From Antedon mediterranea (taxonomy: Eukaryota > Animalia > Echinodermata), in contig NC_092673.1 of assembly GCF_964355755.1 (NCBI RefSeq), positions 14,666,948 to 14,730,947 of the forward strand: a stretch of DNA of 64,000 nucleotides. The letters are read 5' to 3'. Positions 1 to 64,000 of the stretch are shown here, one piece after another. Position numbers and translations under genes: made by a program. How positions within the stretch are numbered: position 1 is the first letter of the stretch; each line of letters starts with the position of its first letter. The notes below the pieces were generated by a model. The model had not been told where the DNA came from and made no database searches. It saw only the letters and a program-made list of their open reading frames with translations.

Positions 1-962
1 ATCTTTTTTTTTTTTGGAATTTGACAAAGGGACAATAGGCCTACATCTTTAAGCAAACTCATTCTATATTATAATCCCGTCTAGATCACTTTACTTAAAG
101 ATACCTCCAATTAGCGACCATTATATTATTTGGTATGAGTAAAGACAAGAATAATAATAGTTTTTTTAAATGTGATAAAAAACAATTAACTGTACTGGTA
201 CTGGTAAGTTAAGATCACTTAACTTAAAGACACCTCAAATTAGCGTCCATTATATTATTATATTATTACATAGCCTATGTAAATACGCGAACGTGATTGG
301 TTGAAACTGCATCACATGACTACCGCTGCGAGGATCGTAAATCGTATATATCCTCGAGAACGATGATATTGACAGGGGCGCAGCCAGCAAAGAATTAAAG
401 GGGGGGTCAACCAATATGTGAGTATTTTGCGAGCGAAGCGAGCAACCATGGGCTGGGGGCCAGGGGGCCCCTGGAAGCTTTGGCGGTCTAGGGCAATCTA
501 GATCATTTGAATCGGTTTACGCACACACAAATATGACAATGTTAACACTAATAAACTGAAACAAAGAAAACAAAAAACAACTCTCATTTTCATTACAGAA
601 CATTTTTATATTCCAGGCTGCCACAGACAAACACTTTTTTTCTTGCTTGTTTGTTGATTTGTGTAGAGAGGCTGTAAACTCAGAGGAGGAATTATTTGAA
701 TTCCTCCCTTTTCACCAATACAAAAGTTGCATGAAATGAACGTAGAGATGCAAAAGTTTGAAAAAAGAAATTAGAATGATAGCATGGAGGGAGTGATATT
801 ATTAAATGAGAACCGTAAGGTTAGAGTTCATACACTGTGCAAGTCCAAGAAGCTACCTTGGCTCCATGTGTATGTGAGACGCTTATCATACCCAGTACAT
901 ACAACATTTTGTTTAAAAATATACCTATTTTGTTCGAATGTATAGTATAGGAGGTGATAGCT

Positions 963-2399
963 TCTATATATAAATTTACGTAAGGGCAAAATTCGGTAAA
1001 TCCCGCGTTACTTCTAGAATGTTTACTCGATGGTATATAAAGTTGGTTAGAATCTCGGTACTGATTTTAACCACCTGATGTAACCCTGTTTACTAATTAA
1101 ATTGAGTTAGATAATTAGTTATTGACAATTAAAACGAATTTAGGTTCAACGATTTGCCCTAAATAGGGGTGTTTTTCGATCGTGGTATACACTGTCCAAT
1201 GGATGTCCGTATTGAAAAATACCCACAGACAATAATACGAGGATGCTTCGCATTTTCCTATCTCCTTCTACGATAATTGTTTTTAATGGCTGAAAACCGG
1301 TTGAACAGCTTGAGTACAGCATCATAATGTTGAAGACAGGCCGCTTTTCTTTAAAAAATACTATTGATAGATTTAATATACGTTTATACAAATGTATTGA
1401 TTTGCGATGAATGGAACATTCCAATCTCTGTTCCACAAGTGTCTATTCCCTCAGGCGTCGTAAAGGCAAGTACTGTATACTCATAACAGAAATTCGATCC
1501 ATTTTTTTTTCAATCTGTGCTGCAGAGGTTGGATATAATTTTTTTTTAACGGATAATGAGCTAGCGTTTTCAGTCGCCGTATATTATGTACAAATTTTTA
1601 TTATTGCATTTAAACCACCTACATCATCACCCTTCCCTCACTGGCATGAGTAGCATTGTAAAGCCAGTAGAGGATAGGCCTACGGTGCATCACATCCCCT
1701 AAACGCAGAACAACTTTGGTGGGTAGGGTAACCAACTTAAGTATGAATTGGCTCTAAGAAACAATTGAAAACCATTACGCCTACTAATAAAGTTGAGTTA
1801 GATAATTTAATTTTTATTCGATTTTAAATCGATTTTATGATTTTCCCCGAATAGAGGTGGTTTTCACAAATTGTTTTACATACATTATATAAACATACAC
1901 GTCGTAGTGATGTATCGTTACATGTACTGTACTATTTCAATCGACTAGGACGGTGATAGTTTCAACAAAGTATTACATATAGCAATGTTTTACTGTGTTT
2001 AGTGATATATTATTTGTAAAACATGAAAACAATTAATATTTCGTTACTAAATGGATAAAGAATATATTTAATATATTTAAAGATTGTTCCTCTTTGCACC
2101 CATCCTCTTCCCCATCCCTCACCCCTAATGTTACATACAAAACACAAATTAAGTTTGTTTAAATTTGACTTAAACAATTGGTCTCATTTTGTGACAAGTT
2201 TATCTTTCCGGAAGTAATTCTCAGGGTGCTAATTTTAGTTGAGTACATAAATCAGTGTCTATTTATTCGTTCCTGTAAACGTATTATTGTACGTACATTT
2301 GAAATCGCCAGTTTTTTAACGCTGAAATTATTATGTATTCGAGAACCATCTGTGGGCACGACCTAGATGGTACGCGAGCGAAGCGAGCGTACCATCTAG
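963..2399 (+). mobile_element. Non-autonomous Helitron, copy 1
   Basis: Starts TCTATATATAAA, ends in GC-rich hairpin CTAGATGGTACGC..GCGTACCATCTAG with terminal CTAG followed by T; no TSD; homologous to inverted copy at 9733-11028. Confidence 0.8.
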
Positions 2400-2456
2400 T
2401 ATACATAATTGTAATAACTAACTTCTAAATTATTATCATACATTTTAGGTTAGTTA

Positions 2457-3030
2457 CTATAACGGCGCTCTTGACATCGTGTGATGCATCTTTAAACATA
2501 AGTTTGGAACATTCTTCTTGGCTTGGAGACAGAATTCGCGAATGACATTCTCTGTATTAATGTTCATGTTAAAGTGTATGTTCATGAGGCACAATCCCGA
2601 AAGCTGCTCATAAGACATGTGATTTCCCAAACAGGTTTTCCTTCTCCATAAAGTCGAAAAACTCCGCTCAGCTTCAGCAGACGTTACGGGCATAGGCCTA
2701 CGCGATTAGAAGAAGTGCACGCACATTCGGGAACACATTTGGATCCGCTAATTTTACACAGTCGCTTCCATCACTGAAGCTCGGAATGAAGATGTTCGTG
2801 TCTTGGCAGATCATCGTACCAAATTCAAGTTCCTTGAAGACTTCTTCAACATTACACTTCACTATAGACTCGGGTGCTACGCCAAATATTTTAAAGCATT
2901 GCCTGTTATCGGCAGAAAAACAGGGTTTTAACTCGGTTTGTAATCAAGAAGTTGATTTGGTAATACTGCTCGGTAGTAGTCTTCCACAGTATCTCCAGGA
3001 TGATTTGATCTGTATTGTTGTCTCATGTTT
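2457..3030 (-). pseudogene. hAT transposase C-terminal fragments (P52rIPK/ZMYM-like, dimerisation domain)
   Basis: PVTSAEAERSFSTL..KT.L.N.M..EQLSGLCLMNIH matches the hAT dimerisation motif; upstream piece RQQYRSNHPGDTVEDYYR is typical of this family; frame broken. Confidence 0.8.
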
Positions 3031-3761
3031 TTATTTATTTTTTCTAAAAAAAAGGGGGGGGGGTCAGGACCCCGTGACCCCCCCCCCACTGTCTGCGCCC
3101 CTGATTGACTGTGTAATTTTCGCGTAATAATCGTGTCCCCTGTCATTAATCATATAAATTCTCGAGTACGATGATATTGACTGTGTAATTTTTGTGTGCA
3201 ACACTCGAGTTTGCCGATAAATAAACAAAAGTCATCTACTCGATCTTAAACTCGGGTGGAATTGTCACTCCATCGCAAGACAACGCTTCATCCGCTGGGC
3301 CACGGAATTTGCTTGAAGAAATTAATCTTCTAAACTATTTAAGCTATGCATACATAGCGCCCTCATTTGTTATAAGTCCACCCTAAATGTGATGAAACAC
3401 CGTTTATGATTGGTCAATACTCACGGTAGTAACCTAGTAACTAGTACGCGCTGAACAACCGGTGATTCGGCTCTCCTCGAAGATCGAGAAGAAGACGAAT
3501 TGTTTATTCGGCCTACCTGATTATAATATTATTATTAATAGGCTTATTGATGGAAATTCTTCTGTTAATTTAAACGACCTAGGCCTAAGTGAATATTTTA
3601 TTGCCAAGGAATCATTAATTAGTAATTATCTGTATATTATTCTTCGCAAGGTAAGGTGTCTAGGCAGGCTTGTTTTAAATACAATACAAATACTATAACT
3701 TATAAGGAGGCCTAGCTAGCCTAGCTTCACCCAACCCAGCAGACTTGTTCTTGGCTATATA

Positions 3762-3918
3762 ATATAACAGATATTGCCTTTTATATCGGTTAAATATAAG
3801 ATTTGACATCCCCTCGGGAATGATATTAAGTTCTCGGGGAATATATTACTATTAATATCATTCCCTCGGGGATGTCAAATCTTATATTTAACCTCTAAGC
3901 AGTCAATATCTGTATAAT
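3762..3918. repeat. Long palindrome, end of a fold-back/MITE-like repeat
   Basis: 42-bp arms 3788-3829 and 3852-3893 are reverse complements with ~2 mismatches; outer arms ACAGATATTG / CAATATCTGT. Confidence 0.75.
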
Positions 3919-4055
3919 AATAATTTGATTAGACTATTTCTCCTGATATAGGCCTAACAATAATAATAATATTTATTTGGATCGACTCAAGTGATTCAAG
4001 TTGATATTCTAAGGAATTATAAATACCCTAATGGGAGTTGAATGTCCAGTGGCCT

Positions 4056-4565
4056 TGTAGGAACTTCACACACATTTGCGTGTGTGCGCTCAACGCGTAA
4101 AGTTATGCAAATTGCTGTTGTAAATATATAGCGAACGCGCAACGAGCGATCTCTCTCTCTCTGCGTCAAGTTTTCAACGAGAAGACATCGACATTTTTAT
4201 GAGCAAACCATTGCGAGTTTTAATACAAGTTTTACGATAATAATTAGTTGTCCTAATTATTAGCACTATTACATTTTGATATTTAGCGTTTAACTTTACA
4301 TATTTTACTACGTGTTACTGTATGTTATCGTGTTTCAATTATTGTACCGTTGTATATATTATTGTCCTGAACTAGCCTAGCCTATTAACCTTACACTGCG
4401 CACGTACGTACGCGCTTCGTGTGGATATGTGGTTTCTACACTCCGTATAGTTTATTTACTTCGAGCCTAGGATACTTCCAGCTTTGGACATCGTTTGACT
4501 GCTACAATACTCCATTACCGTATTCTAAATAGGGTAAGTAAAGACCGAATTACTTATACCCTAAA
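4056..4565 (+). repeat. 5' LTR
   Basis: TGTAGGAACTTC...ATACCCTAAA, repeated at 8922-9423. Confidence 0.95.
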
Positions 4566-4566
4566 G

Positions 4567-4585
4567 TGGTGACCCCGACGTGATT
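4567..4585 (+). promoter_or_regulatory. Primer-binding site complementary to tRNA-Trp 3' end
   Basis: TGGTGACCCCGACGTGATT is the reverse complement of the conserved animal tRNA-Trp end AATCACGTCGGGGTCACCA, 1 nt after the LTR. Confidence 0.9.
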
Positions 4586-4820
4586 CGTATGGACTAGTAG
4601 TGGAGTATTCATCTGTAGGCTGTACTTCTTGTATGTAACATTTGTATTATTAGCGATACTCGGCCTATCTAAGCCTATCCTGTATACGAGGCAGCAAACA
4701 GCATTGATCGTACTATATATATAGTACTACGTACAACTATTTTTGAAAACATTTCTGTTACACAATTTACTTTTAATTATAAGGTAGGCCTAAAACAATT
4801 ATTAATTTTTTGAGGCGAAA

Positions 4821-5705
4821 ATGGAAGATCCTCCTCCAGCCGAAGCAGCAGTTGCTGTGGATCAAGCGGGAGGTAATGCTGGGGAACCAGTCGCCACGCA
4901 ACGCGCATTACCTTTAGCGGCATTTACCCTCAAGCTACCACCATTTTGGGCTAACGATCCCGCGATATGGTTTGCCCAAGTGGAAGCGCAGTTCGCAACT
5001 CGCAATATTACCACGGAAGCTACGAAATTTGCCTATATCGTGGCGTCGTTACAGCCTTCGATCGTCCAGGAGGTACGTGAACTGCTCTTAGCTCCTCCTG
5101 CTGAGGGTCCATACAGCAAGTTAAAGGAAGAGTTAATTAAGCGGACCTCCGATTCGGAGAAGAAACGGTTGCACCAACTGCTCACTACGGAGGAATTGGG
5201 TGACAGAAAACCAACACAACTATTGCGCAAAATGTATCAGTTGTTAGGCAGCCGCACATTAGAGGATTCGATCTTGAAACAGTTGTTCATTCAGCGATTG
5301 CCCAATAACGTGCAACTGATTTTAGCCGCAACAGGCGGAAACGTTACCGTCGCTCAGATAGCGGAATTAGCCGACAGAATTTTAGAGGTGTCTCCCAGCC
5401 AACCCAGAGTAGCCGCAATCTCTAACCCGACAAGTGCTAACGCCGACCGAAACGAAATTCAAACGCTACGAGCTGAAATTAACAAGTTGACCGCAATGGT
5501 ATCATCCTTGGCGAACGATCAACATCGGGATAAGAGCAGGAGCAGATGCCGAAATCGGAACCGTTCTTCCAGTGCTAAACGAACACAAACCAATGAAAAT
5601 GACTCAGAGCAGTGCTGTTATCACACCCGGTTTGGCAAGGCAGCACGTAGGTGCAGGTCGCCATGCAGTTTCCCAACTTCGGAAAACTCCAAAGCCGGCG
5701 AATAA
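4821..5705 (+). CDS. gag: Gag
   Basis: KLPPFW..DP..WF.QVEAQF and [13 protein letters not shown] motifs; C-terminal C-x2-H-x9-C-x3-C knuckle. Confidence 0.92.
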
Positions 5706-8700
5706 CTGCGACGAATTCGTCCGGCACCGTTTCTGATAGTCGCTTATTTCACATTTATGATAGAGATACTGGACTAAAGTTTTTAGTAGATACAGGAGCC
5801 GAGATTAGCGTCCTTCCTGCAACAAAACAAGACCGTCAACAGCGAAAAAGTGATTTTGTTTTGCAAGCAGTTAACAACTCTCAAATCAACACCTATGGTG
5901 AACGATCTTTAACACTTGATTTTGGTTTTAGACGGACATGCAGATGGGTGTTTACTATAGCCGATGTTCCCTCAGCAATTGTCGGCGCAGACTTTCTGCA
6001 ACATTTTGGTTTGTTAGTCGATGTTAAACACCGCAAGTTAATTGATTCTACTACTAATTTAAGTGTGCAAGGTACTGCATCTAAGCTCTGCTCGCTTAGT
6101 CCTGTTTTGCCTCGACCTGTGATTGATTCACGTTATGAATCAATACTTGGCAAATATTTTCCTAAAATTACACGTCCGAGTTTCAAAGAGGCCAAACTAA
6201 AGCATGATGTCACTCATCGTATAACTACCAAAGGTCCATCGATCGCTGCCCGACCTCGGAGATTGGCTCCACAGAAACTGAAAATCGCACGAGCTGAGTT
6301 CGACCGTATGCTTCAGCTGGGCATTATTCAACCGTCAAAAAGTTGCTGGTCTTCGCCGCTTCACATGGTTGCGAAGCAAACAGAAGGTGATTGGAGACCA
6401 TGTGGAGACTACAGAGCCCTCAATAATGCTACAGTTCCGGATAGATATCCAATCCCTCATATTCACGATTTCACAGCTACGCTTCAGGGAAAGAAAGTTT
6501 TCTCTAAGATTGACCTGGTACGAGCCTATCACCAGATACCTGTTGCACCAGAAGATGTGCCGAAAACCGCAATAACGACACCATTTGGGATGTTCGAATT
6601 TTTAAGAATGCCGTTTGGACTTAGAAACGCAGCACAGACATTCCAGCGGTTCATCGATAAAGTTTTACGTGGTTTGGATTTTGTATACGCATACATCGAC
6701 GATCTTCTCATAGCCAGCAATGATGAACAAGAACATGAAATTCACCTCAGGTTGTTGTTCGACCGTCTTGAAGAATTTGGTATTGTAGTTAATCCTGTCA
6801 AATGTGAATGGGGAGTTTCGTCTTTGACATTTCTGGGACATCATATCGATGACATGGGTATCCGACCACTACGTTCCAAGATAGAAGCTATCGAAACATT
6901 TCCTGTACCCGACACAGTCCGTAAGCTGCGTGAATTCTTAGGATTAATCAACTTCTACAGGCGTTTTATTCCTCAATGTTCAGATATAGTTCATCCGTTG
7001 ACTGATTTACTGGCAGGTAAACCTAAAAAATCAATTACATTACCACCGACGGCGATTACGGCCTTTGAGGCTGTTAAGGTAGCACTTGCAGAGGCAACTT
7101 ATCTGGAACATTCCGATTCATCCGCCACATTATGTTTAATGGTTGATGCATCTAACTTTGCGGTTGGTGGTGTGCTACAACAGATGGTAAAAGACGTCTG
7201 GCATCCTATCGCATTCTTCTCGCGCAGAATGAATCCAGCTGAAACAAGGTACAGCACATTCGGACGAGAACTGTTTGCCGCTTACCTTGCTATCCGACAT
7301 TTTCGTCATTTACTTGAAGCAAGGGAATTTTTCATCCTCACAGACCACAAACCGCTCACATTTGCACTGAAAGCAAGCTCGGACCGCTACTCACCTCGAG
7401 AGATTCGTCACCTAGATTACATCTCACAATTTACCACCGATGTCCGACACGTTAAGGGTTCGCAAAACGAAGTTGCAGACGCATTATCTCGCATCAATCT
7501 TAACACCTTTAACACACCTGTCCTTACTGCGAAGTCGTCAGATGTCATTGACTTCACAGTCATGGCCGAGCAGCAGAAGAATGATGAGGAGTTACTTCGT
7601 CATTTGCAGGAGTCAACTTTTGATTTACATGACGCACCAATAGCCACCAGTGATGGAACTATCGTATGTGACATAAGTACGGCACTCCTCGACCTTTCGT
7701 CCCTAAGGAGTTGCGCAGGGCCGTTTTCGATTCGTTACATTCACTATCTCATCCTGGAATTAGGGCTACATTGAAGTTAGTGAGTACTCGATACGTTTGG
7801 CCTAGCATGAATCGAGACGTACGTAACTGGGCGAGGTGTTGTGTTCAGTGTCAAAAGGCAAAAGTACATCGCCACACTATTACACCGTTGGGAACTTTTG
7901 CCACACCAGACGCGCGTTTCGATCATGTCCACATCGACCTTGTTGGTCCGCTTCCACCGTCTGATGGCAACAGCTACCTATTGACATGCATTGACCGTTT
8001 TACGAGATGGGCAGAAGCCATACCTATTCCCGATATTTCGGCAGCAACCGTCGCTAAAGCTTTCGTTTGTAAATGGGTGTCCATGTTTGGGGCACCATCG
8101 ACCATTACTACCGATCGTGGCAGCCAGTTTGAATCATCACTGTTTAATGCGCTAGTGAACTTACTGGGTACGAAACGCATACACACAACATCATACCACC
8201 CAATAGCCAATGGATTAGTAGAAAGGTTCCATCGCCAACTCAAAGGTTCGCTTAAAGCCCTCGACGACCCTCAGCTATGGTCAGATGCTTTACCGCTAGT
8301 ACTTCTTGGTCTTCGCACGGTTGTCAAGGAAGACTTGGGGCTATCGTCAGCAGAATTAGTTTTCGGCACCACGTTACGTTTGCCAGGGCAGTTTGTTACG
8401 CCTTCTTCCACTAATGCTGACTTGGACCCTAGTAACTATATTCATCGACTGCAGCGCATTATGCAAAACATACGTCCAACACCGACGCGACACAATTCTC
8501 GTAAGGTACACGTACATACAGATTTAGCTAAGTGTACACACGTTTTCATTCGCTGTGATAAAGTCCGCAAGCCTCTACAGTGCCCTTACAATGGCCCGTT
8601 TAAAGTTGTTAGCAGGAGCGACAAATTTTTCGTTGTACAACTTGCAGGAAAACAGGACACAGTAAGTCTCGATAGACTGAAACCGGCTTACTTAGATACG

Positions 8701-8847
8701 GATCAAACTAATTCTACGGACCTAGTCAGGCAGCAACATCATACGACAGAGACGCACATTGCAATCGCACCGTCGCCACCCCGCCAAACTCGCTCTGGAC
8801 GACACGTACATTGGCCACAAAAATTCAATGAGCATGACTGTACCTGA
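5681..8847 (+). CDS. pol: Pol (protease, RT, RNase H, integrase); -1 frame relative to gag; one apparent 1-bp deletion near 7681
   Basis: FLVDTGAE protease, YIDD RT, DAS/TDHKPL RNase H, HHCC zinc finger, D..D..E integrase and GPF motif; ORFs 5651-7774 and 7711-8847 join as [17 protein letters not shown] if one G is restored. Confidence 0.92.
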
Positions 8848-8902
8848 ATACTTTTTACTAACTTTATGAACTTTTTTTTTCTATCGCTCTCACCTAGCGG
8901 CA

Positions 8903-8918
8903 AAGAGCTAGGGGGGAG
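8903..8918 (+). promoter_or_regulatory. Polypurine tract
   Basis: AAGAGCTAGGGGGGAG just upstream of the 3' LTR. Confidence 0.8.
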
Positions 8919-8921
8919 CTA

Positions 8922-9423
8922 TGTAGGAACTTCACACACATATTTGCGTGTGTGCGCTCAACGCGTAAAGTTATGCAAATTGCTGTTGTAAATATATAGC
9001 GAACGCGCAACGAGCGATCTCTCTCTCTCTGCGTCAAGTTTTCAACGAGAAGACATCGACATTTTTATGAGCAAACCATTGCGAGTTTTAATACAAGTTT
9101 TACGATAATAATTAGTTGTCCTAATTATTAGCACTATTACATTTTGATATTTAGCGTTTTAACTTTACATATTTTACTACGTGTTACTGTATGTTATCGT
9201 GTTTCAATTATTGTACCGTTTTATATATTATTGTCCTGAACTAGCCTAGCTTATTACCCTTACACTGCGCACGTACGTACGCGCTTCGTGTGGATATGTG
9301 GTTTCTAAACTCCGTATAGTTTATTTACTTCGAGCCTAGGATACTTCCAGCTTTGGACATCGTTTGACTGCTACAATACTCCATTACCGTATTCTAAATA
9401 GACCGAATTACTTATACCCTAAA
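8922..9423 (+). repeat. 3' LTR
   Basis: Copy of 4056-4565 with a few substitutions/indels, including loss of 11 bp (GGGTAAGTAAA). Confidence 0.95.
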
Positions 9424-9732
9424 GCCTAATTGTTACAGGATAAAGGTGATGTGACAGTCGAGGGACCTACTTTGTTACCGATGAAAACGAATACACCCGA
9501 TGACAACTGCCAGGGTGGTTGCAACCATTTTCAACAGCTGGTGTTACACTATTCAATGCTGAAAATTGTCCGGTGGACACTTTTAAACACCGGACAATGT
9601 TCAATCTTACATCGGCAATGTTACATTTTTTTATCGAGACTTTAAACTACTGTATATATTTTATCACAACAAAACCTGTCACAATATGAACAGTAATAGC
9701 ATATATCTACTGGTTTCGTGTAATTGTATAGA

Positions 9733-11028
9733 CTAGATGGCACGCTCGCTTCGCTCGCGTACCATCTAGGTCGTGCCCACAGATGGTTCTCGAATACACA
9801 GTATTTTCCAGCGAGAAAAAAATGGAGATTTCAAATGAACGTACTGCAGGACTACAATACATTGTCGTTTACAGAAACGAATAAATATACACGATGATTT
9901 ATGTAGTCAGCTAAAATTAGCACCCTGGGAATTACTTCCGAGAGAGAAACAAAATGAGTCAAATTTTTATATTTGGACTCATTTAAACAAACCCAATTTG
10001 TATTTTGTATGTAACATTAAGGGTTGAGGGATGGGGGAAGAAGATAGGTACAAAGAGGAAACATTTTAAAATATATTCTTATCCACTTAGTAACGAAATA
10101 TTGTTTTTAATGTTTTATAGGCCTATAAATAATATACCACTAAATACAGTAAAACATTTACGATTTAATACTTTGTTAAAACTCTTACTGTCATAGTCGA
10201 TTGAAATAGTAAAGTACATGTAACGATACACCACTACGTACGTTTATATATTTTTAAATTATTAATTAATACAAACGTTGAGAAGCAACTGTCAGTAATA
10301 ACGTTTATTTATTTGTATATTATATGTTTATAATCTAACAGTAGGGCCTACCCACACTCACAGTAATAAAGTTTATTTGTATATTTGTTTACATTATATC
10401 TAACAGTACCAACACTCACAGTAAGAAATTTGCGATTCAAATTGCGATCAAAAAGTGGTTAATACCTTAACAGTATTGTACAGCATTGCAATACTATTTA
10501 TGTTTATTCTCCAAGGGGGCCCATAAATCTAAATCTATACCTCTATGGTTAAACCAAATAATTTGGAATGTTCCATTCATCACAAATCAATACATTTGTA
10601 TAATCGTATATTAAATGTATCAAAATAGTATTTTTTAAAGAAAATCGGCCTGTCTTCAACATTATGATGCTGTACTCTAGCTGTTCAACCAGTTTTCAGC
10701 TATTAAAAACAATTATCGTAGGAGGAGATAGGAAAATGCGAAGCCTCCTCGCATTTTTTTGTGGCGGGTATTTTTCAAGATGAACATCCATTAGACAGTG
10801 TATACCACGATCAGAAAACACCCCTATTTGGGGCAAATCGTTGAACCTAAATTCGTTTTAATCGTCAATAACTAATTATCGAACTCAATTTAATTAGTAA
10901 ACAGGGTTACATCAGGTGGTTAAAATCAGTACCAAAAGTACGAACCAACTGTATATACCATCGAGTAAACATTCTAGAAATAACGCGCGATTTACCGATT
11001 TTTGCCCTTACGTAAATTTATATATAGA
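9733..11028 (-). mobile_element. Non-autonomous Helitron, copy 2, inserted in a tRNA-Ala array unit
   Basis: Minus strand reads TC...hairpin-CTAG; removing it restores the array unit GTAATTGTATAGA|TGGGGAACTAGC, i.e. an A|T insertion with no TSD. Confidence 0.88.
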
Positions 11029-11029
11029 T

Positions 11030-11102
11030 GGGGAACTAGCTGAGATGGTAGAGCGCTCGCTTAGCATGTGAGAGGTACCGGGATCAATGTCCGGGTTCTC
11101 CA
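11030..11102 (+). tRNA. tRNA-Ala(AGC), variant copy
   Basis: 73-nt cloverleaf with G3:U70 pair, anticodon loop TTAGCAT; D- and T-stem mismatches. Confidence 0.8.
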
Positions 11103-11404
11103 ATAATGTTGGTCTAAATTTGTTACCGGTACTGTTATTTTTACTCGGGGTACCCGAGTCTAGGACTTACTCATTTTCTCCTCCACCATCTGGACACTAT
11201 TGAGTAAAAAGTGCGGTTTTTAAAGTACTACTCCTCCATTATTAGTTGTAGTATTGAGCTGGGATTTGGCATGAATATACTACAGGGACATGTCCTCAAA
11301 GCTATAGAGCCGGATTTTTAATTTTTTGTTAATTAATTTGATTAATTAGGAAGCCACAATGTGTGACACACACCACAGCGTTATGTAGTTATATGGTTAT
11401 ATGC

Positions 11405-11477
11405 GGCTTCGTGGCGTAGTGGTTATCACGTTTGCTTAACACGCAGAAGGTACCTGGTTCGAGCCCGGACGAAACCT
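11405..11477 (+). tRNA. tRNA-Val(AAC)-like, probably degenerate
   Basis: GTAGTGGTTATCACG D-arm, TTAACAC loop, GGTTCGAGCCC T-arm, followed by a T run; stem mismatches. Confidence 0.75.
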
Positions 11478-11693
11478 TTTTTTTTTAAACTTTATGGTGA
11501 AAAGTACTGTATACGCAATATGATAATTATACACAGTATATCTTATTTTTATTATTTTTTTAAATACTTATTTTTTGTAATCGGTAATTATCACTTTTAC
11601 ACATGTTTATTTTTCTTTGTGCTTATTACCATATTTATTTGTAATTTAAATGGATTAAAAAACTTTCTGTAACCCACATTTTTAGTGTAAGTG

Positions 11694-11765
11694 GGTTTCG
11701 TAGTGTAGTGATTGTCAAGTCTGCTTAACACGCAGAAGGTCCCGGTTAGAGCCCTGGCGAAACCT
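11694..11765 (+). tRNA. tRNA-Val(AAC) pseudogene
   Basis: GGTTTCG..CGAAACC acceptor stem, AAC anticodon; A-box and B-box mutated. Confidence 0.7.
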
Positions 11766-11960
11766 ATTTTTCTTTAACTTTAACTGTATACGTCTATATA
11801 CAGCTTCTTTCTCTGTATCCCGAGTATTGCACATTCGTGCTTTTTTACTCGGGGTACCCGAGTCTAGGACTTACTCATTTTCTCCTCGTTTGTTAATTAA
11901 TTTGTTTAATTAAGAAGCCACAATGTGTGACACACCACACAGCGTAAGGTAGTTATATGC

Positions 11961-12033
11961 GGCTTCTTGGCGTAGTGGTTATCACGTTTTCTTAACACGC
12001 AGGAGGTACCTGGTTCGAGCCCGGTCGGAACCT
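11961..12033 (+). tRNA. tRNA-Val(AAC) pseudogene
   Basis: Duplicate of 11405-11477, 556 bp downstream, with more mismatches. Confidence 0.7.
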
Positions 12034-12251
12034 TTTTTTTTAAAAACTTTATGGTGAAAAGTACTGTATACGCAATATGATAATTATACACAGTATATCT
12101 TATTTTTATTATTTTTTTAAATACTTATTTTGTGTAATCGGTATAATTATCACTTTTACACATGTTTATTTTGGTTTGTGCTTATTACCATATTTATTTG
12201 TAAATTAAATGGATTAAAAAACTATCTGTAACCCACATTTTTAGTGTAAGA

Positions 12252-12323
12252 GGTTTCGTAGTGTAGTGGTTGTCAAGTCTGCTTAACACGCAGAAGGTCC
12301 CGGTTCGAGCCCTGGCGAAACCT
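12252..12323 (+). tRNA. tRNA-Val(AAC)-like, probably degenerate
   Basis: Duplicate of 11694-11765, 558 bp downstream; intact TCTGC/GCAGA anticodon stem. Confidence 0.75.
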
Positions 12324-12837
12324 ATTTTTCTTTCACTTTATGGTGAAATATACTGTATACTTAATATGATATAGAGTATATCTCGTTTTATTACTCGGTG
12401 TACCTGAGTCTAGGACTCTCTCATCTTTTCCTCTTCTTCTTCCATCCGGACACTATTGAGCAAAAAGTGCGATTTATAAAGTACTACTCCTCCCTTATTC
12501 GTTGTAGTATTGAGCTCGGATTTAGCATGAATATACTACAGGGACATGTCCTCAAAGCTATAGAGCCGGATTTTTTAATTTCAAACCGGATGCAGCCATA
12601 TCACGTCTCGAAGATGATACCGTATAGCCGTATTTGGTAGCGCGGTTATTGATGTGTATGTGACGTTACATCCGGTCTTATGACGTCATTACAGCTTCTT
12701 TCGCTGTACCCCGAGTATTGCACATTCGTGCTTGTTTTACTAAGATTTTGAACTACTGAATACATTTTATCACAACAATACTGGTCACAATATAAACAGT
12801 AATAAAATCTCTACTGGATTCGTGTAATTGTATAGAT

Positions 12838-14407
12838 GGGGAACTAGCTCAGATGATAGAGCGCTCGCTTCGCATATGAGAGTTACCGGGATCAATGCCC
12901 GGGTTCTCCAAAAATTATGGTCAAAGTTTATTACCGGTACTGTTACAATTTTTGCTAAGATTTTAAACTACTATATATATTTTATCGCAACAATACTGGT
13001 GACAATACGAATAGTAACAACATATCTACTGGATTTGTGTAATTGTATAGATGGGGAACTAGCTCAGATGGTAGAGCGCTCGCTTAGCATGTGAGAGGTA
13101 CCGGGATCAATGCCCGGGTTCTCCAATAATTTTGGTTAAAGTTTAATACCGGTACTGTTACATTTTTTGCTGAGATTTTAGACTACTATATATATTTTGT
13201 CGCCACAATACTGGTGACAATATGAACAGTAAAAAAATATCTACTGGATTCGTGTAATTGTATAGATGGGGAACTAGCTCAGATGGTAGAGCGCTCGCTT
13301 AGCATGTGAGATGTACAGGGATCAATGCCCGGGTTCTCCAATAATGTTCGTTAAAGTTTATTTCCGGTACTGTTACATTTTTTCCTGAGATTTTAAACTA
13401 CTGTATATATTTTATCGCAACAATACAAGTGACAATATGAACAGTAATAAAATATCTACTTGTTTCGTGCAATATAGATGGGGATCTAGCTCAGATGGTA
13501 GAGCGCTCGCATTGCATGTGAGAGGTACCGGGATCAATGCCCGGGTTCCCAAAATAATTTTGGGCAAAGTTTATTTCCGGTACTGTTACATTTTTTCCTG
13601 AGATTTTAAACTACTGTATATATTTTATCGCAACAATACAAGTGACAATATGAACAGTAATAAAATATCTACTTGTTTCGTGCAATATAGATGGGGATCT
13701 AGCTCAGATGGTAGAGCGCTCGCTTAGCATGTGAGAGTAACCGGGATCAATGCCCGGGTTCTCCAATAATGTTGGTTAAAGTTTATTTCCGGTATTGTTA
13801 CATTTTTGGCTGAGATTTTTAACTACTATATATATTTTACCGCAACAATACTGGTGACAATATGAACAGTAATAAAATAGTTACTGATTTCTTGTAATTC
13901 TACATACGGGGAACTAGCTCAGATGGTAGAGCGCTCGCTTAGCATGTTTGAGGTACCGAGATCAATGCCCGGGTTCTCCAATAATGTTGGTTAAAGTTTA
14001 TTTCCGGTACTGTTATATTTTTCCTGAGATTTTAAACTAATTTATATATTTTATCGCAACAATACTGGTGACAATATGCACAGTAACAAAATAGCTACTG
14101 GATTCATGTAATTGTATAGATGGGGAACTAGCTCAGATGGTAGAGCGCTCGCTTTGCATGTGAAAGGAACCGGGATCAATGCACGTGTTCTCCAATAGTG
14201 TTGGGTAAAGTTTATTTCCGGTACTGTTACATTTTTCATGAGATTTTAAACTAATGTGTATATTTTATTGCAACAATACTGGTGACAATATGAACAGTAA
14301 CAAAATAGCTAATTCATGTAATTGTATAGATGGGAACTAGCTCAGATGGTAGAGCGCTCGCTTTGCATGTGAGAGGTACCGACCGGGATCAATGTCCGGG
14401 TTCTCCA
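12838..14407 (+). tRNA. Tandem tRNA-Ala array, block 1 (8 genes)
   Basis: Genes start at 12838, 13053, 13268, 13480, 13693, 13908, 14122, 14332; ~214-bp unit; 13053-13125 is a perfect Ala(AGC) cloverleaf; CGC and TGC variants present. Confidence 0.92.
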
Positions 14408-14436
14408 ATAATGTTCGTTAAAGTTTATTTCCGGAA

Positions 14437-16105
14437 GACACATTACCATTTAAAAATATAAATATTGTACTCATGTTGATATTTTTGTTTCACTTTATAT
14501 TACAGATAGCACCATTTATAGTCCGACCACTTTGTCATATTTTTAACGTATCCATTTTTACTGGAATTTTTCCTACAGCACTTAAAATAGCTAAAATTAT
14601 CCCTATTTATAAAAAAGATGCCACATTATTTCTAACTATCGTCGGATCGGACATCGTTAATCTATATAATAGGCTCATTGATTTTTTAAACACTAATGAT
14701 ATGGTTTTCGTAAAGAACATTCAACTGACCTAGCATTACTAGATATCTGCAACAAAATCTTCTCTGCTAAATCTAAAAAAACACACCGTTGGAGTCTTTA
14801 TAGATTTATCGAAAGCCTTCGACACTATTAATCATACCATTATTTAAAAATATATAAACTTGAACATTATGGCATTAGAGGACTCTCTCTTCTAGTATTA
14901 TCAAATTATCTTTACGATAGAAAACAGTTTACATATTTTAATTTACTTACAGTACTTGCCTGTAAACTGCGGGGTACTACCATGTAAATGATATCTGAGT
15001 TATTAAATTATATATTAGGCCTATGTGCTGATGATACAAATATGTTTTTTCCATAAAAATATTAATACACTTTTTGAAACACTTAACAGGGAATTACTGT
15101 ATGTCTCAGATTGGTTCAAGACTAATAAACTATCGTTGAATATGGATATTTATTTTTATATTTTTTTATATTTCGCAAGTGACTGAAGACACGTCGAGGA
15201 AATAATAATTTAAAAATCAAAATTGATAATCTTTTGATTAAAGAAAAACAACATTTTCTTGGAATCACAATTGACACCAAAATGAACAGGAAGCAGCAAT
15301 TTCTAAAATATGTGTGGTGTCAATGAATATGGGGGTAATTTTACCAACAAATATTCTTTTTTCATTTTATAATACCATAGTTCTTCCATGTTTGTGGTAT
15401 TGTAACTAATTGTTATAGAGAACTGTTACAATGCCCATTGACTAATACGGAAACAACAAAGTTGGACAATCTCTTTAAATTACAGAAAAAGCGCTTCATA
15501 GGCCTATTTGTTCTAAATCAACTTATCTAGCCCAAGCACTTTTTTCTAAATATAAAACATTAAATATATTTGATATCAATAGTCTGCAATCTCCCTTGTT
15601 TATATACAAATACGAAAAAAATAAACTCCCAAATCATTTAATAACTACTTTATGAAAGACAGTCATGGTCATAATACACGCAATTCAAATGATTATCTTT
15701 TAACTAAATGTACAAATAATTTGATCAAGAACTCTATTAAATACCATGGAGCTAAATTATGGAATCCATGTAGATATTAAAACTTCAAATTTAAATTAGT
15801 ATACAATAACTATTTACTTTCTAGATATGATGAACGTTAAATATATATTTTATAAGACTAGTTAAGATCGAAAATAGAAATCGTAGCTTTGTTTGTAATT
15901 TTGTTTTTTCGTATTTAATGTTATATCTTGGGGTGGGTCAAACTTAAAGTCTTTCTGACTTATATGACTCTCCCCCCACATGATTGAACTACTTTTTATT
16001 GTATTTATCTGCAATTTCATTTATTAACAGATTAGTTTAACATTATGTCATTGTGTATATCATGTATTTTATAATATTGTGGAAATGAATTGAAATTGAA
16101 TTATT
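14437..16105 (+). mobile_element. Degenerate 5'-truncated L2/CR1-type LINE
   Basis: Broken RT pieces (PTALKIAKIIPIYKK, FIDLSKAFDTINH, ADDT) and an AATTGA-like tail at ~16080-16105. Confidence 0.8.
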
Positions 16106-16628
16106 ATTGAATAAAATGACATTAAGACACAGGTCTTCGTGTTCGTGTGGATCTGTTGTCACAAATAATTTAAACAGTAAGCTTTTCAGTGACGTATACG
16201 GAACATTTAGAGAATTTCCCCAGCGATTTTCCATACTTGTGGTAATTTTGATTACCGGATTTCGTATAGACAGTGAAATAGTACTATAGGCGTTTTTCTG
16301 TTACGATTTCAGGACAAAATGTAGGCATTTATAAACTGCAAACATGTGCATGGAATATACTGTGTAGGCATACTGTTATCATTGCATAACGTAATAGATA
16401 GACGAGGTGGTACAATTATCTAGATATTACCGATCATACTGGTGTAATAGAAACTAACAAATAATATTTCCGGCTTTCCGTCATTTTTCGGCTTCAACCA
16501 AAAATCAGTAGTATTATTTAAATTTCTTCAAATATTATCATTATACATAAAATACATTATCATTATACATAAAAGGTTCAGTTAAATGTTTAGTTTGAAA
16601 TTGCACCCGATTCATATAAACATTGCAG

Positions 16629-16649
16629 CAGGGAGTTTTGAACTCCCTG
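16629..16649. mobile_element. 21-bp minimal TIR element or transposon scar
   Basis: CAGGGAGTT-TTG-AACTCCCTG flanked by 7-bp direct repeat ATTGCAG (16622-16628, 16650-16656). Confidence 0.6.
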
Positions 16650-16707
16650 ATTGCAGTAGGCCTATACCTCAAGGAGGTCATTATATAGGCCTACAGTGGC
16701 TAACGAT

Positions 16708-18253
16708 TCAATACCTTAAAAACTTGTTGGCTTGATAGAACAAATCTGCAGTAATAAATCGATAAAACGTTGCCAGTGGAAAGAATGTTATGTTAACAAC
16801 GGCAATAGATTTTCCGAAAAGTACATCATTTGTCTCAAGTCTGTAAACAGTAGGGAGAATTTTGATTTAGCCTTGTCAGGAGAGACCTCTGGCATATCCA
16901 GATACTTTAAATGTTCATAAACACAACCTTAGATGAGTACATTTCAGTATCCGGATAAACTCATGTATCACCCAGCCAGTGAAGTGCATTGGCAATCATT
17001 AGATAAATCAAGCAGCGATTAATAGGCCTAATATCCTTGGCGTGCTCACTGAAAATCCTGGATATTCGAAATTTTATGATGAGTTTTGTCTGTAAACTGG
17101 ATTTATAACTGCCAATAGCATTAGACCAATCTGTCTCGCTATGTAATGGCTAATTTCTGATGTATCCTTTTCAATTGTTTCTGTGAAATACCGAAAATCA
17201 ATTATTAAATTACCACTTGCTGATATGAAGTCACAACCGCTCAATAAAAAATGCTCCGATTAGAGAGAACAAAATTAGTATTTCAATTCGGTTCAGCGAC
17301 TTATAGAATCTGTGTCAATTTTGAGTAAGGTACTTATTGCCAAGTACAGTAGCTATGAGCATGGTACACATGTAAATTATAAGTATGAATATTTGTATAT
17401 TTGTATATAATTGTATAGCAGTAAACACATTGCGTTTGATTATATAATTTAACTCTGTCATACCATGGAGACTCCATGGTCATATATTATGGTAGCGATG
17501 CATAAAAGTACCACAGCTATTATCAATACGATCCAAAAACATCGATTGTAAAGAGAGCTTCTTTGCATAGACTGTACGTGATTTAAGGTTTCATTTGATA
17601 TTGTTGTAGCATGTGCTCTGTTACCTGATTGATAGATTTCTATATTCGTTGTATTATCAAAATAGAAACACGTCAAATAGTGTAGTAAAATACTTACAGC
17701 CAAAATGTTATACTTTTTGGAAAATGGTCGGAGAATATTCTCAGTAATGTTTGAATAGAAGTATGTACAAATATTTGGTTGTAGAACCATAAATCGCCAG
17801 AATTTTTAATTAACGGATTTAAACGTTTCAGTTCCTGACATATTCAGGGTTTATTTCAAGTGCAATACAACTTCTTTCTCAAGCTGAGAATATTTGCAGT
17901 CATAGTTAAGATGAATGCATATTAAAATAAAGAGCAGTTCTTGAAACAAGAACTTCTGAAACTTTTGAACAACTTGACATGAAAAATCGCAAATAGCACC
18001 TGCATACAGTTTGATACTATAAAGATAATTTGTCGATATTTCGATGTGTTTTTAGAAAGTAAAGCCACACATCTACTATTAACTACGATGTATGTCATTG
18101 ATAGAACTACATTGCAAATACCAAATATATAAACACTTATGATCGGAAGACGCTTGGTTGCTAATTTCTCTTGACGGATGGTATTGCAGAAGTGGCTAAC
18201 GTTCAGTGGAAGTCGTGTTTTCGAAGACATCGGATAAGGTCTAACTCATGCCA
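16708..18253 (-). pseudogene. Otopetrin-like (proton channel) pseudogene
   Basis: Multi-TM fragments in otopetrin order: YIFGICNVV, ILRPFSKKYNILAVSILL (cf. LYPF.IEY.L.A), CLIYLMIANALHWL, terminal FPLATFYRF (cf. PL.IFYR.H); several stops/frameshifts; family call from motif recall only. Confidence 0.55.
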
Positions 18254-19019
18254 TAGTCTCTTTTTTTCGCAGAATGTATAGGCCTATCATCATTACTATT
18301 GAAACCGAGTAACTAAGAATACGAATCCAATCTGTAGTATCCTCATGTACAGTATAACGACTACTACTGTAGACAGCAAATATAAAAGCAGTGTAAATTG
18401 AAATGATACAGAAATATACAATCATTGCTGTAACACAACCATCTTCAACTAAACAGCCATCACTTTCTCGATCAGCAATGCTTCATTGCATGATGTTAAT
18501 GTTGCATTTAAAGAAGACATCACCTCTGCGTCACTTTCCATTAACCAGTTTCGATTTTCTGCCACCGTTGCATTCGCATAAAAGTTATCATACTCTCGAC
18601 CTCTTTCATCACCTGACACACACATATACATAGTATTCTGCAGATAAGACAGATCTCCCTGCTGATCTTCTTCATCAAAATTCAGCTTTCCTCAAAATTT
18701 CGATTTCCTTCTAGTATTTCGTTTGAGGAAGAAGACAATATTGTAAGACGTTTCCACGTAGGAAATGTTTCACATATATCAAAATAATGGGTTGTGTTTA
18801 CACCCTTTGATATAAAGTTTACGATACACAACGTATATTAGTTCTGAAAAGAACTGTTGAGTTTCTTGATATGTTGAGTTTTATCAATATGCTTTGATGA
18901 GGAAAGACTTACAAAAGGCATCTTCTATCGATATAAGGATTTAGTCTTTTAGACACAATTTGTCAGGAATTCAATTCAATTAGACACACCTACAAAACAG
19001 TATAATAATATTTGTTTTA

Positions 19020-19835
19020 TTTGTAGAATTCTTGTTACAAGCAAAACGTTTTTAAAAATAAGTAAACAAGAAGTCTATCAAATAAAAACCAGTAAATGTT
19101 TACTTATTTTAAGAAAAGTATTGCTTGAAACAAGAATTCTATCAAATTAAAATTCGTAAATTCTTACTTATATTGGGAAAAAAATTGCTTGAAACAAGAA
19201 TTCTATAAAATATAAATCCTTAAAAATTTATTTTAAGAACGATAAATGAATACTCATTTTAAGTAGGCCTAATATTTTACTTAAATAAATAAATTCAAGA
19301 ATGTTATAAAACATAATATTAATATTAACAATACTGTTATTTTCATTAAGAACTACAATTTACATGACATTAGGTACAATAATATATACAACTTCTTTAA
19401 AACAAACTTGTTTTTATTAATAATAAAATGCCATCAAAAGAAAACTTAAAAACATTAAAATGGTAAAATACAAATTTCGTAAAATTCTTCTCCCGCACCT
19501 GTGCTTTAAACTATTAGGTGTCTTTAAATTTATTAATGTATACTAATGATGATTCAACAGCCTTTGTCAAGTGTACAGGTGTGTCTTCATTACAAATCAC
19601 TAACTGTTAAAGGATAGTGAGGCCTACTTCTTTTCATTTTTGATAATCGAAATCCAGAAGGTAAAAAGTGGAGAGGAGAGTAACTAGAGCCTCATCTAAT
19701 TTTGCTTTCTTTGTAGTTAGAATTGTTTGCTCAACTTTAATGTAGGCCATTTCTGTGTCCAAAAGCAATACCGGCATATTACCTGATCGGCGTGAAGACC
19801 AGGATTCTGGATCTTTATTCATGTTCCTAAACATG
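19020..19835 (-). mobile_element. Probable CACTA/EnSpm-like remnant: short subterminal-type repeats plus accessory-gene exon
   Basis: Repeats of TTGCTTGAAACAAGAATTCTAT at 19020-19210; exon EALVTLLSTFYLLDFDY resembles the A...LF..YY..N..YP motif of CACTA-associated ORFs. Confidence 0.35.
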
Positions 19836-21129
19836 AAAAGAGATTATTATAGTTTTAGTTATTACTGTATTTAAAATATGTGTAACATCATCAACTAATT
19901 GGGTACGGTGTGGTTTTAGAGTCCTATATCTTGGGCGGTAAACACAAAAACATGACGCAATATTAGAACGGTGGTAAGAATAACTTTTCATTATAAGACA
20001 TAAGGGTGGGTGGAATATGCATTTGAACTTTTTAATCACAAATCTCGGGTGGAAACAAGGTAAAAGGTCAAAAGTTGTATTTCCTGCCAACTTTCAAAAA
20101 TATGTTTCATTAAATCTTATATAAATATGGATATTCTGAACAATTTATGACAAAAATAAAGTCTTTATGACCAGGGGTTACCGAGATATGACCCTCGGGT
20201 GGAAATAATGTCAAAGGTCAAAAGTGATATTTTTCATCAAATTTCAAAAATATTTTTCATTAAAGCTAATATAAATATAGATACTCCGAACAATTTAAAA
20301 CAAAAATAAAATCGTTATGACCATTGGTTACCGAGATATGACCCTTATGTAAAAACGAGGTCAAAGGTCAAAAGTCGTATTTCCGGTCATTTTGTATGAA
20401 AATGTTTTATTATAGTACTTAACTGCGTTAAGCTGGATAACTTCTTTTTTATCAAATCGTGTACAGCGTGCTGTATATAATAGTACAGGCTATATGTGAC
20501 ATTTATCCTATGTAACCTTGAAAAAATTCTAATAAAAGGTCTTTTGGTATTTTCTTGTAGCTTTAGGTGTGAATAAATACCAAACAATTTTTGCAGCCTT
20601 CTAGTTGCTGCGTTAGTGAGATATTGAGGGTCAAAGGTCAGTGACCTTTTTGTGGCATTTGATGGCTCATAACTCCTCAATTCCTGGGTTTAAAAAGACA
20701 ACTGTGGTGTCTACATCTATGTTTTAGTGGTCAAACAACAAAATAAAGTTTTTGCAAATTTCGGGTTACTTGTGCCATTGGTCAGATAGTCGGGTCAAAG
20801 GTCATTGACCTTTATTCATTACTAACTACTACTAGTTTAGGACCTGGGTAAGATTTGTATGCATTCAATTTAGGAGAGAATATCTCAACTGTTATAGGAT
20901 AATTAGACCCCAAGGAACAACATGGGATATGTGCCCCCGTTATCGGGGGCGAACATGCCCAAAATCGGAGGCAAAGGTTAGAAATGTGTGGTTGTTATAT
21001 CTCGACAACCAAATCATACAGATTTGCTTTTGGTGTCAAATTGTTCAGAAAATACATATTTATATTCAGTCTAACACAACGTTTACCCCAAAAAATGACC
21101 GGAAATGCTTTTACTGACCTTTGACCAAA

Positions 21130-22835
21130 CTTACTTACTTAATGTCATCCCACTATTAAGTGGGTGCCATGATAATTTGTCTCCACACATCTCTATCAAG
21201 CATGCTCTTTCTCAGTTCACTCAGGTCTAGTTTGGTATCTTTCAACAGAATGTCGAGCGAAGTCAGTTGAGGTCTTCCCTCTTTCCTTTTCTCTTCTGGT
21301 TCCCAAAGGAGAACTCTTGAGGCAGGCTCAGAGCTTCTCATAACATGACCGGCAAGGCCCATGCGACGTCTTTGAATGATGGTCGTAAGACGGGGAAGGT
21401 TGGCATATAGTGTCTTGTTGGTGGCGTGTGAGGACCATGGGATGTTTTGGACTTTCCTCAGCATGCGGGTGTATGCTCCATCCAATGATTTTGAGAGCGA
21501 TGAAGTAAGACTCCATGTCTCACAGCCGTAAAGAAGAATGGCTTCAACTGTTGACTTAAAGAGGCGGATTTTTGTGGACTTGTTGATACGAGATGCCCAT
21601 ATTTTTGAAAGACTGTTCAGCGCACCCCATGCTTGACCAAGTCTTGCTTCGACATCATGGTTAGTGGAAGAACAGTAGCTTCCGAGGTACTTGAAATCCT
21701 CTACTTGTTCTATTGCTGATCCATCCAGTGCGAGAGTTATAGAAGGTGATGAGGGGTTTAAATGTATGAATTGGGTCTTCTTGATGTTTAAGTATAAACC
21801 TATAGCTTGTGTGGCTTGTTGAATTCTGTGCAGTAGATTTTCGGCAGCATGTATGGAATCTTCAAGAATGGCGATGTCATCGGCAAAGTCCAGGTCTGGT
21901 AGTACTTCAGCTGGATGTCTTCTACTACGGCGGAGGGTGAGACCGTCTGATGATGTAGTTGCTGATCGCACTACATAGTCAAGGCAGACAATAAACAAGA
22001 ATGGAGCAAGAGGGTCTCATGGAACTACGCCAGAGTCGATGTTGAAGCAATCAGTCTCACCATCTGGAGTCAGGACAACTGCTGATGTATTGATATACAT
22101 TACTCTGATGGCTTCTACAATTTTATGAGGGATGCCGTATGCTAAGAGGATCTTCATCATGATGTTGCGATTGATGGAATCGAAGGCTTTGCGAAAGTCA
22201 ATAAAGATAATGACTGCCTCTTTGTGATGGTTCTTAACCTCTTCAACAATTCTCCTCAGTGCAAGAATGTGCGTAGTTGTTGATCGTGCCTGACGAAAGC
22301 CATTCTGGTTGGGGCGTAAAACTTCATTAATCACAGGACGTATCCTATTTAAAATCAGGCGATTGTAGATCTTTGCAGCCAATTGTGATAATGAAATACC
22401 CCTGTAGTTATCTGGTTTTGAAAGATCACCTTTTTTCGGGATATGAACGAAATTCCCCATTCTGATGGCCTGTTTCCATCAAGAATTTGATTGCAGAAAG
22501 AAGTGAGAGCTTTCTGGGTGCCAGGTAATTTCCATATTTCGATGGGAAGACCGTCAAGACCAGGTGCTTTGCCAGATTTTATCTGTTTGCAGGCAATTGA
22601 CACCTCAGCCTCGGAGAACCTCTCGGAGCTTATCTGGTGGTTAAGTTGAAGATTTTGACGATATCCATGTCATCTACCACTGAAGTCTCCACCGATAGTA
22701 GTTTGTGGAAGTGAGTTTTCCATGCTAGGAGACGATCCTCTCCCATGATGCAGGCACTTTGAGATCTCTTCCCTGAGAGTTGTTTGACAAGTTGCCATGC
22801 AGATCTTAAGCTGTTGGCCGATGCTGGTTGATCGA
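21130..22835 (-). mobile_element. 5'-truncated RTE-clade LINE, frameshifted
   Basis: KAPGLDG, NYRGISL, QNGFR, FIDFRKAFDSI, FADD, LLYGCETW, R...AGHVMR; (TAAG)n tail; flanked by direct repeat TGACCAAA (21122, 22842). Confidence 0.9.
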
Positions 22836-23049
22836 AAAAAATGACCAAAAAAAAAACACATTTTCTGGTTAAATTATTCTTTAAAATGTCAATGGAGACA
22901 CTGTATGGTATAAAATGGAAGCATATACAATATGCTACCCATTGCTACCCAACTTGTATTGAAATTTTTAATTAGGAATATAACTTTATGGAAAATGTGC
23001 ATAATTGACTTCAGTATTTAGAATTATTATTAATTTATCTTTATCAACT

Positions 23050-24055
23050 GGTACGACCTTTCCTGATGATTTGAAGTTGGGTCTAGTTACATTTATTTTA
23101 AAGAAACCTTCACTGGATCATACTTGCATGGCACATTTTCGATCTATTTCTAATGTCGCTTTTTTATCTAATTGATCCTTGAGAAATGCGTTGCTTTAGA
23201 TCTCATACATTTTCTTGACGACAATAATCTGTTCGACCCTCTTCAATCAGCATATACAAAGCACCACAGTACAGAGTCAGCCATTCTCAAGGTGCATAAT
23301 GATATTATTTTAACTCTGAATAAAGGTAATTGTCTTTTTTCTGTGTACCTCGACCTGTCGGCAGCTTCTGATACCATGGACTATTCCATTCTTATTGCAA
23401 GACTCTCGTCTATTGGTATCTGTGGATCTGCTCTAAATTGGTTCAAGTCATATTTGTCTTCTAGGAAGCAGCAGGTCCGGATTGGTAATGTCAAATCCAC
23501 CTCTATCGACCTGAAATGCGGTGTTCCTCAAGGATCAATACTGGGTCCAGTATTGTTTTTAGTTTACATCTCGCCCATGAGTGATATCATTAAGAGACAT
23601 TGTGTCCAATATCATGTGTACGCAGATGATACACAACTGTACATCAGCTTTAATCCAGCAGAGTTTAATGAGGCGAAATCGGTTATCGAAGCTTGTGTTG
23701 TTGATGTTCAGGATTGGCTAACTAAAAACATGCGCTTTTTAAACCTGGTAAAACAGAAATCTTATTTCTTCATTCAAAACACTTCAAGAAATTGGCCATT
23801 GCTAGAAACATCAATCACATCATTGTTGGAGGTTAGATATATCGGAGTTGTATTTGACTCAGCAACGATTATGTCCAGACATATCAACAACATTAGTAAA
23901 TCTGATACCTACCACCTTCGTAACATAAGATCAATTCGCAAACACACTCCTCGCTTATTAAACTTGTCCATGCACTAATAACACCACGGTTAGACTACTG
24001 CAATGCCATTTTGTTTGGTCTACCAAATAAAGAACTTAATAAACTACAACTAAAT
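23050..24055 (+). mobile_element. L2/CR1-type LINE RT fragment
   Basis: QSAY..HSTE, LDLSAA.DT, GVPQGSILGP, YADDTQLY; frameshifted. Confidence 0.88.
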
Positions 24056-24929
24056 CTTTTCTTTTTTATACCAAATATTTCATTACAACACTAGAATTAT
24101 TTCACCTAAAATAAACTTACATTAATTTATACTCATTTTTGTCTAAATTTAATAAAATATGCATATTTTCCAAAAATAACATCACATAATTAAATACAAG
24201 TTGGGTAGCAATGGGTAGCATATTGTATATGCTTTCATTTGATACCATACAGTGTGTCCATTGACATTTTAAATATTTAACCCGAAAATGTGTTTTTTGG
24301 TCAAAGGTCAGTAAAAGCATTTCCGGTCATTTTTTTGGGTAAAAGTTGTGTTAGACCGAATATAAATATGTATATTCTGAACAATTTGACACCAAAAGCA
24401 AATCTGTATGACAAGTGGTTGTCGAGATATAAGAACCACACATTTCTAACCCTTGACCCCGATTTTGGGCATTTTCGCCCCAGATAACGAATTTGACACA
24501 TATCCCATATTGTTCCTTGTGGTCAAATTATCCTATAACAGTTGAGATATTCTCTCCTAAATTGAATGCATACAAATCTTACTCAGGTCCTACACTAGCA
24601 GTAGTTATTAATGAATAAAGGTCAATGACCTTTGACCCGACTATCTGACCAATGGCAGAAGTAACCCGAAATTTGCAAAAACTTTATTTTGTTGTTTGAC
24701 CACTAAAACATAGATGTAGAAACCACATTTGTCTTTTTAAACCCAGGAGTTGAGTTATGAACCATCAAATGCCACAAAAAGGTCACTGACCTTCGACCCT
24801 CAATACCTCTCTAACGCAGCAACTAGAAGGCTGCAAAAATTTTTTGGTAATTATTGACACCTAAAGCTACAAGAAAATACCAAAAGACCTTTTATTAGAA
24901 TTTTTTCAAGGTCAAACCATATATAGCCT

Positions 24930-26365
24930 CTACTATAAAGGCAAATCTTCAGACTGGTTGCCTGTTAAATCAGGCGTGCCGCAAGGGTCTGTTTTGGGTC
25001 CGTTGCTTTTTGTCATGTATGCTAATGACCTTCATCTATACATTACATCTAGTATTATACAATACGCTGATGATGTGTTCATTTTTCGCAATGTTTGCAC
25101 TAGGGATTCAGACCTAAATATTCAAAAAGATCTAACGTCTATTGATTTTTGGGCAAAATAAAATTGCCTCAAACTGAATCCCAATAAATGCAAATCTATG
25201 CGACTTACTTGGAGAAGAGGATATCCCAAACCTATATACAGCATTTCTGATACACTTTTAGATTGTAATGATTCATTAAACATTTTAGGCTGCTCAATAC
25301 AAAGTAACTTGTCATGGGACAATCAAGTTCAGGATGCAGTATCAAATTGTAACCGTCTTATTGGTCTTATACGGTTAATCACATCTAATGCCCCTAGTAG
25401 TGTAGCTCTCCATCTTTATAAGACACTTGTGCTGCCATGCTTATATTATTGTTCTCCGGTGTGGTGGGTGTACCGTAAAAAACATATAAATATGCTAGAA
25501 TCCGTTCAGAGGAGAGCTACCTGCATGATCTTGAAGAAAGGTTATTTAGATCAACATTATATAGATAGAAGAAAGGAGCTAGGTCTAATGTCAGTAGAGA
25601 ATAGGCGTGATTTCTTAAACATGACATTCATTGCCAATATAATAATTTCTCCACGATCTGATTTTATGAGTGAATATGTTGATTCTTTTTTAGTTAATAA
25701 TCGACACCTAGATATACTCACCTTTCATCATGGTAGAGCTCGTACTGATGCTTTTAAATACTCAGGCATAGTACGGTTTCCTAAAATGTTTTCAGAACTT
25801 GGTGCTACGATCAGAAACAATCTTATTGAAGAGTCGTTTTTTAAGTTTAAACACAGTTTAAAGCAACATTTTATAGATTTTTAACTTTTCATATTTTTAT
25901 TAACATGATTGTACCTACTTTGAATTTTTTAACTTTTTAACTTTATACAATCAGAATTTTCAACTTTTATAAAATCAGAATTTTTAACTTTTATACAATC
26001 AGAATTTAACTTTTATACAATCAGAATTTTTAACTTTTATACATTCATAATTTTTAACTTTTATTCAATCAGAATTTTTAACTTTTATACAATCAGAATT
26101 TTTAACTTTTACACAATCAGATTGTTCAGATAGCAATTGCATTTTTATAACACTTTTGTTAACTTTTATTATACCTTATTTTTCTATGTATTTTTCTAAA
26201 TTTGTTAAATGTCGGTTTTATTGTATCGTTCAAGTTGACAGGGGCTGGTCAAGCACATCACAAGATGACAGTTTTATACTTTTGCTTTTCCGCTACTCTC
26301 CTGTTATACTTATATGTTTGTTTTTTTGCTATGTAGAAAGATTGAAAATAAAAAATAAAATAAAT
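24930..26365 (+). mobile_element. CR1/L2-type LINE 3' fragment
   Basis: SGVPQGSVLGP, YADD, in-frame stop at 25159-25161, LESVQRRAT; A-rich tail at ~26345-26365. Confidence 0.85.
25925..26125 (+). repeat. Minisatellite, ~24-bp unit AATCAGAATTTTTAACTTTTATAC, ~8 copies
   Basis: Direct tandem repeats in the LINE 3' UTR. Confidence 0.85.
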
Positions 26366-27299
26366 AGGAAAGTGCATATTCTGAACAATATAAGACCAAA
26401 ATCAAACCTCTATGATCACTCGTTGTCAAGATATAGGTCGAATACAAAAATAACCTAAATTATTGCGAAAATCGTTATGCAATAATGTCAAAGGTCAAAA
26501 ATGATATTTCCCGTCAAATTTCAAAAATATGTTCCATTAAAGCGAATATAAATATGGATATTCTGAACAATTTAAGACAAAAATAAAATCTTTATGACCA
26601 GGGGTTACCAAGATATGACCCTTATGTAAAAACAAGGTCAAAGGTCAAAAGTGGCATTTACGGCCATTTTGAACAAAAACTTTTCATTATAGTACATAGA
26701 AATGTGCATATTCTGAACAATTTAAGACCAAAATCAGTCTATCTATGATCAGTCTTTGTCAAGTATTGTCTATATTTATGATTTTGATAAATCCAAGATG
26801 GCCACCAAAATGGCCCCCAAAAAACCCCATGGGACAATATTTCGTCTTGGGAACATCAAAAAATGTTAATTACATATATTCAGGATTACAAAAATGTACA
26901 TTAAAATAATACATCATGAGGGTGCACGGTAACCCCTCCTTCATAATATCACTTTATGAATTTTAAAACACTAAAAAAAGGCAACTGGTCGCGTCGTTGA
27001 AGTTTTAATAATTACACCTATCCTTTGAACAGAATTAATTGCATAAATCACGGCGAGCTCAGTGAGTTAACTCATTTTAGGCTTATCCCAGGGCTATTGT
27101 GCATATAGTTCTCTGTGCCCTGGGACCTGTGAATACCTGGACCACGCCCTTAGTTATGTAGCATGCCTAGCCCATCAAACAATTATTACGCAATAAACAT
27201 TAAGCTACATGCTTTGTAATATGAGTAATATGTAGGCCTACACACATATATAAGTTTAATTTATAGTGAAATAATTAGATATCAAAATAATATTTTTCA

Positions 27300-27395
27300 T
27301 ACAATAATATCGAGGATTTATATAGCGCCTAATGTTGTGAAACCTCTAAGCGCTAAACATTATTACCCCAGTCATTTTTTGGATCAAACGCGTTA
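27300..27395 (-). repeat. SINE/LINE 3' tail fragment
   Basis: Minus strand AGCGCTTAGAG...GGCGCTATATAAAT..TATTATT resembles L2/CR1-dependent SINE tails. Confidence 0.4.
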
Positions 27396-27575
27396 TGGAT
27401 ACATCCAAAATTGAATTGACACATGAAATAAATAATGTCGTACTGTAGTTTTTGGTATAACAAGTGAGCATCTTCATCTGAGATTTTTAACTAATGTATA
27501 TATTTAATCGCAACAATACTGGTGACAATATGAACAGTAACAAAATAGCTACTGGATTCGTGTAAGTGTATAGAT

Positions 27576-30500
27576 GAGGAACTAGCTCAGATGTTAGAGC
27601 GCTCGCTTTGCATGTGAAAGGTACCGGGATCAATGCCCGGGTTCTCCAATAATGTTGGTTAAATTTTATTTCCGGTATTGTTACATTTTTTTGCTGAGAT
27701 TTTTAACTACTATATATATTTTATCTCAACGATACTGGTGACAATATGAACCGTAATAAAATAGCTACTGGTTTCTTGTAATTCTACATACGTTGAACTA
27801 GCTCAGATGGTAGAGCGCTCGCTTAGCATGTGAGAGGTACCGGGATCAATGCCCGGTTTCTCCAATAATGTTGTTTAAAGTTTATTTCCGGTACTGTTAC
27901 ATTTTTTGAGATTTTAAACTTCTGTATATATTTTATCGGAACAATACTGGTGACAATATGAAGATTAATAAAATATCTACTGGTTTCGTGCAATTGTATA
28001 GAAGGGGAACTAGCTCAGATGGTAGAGCGCTCGCTTTGCATGTGAGAGGTACCGGGATCAATGCCCGGTTTCTCCAATAATGTTGGTTAAAGTTTACTTC
28101 CGGTACTGTTACATTTTTTGAGATTTTAAACGACTGTATACATTTTATCGGAACAATACTGGTGACAATATGAAGATTAATAAAATATCTACTGGTTTCG
28201 TATAATTGTATAGATGGGGAACTAGCTCAAATGGTAGAGCGCTCGCTTCGCATGTGAGAGGTACGGGATCAATGCCCGGGTTCTCCAATAATGTTGTTTA
28301 AAGTTTATTACCGGTACCATTACATTTTTTTGATGAGATTTTTAACTAATGTATATATTTCATCGTAACAATACTGGTGACAATATGAAAAGTAACAAGA
28401 TAGCTACTGGATTCTTGTAATTGTATAGATGGGGAACTAGCTCAGATGGTAGAGCGCTCTCTTTGCATGTGAGAGGTACCGGGATAAATGCGCGGGTTCT
28501 CCAATAATGTTGGTTTAAGTTTATTTCCGGTACTGTTACATTTTTTGAGATTTTAAACTACTGTATATATTTTTTCGGAACAATACTGGTGACAATATGA
28601 AGATTAATAAAATATCTACTGGTTTCGTGCAATTGTATAGAAGGGGAACTAGCTAAGATGGTAGAGAGCTCGCTTTGCATGTGAGAGGTACCGGGATCAA
28701 TGCCCGGGTTCTCCAATAATGTAGGTTAAAGTTTAGTCCGGTAGTGTCACATTTTGTTAGATTTTAAACTACTGTATATATTTTATCGCAACAATACTGG
28801 TGACAATATGAAGATTAATAAAATATCTACTGGTTTTGTATAATTGTATAGATGGGGAACTAGCTCAAATGGTAGAGCGCTCGCTTCGCATGTGAGAGGT
28901 ACCGGGATCAATGCCCGGTTTCTCCAATAATGTTGGTTAAAGTTTATTACCGGTCCCGTTACATTTTTTTGATGAGATTTTTAACTACTATATATATTTT
29001 ATCTCAACAATACTGGTGACAATATGAACCGTAATAAAGTAGCTACTGGTTTCTTGTAATTCTACATACGTTGAACTGGCTCAGATGGTAGAGCGCTCGC
29101 TTAGCATGTGAGAGGTACCGGGATCAATGCCCGGTTTCTCCAATAATGTTGGTTATAGTTTATTTCCGGTACTGTTACATTTTTTGAGATTTTAAACGAC
29201 TGTATATATTTTATCGGAACAATACTGGTGACAATATGAAGATTAATAAAATATCTACTGGTTTCGTGCAATTGTATGGATGGGGAACTAGCTCAGATGG
29301 TAGAGCGCTCGCTTTGCATGTGAGAGGTACCAAGACCAATGCCCTGGTTCTCCAATAATGTTGGTTAAAGTTTATTTCCGGTCTGTCACATTTTTTGAGA
29401 TTTTAAACTACTGTATATATTTCATCGTGACAATACTGGTGACAATATGAAAAGTAACAAGATAGCTACTGGATTCTTGTAATTGTATAGATGGGGAACT
29501 AGCTCAAATGGTAGAGCGCTCGCTTCGCATGTGAGAGGTACCGGGATCAATGCCCGGGTTCTCCAATAATGTTGGTTAAAGTTTATTACCGTTACATTTT
29601 TTTGATGAGATTTGTAACTACTATATATATTTTATCTCAACAATACTGGTGACAATATGAACCGTAATAAAATAGCTACTGGTTTCTTGTAATTCTACAT
29701 ACGTTGAACTAGCTCAGATGGTAGAGCGCTCGCTTAGCATGTGAGAGGTACCGGGATCAATGCCCGGTTTCTCCAATAATGTTGGTTAAAGTTTATTTCC
29801 GGTACTGTTACATTTTTTGAGATTTTAAACGACTGTATATATTTTATCGGAACAATACTGGTGACAATATAAAGATTAATAAAATATCTACTGGTTTCGT
29901 GCAATTGTATAGATGGGGAACTAGCTCAGATGGTAGAGCGCTCGCTTTGCATGTGAGAGGTACCGGGATCAATGCCCGGGTTCTTCAATAATGTTGGTTA
30001 AAGTTTATTTCCGTTACTGTTACATTTTTTTAGATTTTAAACTTCTGTATATATTTTATCGGAACAATACTGGTGACAATATGAAGATTAATAAAATATC
30101 TACTGGTTTTGTGTAATTTTAAATACGGGGAACTAGCTCAGATGTTAGAGCGCTCGTTTCGCGTTTGAGAGGTACCGGGATCAATGCCCGGGGTTCTCCA
30201 ATAATGTTGGTTAAAGTTTATTACCGGTACTGTTACATTTTTTTGATGAGATTTTTTACTAATGTATATATTTCATCGCAACAATACTGGTGACAATATG
30301 AAAAGTAACAAAATAGCTACTGGATTCGTGTAAGTGTATAGATGAGGAACTAGCTCAGATGGTAGAGCGCTCGCTTTGCATGTGAGAGGTACCGGGATCA
30401 ATGCCCGGGTTCTCCAATAATGTTGGTTAAAGTTTATTTCCGGTATTGTTACATATTTTGCTGAGATTTTTAACTACTAAATATATTTTATTGCAACAAT

Positions 30501-32999
30501 ATTGGTGACAATATGAACAGTAACAAAATAGCTACTGGATTCGTGTAATTTTATTGATGGGGGAACTAGCTCAGATGGTAGAATGCTCGCGTAGCATGTG
30601 AGAGGTACCGGGATCAATGCCCGGGTTCTCCAATAGCGTAATGTTGGTTAAAGTTTATTTCCGGTACTGTTACATTTTTTGAGATTTTAAACTACTGTAT
30701 ATATTTTATCGCAACAATACTGGTGACAATATGAAGATTAATAAAATATCTACTGGTTTCGTGCAATTGTATAGAAGGGGAACTAGCTCAGATGGTAGAG
30801 TGCTCGCTTAGCATGTGGGAGGTACCGGGATCAATGCCCGAGTTCTCCAATAATGTTGGGTAAAGTTTATTTCCGGTATTGTTACATTTTTTTGCTGAGA
30901 TTTTTAACTACTATATATATTTTATCGCAACAACACTGGTGACAATATGAAGATTTATAAAATATCTACTGGTTTTGTGTAATTTTAAATACGGGGAACT
31001 AGCTCAGATGTTAGAGCGCTCGTTTCGCGTTTGAGAGGTACCGGGATCAATGCCCGGGGTTCTCCAATAATGTTGGTTAAAGTTTATTACCGGTACTGTT
31101 ACATTTTTTTAATGAGATTTTTACCTAATGTATATATTTCATCGCAACAATACTGGTGACAATATGAAAAGTAACAAAATAGCTACTGGATTCGTGTAAG
31201 TGTATAGATGAGGAACTAGCTCAGATGGTAGAGCGCTCGCTTTTTGCATGTGAGAGGTACCGGGATCAATGCCCGGGTTCTCCAATAATGTTGGTTAAAG
31301 TTTATTTCCGGTATTGTTACATATTTTGCTGAGATTTTTAACTACTATATATATTTTATGGCAACAATATTGGTGACAATATGAACAGTAACAAAATAGC
31401 TACTGGATTCGTGTAATTGTATTGATGGGGGAACTAGCTCAGATGGTAGAATGCTCGCTTAGCATGTGAGAGGTACCGGGATCAATGCCCGGGTTCTCCA
31501 ATAATGTTGGTTAAAGTTTATTTCCGGTACTGTCAAATTTTTTGAGATTTTAAACTACTGTATATATTCTATCGGAACAATACTGGTGACAATATGAAGA
31601 TTAATAAAATATCTACTGGTTTCGTGCAATTGTATATATTGGGAACTAGCTCAGATGGTAGAGCGCTCGCTTCGCATGTGAGAGGTACCGGGATCAATGC
31701 CCGGGTTTCCAATAATGTTGGTTAAAGTTTATTACCGGTACTGTTACATGTTTTTGATGAGATTTTTAACTAATGTATATATTTCATCGAAACAATACTG
31801 GTGACAAGATGAACAGTAACAAAATAGCTACTGGATTGGTGTAATTGTATTGATGGGGGAACTAGCTCAGATGGTAGAGCGCTCGCTTTGCATGTGAGAG
31901 GTACCGGGATCAATGCCCGGGTTCTCCAATATTGTTGGTTAAAGTTTATTTCCGGTACTGTTACATTTTTTGAGATTTCAAACTACTGTATATATTTTAT
32001 CGGAACAATACTGGTGACAATATGAAGATTAATAAAATATCTACTGGTTTCGTGCAATTGTATAGATGGGGAACTAGCTCAGATGGTAGAGCGCTCGCTT
32101 CGCATGTGAGAGGTACCGGGATCAATGCCCGGTTCTCCAATAATGTTGGTTAAAGTTTATTTCCGGTATTGTTACATTTTTTTGCTGAGATTTTTAACTA
32201 CTATATATATTTTATCGCAACAATACTGGTGACAATATGAAGATTAATAAAATATCTACTGGTTTTGTGCAATTTTACATACGAGGAACTAGCTCAGATG
32301 GTAGAGCGCTCGTTTCGCATTTGAGAGGTACCGGGATCAATGCCCGGGTTCTCCAATAATGTTGGTTAAAGTTTATTTCCGGTACTGTTACATGTTTTTC
32401 ATGAGATTTTTAACTAATGTATATATTTCATCGCAACAATACTGGTGACAATATAAACAGTAACAAAATAGCTACTGGATTTGTGTAAGTGTATAGATGA
32501 GGAACTAGCTCAGATGGTAGAGCGCTCGCTTTGCATGTGAGAGGTACCGGGATCAATACCCGGGTTCTCCAATAATGTTGGTTAAAGTTTATTTCCGGTA
32601 TTGTTACATATTTTACTGAGATTTTTAACTACTAAATATATTTTATTGCAACAATATTGGTGACAATATGAACAGTAATAAAATAGCTACTGGATTCGTG
32701 TAATTGTATTGATGGGGGAACTAGCTCAGATGGTAGAGCGCTCGCTTAGCATGTGAGAGGTACCGGGATCAATGCCCGGGTTCTCCAATAATGTTGGTTA
32801 AAGTTTAATTCCGGTACTGTTACATTTTTTGAGATTTTAAACTACTGCATATATTTTATCGCAACAATACTGGTGACAATATAAAGATTAATAAAATATC
32901 TACTGGTTTCGTGCAAATGTATATATGGGGAACTAGCTCAGATGGTAGAGCGCTCGCTTAGCATGTGAGAGGTATCGGGATCAATGCCCGGGTTCTCCA
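27576..32999 (+). tRNA. Tandem tRNA-Ala array, block 2 (26 genes)
   Basis: ~212-217-bp units, each GGGGAACTAGCTCAGATGGTAGAGCGCTCGCTT(A/T/C)GCATGTGAGAGGTACCGGGATCAATGCCCGGGTTCTCCA plus a downstream T-tract; many variant copies. Confidence 0.95.
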
Positions 33000-33534
33000 A
33001 TAATGTTGGTTAAAGTTTATTTCCGGTACTGTTACATGTTTTTCATGAGATTTTTAACTAATGTATATATTTCATCGAAACAATACTGGCGACAATATGA
33101 ACAGCAACAAAATAGCTACTGGATTCGTGAAACGACCCAGCATAGACGGACGGACGGTGCTACTTACAACTGATTATTTCACGATATTTTACACTACTTG
33201 GATTATATATATTTGATCTGAACTGTTAAAGTTAACAAGGAACTGAAATAAAGGGAAGTGACACATTTTATTACAGAAACCGTTTTTAGACTCGTGTAAC
33301 TAAGACCTCTTACACCTAGGCCCACGGGTAGACAAAAACTGTACCATATAAGGTTTGATCGGCCCATTTCACCGCTGGGACCCTGATCAAAACCACCGCG
33401 TCTTATTGCCCTTGAATTACCCAATCAGTGCGAGGCGTCGTGTGCTTGGCAACAGTATTGTCTATTGTTTCTGTCACAAACAAAATCGTACCATTTCGTT
33501 CATATGCAAATACAAACACAAGTACGATAACGTT

Positions 33535-35145
33535 ATGGCGTGTAGAAAGAAAAAAATCTATGCAGTCGCCGTGGGAAGAAATCCTGGAATATATAAGTCC
33601 TGGCTTGAATGCCAAGAAAACACAGATAGCGTTCATGGGGCCCAATTTCAGTCTTTCTACAATATGGAAAAAGCCCTTAATTACCTAAAGGCAAATGATG
33701 TGCACATTGATAACGTGGTAACTGATATAAGCAATCACAATACTGATAAAGAAAAAGATGTGCCCGCAAATAGCAATATAAACGAGGCTATTGATACAGA
33801 TGGAATATCACTTGACTTACCACCGATATTGAATAAGGAATATCCAACACATCATCAAGACCAAATCACCCCTGATATTGACATCATCACTGAAACTGAA
33901 AACTACATTGATAGTGTAGCTCAACAACTACTACTAGGGCTACCTACACCGATAAAAGCATCGGACACTGGAAACACGATTGGTAAAAGCACACAATCTA
34001 AATCCCATATAGATTGTAAACATGCTATCAAAAAGTTAGAAAGTTTTTTCGCCGACACGCTGCTTAATGTAATCAAAGAGAACTGTGATCTAAAAGTGAA
34101 GATGATCACAGGCGAAAACAGCAGACTCCAGACAGAAAACAAAAAACTTATGTCAGAAATAGAATCATTAAAACAAATTCGAAACACACCAAGCTGTCCA
34201 AAAAAATCCGAAGAAAACACCAAACTAAGAAAGGATGTCGATAAATCAACTGAAAGAATAAAACAATTAGAGACAGACAACAGAAAACTACAATCCGACT
34301 TACAATCAATAAAATCATATGAAAAACTAATAGCTACTAAAGAAGATCAAATAACGACGTTACAAAACAAGATTACTGAAACAGAACGAAAACTATCTAA
34401 AGCAAAAGATGAAACATATGAAATAAAAAGAACACAAATAGCTGTTGATACCTCTGACTACAACATAGTTCAGAAAGCAAAAAAACAACAAACATACGCA
34501 GATGCTATAAAAAGTCTACCGATACATCAACATGAAAATCGTAGGAGTACCAGCGTAGGCGGACCAAAAAGGGGCCAATCAAAAAAAACATCAATAACGG
34601 TAATAGGAAACTCGCATCTAAAAAATATAGATGCTCATCGTCTCCTTCCAATGGCAAATACAACAATAATACAAGCGTATACCCTATCGGACATTAGCGA
34701 CGCGCTAGAAAACCTCCAGGAAGACCCGGACTGCATCGTGATACATGAAATCACAAACACTATAAAAAATATGAGCGCAGAGGAGTGTGCAAACGCCCTC
34801 TACAGTATGATAAAAAGTTATGCCATTGAATTCCCAAATACCCACTTTATCATCTCACTGGGTCTACCGAGAGTAGGGGAACTAAATTACAAAATTGAGA
34901 TGGTAAACGCAGAAATCAAGCACGCAATGAGACTTGACAATATACACAACTTGTCATTCTGTGACAACAGCAATTTTCTTAGAAATGGTAACATTATCTA
35001 CAATTTATTGGCCCAAGACGGATATCACCTATCTCAAAATAAAACAAGTCTACTTGCTAGCAACATTCGATGCAAAGTCCAGTTAACCCTCAAGTTACAA
35101 CGCCCGAGTACATCGTACAAGAGACAGAAGTTAAAACCGAAATAA
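33535..35145 (+). CDS. LINE ORF1: RNase H1 N-terminal hybrid-binding (Cauli_VI-like) domain, coiled coil, SGNH esterase-like domain
   Basis: KIYAVAVGRNPGIYKSWLECQENTDSVHGAQFQSFYNMEKALNYL; K/E heptad-rich middle; VIGNSHLK...DGYHLS; first ATG in the frame at 33535. Confidence 0.82.
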   Translation: MACRKKKIYAVAVGRNPGIYKSWLECQENTDSVHGAQFQSFYNMEKALNYLKANDVHIDNVVTDISNHNTDKEKDVPANSNINEAIDTDGISLDLPPILNKEYPTHHQDQITPDIDIITETENYIDSVAQQLLLGLPTPIKASDTGNTIGKSTQSKSHIDCKHAIKKLESFFADTLLNVIKENCDLKVKMITGENSRLQTENKKLMSEIESLKQIRNTPSCPKKSEENTKLRKDVDKSTERIKQLETDNRKLQSDLQSIKSYEKLIATKEDQITTLQNKITETERKLSKAKDETYEIKRTQIAVDTSDYNIVQKAKKQQTYADAIKSLPIHQHENRRSTSVGGPKRGQSKKTSITVIGNSHLKNIDAHRLLPMANTTIIQAYTLSDISDALENLQEDPDCIVIHEITNTIKNMSAEECANALYSMIKSYAIEFPNTHFIISLGLPRVGELNYKIEMVNAEIKHAMRLDNIHNLSFCDNSNFLRNGNIIYNLLAQDGYHLSQNKTSLLASNIRCKVQLTLKLQRPSTSYKRQKLKPK

Positions 35146-35155
35146 CCAAAGTAAC

Positions 35156-38151
35156 ATGGAAAAGTCTACTCAAGCAAACCCTGAAAGTGCAACAAGTATA
35201 AACAATGACAATCTATCAAATCAAACTGATATATTATTCAATCCTATTACTCTATGTAACAACTTTGACGAACAGGATGAACTAACTGATCATAGTCTTA
35301 GCAATAAAATATGTACGATAGAGACATGCTCGTATATGAGCACAGACCAGTTAAATGACTCGGTTAATAAAATAAATAATATCAGCTACTCATTTTTACA
35401 CTATAATATCAGAAGTATTAACAAACACTTAGATGAATTAATTACTTGTTTAAACGGAATTAAACACCCATTAACTGTAATTGGCTTATCAGAAACATGG
35501 CTTAAAGAAACATCACCTAGACCATACTTACCAAACTACGATTTCCATGCTCTAGACAGGGAAAATCGAAAAGGAGGTGGTGTTGGCTTGTTTATTTCAA
35601 ATACTATAGAGGTCAAAACAAGAACCGATTTGAAAATTAATTTCTGTGAATGTCTGTTTATTGAGATAATTGAAAAAAAGTGTAAAAATGCAATTGTTGG
35701 TACTGTCTACAGACCACCAGACATGAAAATAGATGTTTTTAATGATTCACTTGAAGATGTCCTCACTGCTATAGACAAAGAAGGTAAACCATGTTATATC
35801 ATGGGAGATTTTAATATCAATCTGCTTAAACATGTAACATGCAGTGATGTAAATGATTTTATTGAAATAATGATATCTCACTCGTTTTATCCATCTATAT
35901 CTAGACCAACTAGAATACAAGATCAGTCAGTAACACTAATTGACAACATATTTTCAAATACAATTTCCGAAAAAGTTCTATCTGGTATACTAATCTCGGA
36001 CATTTCCGACCATTTACCAGTATATCAAATAACTCACTCTGCTTCGTCTTCCCACGTAAACACGCACATGAATAAAGGCACCTCAGTCTCATGTGACACG
36101 TATATAGTTAAGTGCAGAGTGGCTTGGAGTATATGAAGCGACTGATCCAGAAATCGCTTATAATGATTTTCTGGATAATTTTAAGTTTCTATATAACAAA
36201 CACCTTAAAAAAACTGTAAAGTCATCAAAACAGTATGACAAATTCAAGCAGCCCTGGATGAGTTTTGGGTTACTAAGGTCAAGTAAAAGAAAGCATGTAC
36301 TGTATAAAAGGTTCATAAAAAACCCTACTGTAAAAAACAAAAATACGTATAAAGAATTTAAAAAAGCTTTTGCACGCACGTGCAAAATCGCCAAAAAGAT
36401 GTATTATGAAAATCTTTTCAATCGAACAAATGGTAATATTAAAAAAACATGGAATGTTATAAATGATGTAATTGATCCGAATAAAGGAAAAACTAAAGTT
36501 CCATCTTCTTTTACACATAGCAATGAAACTATACATGGTTGCGAAAATGTTGTAAATCATATTAATGATTATTTTATTAATGTAGGTTGTAAGGTTCGAG
36601 ACAATATTGAGTCTACTACGACAAAATATTCTGAATACCTCACAAACAAACAACGCAACTCAATGTTTTTTTGCTATGTTGATGAGGAGGAGGTACTAAA
36701 AGTTATTAAATCTCTCGATTCAAACAAAGCCTCCGGATTTGATGACATTTCAGCTAAAGTTGTAAAGGAAGTAAAATACAATATTTTAAAGCCGCTGACA
36801 TATATTTTTAATTTATCACTTCAAACTGGACTAATACCAGGGAAGTTGAAAATTTCCAAAGTAGTTTCCATACATAAAAAAGGGGATCGCCATTTGGCCT
36901 CAAACTATCGTCCCATATCGCTGTTGCCCATTTTTTCGAAAGTTTTTGAAAAGATTATCCATAATCAATTATACAATTATCTTACAAAATGTAAAGTGTT
37001 AAGCAACAATCAATATGGATTTAGAAACCTTTATGGATTTGTCAAAAGCGTTTGACATTATCGATCACAGTATTCTGTTGAGCAAATTGGCGCATTATGG
37101 TATAAGAGGCATCGTTTTAATGTGGTTTAGAAACTATTTAAGTGGCCGCAAACAATATGTTTATGCCAACGGTAGATCATCATGTTTAAAAGACACCAAT
37201 ATAAGGGTGCCACAGGGTTCTGTTTTAGGACCACTTTTGTTTTTAATTTACATCAATGATATAAGTCGAGCAAGTAGTAAAATAGATATAATTAGTTTTG
37301 CTGACGACACAACTTGTATAACAAGGGGAGATGACCCTACAATGTTAAACCATACTATGAATATTGAACTAGAAAAAATAAACGTATGGCTTAAAGCAAA
37401 TAAGCTATTACTGAATGTCAGCAAAACTAATTACGTTGTTTTTAGAACTAGCCAAAAGAACTTTGACAAAAACCAGTTTAAAATAAAAATGAATAATGTG
37501 TTATTACATAGAAAAGAAAATGTGACATTTCTAGGTGTAATGTTAAACGAAAATCTTAACTGGAAACATCACATACAGCTTATTAGGAAAAAAATGTCTA
37601 GGGCAATTGGTATACTTTTAAAAGTAAGAGAATTCTTTCCTCATAAAGTCCGTATTAGTCTTTATAACACCTTAGTATTACCTCACCTTCAGTATGGTAA
37701 CTTAATATGGGGAAATACATACAAGAGCACGTTAGAAGTAATACTAAAACTCCAAAAGAGAGCTGTAAAATGCATTACCTTCTCTAAATCCAGACAAGCC
37801 TCAGAGCCATTGTTTAAGAAACTAAAAATATTAAACGTTTATGATATTTACAAAGTAAACGTCATAGGATTTATGGCAAACGTAAAATTCAATGAATTAC
37901 CACATCACATTTTAAATATTTTTAATTACTGTGACAGTATTAGGCCTACTCATAACCTCAGAACAGAAACTGAATTCGAAATTCCCTTCACAAGACTAAC
38001 TTGCAGTCAACTGTTTATACACATATATGGACCAAAATTGTGGAAAGAATTCACTTGTAATGGTGGTAATAAACCGGTTATCTTAAAGAAACAAAATAAA
38101 TGTATAAAAAAACAGGTTAAAAAATACTTTTTATCACTATATGCTGATTAA
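35156..38151 (+). pseudogene. LINE ORF2 (APE endonuclease + reverse transcriptase), two frame disruptions
   Basis: NIRS, SETW, YRPP, GDFN, SDHLP; NYRPISLL, DLSKAFD, VPQGSVLGP, FADD; breaks at ~36070-36140 and ~37030 (deletion). Confidence 0.92.
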
Positions 38152-38336
38152 CAACACCTTTGTTTATTTAAGTTCTATATACTTGTTCTTATGTAAAAGG
38201 GTCCTACAAGAAAACGAAGCTATAGCTTTTTTATGCAGGATCCCTGTTCTTAGTTGTACTGTAATTATGATGTACTGTAATTGATGACTAAATAAATGTG
38301 GAATAAATGAAATGAAATGAAATGAAGCGTATAGAT

Positions 38337-41300
38337 GGGGAACTAGCTCAGATGGTAGAGCGCTCGCTTTGCATGTGAGAGGTACCGGGATCAATGCCCG
38401 GGTTCTCCAATATTGTTGGTTAAAGTATATTTCCGGTATTGTTACATTTTTGGCTGAGATTTTTAACTAATATATATATTTTATCTCAACAATACTGGTG
38501 ACAATATGAACCGTTATAAAATAGCTACTGGTTTCTTGTAATTCTACATACGTTGAACTAGCTCAGATGGTAGAGCGCTCGCTTAGCATGTGAGAGGTAC
38601 CGGGAGCAATGCCCGGGTGCTCCAATAATGTTGGTTAAGCTTTATTTCCGGTACTGTTACATTTTTTGAGATTTTAAACTACTGTATATATTTTATAACA
38701 GCCATACTGGTGACAATATGAACAGTAACAAAATAGCTACTAGTTTCGTGCAATTGTATAGATAGGGAACTAGCTCAGATGGTAGAGCGCTCGCTTAGCA
38801 TGTGAGAGGTACCGGGATCAATGCCCGGGTTCTCCAATAATGTTGGTTAAAGTTTATTTCCGGTACTGTCACATTTTTTGAGATTTTAAACTACTGTATA
38901 TATTTTATCGCAACAATACTGGTGACAATATGAAGATTAATAAAATATCTACTGGTTTCGTGCAATTTTATATATTGGAACTAGCTCAAACGGTAGAGCG
39001 CTCGCTTCGCATGTGAGAGGTACAGGGATCAATGCTCGGGTTCTCCAATAATGTTGGTTAAAGTTTATTACCGGTACCGTTACATTTTTTTGATGAGATT
39101 TTTAACTAATGTATATATTTCATCGTAACAATACTGGTGACAATATGAAAAGTAACAAAAAAACTACTGGATTTTTGTAATTGTATAGAAGGGTAACTAG
39201 CTGAGATGGTAGAGCGCTCGCTTTGCATGTGAGAGGTACCGGGATCAATGTACCTCTTCTGATCCATGCCCGGTTTCTCCAATAATGTTGGTTAAAGTTT
39301 ATTTCCGGTACTGTTACATTTTTGGAGATTTTAAACGACTGTATATATTTTATCAGAACAATACTGGTGACAATATGAAGATTAATAAAATATCTACTGG
39401 TTTTGTGTAATTGTATAGATGGGGAACTAGCTCAGATGGTAGAGCGCTCGCTTTGCATGTGAGAGGTACCGGGATCAATGCCCGGGTTCTCCAATAATGT
39501 TGGTTAAACTTTATTTCCGGTACTGTTACATTTTTTGAGATTTTAAACTACTGTATATATTTTATAACAGCAATACTGGTGACAATATGAACAGTAACAA
39601 AATAGCTACTGGTTTCGAGCAATTGTATAGATGGGGAACTAGTTCAGATGGTAGAGCACTCGCTTAGCATGTGAGAGGTACCGGGATCAATGCCGGGGTT
39701 CTCAAATAATGTTGGTTAAAATTTATTTCCGGTACTGTCACATTTTTTGAGATTTTAAACTACTGTATATATTTTATCGGAACAATACTGGTGACAATAT
39801 GAAGATTAATAAAATATCTACTGGTTTCCTGCAATTGTATAGATGGGGAACTAGCTCAGATAGTAGAGCGCTCGCTTTGCATGTGAGAGGTACCGGAATC
39901 AATGCCCGAGTTCTCCAATATTGTTGGTTAAAGTTTATTTCCGGTATTGTTACATTTTTGGCTGAGATTTTTAACTACTATATATATTTTATCTCAACAA
40001 TACTGGTGACAATATGAACCGTAATAAAATAGCTACTGGTTTCTTGTAATTCTACATACGTTGAACTAGCTCAGATGGTAGAGCGCTCGCTTAGCTGCAT
40101 GTGAGAGGTATCGGGATCAATGCCCGGTTTCTCCAATAATGTTGGTTAAAGTTTATTTCCGGTACTGTTACATTTTTTGAGATTTTAAACGACTGTATAT
40201 ATTTTATCGGAAAAATACTGGTGACAATATGAAGATTAATAAAATATCTACTGGTTTCGTGCAATTGTATAGAAGGGGAACTAGCTCAGATGGTAGAACG
40301 CTCATTTCGCATGTGAGGGGTACCGGAATCAATGCCCGGGTTCTCCAATAATGTTGGTTAAAGTTTATTATCGGTACCGTTACATCTTTTTGATGAGATT
40401 TTAAACTACTGTATATATTTTATCGGAACAATACTGGTGACAATATGAAGATTAATAAAATATCTACTGGTTTCGTGCAATTGCATATATGGGGAACTAG
40501 CTCAGATGGTAGAGCGCTCGCTTTGCATGTGAGAGGTACCGGGATCAATGCCCGGGTTCTCCAATATTGTTGGTTAAAGTTTATTTCCGGTATTGTTACA
40601 TTTTTGGCTGAGATTTTTAACTACTATATATATTTTATCTCAACAATACTGGTGACAATATGAACCGTAATAAAATAGCTACTGGTTTCTTGTAATGCTA
40701 CATACGTTCAACTAGCTCAGATGGTAGAGCGCTCGCTTAGCATGTGAGAGGTACCGGGATCAATGCCCGGTTTCTCCAATAATGTTGGTTAAAGTTTATT
40801 TCCGGTACTGTTACATTTTTTGAGATTTTAAACGACTGTATATATTTTATCGGAACAATACTGGTGACAATATGAAGATTAATAAAATATCTACTGGTTT
40901 CGTGTAATTGTATAGATGGGGAACTAGCTCAGATGGTAGAGCGCTCGCTTTGCATGTGAGAGGTACCGGGATCAATGCCCGGGTTCTCGAATAATGTTAG
41001 TTAAAGTTTATTTCCGGTACTGTCACATTTTTTGAGATTTTAAACTACTGTATATATTTTATCGCAACAATACTGGTGACAATATGAAGATTAATAAAAT
41101 ATCTACTGGTTTCGTGCAATTGTATAGAAGGGGAACTAGCTCAGATGGTAGAGCGCTCGTTTCGCATGTGAGAGGTACCGGAATCAATGCCCGGGTTCTC
41201 CAATAATGTTGGTTAAAGTTTATTATCGGTACCGTTACATTTTTTTTATGAGATTTTTAACTAATGTATATGTTTTATCGTAACAATACTGGTGACAATA

Positions 41301-41926
41301 TGAACAGTAATAAAATAGCTACTGGTTTCGTGCAATTGTATAGATGGGGAACTAGCTCAGATGGTAGAGCGCTCGTTTCGCATGTGAGGGGTGCCGGAAT
41401 CAATGCCCGTGTTCTCCAATAATGTTGGTTAAAGTTTGTTATCGGTATCGTTACATTTTTTTGATGAGATTTTAAACTACTGTATATATTTTATCACAGC
41501 AATACTGGTGACAATATGAAGATTAATAACATATCTACTGGTTTCGTGCAATTGTATATATGGGGAACTAGCTCAGATGGTAGAGCGCTCGCTTCGCATG
41601 TGAGAGGTACCGGGATCAATGCCCGGGTTCTTCAATAATGTTGGTTAAAGTTTATTTTCGGTATTGTTACATTTTTTTGCTGAGATTTTTACCTTCTATA
41701 TATATATTTTATCGCAACAATACTGGTGACAATATGAACAGTAATAAAATAGCTACTGGGTTCTTGTAAATTTACATACGGAGAACTAGCTTAGATGGTA
41801 GAGCGCTCACTTAAATAACAAAATAGCTACTGGATTCGTGTAAGTGTATAGATGGGGAACTAGCTGAGATGGTAGGGCGCTCGGTTTGCATGTGAGAGGT
41901 ACCGGGATCAATGCCCGGGTTCTCCA
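38337..41926 (+). tRNA. Tandem tRNA-Ala array, block 3 (17 genes + 1 truncated), continuation of block 2
   Basis: Same unit; truncated copy at ~41780-41812; last gene 41854-41926. Confidence 0.95.
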
Positions 41927-41933
41927 ATAATGT

Positions 41934-44900
41934 ATAAAAAACAACATTAGCTATACAAAAGAACATGTAAACCTACAGACAAGCATCAAGTCTTTTATTA
42001 AATCGACACCAAAGATCCAGGAAGAAAGCCATATCTCAACCGAAGACAATGAAAACACTAATGAAAATACGAACATAGATGCCGGCTCATCTAGTTCTAT
42101 CCAGAAACAGAAAAAAAAAAGGAAGCGCATGAGAAGCAAATCAACATAGGGTCAGAATTATCCTTTATCATTATTATTATTAATTTATATACCTGTTATT
42201 TTTCTGTTTGCATTGAATTGATTTACTATATCTAATTATGGCTAAACAACAAAATGCAATCTTACATTGTGTATCCTTGAATGTAAGAGGACTGCGAGTC
42301 AAACAAAAACAAAGAAAAATTTTTAATTGGGCTAAAGACAACAAAATTGATATTTTTCTCATCCAAGAATCTCATCTGACAAACATCTTTGTCTCCAACG
42401 AGAATTTTCTTTGGGATGGAGATGCTTATCATAGTTTTGGTAGCTCTTTTAGCAAAGGTGTCTCAAAATTGATTAAGAAAGACCTTCAATACAAACTTAT
42501 AAAACAACAAATTGACATTAATGGAAGATATATTCTGTTAAAAATTGATATCAATGGTACCCAATACACGTTTGTAAATATATACTCGCCAAATGATTCA
42601 AAAGTAAGAGGTTCTTTCTTTAATAATATTGAGAAGCAAATTCAAACATTTTCGATCACTGATGAATATATCATTATCGGCGGAGATATGAATTGTATTC
42701 AGGATAGGCTACTCGATCAAAAAGGTAGCAAAATGAAAACTGATAAATCTGTCTTAAAAATTAAACATCTTATAAATAAACTGAAACTAGTAGATAGTTG
42801 GAGACTTCTAAATAATTAAAATCACAATTTACTTGGTGTAGGAAATCGGCCAACCTTTTTAAACGTCTAGATTACTGGTTTGTATCAAAAAGTTTGCATG
42901 ATACAGGAAACATTGTCTCATGCGATATTAGACCAGCGATTTCTACTGATCACCAAGGAGTTTCCATTAAGATAAATATATTTCAAGACTCTCGTGGTCC
43001 AGGATTATGGAAATTAAATTCCGATTACTTACAGGACGAACAATTTCTCAACAAAATTAATCAGATAATAGATAGCTGTTCACAGCAGTTCTATTTTCTT
43101 AATAACATAGAAATCTGGGAACTAATTAAAATCAAAATCAAAGAATTTTCAATCAACTTTGGCAAACTAAAATCGAAAAATAGAAATAGAAATAAAGAAA
43201 ACTTACAAAAAGAAATTCAACAACTAAACGCTAAACTAATGAACAACGATAGAGATGAATATGTGAATGCAGAAATTGAAATTAAATCTAAAGAATTAGA
43301 GGATATATATGACTATGAGGCAAAAGGGGCTCAAATTCGTTCAAGAGCGAAATGGGTAGAAGAAGGAGAAAAGAACTCCAAATACTTCCTTGGTCTGGAA
43401 AAAAATAACTGGAAAAGAAAACAAATGAAAAGATTAAAAAAATCTGACGGAACATGCGCCAAAAAAACTAAAGATATCTTGATTGAAGAAGTCAAACACT
43501 TTGAAAAATTGTATGCAAAAGAGGACATACAAGCAAATGATATTCAAAATTATTTAAATTTAATAGACGTTCCAAAGTTAACACATCTTGAAAAGGGGTT
43601 ATGTGAAGGAGAATTAACCTCCGTAGAATGCGAAGAAGCGATACGGAGTATGAAATTAAATAAAGCGCCAGGTACCGATGGTCTCACGGTAGCATTTTAT
43701 CAGACATTATGGCCCAAGATTGGCGTATTAGTCTGCAATGCTCTCAATCTATGTTTAAAAAATGGAGCACTATCAAATACGCAAAAAAGGGGAGTAATAA
43801 ACTTAATATTTAAAAAAGGGGATCTCAAAGACCTAAACAATTGGAGACCCATAACTCTCTTAAACACTGACTATAAAATTGCCGCCTTTGCTTTAACAAA
43901 AAGGCTACAAAATGTTATTAAAACAATTGTGAGTAATGATCAAAAAGGGTACATTAAAGGCCGTTTTGGTGGTGAAAACATCAGATTGATCGAAGATGTA
44001 ATTGAATATATGGATACTAGCAAGTTATCAGGGGCATTATTAAGTTTAGACTTTAGAAAAGCTTTTGACACAGTAGACAGAACTTTTCTTGTTAACACTT
44101 TGTACCATTTCAATTTTGGACCGTCTTTTATTGCATGGGTCAGAGTTCTATATGCTGAAACAGAATGTATTATTTTAAACAATGGATGGTGCTCAAAAAG
44201 CTTTAAAATGCTTAGAGGTATAAGACAAGGTTGTCCTTTATCCGCACTTCTGTTCATCTTGGTCGCTGAAATTATGGCGTTAAAGATAAAACAGGATAAA
44301 CTTATTAAAGGTATACTTTTACCAAACCCAGTTGTCGAGGTCAAAATTGCACAACTTGCAGACGACACGGTCTTATTTATGAAAGATGAGAACAGCATAA
44401 AAAAGTGTATTGATGTTGTTATCAAATTTGGTAATGTGTCTGGGTTAAGACTTAACAAAGAAAAAACAAATGCCATGTGGCTTGGAAAATGGAAGAAAAA
44501 GGACAACTTATTGGACATTAATTGGATTTCTGACGGTTTTAAAGTTTTAGGTGTTTATATTGGCCATGATAAAGAATTTTGTTTTGCCAAAAATTGGTCC
44601 GAAGAAATCTATTCGTTACAAAACACGCTTAGATCGTGGCGAAAAAGAAATCTGACCATTTTTGGAAAAATAATTATCTTAAAGACGCTGGGCCTGTCAA
44701 AACTTGTTTATGTTGCAAGTATTATAGACACGCCTGAAAGTGTTCTAAAACGTGTTGATAACATAATTTTTGACTTTTTGTGGGATGGAAAAAGAGAAAG
44801 GTTAAAAGAGTAGTTCTTATAAACGAATATGAAAGTGGTGGTGTTAAAGCGCCTGATTTCAGGTCACAGGTTAAATCTTTAAAAATATCTTGGCTTAAAA

Positions 44901-45901
44901 GATTGTATAACAATGAGGATTCAAAGTGGAAATGTCTGCCAAACACATATTTTAATAGAATAGGCCCAAAAGACATTATTGATAACATATCATATATTGA
45001 TAAGAAAAATGCTATTTTTAAAGCCATACCCGATTTCTATAAATCTATACTATGTATTTTAGTCAAACTTAATAGTGGTATGACTAAACGTCAATTATGT
45101 TATGATGATATATTGCATCAACAACTCTGGTATAACAAAATGATTTTATACAATGACATGTCAATATTTTTTAGAAACTGGATAAGGTCAGGTGTGCGAA
45201 ATATTAAGGATATTGTAATTGAGAATAGGTTCATTAACGCAAATGAATTACTTGATATGCTTAGGTATAAATCAAACTGGATTGCTGAATGGCAAATTGT
45301 ATTAAACGCAATTCCAAAAGAATGGAAAGAGAAAATCTTTTTAAGGGATAAAAACCAAAAGCACTCAAAAACAACACACGTTCGATGTTTGAATATGAGT
45401 AGCAAACAAATATGTTCTTTCTTTATTAAGGAAAAATGTCTAGAACCATCCAAAAGTAAAACAAAATGGGAAACATATTTTAACATGGAGAACGATTGGT
45501 CTGTAACATGGAAAAGAAAAATTAAAGATATTAAAAATAATAAACTTAAACAGTTGAACATCAAACTATTGCATTGTATAACACCTACCAAAAGAAGGCT
45601 GTTAAAATGGAAAATAAGCAACACAGATACTTGCCTACAATGCAACGTAGTAGAGGATGATGCCCATTTCTTTTATGAATGCACTGAAGTAAAACCCTTA
45701 TGGGAATATATTAACGTTTACACCATGCACAAATTTGGGATCGAGGCAAATTATCGAAACATTGTACTAGGTACAGGAAACAAATATGTAGACCACATGT
45801 TCTCTATTGGATGCTTCTGCGTTTACAAGGCACATACTTTGAAAAATGTAAACAAATGGAACTTGAAAAAACTTGTTTTGTTACTTGTTGTTACCAAGTA
45901 A
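41934..45901 (+). mobile_element. 5'-truncated Tx1/L1-group LINE abutting the tRNA array
   Basis: ORF1 tail (ends ~42149), then ORF2: SLNVRGL, QESH, GGDMN, RLDY, TDH, GPGLWKLN, RSRAKWVEEGEKNSKYF, NWRPITLLN, GIRQGCPLS, LADD, C-terminal CxxC..H..C. Confidence 0.92.
42238..45901 (+). pseudogene. Tx1 ORF2 (APE-RT-zinc finger) with frameshifts near 42815 and 44800
   Basis: ORFs 42238-42819, 42894-44813 and 44780-45901 are consecutive parts of one ORF2. Confidence 0.9.
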
Positions 45902-46078
45902 ATTTTGACTTGTCCGTATTTCAATACTTTTTTGCTTGCCAAGAATCGTAACATTCTTAACAAGAATCACACAAATTCTTATCAAGAAAATATTCTTACC
46001 AAGAAATAATACTTTAAGAACAATATTCTTCCAAGAATTTAATTGTTTTTTTCATTCTTGTTTTAAGCAGTATCTGTC

Positions 46079-47150
46079 TTAAAATAAAATTGCAATGTCC
46101 AACTTAATATGGTATGCAGCTCCAAAGTTGTTACCTCTCTTCTTCTTAATGCTGTTATCAAGATACTCATCGAATGTAACATGTATTTGTGTAGCATACT
46201 TTGATTGCCTAATGATGTATCTCAAAAAGGTGTCTGCCATGTGATGAAATGATGTATTTGCTGGAAATGAAGGTGGGAGTGACTGTACTACAGCGTGGCC
46301 ATCAAAGATGATTGCATCAGATGAAATTACTTCTATAGATGTTTCTGCTACCAATTCCTCTAATTTGTGCATGAAGTCTGATTTGAGACATGACACAATC
46401 GTGCCTTCCTCAGTAAAGATATTTAATGGAACAGGAGCATTTTCAAACATCATCACTCGCGCTCAAGTGGCACTTGCTTTCTTGAGTTAACTGCCATCAA
46501 CCGAAGATACATAATCTCGCCATCCATTGACACGGTTCTTTTAGAGGTTTTAACCTTGTTTCGCATATCTGCCATAGTTTTAATTTTGGATCTTGAGATA
46601 GCATCATATAGGCTTTTTCGTTCACCTTTCTGATTTCCAAATAGGCGTTCGCTATTAAAAAATGTATTGACCATTGAAGTACCTTTACTTAGTACATTAA
46701 CTAGACTTTCTTGGATTGCTGGGCTTGCAACTGCTCCTGTTGCGATATTAACTAACCTTTCTCTCTGGAGGATCTGAAAAATTAAATGGGTCAATGTAAG
46801 CTCCATCAAACATCTGAACAAGTTTTTGAACGTCATCATTCCTTGACAGTAACCAAATCTTGATTTGGTAACGCCACTCAATCTCAACACCATGTTGTGA
46901 TCTTGATGTCTTAAAGCAGCATTAAATACGGTACCTTAGTGTACATATTTGATTCACCTTTTGAATCAACCACTATCGACCATCCCGGTCGATGTTTGAT
47001 AGAACATCGTTCTCCACATATAAAACAGTAATTAAGCCAATCAAAATTAGCTTCATTGGTTGTTGTTGACCTAGTACAGTACTGCGTAATGTGGCTTCTT
47101 CATTCTCTACAATACGGTTCTTATCATATTCCTTGGATTTGCCTATCTGT
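46079..47150 (-). pseudogene. Academ-like DNA transposon protein fragment (XPG/PIN-like region), degenerate
   Basis: LVNIATGAVAS, E.APVPLNIF.EEG....KS.FMHKLE, IIFDGHAVVQ, IHVTFDEY...SIK motifs; family assignment from motif recall. Confidence 0.55.
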
Positions 47151-47225
47151 ATCCTCGTCAATCTCCTCGTGCTAAACTTGACGGAAGAGGCCTTTTGTCA
47201 CTACAGGGTGAAGTTAGACGAGTCG

Positions 47226-47741
47226 ATGATGAAGAACGTGATGGAGAAGAGCGCGTTCAAGAACATGACGGACAGAAAGAGCCTGATGTACGTAGACCGT
47301 GCCGCCAAAGACGTCTTCCAGACTCTGGATCTGCAAGCGCTCGCGGACAAGAACGGCGGCAGTTTGCCGGAACACACCTGCAAAAACCCTTACCTCCGGC
47401 AGACGTTGTGTAACCCGACGACGGAGGTGGTGGACAGCGATCGACTGAAGTTCAAGCGCAAGGAGCCGAATTTACTCACCGTCGAACGTTCGCACGCACG
47501 ATTGAGAAAAGCGTGGACCCAGATGCTGGCAAACGGGTCCGAGTACGAGATAAGACGAAAGCACGGTCACGATCGTAGCATCTACAATCGAGAAGTCAGG
47601 AAGATGCAGGAACGTATGATCAAGATCGACGAGACTTACGGCTTCTCTCCTCTCATCTACAATACAGGAGAAAAGAAGCTGTGGCCATGCACTTGTTCGT
47701 CGTCTCAGGAGAAAAATATAGAACCCTTTTTGTATCAATGA
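47226..47741 (+). CDS. Hypothetical protein, probably 5'-truncated at the island boundary
   Basis: Open frame from the junction (~47150), island-type codon usage, AATAAA at 47821. Confidence 0.6.
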   Translation: MMKNVMEKSAFKNMTDRKSLMYVDRAAKDVFQTLDLQALADKNGGSLPEHTCKNPYLRQTLCNPTTEVVDSDRLKFKRKEPNLLTVERSHARLRKAWTQMLANGSEYEIRRKHGHDRSIYNREVRKMQERMIKIDETYGFSPLIYNTGEKKLWPCTCSSSQEKNIEPFLYQ

Positions 47742-48104
47742 TGTGTAGCATTTTTTTTTTTTTTTTCTCTTTATTAAATTTGTAATTATTTTCAATGTGG
47801 TACATAATTATATTGATTGCAATAAAATTCGAAATACATAAACTCAAAATACATAAAACAAGTTTGTTTTTTTTTTGTTTTCTTCTTCCATTATCTTTTA
47901 TTTATTTATTTTTGTTGTTGTATATTTTAAATCCACTGTCTATACAGTGGTATACATAAAAAGGGTTGCTTTTAAAGCAAATGAAATAATAACAATAACG
48001 ATTATGACAGGTATACGAAGACAAGGGTGAAGATAACTGTGAAGATGATGATGATGATGATGATTAAAAAAAAATGTATAAATAAATAATTAAAAAAAAA
48101 GGAA

Positions 48105-50180
48105 TCATTCTCTCGGTGTAACGTTGCGTCGGTACGGTGAATTGTCACGTCTGCGTCTTCTCCTTACGGTAGGACCTGCCACCAGAACTTTCCTGTCTTC
48201 GTCGGACAGGAAGTGCTTCTCGTCGTAACCTGCAGTGAAATTTGCGTTCATAAAAAAAACCATTCTTTTCTGCAAAAACACCGTCTTTTCACGGGCGATT
48301 ATACGCTGGATAACGTCCATAGGAAAATACGGCCTGATGTCGGAAGGTTTGATTATTGTGAAACGCACTTCCAACCCCTCGCCGCCGCAACCGTCGTCGT
48401 CGTCATCATCATCATCGTAATCAGCGCCGCCGTGCGAGTACTGCGCAGGCAGTCGCGGCTCGTCGAACGGCCGAGGCAGATGACAGGGAAACGATCTCGA
48501 GGGCGGAAAATCGAATCCGTCTTCTCTGGAATCTTCGTCGGCGTCTGCAAATCGATTGGAAGGGTCGTCTCTTTCGAGAGCTAGCCGTTCTATGACTTTG
48601 ACGCAAGTTCCGTGGGATTGTAACGGACTTCGTACGAATTCCGTTTTCGGGTGGCACTTGAGCAGAGCCCTGGCGCACCGACGAAACAAAGCGAAACAAT
48701 CCGAAGATCGATTCCAGCTCACCGTCCCGTCGTCGTCCCCAGAACCGACCGTGACAACGTTTTCGAAATAAGTGACGCCTCTCTGCGATTCCGTCGGAGG
48801 CAATCGGTCGCTGCCGTCCAAATCTTTCCGATCGGTCGAAGCCAACACGATCGGGTAGGCGGAAAGACGGGTGACGAACCTCTCGTTCTGCTTGCTGGCC
48901 ACTTCGGCCGTAACACCCTCGAAAACGGAGGCGTGCATGTAAGGAATGCTGTGTCTCACGTGCTGTGTTACGCGAACGGATCTGTCGTACGCGTCGAACG
49001 CAGGCCTGAGCGATGCCATCTCGAGGCGTTGTTCTTCCGCGAACGAGAGTCCGACAACCGAAGACCTGAAGCGCACGGTTTTTGGATCGAAGTCGAAACG
49101 GACGAGTCTCGCAAGGTGGGAACCGAAGTTGGCAAGAGCGTACAGCAAATCGGGTTCGTTGCCAACCTCCGGCACCGCGTAAGAAAAGGCGATGGCGGGA
49201 TATGCGAGAGCGAACAGTTTCAAAGCTTCGTTCTGATCGCATCGCGGTCCCAGCGAAACGTGACCTTCGTGTTCCGGATCGGGAAATTGCGGAATCCACT
49301 TTCTGAGGTATTCCACGAAGCATCTTCTCCTGCTACCGTCGTCGATGCGCCTGGAAAGCCCTTCAAGAAAAGGGTCGACCCCTTCGAAAATCTTTCGAAA
49401 CGCTCGTTTTCGTCTCAGATAGAGGGGAGCCACAGACGACAGAAGGTCGATGTCGTCGAGTTCTACAACGTCGTGACCGTTGCGATATCCGTCTTCGCAA
49501 AGACTACGGACGACGGACTCGTAATCTTCGAACAGCAAAAGCCTTTTGCCGATCTCTTTGTAGAGGGTGACTCGTGATCTTGGCAGTCGTCGCAACTCCT
49601 GGTCTACGTCGAAACAAGCGCCTTCGACGGCGGCGTGGTTCTGCAGTCCCAAAGTTTTTGCCTCCGAGACGAACGTCTTACTACCCACCCTGTTACCGTC
49701 GTTGAGCACTCGACGAAGAAATTCTGCCACCGTCTCCTCGACTTTACGCGACGATGCGGCATCGCTTCGTCTTGCTTCGTTCAGGTAACTGTGCAACTTG
49801 GCAATTTCGAATGAATACGGAGTGCGCCGTCCGCTTGCGAACGATGCCGTCTCCCAAAGCAGAACGCCGAAAAGACTCAATCGCCCGTACGGTACGTGGC
49901 GACCCAGGAAGCTACGTGCTTTCGCCACAACGTAAGACGGAGATTCCGACAGCCAGTTGTACTGGTCGATTCTTTTGCTTTCCATGTGGAACCAGAAAGC
50001 TCTGGACTTGGCCAGGAGCAGTTTGTCGTCTACGTCGTAGTCGTCGTCGTCGTTCGGACGAGGGCGGGCGTCGCTTAGAAACGAAAGCAGTCGTTGCACT
50101 CTCGACGAATTTTTCACACCGGCCGACTTGAGGAGCTCAAACGACAACGCCAACAGGGCGACGTTCGGATCCGTCGTCAT
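48105..50180 (-). CDS. Hypothetical protein, 691 aa
   Basis: Long uninterrupted ORF ending at an AT-rich spacer; acidic tracts and basic C-terminus; no family recognised. Confidence 0.75.
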   Translation of the reverse strand: MTTDPNVALLALSFELLKSAGVKNSSRVQRLLSFLSDARPRPNDDDDYDVDDKLLLAKSRAFWFHMESKRIDQYNWLSESPSYVVAKARSFLGRHVPYGRLSLFGVLLWETASFASGRRTPYSFEIAKLHSYLNEARRSDAASSRKVEETVAEFLRRVLNDGNRVGSKTFVSEAKTLGLQNHAAVEGACFDVDQELRRLPRSRVTLYKEIGKRLLLFEDYESVVRSLCEDGYRNGHDVVELDDIDLLSSVAPLYLRRKRAFRKIFEGVDPFLEGLSRRIDDGSRRRCFVEYLRKWIPQFPDPEHEGHVSLGPRCDQNEALKLFALAYPAIAFSYAVPEVGNEPDLLYALANFGSHLARLVRFDFDPKTVRFRSSVVGLSFAEEQRLEMASLRPAFDAYDRSVRVTQHVRHSIPYMHASVFEGVTAEVASKQNERFVTRLSAYPIVLASTDRKDLDGSDRLPPTESQRGVTYFENVVTVGSGDDDGTVSWNRSSDCFALFRRCARALLKCHPKTEFVRSPLQSHGTCVKVIERLALERDDPSNRFADADEDSREDGFDFPPSRSFPCHLPRPFDEPRLPAQYSHGGADYDDDDDDDDGCGGEGLEVRFTIIKPSDIRPYFPMDVIQRIIAREKTVFLQKRMVFFMNANFTAGYDEKHFLSDEDRKVLVAGPTVRRRRRRDNSPYRRNVTPRE

Positions 50181-50839
50181 CGATCGGTGTGTCTGAAGTT
50201 TTCCGGCGCGATCGCATACGTGGCCTTTGCGACCGTCGCATCGTCTCGACTTTCTTCTACGCCGGTGGTACGTTTAACTTTGTGGTCGACGAAGACCGAC
50301 CGCAAAGTTTCCGCGACCGAAGCCGTCGATGGCCCCGTCGCATTCGGACCCGCCTCCGTCGTCGCCGCGGCAGTCGTTTTTGTCGGTTTCCGTCGTTTTT
50401 GCGAGAGGTCAACCTGCAGCGAAAGTTCGGGATCGGACCTGTTGAAAGTGTAACCGTCGTCGACGAAGTCGACCGTGTCCGAGCTCTCGTCGTAAGTCAT
50501 GCCTGTTTCGAAAAACATTCCGACTTCGTCTGGCCACTCGTACACGCGGGCCAGAGCCAAATTCGAATTACGATTGCGACTCGGTGCGACTGTGACTCCG
50601 TGTTCACCGAGAGGGTGAGGAGTAAACTTTCCAAAAACCACTTTCCATCCAGGTTTTCCGCTCATTTCTAATTTCATAGTGTCAGGAGTAACATCTAATG
50701 TGGGAAGCGGTGGACTCCAATCATCGTTCGTAGAGAAACGTTCAAGGATAACCCATTTACGTTCCGCCACAAGAGCTTCGTAAAGCGATTTGGGACTTTT
50801 CCTCGCCGAAACGTCTTGCCACCTGTAAATTCGGGACAT
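50177..50839 (-). CDS. Hypothetical protein, ~220 aa
   Basis: ATG at 50839 (MSRIYRWQ); stop overlaps the next start as ATGA at 50177-50180. Confidence 0.65.
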   Translation of the reverse strand: MSRIYRWQDVSARKSPKSLYEALVAERKWVILERFSTNDDWSPPLPTLDVTPDTMKLEMSGKPGWKVVFGKFTPHPLGEHGVTVAPSRNRNSNLALARVYEWPDEVGMFFETGMTYDESSDTVDFVDDGYTFNRSDPELSLQVDLSQKRRKPTKTTAAATTEAGPNATGPSTASVAETLRSVFVDHKVKRTTGVEESRDDATVAKATYAIAPENFRHTDR

Positions 50840-52556
50840 GGCTGCGGTTGAACCTACCGCCGCCGCACCTGGTGGCGTCGACGACACGTCGACGCAAATA
50901 ACCACGATACTTTTCGACAAGATGGACGAATCCGTCAGCAGATACGGGGCCTTCCGAGTGGACAAGAAGGGACGCTTCGGAAACGTCAAGTCCAGCAAGG
51001 AAGATGTGCGAGTGGTGAAAAAGACTTTGCTCCACTCGAATTCCGCCGGCGACACAAAGAAGCCTGATCCGACCGGCAACAAGGAGGCGATGATACTCGC
51101 TCACGCCAAGACGGTCGCCAACAACCGAAAGTACATGCCGCTTCTTATCGACGTGACGTTCCTGAAAGGCACGATACTTTCCATCAAGATGAGCAACGAA
51201 GGATGCGATCTGGAAACGTTGCGTTACGTGCACTGCATCGTCCCTTGTGTGACTTTGTTGACGTCAAACATTTGCGAAGCCGTCGTTTTTCTGAACAAGA
51301 TCGGCATCGTTCACAACAACATTACGCCGAGGAACGTGACGTACAACAGAACGGAACATCACTTCAAGCTCGTAGCCTTCGATTCAGCCGAGTTCGCCAA
51401 ATTGGGAGCGACCGAGCTCGGAATTGCAGTCGATACGAAGAAAGGCCATCGTGCCATCGGAAAAGTTCGAGCCGGTTCTTTTGCGTGGAAGTACGTTCCG
51501 GAGGGAACTCTCGTCTGCTTGTCGGACGTTCGTCCCATGTACTCCTGCGTCAGGAGTCGATCGAAGTTGTCGAAAGTTCCTTACAGGGACATAAGTCACG
51601 TCATGTCGGACAGGCCGTCGAAAATGCTCAACAGATTTTCGGACGTGTTCGGTGCAACGATGACCGTGGCCACGACGCTGTCCGAAGACAATCGATCGGT
51701 TTCGTCTTTGCCTCAGTTGGAATACTACGACGTTAATTGCGAGAGAGGCAGAGAGAGAGAGGGGGGCGACAACGACAAGATCGAGGACCTTGTCAAAATT
51801 TGCAGGCACCTGGTCGACACGAGAGGCCCGACGAGCGACGTCGAACTTTCGTTTTGGCGTAACTACATCAACCCGAACTCCGCGCTGAGCCGTGCGTTGC
51901 AAAGACCTCCGAAAACCAAGGCGTTTTTGGACAAATTTGAAAACATTTTGGGCGCTCAGTTGGTCGGCGCCTTGAAACAATGTTTGAGTCCCATGCCCGA
52001 ACACCGACGGTTTAGGGATCTGTGAGAAGTGGTGGGACAGAAGGGTAACTCTCAACCGAAACCGAGGAAAGTGGACTTGAAGAAACTGTCGGTGAAACGC
52101 GTTTCCGAAAAAACGGTCTACCTGTCGTACGACGCAGAAATCATTGTAGGCGGCATCAAGTTCGGCAACGAAAGCAAAAACGGGAACGTCGTGGTCGTGG
52201 AACACGTTTTTTCCATGATCGACGACAGACACGTGTATGCTTCGTTCGCAATGACGGCGATCAGGTTGTGCCAGTACATCAAAGCAAGAATCATGGACAT
52301 TCCGCTGTACAACGAGGACGAGCGGAGACGTCTGTCCGAAGTTTTCGGATCTTCCGCAACAAGGACTCCAGACGGGAAACGAATGCTGGTCACCGTTGAC
52401 GATGATGCCCAACTGTTGTCGTCGATTAAGGCGTACAAAAAAAAAACGGCAACAAAATCTCGATCGAAAACAGACGGTTTACTTGGCGAAACGGTCCCTG
52501 GCGGCGAACCGAAGCGAGCGCACTTGCAGTCGCCTCTGGCTGAAGAAAATTCATGA
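50838..52556 (+). CDS. Divergent Ser/Thr kinase-like protein 1 (likely pseudokinase), with in-frame TGA at 52023-52025
   Basis: GRFGNV, VVKK, HNNITPRN, LVAFDSA; ORF 52029-52556 is in the same frame and aligns with the C-terminal domain of kinase 2. Confidence 0.8.
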
Positions 52557-52601
52557 CAAACATTTTTTTATCTTCATTTCTTTCTAATTTCAAAAACAAC
52601 C

Positions 52602-54704
52602 ATGTCAAAGAATAAAAATAATAAGAAAAAAAGAAAAAATAAAACGAAAAAGCAACACGCTGAAAATGCATACGAATCATTTCCATGTTCTTTGTCGTCG
52701 TCGTCGTCGTCGTTGCCGCTACCCGACAAGATGTCGTCTCCGTTCGTGTTACCGTCTCCGAATCCCACGTCCCCGAATCCCATGTCCAGTTACGTAGCTC
52801 GGTTGGCATCTTACAAGAATTGGCCCATCCAGAACGCCGTATCATCGATCTCCTTGGCCCAATCCGGATTTTACTACACCGGCACGGATGACAGCGTCAA
52901 GTGCTTCTCCTGCACGAGCGGTCTTAAAAGATGGCAGGCAGGGGACGTCGCAGACGTCGTGCACGGAAAATTTTCTCCCACCTGCGAATTTTTGTCGCAG
53001 AAACTCGCGGAAGCAAACCGTAGCAGCACGGGCAGCAACGATGCCGTCGTGAAGAATAAAACAAAAAAGCAAAACGCTGAAAACGCACACGAACCATTTC
53101 CACGTTCTTCGACGTCGTCGCTACCCGACAAGATGTCGTCTCCGTCCGTGTTACCGTCTCCGCCTCCCACGTCCCCGCCTCCCATGTCCAGTTACGTTGC
53201 TCGGTTGGCATCTTACAAGAATTGGCCCATCCAGAACGTTGTGTCGTCGATCTCTTTGGCTCGTTCCGGATTTTACTACACCGGCACGGATGACCACGTC
53301 AAATGCTTCTCCTGCACGGGCGGTCTTAAAGGCTGGGAGGAAGGGGACGTCGCAGACGTCGAGCACGGAAAGTTCTACCGGACCTGCGAATTTTTGTCGC
53401 AGAAACGCAAGGAAGCAAACCGCAGCAGCACGATGCCGTCGTGACTCGGGTGGAGATCGCCAGCATGTCGTCATTGTGGAGCAGATTGGCAACCTACAAA
53501 AACTGGCCGGCAAAAAAAAAACGGCGTCGCGCCTTATAGTGCCATGGCTCGCTCCGGATTCTACTACACCGGAGTCGGCGACTGCGTTGAATGCTTCTGT
53601 TGCCGCGGTCAACTGAAAGGATTGAAATCTGGAGATAACGTGGAACAAGAACACGAGAGACTTTACCCGCACTGCGGCTACTTGCCGTCACGTCGCAACG
53701 CCTACCGGGTCGACGACGGCACCACGAACAAACAAACGTCGTCGTCGTCGTCGTCGTCGGTTCTAAAAATTTGCTACCCTAAATTCGCCGACTTGCACGA
53801 AAGACGACGGACATTTGCACGCTGGAAGATCCCTGCGGCAGGCAGAATTGCAGAAGCCGGGTTCTTCGCGATCGACGTCGAGGCGGGTCGTGCAGCGTGC
53901 TACAACTGTGCCGTCGTGCTGGACTTCCGGTCGACCGATGAAAGATGCGACCCGTTGTTCGAGCATGCAAGATTTTATCCGTTTTGCGACCTGTTGATTC
54001 AGACTAAAGGTACCGCCTACGTAGAGTACGTCAGAAATGCGACGGAGAGAGCGGTCGAGAAGAAATGTGACGTAAAGCCCGTTCCCGAGTTGTTTGAAGC
54101 ACTTTCGCTGCACGTCTCCTCCGAAGGCGCAAACAAAGTTCACTCGAGTGGTCTCTGCAAAATAGATGGGTGGAAAGAGAAGGAAAAAGAAGAAGATGAA
54201 GAAGAAGAAGAAGAGAAGAAAAAAGGAGACGTATGGAAAAACAAGACAACGTCTGCCATCACCGTCGCCTGTCTATTGGAAGAGGAGATGAAACGTAAAC
54301 CCATCCAGCAGGTCGTAGAGATGGGCTACACCATCGACACCGTGGAAAACGTTGTGCTGCAAAAATTGAAAGAAGGCAAACATTTCGATTCTGTCGTGCA
54401 GTTGTTCGACGCCGTGACGACCCAACTCGCTCAGAAAGAGGACGGCGAAAAAAGTGCGGAGGTAGTGGCAAAGCCGCCTGCCCACGCTTCCGACTCGAAA
54501 GATAAGAGCATCGTCGATTTACGTTCTAAGGTGACGCAACTTCTAGACCAACGTCTTTGCAAGGTGTGCATGGAACAGGATTCGAACGTTTGTTTTCTTC
54601 CCTGCGGTCACATTTCAGCCTGCGAATCTTGCGGCCGACAGCTTTCAGAGTGTCCGATCTGCAGAGGCGTTATCGACACACAAAAGAAAGTCTTTCTGGC
54701 TTGA
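52602..54704 (+). CDS. iap: Inhibitor of apoptosis (4 BIR + UBA-like + RING), split by indels near 53430 and 53515
   Basis: Four RL.S/TY..WP..A..GF..C..C..H..C repeats; PIQQVVEMGY UBA-like; LCKVCM..FLPCGH..C..C..CPICR RING; no introns. Confidence 0.92.
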
Positions 54705-54842
54705 ATCGAACAAAGAAACAGGATCGCCTCTTCTCTGCTTTTCGCCGTCGTTTGAAACGTATTAGCATTTTACAACACACGCGGAAGGGATTCAGTCGTT
54801 CATTCGTCTTCGGTGCTGGGAGGAAGCACAGTTCAAAAACCG

Positions 54843-54863
54843 CACACACACACACACACACAC
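54843..54863. repeat. (CA)n microsatellite
   Basis: About 10 CA units. Confidence 0.9.
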
Positions 54864-54886
54864 TCGAAAGGGTGAGGAAAAGCAAC

Positions 54887-57166
54887 ATGCAGTCAACCGA
54901 TCGTCAAACGAGATACGACGACGATTACCAACGGTACAAAATCGACCAGACAAGACGACACGTCGACGATCGAACGCCTCGAGAACACGATCGTCGAAGA
55001 AGAAGACACGTCGACGATTGAACGCGCCCCGAACACGATCGGAGAAGACGACACGGCGACCACGACGTTAAAAAGACGGAACACGATAGGCGAAGGTCGC
55101 TCCAGAACGAAAATCAGATAACAAGCCGCAGCAAAGGCAAAGCTCGGAGGACCGACGATCGTCGACGGGAACGCGACGGCAAAAATTGGACGGAGGAAGA
55201 ATGGCGAATGACATCCGGTCGACGCGGAGACGGTTCTACCGAGGAACGGCCAAAAAAAAAACTCGACGCGGGTGCGGCGACCACGAAGCGGACCCTGGAG
55301 AAGCGACGCACGTCGTCACATCCGACGACCGATTACGTCAGGCCCTCCAAGGAGTTCAAAACGTCGAACGTGCCGTCTCCTCTTCTCGTGTCGTCTCCTC
55401 TTCTTATGCCCCCTCCTCCGGTTCCGAAACCGAGGGCCGCCGCCGCCGACAGACAAAACGACATCGTAAAGACGATAAGTTACGCAAAATTGCCAAACGA
55501 ACCCTCCAGACGAGGCTTGTTCTTGGTGAACGACAAAGGCACGTTCGGGCAGGTCAAGTCTGTCGAAACCGAAGCGTCCTTGGTCGAAAAGAGACGTTTC
55601 AAAACATTCGATCTGCTCGACAGGCGTCAGAGCCTCACTTTCAACAAAGAGACAATGATTTTGGCGTACGCAAACGACAAGGTCTGCAACTCCAAACGGT
55701 ACGTGCCGACCATAACTCAAGCCACCATCGCAGACGGAGTGGTGCAGACCATACGCACGACGAACGAAGGGTGCGACTTGTTCACGCTGAGATTCAAGTT
55801 CGGCTTGCTGCCGTCCGTCAGAAGACTGTACAACCACATGAACGCTGGCATCAATCACCTGAGGAACATCGGAATAATGCACAACGACATAACGACGAAG
55901 AACGTGACGTACAACAGAGTCAAAGATCTGTACGTCCTGATAGATTTAGGTTCGGCCGAGTTCTGCGAGAGGAACGTCGAATCGCTGGGAATAGAATTGA
56001 CGGAAAAAGATTCCAAAAGTTTCGGAGGGATCGGAAAAGTTCGAAAAGGCTCCGCCGTTTCAAAGTACATTCCGCCCGACACCGAGATCTACATCATGGA
56101 CGCGGACCCTAAAATGGGCAGCGTAAGAAGTCCTTACAAACTCGTGACGACGTCTTCCAGAGACGTGAGCCACGTCATGACGGACAGGCCGATCAAGATG
56201 TTGTCGCCCAAGTCCGATCTCTACTCGGCTGCGATAACCGTGGCGGCCATGCTCGACACCGAAGCTGTGCGGCCGTTGAGGAACGTCGACTATTCGGACA
56301 TGCTCGTCGTGAACGCGGTCGGCGGCGACCATCTCGAACTTCGTGATGCGGCCGAGAAGAAAGTGCACATAATGCAGGTTCTTCTTGGCGCTTGTCGGCA
56401 GCTGGTGGAACTGAGAGGCGGCATGACGGAACAGGAGGCGACGTTCTGGTACACGTACATCAACTCGGATCCGAGGATCTGCAAAGCTCTCTCCTCGAAG
56501 CCGTCCGATCCCGTTTCCTTGTTGGATCGGTTCCGGAACGTGCTCGGCGAACGGTTCACGAACCGGCTGAGGAACAACCTGAACCCGATTCCGGAGAAGA
56601 GAAAGTTTTACGTCGATGACGTCGTCTACAAAGTCGATCAGAGGACCAGAGTCGAGTCGTTTGACAGTTTGGCGGTGGTGTTTTCCGCAAAAAACCTTGT
56701 TCACTTACTCTACAGAGAAGAGGGCATCGTGGTGGGAGACTTGAAAGTTCGACAGTTGCAGAACGAAAAAGGACAAGCGACGAAAATCGCCTTCGTCGAT
56801 CACGTGGAGCTCATGGTCGACGCACCCGATCTGCCGATGTCGTTCCTCGCATCGGCGCTCTATCTGCTGTCGTTATTCGCAGAAACGGTCGTGTTTGCCA
56901 CGTACAACGACCGGGAACGTCAGTCTCTGGCCTCCATGTTTTCGGAACATCGACGCACTTCCAACGGAGACGTGCTGGTGAAGGTGGACAACAGCATCCG
57001 GAGGATCCAGGTTCTGAAAAAAGGTGTGAAAAAACCATCCCGATTGCAACAGACGGCGAGGAAAAATACGATCCGTGCCATCTTTCAGGAAGTGTTAAAA
57101 CCGGAGGTGCGCCCGATTTCGCCCATACACTCGCCCCGGAAAGTAAAGGGCCCGGAACAATCATGA
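54887..57166 (+). CDS. Divergent Ser/Thr kinase 2 with R/D-rich N-terminal extension; in-frame TGA at 55019-55021
   Basis: GTFGQV, HNDITTKN, LIDLGSA, SDLYS; frame is open from ATG 54887 to 57166 except for one TGA. Confidence 0.85.
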
Positions 57167-57930
57167 CGTACACAACCGTTCAATCCAGTTGCAACAGAGC
57201 GTCGATGAACTTCTTCCTGGTGAACGTGGTGTCTTCGCAAAACATCGCGCATCGATATCCGTACGACACGCGCGAGACGGCGCAATCCATCCACATGAGA
57301 GGCACGAAATTGCAAGACGACATGATAGAATTTCAATCGCCTCTGAAAAGAGGATCGACCGCGCTGTATTTCGTTTCCACAGGATCGACGAACATCACGA
57401 CGAGGGGTAACTTCAACGTGAGAACGAAAACTTCGCTCAACTACCAACTGCAACAGGCGATAACTTGGAGAAAGTACAAGAGCGTACCTATGCACATTTC
57501 GACAAACAACCTGAACCATGCAGGTAGGATGTACGGCGTGCTGGACGATCCGTCTGATGTCGTCGAACGTCTTAAGCTTTTGGAATCTTTGACGGTCGAC
57601 AGCAACGATCTGTTTCCGTCGGTCAAGTTCACCATCCCGTACCACGTGGACGGACGAACGAGAAAGTTCCAGTTGTTTTCTCTTTCTCTTTGCTGCAACA
57701 CTCAGTTTCAGGCGGTCGCTTCTCTCAAGCAAACCGGTCGCACGTTCCTCGACATGATATTAAGGCACGTCGACAAATTCGATTCAGAACTGTCCCGAAA
57801 GTGCATTGCAGAGGAGCTGGATTGTGGCGAACCGTTGAACGATCGAAGGCTGCTGGAGATAAGTCCGTCGAACCGTCCGATCTGCTGCAAAAGGTCCGGT
57901 TGCAAACGCAAACGGTACGTCACAAAGTGA
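57163..57930 (+). CDS. Hypothetical protein, 255 aa
   Basis: Start overlaps kinase 2 stop (ATGA); basic Cys-rich C-terminus CCKRSGCKRKRY. Confidence 0.7.
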   Translation: MTYTTVQSSCNRASMNFFLVNVVSSQNIAHRYPYDTRETAQSIHMRGTKLQDDMIEFQSPLKRGSTALYFVSTGSTNITTRGNFNVRTKTSLNYQLQQAITWRKYKSVPMHISTNNLNHAGRMYGVLDDPSDVVERLKLLESLTVDSNDLFPSVKFTIPYHVDGRTRKFQLFSLSLCCNTQFQAVASLKQTGRTFLDMILRHVDKFDSELSRKCIAEELDCGEPLNDRRLLEISPSNRPICCKRSGCKRKRYVTK

Positions 57931-57972
57931 AAAACTTTTGTGTTTTTTTGTTTTTTGTTTTTTGTTGTTGTA

Positions 57973-58206
57973 ATGTCAGACTCTCCCGAAGAGTACTTAC
58001 CTGTGAAAAACATTAAGATCCAGAAATTGGACTTTAGAAACTCTTCTTTGTACATGAGAAGACGACCGATCAAGGTATTTCAGAACGTTGGAAATGTCGC
58101 TGAACCTGTCCAGAAGAAAGATTATTTTACAAGTAATAACGGACTAAGGAATCATACCGAAAAAGCTGGCGATTCTTTCCCGACGGAGAAAAACGACTCG
58201 AAATAG
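57973..58206 (+). CDS. Small hypothetical protein
   Basis: 77-aa ORF bounded by T-rich and A-rich spacers. Confidence 0.4.
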   Translation: MSDSPEEYLPVKNIKIQKLDFRNSSLYMRRRPIKVFQNVGNVAEPVQKKDYFTSNNGLRNHTEKAGDSFPTEKNDSK

Positions 58207-58371
58207 ACAGGGGCAAAAAAAAAAAAACATTTTAGAAAAACAACTATAACTGATTAAATAGTAAACATTTTACAGTATATTAATACAGAAATAGACTTGC
58301 AAGAAAAGAATAATATTTACAAAATTCACAGAAAAAAAGAAAAGAAAGGGGAAAAAAAAAACAACACAAGA

Positions 58372-58596
58372 ATGAGCACAAACATATACATTGAAATGCC
58401 GGTCTTCCACATGGAAAGGGTTCTGAAAGTGCTACGCCTTAAAAAAAAGCAACACAGCGGCAACGACGGCGATGCGGATGAAAAAAACAAAAAAGACTTG
58501 TGCGAAGTGATCGACAAAATAGAGAGATTGATAGATTGCAAAGCAGAAAGTGAAAATACTTTATCTTCTAAATTTAAGAAAATGATGGTCGTTTGA
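58372..58596 (+). CDS. Small hypothetical protein
   Basis: 74-aa ORF after an A-rich leader, AATAAA directly after the stop. Confidence 0.45.
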   Translation: MSTNIYIEMPVFHMERVLKVLRLKKKQHSGNDGDADEKNKKDLCEVIDKIERLIDCKAESENTLSSKFKKMMVV

Positions 58597-58692
58597 AATA
58601 AAAGGAAATTGAAATTTATATACATATATGTGTTTTTTATTTTTTTTCTTTTGTTGTTGTTGTTGTTGTTATGTTTCACAAGAATCTTTCTT

Positions 58693-59883
58693 ATGGACTT
58701 GTTCAAAGAGAGACCTGTGTTGAAGTTGGGATTGCCTCAACCTGCCGTGCAGGTCAGGTGGTCAAAGATAATGACAGTCGACCCTAGACATTTCAAGTCG
58801 TACGACTACGACGACTACGACGACGACGGCAGCGGCGGTGACAAGGGCAACGATTACGGAAGGCGTTATCTGACCGGTCGTCTCTGGTTGACCAGAATCA
58901 AAGATTACACAGACTACACGACGCTTTCCCGAACTCTGCAGTCTCTGGACAATTGGAGCGTGTTTGTGAGAAGCGGCAACCCCTCTCCAACGTTCCAGTG
59001 GTACTTCGACGGAAGGCGTTACGGATCCGACAACCCTTACTTCGAGCTTCTGATGAGAATATTGAGGCATCTGTGTCTGTCGTACAACAGATCGCTACCG
59101 TTGTGTCCGAAGAACGTCGCTTGCGCAGTCGAAACCTGCCTCGACAATTTGGCCAAGACGGAAGGTGGCGTAGGCAGAAGCGGCGTGCATTTGGGCCCGC
59201 CTCCGATGTTCGTCGGGCACGACAGACGACAGATCGGATGGCTTAACGCAGACTTCTTCTCTGCCCTTTTAACCCTGGAAACCTCGCAACGACTGATGGT
59301 AGGTCTGGCCGATAGATCTTCCCGTCTCGTTTTCGAAGGATTGCAAACGACAGAAAGCATCCTGAATTTCGAGTTGGCGGAAGTGGAATTCTTCGAATTT
59401 GTCGAGGACGTCGTGGAAGACGCAACGAACCCGTTGAGAGACTGGTGGGCGTACGGAAAATATTTCAATTCCGTCTCGGCCAAATTCGTCCGTCCTCTGA
59501 GGTTACTCACCGAGGTCAAAGAAAGACACACCGCTTTCACGACGGACTCGGACGTGTTCCTGCCAAGCGTTTGGAAACGGTTGAGAGCGACCGGGACCAC
59601 GTTGCCTTCTTGCATAACCGAATCGACCGTGTTGCACGAAACGGACAGGAAATGCAAGGAAAAGGTGATTTCGCTTTTTCTAGGAGAACACCTAGAGCCT
59701 GTCGAAGACGATCTCGCCGTAGACGAAAACAAGATAAGAAGGGAGAGGTTGAAACGATGCATGAACGACGAGATCGACGAACGACCACCCAAATTTCTCG
59801 ATTCGCCGTTTGTTTCAGGGAATCTACTGCTCGGCGTAAAAGATCTGGACGTGACCGTGATTTGCGGATGCGCAATACTTTGA
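58693..59883 (+). CDS. Hypothetical protein, ~396 aa
   Basis: ATG 58693 (MDLFKERP); GC-rich ORF exactly filling the gap between two AT-rich spacers. Confidence 0.75.
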   Translation: MDLFKERPVLKLGLPQPAVQVRWSKIMTVDPRHFKSYDYDDYDDDGSGGDKGNDYGRRYLTGRLWLTRIKDYTDYTTLSRTLQSLDNWSVFVRSGNPSPTFQWYFDGRRYGSDNPYFELLMRILRHLCLSYNRSLPLCPKNVACAVETCLDNLAKTEGGVGRSGVHLGPPPMFVGHDRRQIGWLNADFFSALLTLETSQRLMVGLADRSSRLVFEGLQTTESILNFELAEVEFFEFVEDVVEDATNPLRDWWAYGKYFNSVSAKFVRPLRLLTEVKERHTAFTTDSDVFLPSVWKRLRATGTTLPSCITESTVLHETDRKCKEKVISLFLGEHLEPVEDDLAVDENKIRRERLKRCMNDEIDERPPKFLDSPFVSGNLLLGVKDLDVTVICGCAIL

Positions 59884-60055
59884 CAAATTGACAAACAAAA
59901 GAATACAAAAAAAAACTGTTAAACAATATTTTTGGTTTTTTGTGTTTTTATTTCCTTCGACCATTTATTTATTTATTTTTTTTTCTTCTTCTTCTTTCGA
60001 AAGTAGACTTAAAACTATTTTTTTATTTATTTATTTTTTTTTTGGGGGGATTATT

Positions 60056-62161
60056 TTACGCTTCATCTTTTGCTGTGTAGTTCCATGCCTTTCCGCAGAA
60101 TCGGTGTGCGTCGCAACACAAAGCGTTTGTACATCTTACGATGAATAATCTCCTCTCCCCGTTTTCGGGATCTACGCTTCGAAAGACCGGTTCGTTTTTT
60201 CTAACCTGTCGCTCTTCTTCGGCGGTCGACACCTTCACCGTGGAACAGCAACTGCCACTGAACAAATTCCACCCTCCGCAGAGCTGCAGCTCCTTCCGGG
60301 GCAGGTGCGTCGGAATCTTTTCCAAAGTATCTTTGATCTCCTTCAACCGATGCAATATGCTCGTTCGGCAGTCCCCTGCTTCCGCGTTCCAAATGATTAC
60401 GCTCAAAACGTTGCTCTTGTCGAGTTGGCAAAATTTTTTCAGCTCTCGGATCAAGTGCTCGACTTCCACAGTCGGATGGATGCACGAATGCGACAGCGGA
60501 TGATAGAAAACGCCTCCGTGTTTCAGGTGGTAAGGCGTCTGTCTGTAGCATCCGAGGGCGGCGCAAATCTTTTTGAATCTGTGAGAGTTCGTCTCATGTT
60601 TGCCCTTTCGAACGACGTCCCGGACCTCGATCGCTTCGTCGTCCTTCAGTTCGTCGACGACTCGACAAAATTCTTTTACGCAACAGTCTACCGCCGTATT
60701 GCTGTCTCCGATCCTCAGGGCTATGTCGATCATGACCTGTTCCAGTCGAGACACGAATCTTTCGACGCCGGGCCTCGTCATCCCTGTGGTGCTCACCCTC
60801 CCGTCGGCATGGAGACACGCATACCTGTTCTTCTTGTCCGTCAGCAGCAAGCCGCGAAGCGTCTCCCTGTGTTTGAACCTTTGAAAGCTTCCTTCGCCCA
60901 AGACTCGGGTGAATTGCTCTTCCAGCTCCTGTCTCCCGCCTGGAACTATGTCCAAAAACAGCGAGTCGGTGTCGCCGTACAGCACCCGAGCACCGTTTTC
61001 TTCGGCGCAATTTTTTAGCGCGTTCAGTTGTTCCCTGCACTTTTCCGTCACGTGGTTGTAAAGGCTTTTCTTGCCAGACGTGCACAGACATCCGACGCAT
61101 GCATTGGCCGCTTGTTTGTACGCGGCGGAGTTCTGGGGAGTGATGTTTTTTCCTTCTCTGGCCGACACCAGTCTTTTCATGACGGACGGAAGCAGACCTT
61201 CTCGTACTTCGGCGTCGACGAAAGAGCCGTCTTCGAGAGCCGTCGACTCGTCCACGTTTTTGTCGATGATGAACCTCGGATAGCAAGACTGAAAGTCGTA
61301 CACGTCGACGTCTCTGTGAATGCCGGACACGGTGTCCAGCACCAGGCCACCTCTGCACGTTTCGTCTTCGTTGACGCTTCCTTTGGGCTTCGGGTCCGCA
61401 TTGCTCCTCGGAAACACCACACGCTGACGCTGCGCTTCTCTGCACAGCACCGACGAAAGGACGCCGGTCGACGATCCGTTGGAGAACTTTCCCACTATTC
61501 TGGACAAGTTCGTCTCGATTTCGACCAATTTTTTCGCTTCCACCTCCGACACGTAGCGTTCCAGCACGCAAACGTCGTCGTCTAGCTTTTTCGCCGACAA
61601 GCTCGCCGCTAGCTCGTGACAAGATTCGTAACCGACGTAATCGTAGACGGAGTCGTTGTCGCCGCCCGCCGGCGACCGTACGTGTTTCGAAGTGTCCAAG
61701 CACACGGGGAACCCGTCAACGGCAAGGGTTACCTCGCACACCCGACATCTGGCGACGATGCTGTCCTTGACCCGACCACCGTGATACACGAACACGTCGG
61801 CAGATTCGATCGACTTTGCGATTTCCGACAGCGTGTCGATCTCTGCATTTTCGCCGTGCAGTCTCTTTCCGTCGGACAGCATCGCCGAAATTATTTGACC
61901 GTTCACGTCCCACCTGAGAACTACGCACAACACCGACAGTCGCACCGGGTGAACGTTCTGTCGTTCCAAGTGGATCTGCTCGTCGTACGTCAAGCTTTCG
62001 ACGTTGCCGTCTTCGTCTTCGGAGTAACTGTGCCAAGCGCATCCGTGAACCCCGACCGCGCACTGAGCGTCCAGGTCGCCCACGGACGAGGGGAGGTTGC
62101 CGAAGAGGTTGTCGACCTTGATGCCGTTCCTTTCGTCGGTCGTGAGCCTCCTGTACTTCTT
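60056..62161 (-). CDS. polB: Family B DNA polymerase, compact and divergent (5' end probably on another exon)
   Basis: GGLVLD..YDFQSCYP (motif A), KQAANACVGCL (motif B), VLYGDTDSLF (motif C), LLLTDKKNRY; frame open from 62161 with no ATG at its start. Confidence 0.92.
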   Translation of the reverse strand, partial: KKYRRLTTDERNGIKVDNLFGNLPSSVGDLDAQCAVGVHGCAWHSYSEDEDGNVESLTYDEQIHLERQNVHPVRLSVLCVVLRWDVNGQIISAMLSDGKRLHGENAEIDTLSEIAKSIESADVFVYHGGRVKDSIVARCRVCEVTLAVDGFPVCLDTSKHVRSPAGGDNDSVYDYVGYESCHELAASLSAKKLDDDVCVLERYVSEVEAKKLVEIETNLSRIVGKFSNGSSTGVLSSVLCREAQRQRVVFPRSNADPKPKGSVNEDETCRGGLVLDTVSGIHRDVDVYDFQSCYPRFIIDKNVDESTALEDGSFVDAEVREGLLPSVMKRLVSAREGKNITPQNSAAYKQAANACVGCLCTSGKKSLYNHVTEKCREQLNALKNCAEENGARVLYGDTDSLFLDIVPGGRQELEEQFTRVLGEGSFQRFKHRETLRGLLLTDKKNRYACLHADGRVSTTGMTRPGVERFVSRLEQVMIDIALRIGDSNTAVDCCVKEFCRVVDELKDDEAIEVRDVVRKGKHETNSHRFKKICAALGCYRQTPYHLKHGGVFYHPLSHSCIHPTVEVEHLIRELKKFCQLDKSNVLSVIIWNAEAGDCRTSILHRLKEIKDTLEKIPTHLPRKELQLCGGWNLFSGSCCSTVKVSTAEEERQVRKNEPVFRSVDPENGERRLFIVRCTNALCCDAHRFCGKAWNYTAKDEA

Positions 62162-62342
62162 CTATACCAAAACATGATAACAAAAAAAAAAAAAAAAAAA
62201 AAAATGTATAATATGCGAGGAAAGCACGAACAACGCTGGACCTTCCTCAAGTTGGTTACGTTCTCTCAACCCCACGGCATTATATAGTAGGATTTAAATC
62301 TGTAGAATGTATAGAGTCTGGCCGAATAACAAGCATCCAAGA

Positions 62343-63710
62343 ATGGCAGGAGGACTACAAAAAAAACGAGCGAAACGTTGCAGAAAAACGAACGAAGCGA
62401 CGAAGATCGATCGTTGCCGTTTGTTTGAACTGCCAACCGAATTGCTGCTGCACATTTTCTCGTTCTTGGACAACACGTCGAAGTTACAGTTCGCCGATTC
62501 GAGTCCCTTCCTGGAGAAACTGTCGGGCGACTTGGAAATCGCCGCCACCGAGGCGACCGTCGAATTGTGCACACGTGAACGTGGTGGTGCGGCGGACGAG
62601 TTTTCTATCTACCGACCCGGAAACGTGAAGATGTGCGTTCACCGAAAGTTCAAACCGTTTCTCGAACTGCCTCAGATCTCGCTGCAGTTTCACTTGGCCA
62701 ACCTTGTGCTGAAGAACGTGCATTTTAGAAAGGGGACATTGCGTCGCATCTTGGAAGGGATTGTTGTTAACTTAGAGTATTTGGAATTGGACTCGTGCAC
62801 CGGCGACGTTTTCCACCCTTCCCCCGAACAACTCGTCCCGGAAGACGGCATACGATATTCGTCGATACATTTGAAAAACATGAACGTGCACTTGGACGAC
62901 GTTCTTGAAACCCTGCTTCCGGATGAGCGTGTCACCCAATACACCTTCTACGTGGTACTGACCGACTGCAAAGTGACGGAGAAAGATCACGAACAGAACG
63001 GTGTGCTGTTTATTACGTACGACGGACGCAGCCACCCGTCCGATGTCGGTCGTTACTTCAACCTTACCGCGGTCTCGTCCGTGTGGAAAGAAACCGAGCG
63101 GTTGAAGGTTCGCCCCTACAAAGCGGGAGGAAGAGACACGGTGTGCATGCACCGTGTCAACTTGATCAGTTTTCAGGCGGCCGTAGACCATTTCGCCGAA
63201 TCCTCGAACGAAACCTCCCTAGAACTTTCGTTCGACAGCTGCCTTGAGGAACGATTCGGCATGCTCGTGGGTATGCGGTTGGTGTGCTGGGAATCTTTGA
63301 CGACGTTGTTTCTGATATATTCGGTGGCGGAGGAAGACTTTCTTGGCGTTGTCATGTCGCACCACACGAACATAAACTCGATAACGTAAAAAAGTTCCTG
63401 CGGCGATCCTTTCGGCGAGGTGGACACGCATCCCAACACGGCACTGAGGCAATTGAACCTGATCGATATGGTCGTCGACGAGGCCGGCATGGTCAAATTC
63501 ATGACACCGTTCGTCGACGTCGTCAGGTTAAATTTAGAAATGTGCGTGTTCGACGAACGTCTTTTCGCAAAACTATTGCACGAGGCATCCGGCTATGGTT
63601 GGTTCGACTGCGAGTACGTCCGCGAGCCAGGCATGTTGGAACCCGTTGAGATGTTTCTTGAAACGGTCAAAGAAACCGATTTATTATGCAAAAAAATTAA
63701 AATAAAATGA
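62343..63710 (+). CDS. F-box protein with LRR-like region; in-frame TAA at 63387-63389
   Basis: LFELPTELLLHIFSFLD F-box; NLEYLELDSC-type repeats; ORF 63420-63710 continues in the same frame. Confidence 0.8.
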
Positions 63711-63874
63711 AAAACATATGTTTATAATGAATATTATTACGAGAAATGTAATCGGACCAAAAAAAAAAAAGAAATATAAAATAAAAACAAAATATTCTGT
63801 AATCAGTGATATTTATTCAAGAAAACAATTAATAAAAGAAAAAAGAAAAACCAAATGCATTCTATAAATTTTTG

Positions 63875-64000
63875 TCAATCATGATGACTTTGAAATATTA
63901 CAAATGTCTTCGTTTCATCGTCTTTGTCAGCTTCTTCACTCTTCTTTAGAAGGAACCTTTCGGAAATTCGAATGTCGTCCGGAATGTTAGATGGTGTGAA
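63875..64000 (-). CDS. 3' end of a further island gene, truncated by the window
   Basis: Open 41-codon frame FTPSNIPDDIRISERFLLKK...HHD* ending at an AT-rich convergent spacer. Confidence 0.45.
   Translation of the reverse strand, partial: FTPSNIPDDIRISERFLLKKSEEADKDDETKTFVIFQSHHD

Follow-up and report, generated by a model that had tools for sequence, protein, structure and literature searches.

Large DNA viruses usually carry genes for inhibitors of apoptosis (IAPs), F-box proteins, kinases, and deoxynucleoside kinases as accessory genes. In Naldaviricetes (baculo-, nudi-, and nimaviruses) and iridoviruses, a kit of IAP, kinase, F-box/RING, and nucleoside kinase genes is combined with a nuclear stage and a large helicase gene. 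Mavericks/Polintons are multicopy virus-like elements of animal genomes with their own family-B DNA polymerase (PolB), which is protein-primed (PF03175). Multicopy endogenous elements derived from large DNA viruses are represented by Teratorn of fish, described as a piggyBac-alloherpesvirus fusion (PMC5601938, PMC5822658). In a starfish, a recent preprint reports Herpesvirales-related regions that are embedded in the genome and have DNA polymerases outside named families (bioRxiv 10.1101/2025.04.19.649669). Crinoids, Antedon, and Anneissia are absent from the main text of that preprint, and in our literature search no large DNA virus turned up for crinoids.

In this work, we analyzed a 64,000-nt stretch of the feather star Antedon mediterranea genome (contig NC_092673.1; hereafter the window) and found support for a foreign, virus-like gene kit in its right part (47151-64000; hereafter the island). 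The features are as follows:

46079..47150, minus strand: host DNA-transposon-like coding fragment in the left flank, outside the element; AT-rich and CpG-poor, with frames reaching the junction
47151..47741, plus strand: 3' end of a large P-loop protein gene, ~196 codons, cut at the left junction
47742..48104, no strand: A/T spacer between convergent genes, 22% GC, AATAAA on both strands
48105..50180, minus strand: 691-aa orphan ORF with a coding-type GC pattern
50177..50839, minus strand: 220-aa orphan ORF
50838..52556, plus strand: kinase paralogue 1, likely a pseudokinase, with an in-frame stop at 52023-52025
52602..54704, plus strand: IAP gene with BIR repeats and a C-terminal RING, split in two ORFs
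54887..57166, plus strand: kinase paralogue 2, 652-aa ORF from 55208; Pkinase with GxFGxV, HND..N, and DLG motifs
57163..57930, plus strand: 255-aa orphan ORF
57973..58596, plus strand: pair of small ORFs of 77 and 74 aa within A/T-rich DNA, uncertain
58693..59883, plus strand: 396-aa orphan ORF
59884..60055, no strand: A/T spacer between convergent genes, 20% GC, with a minus-strand AATAAA cluster
60056..62161, minus strand: compact family-B DNA polymerase (DNA_pol_B), 701-codon open frame, 5' end missing
62307..63710, plus strand: F-box protein gene with a leucine-rich-like tail and an in-frame stop at 63387
63900..64000, minus strand: 3' end of another gene running out of the window, as an open frame

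The flank fragment, which we take to be Academ-like, had no Pfam match. At the right end, the element continues beyond 64000, and the bin there was covered in all four sequencing runs. We consider the island to be a damaged, foreign-looking block of closely packed genes. Because neither its small PolB nor its likely helicase matches any virus family that could be tested, it is likely the trace of animal DNA viruses that form a group not yet described. Our preferred reading, with a probability of roughly 0.55, is that a multicopy DNA virus of an undescribed lineage, recently active in feather stars, left this copy in the chromosome, where it is now decayed and rearranged.

A sequence-only reading of the window had described a virus-like block of about 13 tightly packed ORFs, near 50% GC and CpG-rich in an AT-rich host, that contained a PolB, two kinases, an IAP, an F-box gene, and orphans. 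This description agrees well with our results. The island has a GC content of 0.501 and a CpG observed/expected ratio of 1.49 vs. 0.358 and 0.92 in the left flank (1-47150), with the CpG step at about 47100-47200. By our count there are 13 gene units; listed ORFs cover 88% of the island, and 15,452 of its 16,850 bases fall in gene units when split genes are counted whole (~90% coding). The longest stop-free frames (722, 714, and 701 codons) exceed those in 100 block-wise dinucleotide resamples (mean 254, maximum 478 codons), and the large ORFs have gene-like GC contents by codon position (GC3 0.55-0.70, GC2 0.35-0.50). The coding is thus dense as proposed, but several of the genes are broken in this copy. 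The A/T spacers noted at convergent ends are present there, but tandem genes have them as well; seven of nine spacers have 19-23% GC, and the remaining two 34% and 48%. The AATAAA motifs within them are partly expected from base composition. An Rfam search of 44000-64000 gave no matches, no telomere-type repeat was seen in the window or in the related locus described below, and phage and plasmid searches returned nothing or matches at chance level. Exact look-up found one of 10 window ORFs.

The polymerase matched DNA_pol_B (PF00136; E 2e-14), its only PolB-type match. This RNA/DNA-primed class differs from the Maverick/Polinton enzyme and bears out the earlier exclusion of a Polinton. Motifs A (DFQSCYP, for DxxSxYP), B (KQAANACVG), and C (YGDTDS) are all present; across the family, which spans 740-840 aa, motif B reads N[AS]C[IV]G (NACVG/NACIG/NSCIG) vs. 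the usual KxxxNSxYG, with the tyrosine replaced, and one Anneissia copy has NAYIG. The ExoI DxE pattern is absent from every family member, and the family is predicted to be without proofreading. A C-terminal Cys cluster is confined to this family among the 237 proteins compared. One relative (P0001) has 61 N-terminal residues more than the window protein, and Anneissia japonica has five relatives on five contigs. In RefSeq, the relatives of the PolB and IAP are named "DNA polymerase delta catalytic subunit-like" and "XIAP-like."

The window PolB forms a clade with P0001, P0210, P0068, and P0061 in a 30-row tree (support 100/99), long-branched and far from the alpha-like and delta-like rows, and the same clade was recovered in a 70-row FastTree tree (support 93). 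P0136 joins on a long branch in the FastTree tree; it was omitted from the smaller tree, and we do not include it in the family. Against the PDB, the family profile scored highest for Pol delta (91 bits), followed by Pol alpha (90), archaeal PolB (85), Pol II (77), and HSV UL30 (60), which stood for the herpesviruses in this comparison. A structure model of the PolB was not usable (pLDDT 32). The trees support a clade of its own, with a lineage that appears not assignable to a known family, as the sequence-only reading had held. Because the trees are without named eukaryotic-virus polymerases, it is by its motifs, size, and PDB ranking that the PolB is set apart from known virus families. To our knowledge, a compact ExoI-less PolB with an altered motif B has no counterpart in Naldaviricetes or iridoviruses. 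Cellular Pol alpha/delta/zeta and archaeal PolBs share the motif A/C core and give the best PDB matches, and the C-terminal Cys region is loosely similar to the CysA/CysB domain (PMC7544198); however, the island PolB differs in its separate long-branched clade, its size, and its motif B.

A distant PolB relative on an unrelated contig (locus L001, 17.5 kb) lies head-to-head with a gene for a 1467-aa P-loop protein. The first ORF of the island, previously taken for an orphan, matches residues 1238-1394 of this protein (31% identity over 160 aa, E 1e-23; z 36 against shuffles) and is the cut 3' end of the same gene, such that the two loci have two genes in common. The L001 gene blocks carry the compositional signature of the island (GC 0.56, CpG o/e 1.4), and alongside orphans the locus has matches to a deoxynucleoside kinase (E 1e-21) and, weakly, to C1q (E 0.025). 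Host-like AT-rich DNA breaks it up and includes a fragment resembling a retrotransposon, presumably RTE. The P-loop protein has weak Pfam matches to AAA_5 (E 1e-3) and MCM (E 0.09). An hhalign comparison with MCM gave 79%, ranking first of 501 against shuffles, with the match confined to the Walker A region; the resemblance in the remaining MCM motifs (Walker B, arginine finger) is by eye only, and the single-sequence model of the helicase core was not usable (pLDDT 38). The matches point weakly to a likely AAA+ helicase. The compact PolB and this ~1,400-aa protein, as neighbors in L001, may form one replication module, in which the presumed helicase would act beside a polymerase predicted to lack proofreading. 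Whether this defines an unrecognized group, at the level of a family or order, of DNA viruses or virus-like replicons of animals, with a compact proofreading-less PolB bearing a C-terminal Cys cluster and a head-to-head giant MCM-like AAA+ helicase, still active and repeatedly integrating in crinoids and with distant members elsewhere, is in our judgment an even call. A homology between the 396-aa orphan and an L001 orphan was rejected (z 1.9).

Our preferred reading of a virus has to be weighed against the absence of structural genes. A search for capsid, terminase, integrase, and PIF genes, which the sequence-only reading had proposed, came back empty: these genes, as well as packaging ATPase and RNA polymerase genes, were found in none of the window or L001 ORFs, and the element's ends lie outside the view. 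In the same ORFs of this incomplete element, there were no Pfam matches to the Maverick/Polinton set (rve integrase, A32-like ATPase, cysteine protease, jelly-roll capsid), to PIF or lef-type RNA polymerase of Naldaviricetes, or to the double jelly-roll capsid, A32 ATPase, D5 primase-helicase, VLTF3, and RNA polymerase of Nucleocytoviricota. The island also differs from Mavericks/Polintons by its large P-loop protein. A capsid-less giant self-replicating transposon, which would use its own PolB and helicase to spread host-manipulation cargo within the genome, could account for the lack of structural genes in both the 17-kb island and L001, as well as for many copies in crinoid assemblies and none in IMG/VR viral contigs. 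However, no transposase or recombinase was seen either, the IAP, F-box, kinase, and deoxynucleoside kinase genes are the accessory kit of large DNA viruses, and four sizeable orphans may encode structural proteins; we regard such a transposon as unlikely, although it is the foremost of the alternatives. Among these orphans, the 691-aa ORF had no Pfam or NCBIfam match, no viral-contig relative, and PHROG hits at chance level only. Neither the 691-aa nor the 396-aa orphan had a usable match in ESM Atlas, a blank that indicates neither novelty nor absence. A TBP identity of the 255-aa orphan (57163-57930) was rejected: an archaeal TBP profile (n = 26) gave no score, hhalign gave 0.2%, and there was no PDB match.

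Slightly less probable than a transposon is a deeply branching herpesvirus, a reading with which the high GC relative to the host and the nuclear-type gene signals agree. The starfish regions are alike in their embedding in an echinoderm genome and a DNA polymerase outside named families (bioRxiv 10.1101/2025.04.19.649669) and could be of the same lineage, but the island PolB scores lower on HSV UL30 than on cellular PolBs. Furthermore, the island family has only 740-840 aa and no ExoI, compared with 1235 aa for HSV UL30, and no terminase, portal, or HK97 capsid match was seen in the ORFs of the partly seen element. The polymerase partner is an AAA+-like P-loop protein and not, as we understand the herpesvirus arrangement, a UL5-type SF1 helicase. 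Teratorn is alike in being a multicopy endogenous element but unlike the island, in which no piggyBac transposase or herpes hallmark was seen and the polymerase type differs.

The window element is damaged and rearranged: its genes are interrupted by stops in several places and by one frame break, and some gene ends are missing. Because this copy is a broken fragment, we infer rather than observe that the element is large. Between the window and long contigs in sequencing runs X2, X5, and X8 (three studies, two organism codes), the divergence is about 1-2% (for example, 26/3647, 25/4152, and 48/2700), which supports a probably recent integration, as had been proposed. X2 is possibly the sample behind the assembly itself; X9 (share 0.09) gave short low-depth pieces only and is not counted as support. 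Run depths are sums over contigs and are not copy numbers. Among the differences listed (40 of 635 rows), a hand count gave 26 coding differences, 12 of which are at third positions. The element is multicopy and likely chromosomal, judging from IAP copies on two chromosome-sized A. mediterranea contigs (36.19 and 31.9 Mb) and the Anneissia PolB on five contigs. Among other collections, IMG/VR viral contigs contained no relative, metagenome contigs gave zero loci for query A1 and one for A3, and genome contigs gave zero for P0068.

The junctions bear on whether free or episomal virus DNA was instead misjoined into a host chromosome during assembly. The left junction cuts two coding regions without a terminal repeat, and no piece spans 47151 among the matches listed (32, with a further 1,765 beyond the listing). 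X5 contig 10 matches from 47152 with 3,732 unlike letters upstream, and in this run depth stays the same where the element carries on beyond the junction, with the adjoining flank bin nearly uncovered (0.28). These observations would fit a misjoin. However, the stops, frame break, and lost gene ends are unlikely in a replicating genome, two contigs of chromosome size carry divergent copies, a second crinoid assembly has five more, and host-like AT-rich DNA breaks up L001; we therefore consider a misjoin improbable, more so than a herpesvirus. At the 5' end of the PolB frame, contigs of X2, X5, and X8 depart from the window at 62158-62161. The two breakpoints cut precisely the PolB and P-loop genes, a pattern compatible with a circular or tandem unit with both adjacent.

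The least credible explanation, to which we give very little weight, is a host gene cluster with retrocopies of XIAP, Pol delta, and kinases. The database names and the best PDB match (Pol delta) point that way. However, the PolB is short, motif-altered, and distant from alpha- and delta-like rows, the dense packing and composition are not those of the host, and two of the genes are found side by side again in L001, whose contig is unrelated; the gene sharing with L001, the PolB motifs, and the PolB tree largely refute this explanation already. Host orthologs, which the sequence-only reading had named as evidence against itself, did not emerge as far as the comparisons reached: the longer kinase (paralogue 2) had no homologues at E ≤ 1e-3, and the close PolB relatives are multicopy, divergent, and unlike host Pol delta. 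RefSeq lists this PolB clade under host Pol delta. If the viral reading is true, the XIAP-like and Pol delta-like annotations in echinoderm genomes would be corrected, the PolB and large P-loop protein would serve as marker genes for a hidden animal DNA virus lineage, and the element would provide a natural large-genome replicase seemingly without proofreading and a route to asking whether such elements cross between species.

Under this viral reading, transcription would likely be nuclear and carried out by the RNA polymerase II of the host, because there are no visible introns and AATAAA-bearing A/T spacers end several genes. The accessory genes may act on the host: the IAP may block apoptosis, the F-box protein may recruit the SCF ubiquitin ligase of the host, and the two kinases may change host signaling. 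The F-box-like match is weak (Pfam E 2.5e-4), as are the Pkinase matches (E 4e-4 for paralogue 2 and 0.02 for the other). The two kinases are paralogues (Smith-Waterman 617, z 148), and the frame beyond the stop of paralogue 1 still resembles the C-terminal region of kinase 2 (score 97, z 15). Paralogue 1 has HNN and AFD at the positions of HND and DLG in paralogue 2 and is likely a pseudokinase in this copy. Paralogue 2 also matches Bud32-type models (E about 1e-4), and an Arg/Asp-rich repeat region lies in frame upstream, interrupted by a stop at 55019. The IAP is well supported, with BIR matches in both ORFs (52602-53444 and 53544-54704; Pfam E 1e-41 and 5e-20) and a RING (E 4e-13), and a homologue (P0218) is a single chain covering parts of both. 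The first two BIRs of this gene derive from a 402-nt internal duplication.

Sequence composition changes at about position 47150 of the window. To the left, the GC content is 35.8% and the CpG observed/expected ratio is 0.92, and LINEs, a Gypsy element, and tandem repeats are present:

4806-8847: Gypsy-type LTR retrotransposon, nearly intact, with gag-like DUF7041, protease, RT, RNase H, and integrase
33352-38151: LINE copy 1, ORF1 with an RNase H1 N-terminal (Cauli_VI) domain
40022-41933: tandem array of eight to nine units of ~215 bp
42238-45901: LINE copy 2, with endonuclease, RT, and zf-RVT

G-skewed blocks similar to the tandem array also occur at 28000-33000.

To the right, the island (47151-64000) has 50.1% GC and a CpG ratio of 1.49, in agreement with the sequence-only reading of a CpG-rich block of about 50% GC in an AT-rich host. 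Its roughly 13 tightly packed ORFs were likewise recovered as 13 gene units with a coding cover of 88-92% (the range reflects how split genes are counted), and three stop-free frames exceed 700 codons, compared with 254 codons on average and 478 at most for the longest frame in 100 block-wise dinucleotide resamples. The proposed gene content (PolB, IAP, two kinases, and F-box) has Pfam support: PolB, BIR, and RING domains were confirmed, while the kinase and F-box matches were weak. The A/T-rich spacers are also real, with seven of nine having 19-23% GC. Among AATAAA sites on both strands, 18 of 24 lie outside coding units, a pattern partly expected from composition alone.

The island is a real, recent, multicopy, virus-like crinoid element with replication genes of an unplaced lineage. 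Endogenous large DNA viruses are a kind already known, and we put the probability that the island is a virus of an undescribed lineage at roughly 0.55. The virus-like gene kit stands; however, searches for a capsid, terminase, packaging ATPase, integrase, or PIF gene were negative for the ORFs of the window and of L001, a metagenome contig distantly related to the island, and no relative appeared in the eight answered scans of viral_contigs. Both results count against the virus reading, and a giant element lacking a capsid, with the same replication genes, is a rather unlikely alternative. Atlas gave no usable match for two orphan ORFs. Neither a crinoid DNA virus nor this PolB group turned up in a literature search thin in subscription papers; judged from the part of its text available, the closest was bioRxiv 10.1101/2025.04.19.649669, the supplements of which could list this element.

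In the window PolB, motifs A (DFQSCYP) and C (YGDTDS) are retained, motif B (KQAANACVG) lacks the typical tyrosine, and an ExoI DxE pattern was not found. In the 5.8-billion search, the only close relative of this PolB was P0001 (45% identity); the other 55 of 56 matches had 23-34% identity, and those with names were archaeal or bacterial. Two distant matches, the 841-aa P0068 and the 815-aa P0061 (contigs of 37.9 and 39.8 kb, respectively), share with the family its altered motif B and a C-terminal cysteine cluster, the latter matched by no other of the 237 proteins compared. The clade of the window PolB, P0001, P0210, P0068, and P0061 had support of 100/99 in IQ-TREE (318 columns; a chosen subset of 30 rows, with long-branched P0136 and others left out) and 93 in FastTree (70 rows). 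Outgroup labels were based on motifs and on the small number of names in the database, and the rows included no named polymerase of a eukaryotic virus; with this scope, the replication genes form a group placed in no known family, as the sequence-only reading had it. Its exclusion of Polintons also holds, since the PolB is not protein-primed. Against PDB, the family profile scored 91 bits with Pol delta, 90 with Pol alpha, 85 with archaeal polymerases, and 77 with Pol II, but only 60 with HSV UL30. The PolB is not clearly of herpes type, and a deep herpesvirus is an unlikely alternative.

The virus favored here would replicate its DNA by this compact PolB, predicted to lack proofreading, plus a large helicase; no primase was identified among the element ORFs. 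Because the genes are uninterrupted and have TATA-like and AATAAA signals, with no RNA polymerase in view, transcription by host Pol II in the nucleus is suggested. The IAP, F-box, and kinase products may counter apoptosis and redirect ubiquitination and signaling. Kinase 2 retains HND..N and DLG; kinase 1 has HNN and AFD and, judged from these residues, is likely inactive in the window copy.

L001, which bears P0068, has 17.5 of its 37.9 kb in view, and its gene blocks have the GC and CpG signature of the island. Its genes include one for a deoxynucleoside kinase, a weak C1q-like gene, orphans, and, head-to-head with PolB, the gene of a 1467-aa P-loop protein. When the open frames of the window and L001 were compared all against all, two matched strongly: PolB, and the first ORF of the window (E 1.5e-20), which shares 31% identity with residues 1238-1394 of the P-loop protein. 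This protein matched AAA_5 (E 1e-3) and MCM (0.09) in Pfam; since its match to an archaeal MCM profile is confined to the region around Walker A (hhalign 79%), we regard it as a likely AAA+ helicase and no more firmly. Two small adjoining L001 genes (3853-4847) have starts resembling signal peptides, and one weakly matches C1q (E 0.025); by eye, both are TNF/C1q-fold-like and possible immune mimics. A 757-aa ORF (14452-16725) between AT-rich host-like stretches has no family match and, by eye, looks BTB/kelch-like. A retrotransposon-like fragment in the AT-rich part is one we take to be RTE.

The window copy is broken and decayed. Helicase homology begins at 47151, and an opposite-strand host transposon-like frame, presumably Academ, reaches the same point. 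A contig of public run X5 matches from 47152 and continues upstream for 3,732 unlike letters at the element's depth. Because nearly the same length (1,237 codons, 3.7 kb) precedes the match in L001, the junction is a break within a gene rather than the element end, and the upstream letters appear to be the rest of the helicase gene. Contigs of X2, X5, and X8 depart from the window at 62158-62161, and the N-terminus of P0001 is 61 residues longer; the 5′ end of PolB is therefore missing. On the PolB strand, 62162-62205, directly upstream of the break, reads as a lengthy pyrimidine tract with TAG at its end, resembling a splice acceptor; as contigs of three runs depart there, rearrangement is the simpler reading. 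Both breakpoints fall in genes that adjoin in L001 (PolB and P-loop), which, speculatively, would suit a unit in circular or tandem form. In-frame stops occur in kinase 1, the F-box gene, and the region upstream of kinase 2, and the IAP is split, with its homologue P0218 spanning parts of both ORFs as one chain.

Integration is indicated indirectly: at least three IAP copies occur on two chromosome-sized contigs, but no piece spanning 47151 was among the 32 matches listed (1,765 further). An episome misjoined to host sequence, which the missing junction piece would allow and the chromosomal copies oppose, is quite improbable. The protein database places the second IAP ORF on a contig of 36,192,472 nt; a relative named Antedon mediterranea lies on a contig of that length, and another is on a 31.9-Mb contig. 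Among 1.84 billion representatives, a profile search identified two close clusters of PolB, one made up of five proteins of the crinoid Anneissia japonica spread over five contigs (1.0-128 kb), so that copy number, a check proposed earlier, also indicates a multicopy element. These members have database names of Pol delta-like or Pol II-like; that the island consists of host genes is nevertheless highly improbable.

Part of 46200-56000 is present in nine public runs (four studies, three organism codes), of which X2, X5, X8, and X9 were compared in detail. Each of the 30 bins has coverage in X2, X5, and X8, where divergence of the long contigs from the window is ~1-2%, consistent with the recent age proposed; X9 has short, shallow pieces only. 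As X2 may be the source sample, X5 and X8 provide the independent support. Depth over the F-box gene (two bins, 62200-63400) is about twice that of the remaining element in X5 (69-82 vs. about 30-50) and X8 (198-334 vs. about 107-150), but not in X2, and an X5 contig comes back from past 64000 and matches 72 nt at 62298; these are hints that the F-box gene has tandem paralogues or that a block is duplicated. P0058 and P0211, fragments of 267 aa derived from contigs of Logan and ENA, match the N-terminal half of the PolB family (E 4.5e-54) and probably represent a further lineage of copies.

Follow-up and report, generated by a model that had tools for sequence, protein, structure and literature searches.

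A compact family B DNA polymerase gene in a foreign-looking block of the Antedon mediterranea genome

Introduction

The replicative polymerases of large eukaryotic DNA viruses belong to few known clades, most of them proofreading. Nimaviruses encode a family B polymerase (PolB) much larger than the one described here, and in other invertebrate DNA viruses inhibitor-of-apoptosis (IAP), F-box, and kinase-like genes serve roles in preventing cell death and in protein turnover. Endogenous nimaviruses commonly carry BIR genes (PMC10871703). The PolB clades used for comparison below follow PMC7544198.

Here we analyze a window of 64,000 nucleotides from the echinoderm Antedon mediterranea (assembly GCF_964355755.1, contig NC_092673.1, positions 14,666,948 to 14,730,947, forward strand), in which a first-pass annotation made from the letters alone had proposed a reduced, Pol alpha-related polymerase within a mobile or viral element. 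The reading we consider probable is that an undescribed large DNA virus of invertebrates left an integrated and now decaying piece here, that the gene is a 5'-truncated polymerase gene of that piece, and that its intact enzyme would copy the viral genome. Features of the window are collected in Table 1.

Table 1 Features of the window, with positions counted from its first letter.
Feature	Position	Strand	Basis
GC- and CpG-rich block, ~90% coding, with spacers of A/T runs; continues beyond the right end of the window	47152–64000
C-terminal remnant (~190 codons) of a giant AAA+/MCM-like predicted helicase; left edge of the block	47152–47741	+
691-aa ORF, no family match	48105–50180	-
220-aa ORF, no family match; its start codon and that of kinase-like gene 1 overlap	50177–50839	-
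Kinase-like gene 1; stop at 52023–52025 in the window copy	50838–52556	+
IAP with two BIR domains and a 402-bp internal repeat	52602–53444	+
IAP with BIR domains and RING; frameshift near 53512 in the window copy	53466–54704	+
Kinase-like gene 2, 652 aa, 40% identical to gene 1	55208–57166	+
255-aa ORF, no family match	57163–57930	+
396-aa ORF, convergent with the polymerase, no family or ESM Atlas match	58693–59883	+
Family B DNA polymerase, 701 codons, 5' end missing	60056–62161	-	motifs, Pfam, structure model, alignment
Polymerase C-terminal cysteine motif (C638, C639, C677, C682, C683, C689); predicted metal site	60095–60250	-
Site where ~450 bases of the X6 contig are missing from the window copy; polymerase start lost	62162–62215		contig comparison
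F-box-like gene, 360 aa (F-box-like E 2.5e-4, below the Pfam cut-off)	62307–63389	+

Motifs and fold of the polymerase

The five motifs quoted in the first-pass annotation are all present, and all within a single minus-strand frame that is open from stop to stop. GGLVLD occupies residues 271–276, motif A is represented by Asp289, motif B by K349-N353-G357 with Val356 at the tyrosine position, and motif C by Asp397 and Asp399, with both catalytic aspartates intact. The frame matches Pfam DNA_pol_B at an E-value of 3.6e-14, far above chance. The Pfam scan of this protein returned neither an exonuclease nor a protein-primed family. The best matches among solved structures were an archaeal PolB (5mdn, 3e-10) and yeast Pol alpha (2.5e-8), and the ESM Atlas places the protein among generic PolB clusters.

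A structure model built from a 91-sequence alignment reached a pLDDT of 71, and a single-sequence fold reached 33. The model matched KOD polymerase with a Z score of 23.3 and an rmsd of 4.4 over 510 aligned residues, and it superposes on PolB structures over residues ~20 to 615, indicating that the exonuclease domain is kept as a fold that lacks its catalytic motifs. The first-pass remark that clear exonuclease motifs are missing thus holds for the motifs, throughout the family, but not for the domain itself. Structure scores fail to separate the candidate PolB groups, with alpha structures only ~1 Z below the best (22.1 versus 23.3). The C-terminal cysteine region was poorly modeled, and in hhalign comparisons its motif matched neither the alpha zinc domain (1%) nor the delta zinc domain, the profile of the latter comprising three sequences only. 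Motifs and modeled fold are those of a nucleic-acid-primed family B polymerase, from a real and unusual family whose intact members are predicted to be active.

A family of related polymerases

One close relative was found among 7993 candidates, a protein of 738 aa (P0001) that is 45% identical over 98% of the length, and a profile search of 1.84 billion representatives yielded two strong and two distant matches with the same traits. Family members include a cluster (P0058) of five proteins from the crinoid Anneissia japonica, annotated as delta-like or Pol II-like and in one case located on a 128-kb scaffold, along with P0059, P0062 (on a 39.8-kb contig), and P0069 (on a 37.9-kb contig). Members align end to end and the relatives measure 738–841 aa, so the ~700 aa first given for the protein is accurate for the frame and understates the natural length, the 5' end being cut. 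P0062 and P0069 carry the N- and C-terminal traits of the family, and the cysteine motif is common to the four members that read to the end (the window polymerase, P0001, P0062, and P0069). Profiles of the N- and C-terminal parts pick only family members among 289 proteins; since the profiles were built from members, this indicates only that no other match shares those parts.

All five family members in the tree alignment keep the catalytic residues. Val or Ile stands at the motif-B tyrosine position in these five; among the other rows, odd ones aside, the residue is Tyr in 60 of 61 and Phe in one. The fingers span 24–27 residues in the family, compared with 29 in Pol II; almost every alpha, delta, archaeal, or viral row has at least 39. 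None of the members tested has an exonuclease Pfam match, and neither the protein-primed family PF03175 nor TPR inserts were found in the window polymerase or the relatives tested. Pfam likewise found no alpha N-terminal domain (PF12254) or alpha zinc finger (PF08996) in the window protein, P0001, P0062, P0069, or P0211. The earlier observations that protein-priming inserts are missing, and that the motif-B tyrosine is replaced while the catalytic aspartates remain, are therefore valid for the family as a whole.

Family-specific scans of IMG/VR returned no relative of the polymerase, the kinases, or the helicase, a result of limited coverage because the polymerase of Panulirus argus virus 1 (PaV1) has no relative there either. 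Among phage records the only matches, to PolB and MoxR, were weak. A literature search whose coverage omits most subscription papers and supplements found no description of this polymerase family.

Other compact polymerases came to light in these searches. A 707-aa short-finger PolB (P0195, P0290–P0295) lies on six Logan contigs of 22.2–22.3 kb, which may be complete genomes of a small virus whose polymerase is nucleic-acid-primed. P0137 and P0205 are compact PolBs that also have a replaced motif-B tyrosine and short fingers and are possibly distant kin; the C-terminus of P0137 bears a weak delta-type zinc motif.

Phylogenetic position and the Pol alpha question

A mixture-model tree was computed from 47 of 72 rows and 374 columns, after P0137, P0205, P0195, P0271, P0105, P0090, and 19 other rows were dropped to limit long-branch pull. 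In this tree, which was built without pox, asfar, baculo, nudi, nima, malacoherpes, alloherpes, mirusvirus, zeta, and epsilon sequences, and in which we assigned the viral and most delta labels from motifs, the family forms one clade (100/99) and alpha forms another that does not contain it (100/99). The neighbor of the family in this tree is Pol II, at weak support (69/84). Under LG+G4 it joins the long-branch short-finger PolBs P0137, P0205, P0195, P0271, and P0105 (support 86–92). Approximately unbiased (AU) tests rejected grouping of the family with animal alpha (p 8.75e-5) and with the irido-like rows and PaV1 (p 0.017), and did not reject grouping with all alpha (p 0.31), with the delta/viral clade (p 0.28), or with the herpes-labeled rows (p 0.14). 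Descent from animal POLA1 is thus rejected, and a position as sister to alpha or to delta/viral polymerases is compatible with the tests. On the evidence at hand, the family appears to be a separate clade outside the known viral clades, and its derivation from alpha is unsupported; firm nesting in a known viral clade, raised at the outset as a possible outcome, was not what the 47-row tree recovered.

Motifs first taken to indicate alpha proved of uneven value. GGLVLD had been called an alpha signature, but GGLVL occurs in 48 of 58 alpha-labeled matches and also in 89 of 219 others, mostly archaeal B3 and Pol II, and in none of 45 viral rows. The GCL ending of motif B occurs in 54 of 58 alpha-labeled matches versus 1 of 219 others, a contrast that is partly circular because the alpha labels are partly motif-based. 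Compared with group profiles in hhalign, the N-terminal half of the protein scored 93% with archaeal B3, 88% with delta/viral, 8% with Pol II, and 4% with alpha. The family does not contain the ExoII 'GWN' motif that PMC7544198 gives for the Pol II-like clade.

Capture of an early Pol alpha by a virus or element, followed by reduction, is an ancestry compatible with both a viral and a transposon nature of the element, and we regard it as unlikely. It would be consistent with the AU result for all alpha, with the GCL ending, with the small deficit of the alpha structures, and with the exonuclease of Pol alpha, which is likewise inactive (PMC7544198), such inactivation being easily convergent. 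The best tree nonetheless places the family beside Pol II, if weakly; the N-terminal half resembles B3 rather than alpha; the alpha N-terminal and zinc-finger domains are absent from P0001, P0062, P0069, and P0211; the fingers are of nearly Pol II length, against 39–45 residues in 18 of 19 alphas; and distant members have GGM and GAL in place of GCL. The description 'alpha-related' could accordingly not be upheld, given a family outside the alpha clade and an alpha zinc domain that scores 1%.

Could the polymerase instead belong, as a highly diverged member, to an already known group of viruses outside the tree, such as nimaviruses, nudiviruses or other Naldaviricetes, malacoherpesviruses, or mirusviruses? 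BIR genes, a kinase, and an AAA ATPase belong to endogenous nimavirus gene sets (PMC10871703), the groupings with herpes-labeled rows and with the delta/viral clade were not rejected, and the top rows among viral structures in BFVD come from a hytrosavirus, a baculovirus, and Carcinus maenas virus 1. Yet those full-length matches are only 10–18% identical and none stands out, all 16 delta/viral rows have the motif-B tyrosine and fingers of at least 39 residues, the grouping with irido-like rows and PaV1 was rejected, and the polymerase's neighbors have no Pfam viral family match. We consider such membership rather unlikely.

The block and its gene content

Toward its right end the window changes character. 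The block that contains the polymerase has a GC content of 43–54% and a CpG observed/expected ratio of 1.42–1.55, compared with 30–45% and 0.56–1.21 in the first 48 kb, and 15 hand-picked ORFs cover 90% of positions 47226–63710. On the host side, to the left, the DNA is AT-rich and contains LINEs, a Gypsy element, and tRNA arrays. A 36-Mb NCBI contig is recorded as carrying two of the genes in the block. No homologue of kinase-like gene 2 was present among 7995 candidates.

A scan with the motif-B region led to a second element, L081 (1 of 119 pattern matches), which encodes P0069. There the polymerase gene lies head-to-head with a gene for a 1467-aa P-loop (AAA+) protein, and the leftmost ORF of the window's block matches the C-terminal part of that protein (E 8e-21). 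Since this ORF is the tail of such a gene, the polymerase and the giant AAA+ gene co-occur in two elements. Contigs X1 and X6, from other holders of near-identical DNA, extend 3.4–3.7 kb left of 47152 in a way that the window does not, which is about the length the giant gene needs. The two polymerases are only ~22% identical and no other gene is common to the parts read. Pfam matches of the 1467-aa protein are weak and under the cut-off (AAA_5 1.8e-4, MCM 0.02), phage records gave a MoxR-like match at E 0.3, and no MCM structure matched; we take the protein to be MCM-like from the order of Walker A, Walker B, sensor 1, and arginine finger, read by eye. L081 also carries C1q-like genes and a LINE-like fragment and has the same CpG excess as the block. 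Composition, a dense block bearing IAP genes, and the AAA+ gene shared with L081 support the original placement of the polymerase in a mobile or viral element.

Neither the 17-kb block nor the 16 kb of L081 that were read contains a recognizable capsid, packaging ATPase, integrase, primase, or terminal repeat; for capsid and packaging genes this result is qualified by the fact that most ORFs match nothing and that the ends of the element lie outside the view. With no capsid gene found, a giant transposon without a capsid, copying itself with a nucleic-acid-primed polymerase and its own helicase, remains a rival explanation. Such an element is foreseen in PMC6431247, every context observed is chromosomal or includes a LINE-like insertion, Anneissia has several copies, and no virion gene was found in the parts read. 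The IAP and F-box genes, together with the secreted C1q-like and cysteine-rich proteins of L081, fit an infectious life cycle instead, and the parts read, which do not reach the true ends, contain neither a transposase nor a terminal repeat. We judge the transposon explanation to be quite improbable.

Several further observations concern the layout of these genes. Two divergent genes in the block overlap at their start codons (50837–50840), leaving no room for promoters; the head-to-head polymerase and AAA+ genes of L081 likewise overlap, by 17 bases. Beside these replication genes, at 1640–4318 and 13153–15426, L081 has two genes for secreted C1q/TNF-like proteins, a gene for a cysteine-rich protein, and a 757-aa ORF that appears BTB/kelch-like by eye. 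The kinase-like paralogues (50838–52025 and 55208–57166) have HNN and HND where HRD is expected, and AFD and DLG at the DFG position, and one of them may be a pseudokinase. Positions 62265–62355, before and at the start of the F-box-like gene, match several higher-depth contigs in all four runs compared, and a contig of X1 links the window's right end back to 62298; this stretch is likely a repeated motif or part of an F-box gene family in the element.

Left of the block, three tandem arrays (11029–14434, 27479–33129, and 38329–41813) consist of a ~213-bp unit with tRNA-Ala genes of anticodons AGC, TGC, and CGC; with three tRNA-Val besides, 35 genes were called. Two LINEs with endonuclease and reverse transcriptase (33355–38151 and 42238–45901) abut the arrays, the first having an ORF1 with an RNase H1 N-terminal domain, and we presume that they may be of the tRNA-array-targeting Tx1/Dewa type. 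A Gypsy-type LTR retrotransposon at 4821–8847 encodes a gag-like DUF7041 protein, protease-RT-RNase H, and integrase in three successive frames. Beside the left edge of the block, two minus-strand ORFs (46079–46893) resemble a decayed DNA transposon gene and have no family match.

State of the window copy

The polymerase frame has no ATG near its 5' end, and its first GTG is at 62083. Where the window has 54 letters, the X6 contig (a record of 2759 letters) has 506 and rejoins the window at 62216; contigs X1, X2, and X3 also diverge from the window past 62161, and the N-terminus of P0001 is 61 residues longer than that of the window polymerase. Because other holders continue past 62161, we conclude that the window copy lost ~450 bases including the start of the gene. 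An upstream exon, considered in view of a T-run and TAG at 62162, was rejected: the P0001 N-terminus has no match elsewhere in the window, and other holders show the missing DNA at that very site.

The window copy bears at least four lesions, namely the helicase cut at the left edge, the stop in kinase-like gene 1, the frameshift in the RING-bearing IAP, and the 5' loss of the polymerase, and other holders differ from it at these sites. A separate frameshift, near 60194, affects an X3 contig. Near-identical DNA was recorded in 11 runs from three organisms and five studies, with half the words or more in 6 of the 11; no RNA run is among these holders, X1 being RNA only as a guess. For 40 of the 60 copy differences listed, 17 were synonymous and 23 non-synonymous, no significant departure from the expected synonymous share of 0.23–0.35. 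Such little constraint between copies fits recent endogenous copies, and motifs kept across relatives at 22–47% identity point to long selection in the lineage. The window's own polymerase copy is likely dead.

These copies also bear on whether free virus or the DNA of another organism was misjoined into the assembly. The composition steps sharply at the block edge, none of the contigs listed bridges 47152 to the window's flank, and X1 cover is nearly nil at 46268–46901. On the other hand, the lesions of the window copy lie at sites where other holders differ, X3 has its separate frameshift, and relatives occur in other animal assemblies. We regard a misjoin as very improbable. A decaying retrocopy of host POLA1, for which one could cite the lack of evident introns, the cut 5' end, and the A-run beside the cut, is excluded by the AU test against animal alpha, and relatives at 22–47% identity keep the shared derived traits; the A-run lies on the 5' side, where other holders continue.

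A probable viral origin and its implications

Returning to an undescribed large DNA virus as the probable source, we hypothesize that the giant MCM-like AAA+ protein, a predicted helicase, would unwind the viral genome, and that the polymerase would extend a nucleic-acid primer, likely without proofreading. As no primase was recognized, the primer would come from a host primase or from an unrecognized gene. The IAP, F-box, and kinase-like products would block host cell death and redirect protein turnover.

The tyrosine lost from motif B presumably occupies the same position as Y567 of RB69 polymerase, and loss of this tyrosine lowers fidelity. Catalytic parameters of the RB69 Y567A mutant are reported to be unaffected (PMC3792054), and by this analogy tyrosine loss need not abolish catalysis.

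A broader proposal seems to us evenly balanced between true and false: that these genes belong to animal DNA viruses, or to integrating virus-like elements, that constitute a new family or order, reaching at least from crinoids to other invertebrates, and that replicate with their own two-gene module, in which a 1467-aa MCM-like helicase is joined by a PolB that forms its own clade, lacks proofreading, and has lost the otherwise near-invariant tyrosine of motif B. If so, a polymerase clade without proofreading or the fidelity tyrosine, accompanied by a giant MCM-like ATPase, would represent an unrecognized animal virus lineage and would offer a natural setting in which to test how an enzyme that is likely error-prone copies a genome of tens of kilobases. 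Because animal assemblies conceal such genes under labels like 'DNA polymerase delta catalytic subunit-like', a direct survey with the polymerase and the AAA+ gene as markers is possible.

Comparison with known systems

Mininucleoviruses (PaV1 and Carcinus maenas virus 1) are likewise invertebrate viruses with a compact PolB (827–857 aa) and gave weak matches; PaV1 differs from the family in keeping the exonuclease motifs, the tyrosine, and long fingers. Teratorn-like endogenous herpesviruses and Polintons/Mavericks are also large integrated elements with their own PolB (PMC6431247). Unlike Polintons and adintovirus, the block has a polymerase that is not protein-primed, and no retroviral-like integrase was found in it; unlike in Teratorn, no herpes capsid, terminase, or piggyBac transposase was found. 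Endogenous crustacean nimaviruses similarly occur as pieces in invertebrate chromosomes that carry BIR genes, a kinase, an AAA ATPase, and a PolB (PMC10871703), whereas the block contains no recognizable nimavirus core gene or tyrosine recombinase and its relatives include a crinoid.

With POLA1 the family shares look-alikes of GGLVL, GLLP, and GCL, an inactive exonuclease domain, and a cysteine-containing C-terminus; it differs in having about half the length, a position outside the alpha clade, no alpha N-terminal or zinc-finger domain, a lost tyrosine, and fingers ~15 residues shorter. The Pol II-like and archaeal B3 polymerases give the best sequence and structure scores (the 5mdn and KOD matches above) and are of similarly compact size, the N-terminal half aligning with B3, the short fingers being shared with Pol II, and the family's weakly supported sister position in the tree being to Pol II. 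In contrast to both, the family has neither the exonuclease motifs nor the motif-B tyrosine, carries an extra C-terminal cysteine domain, and resides in animal chromosomes beside IAP genes.
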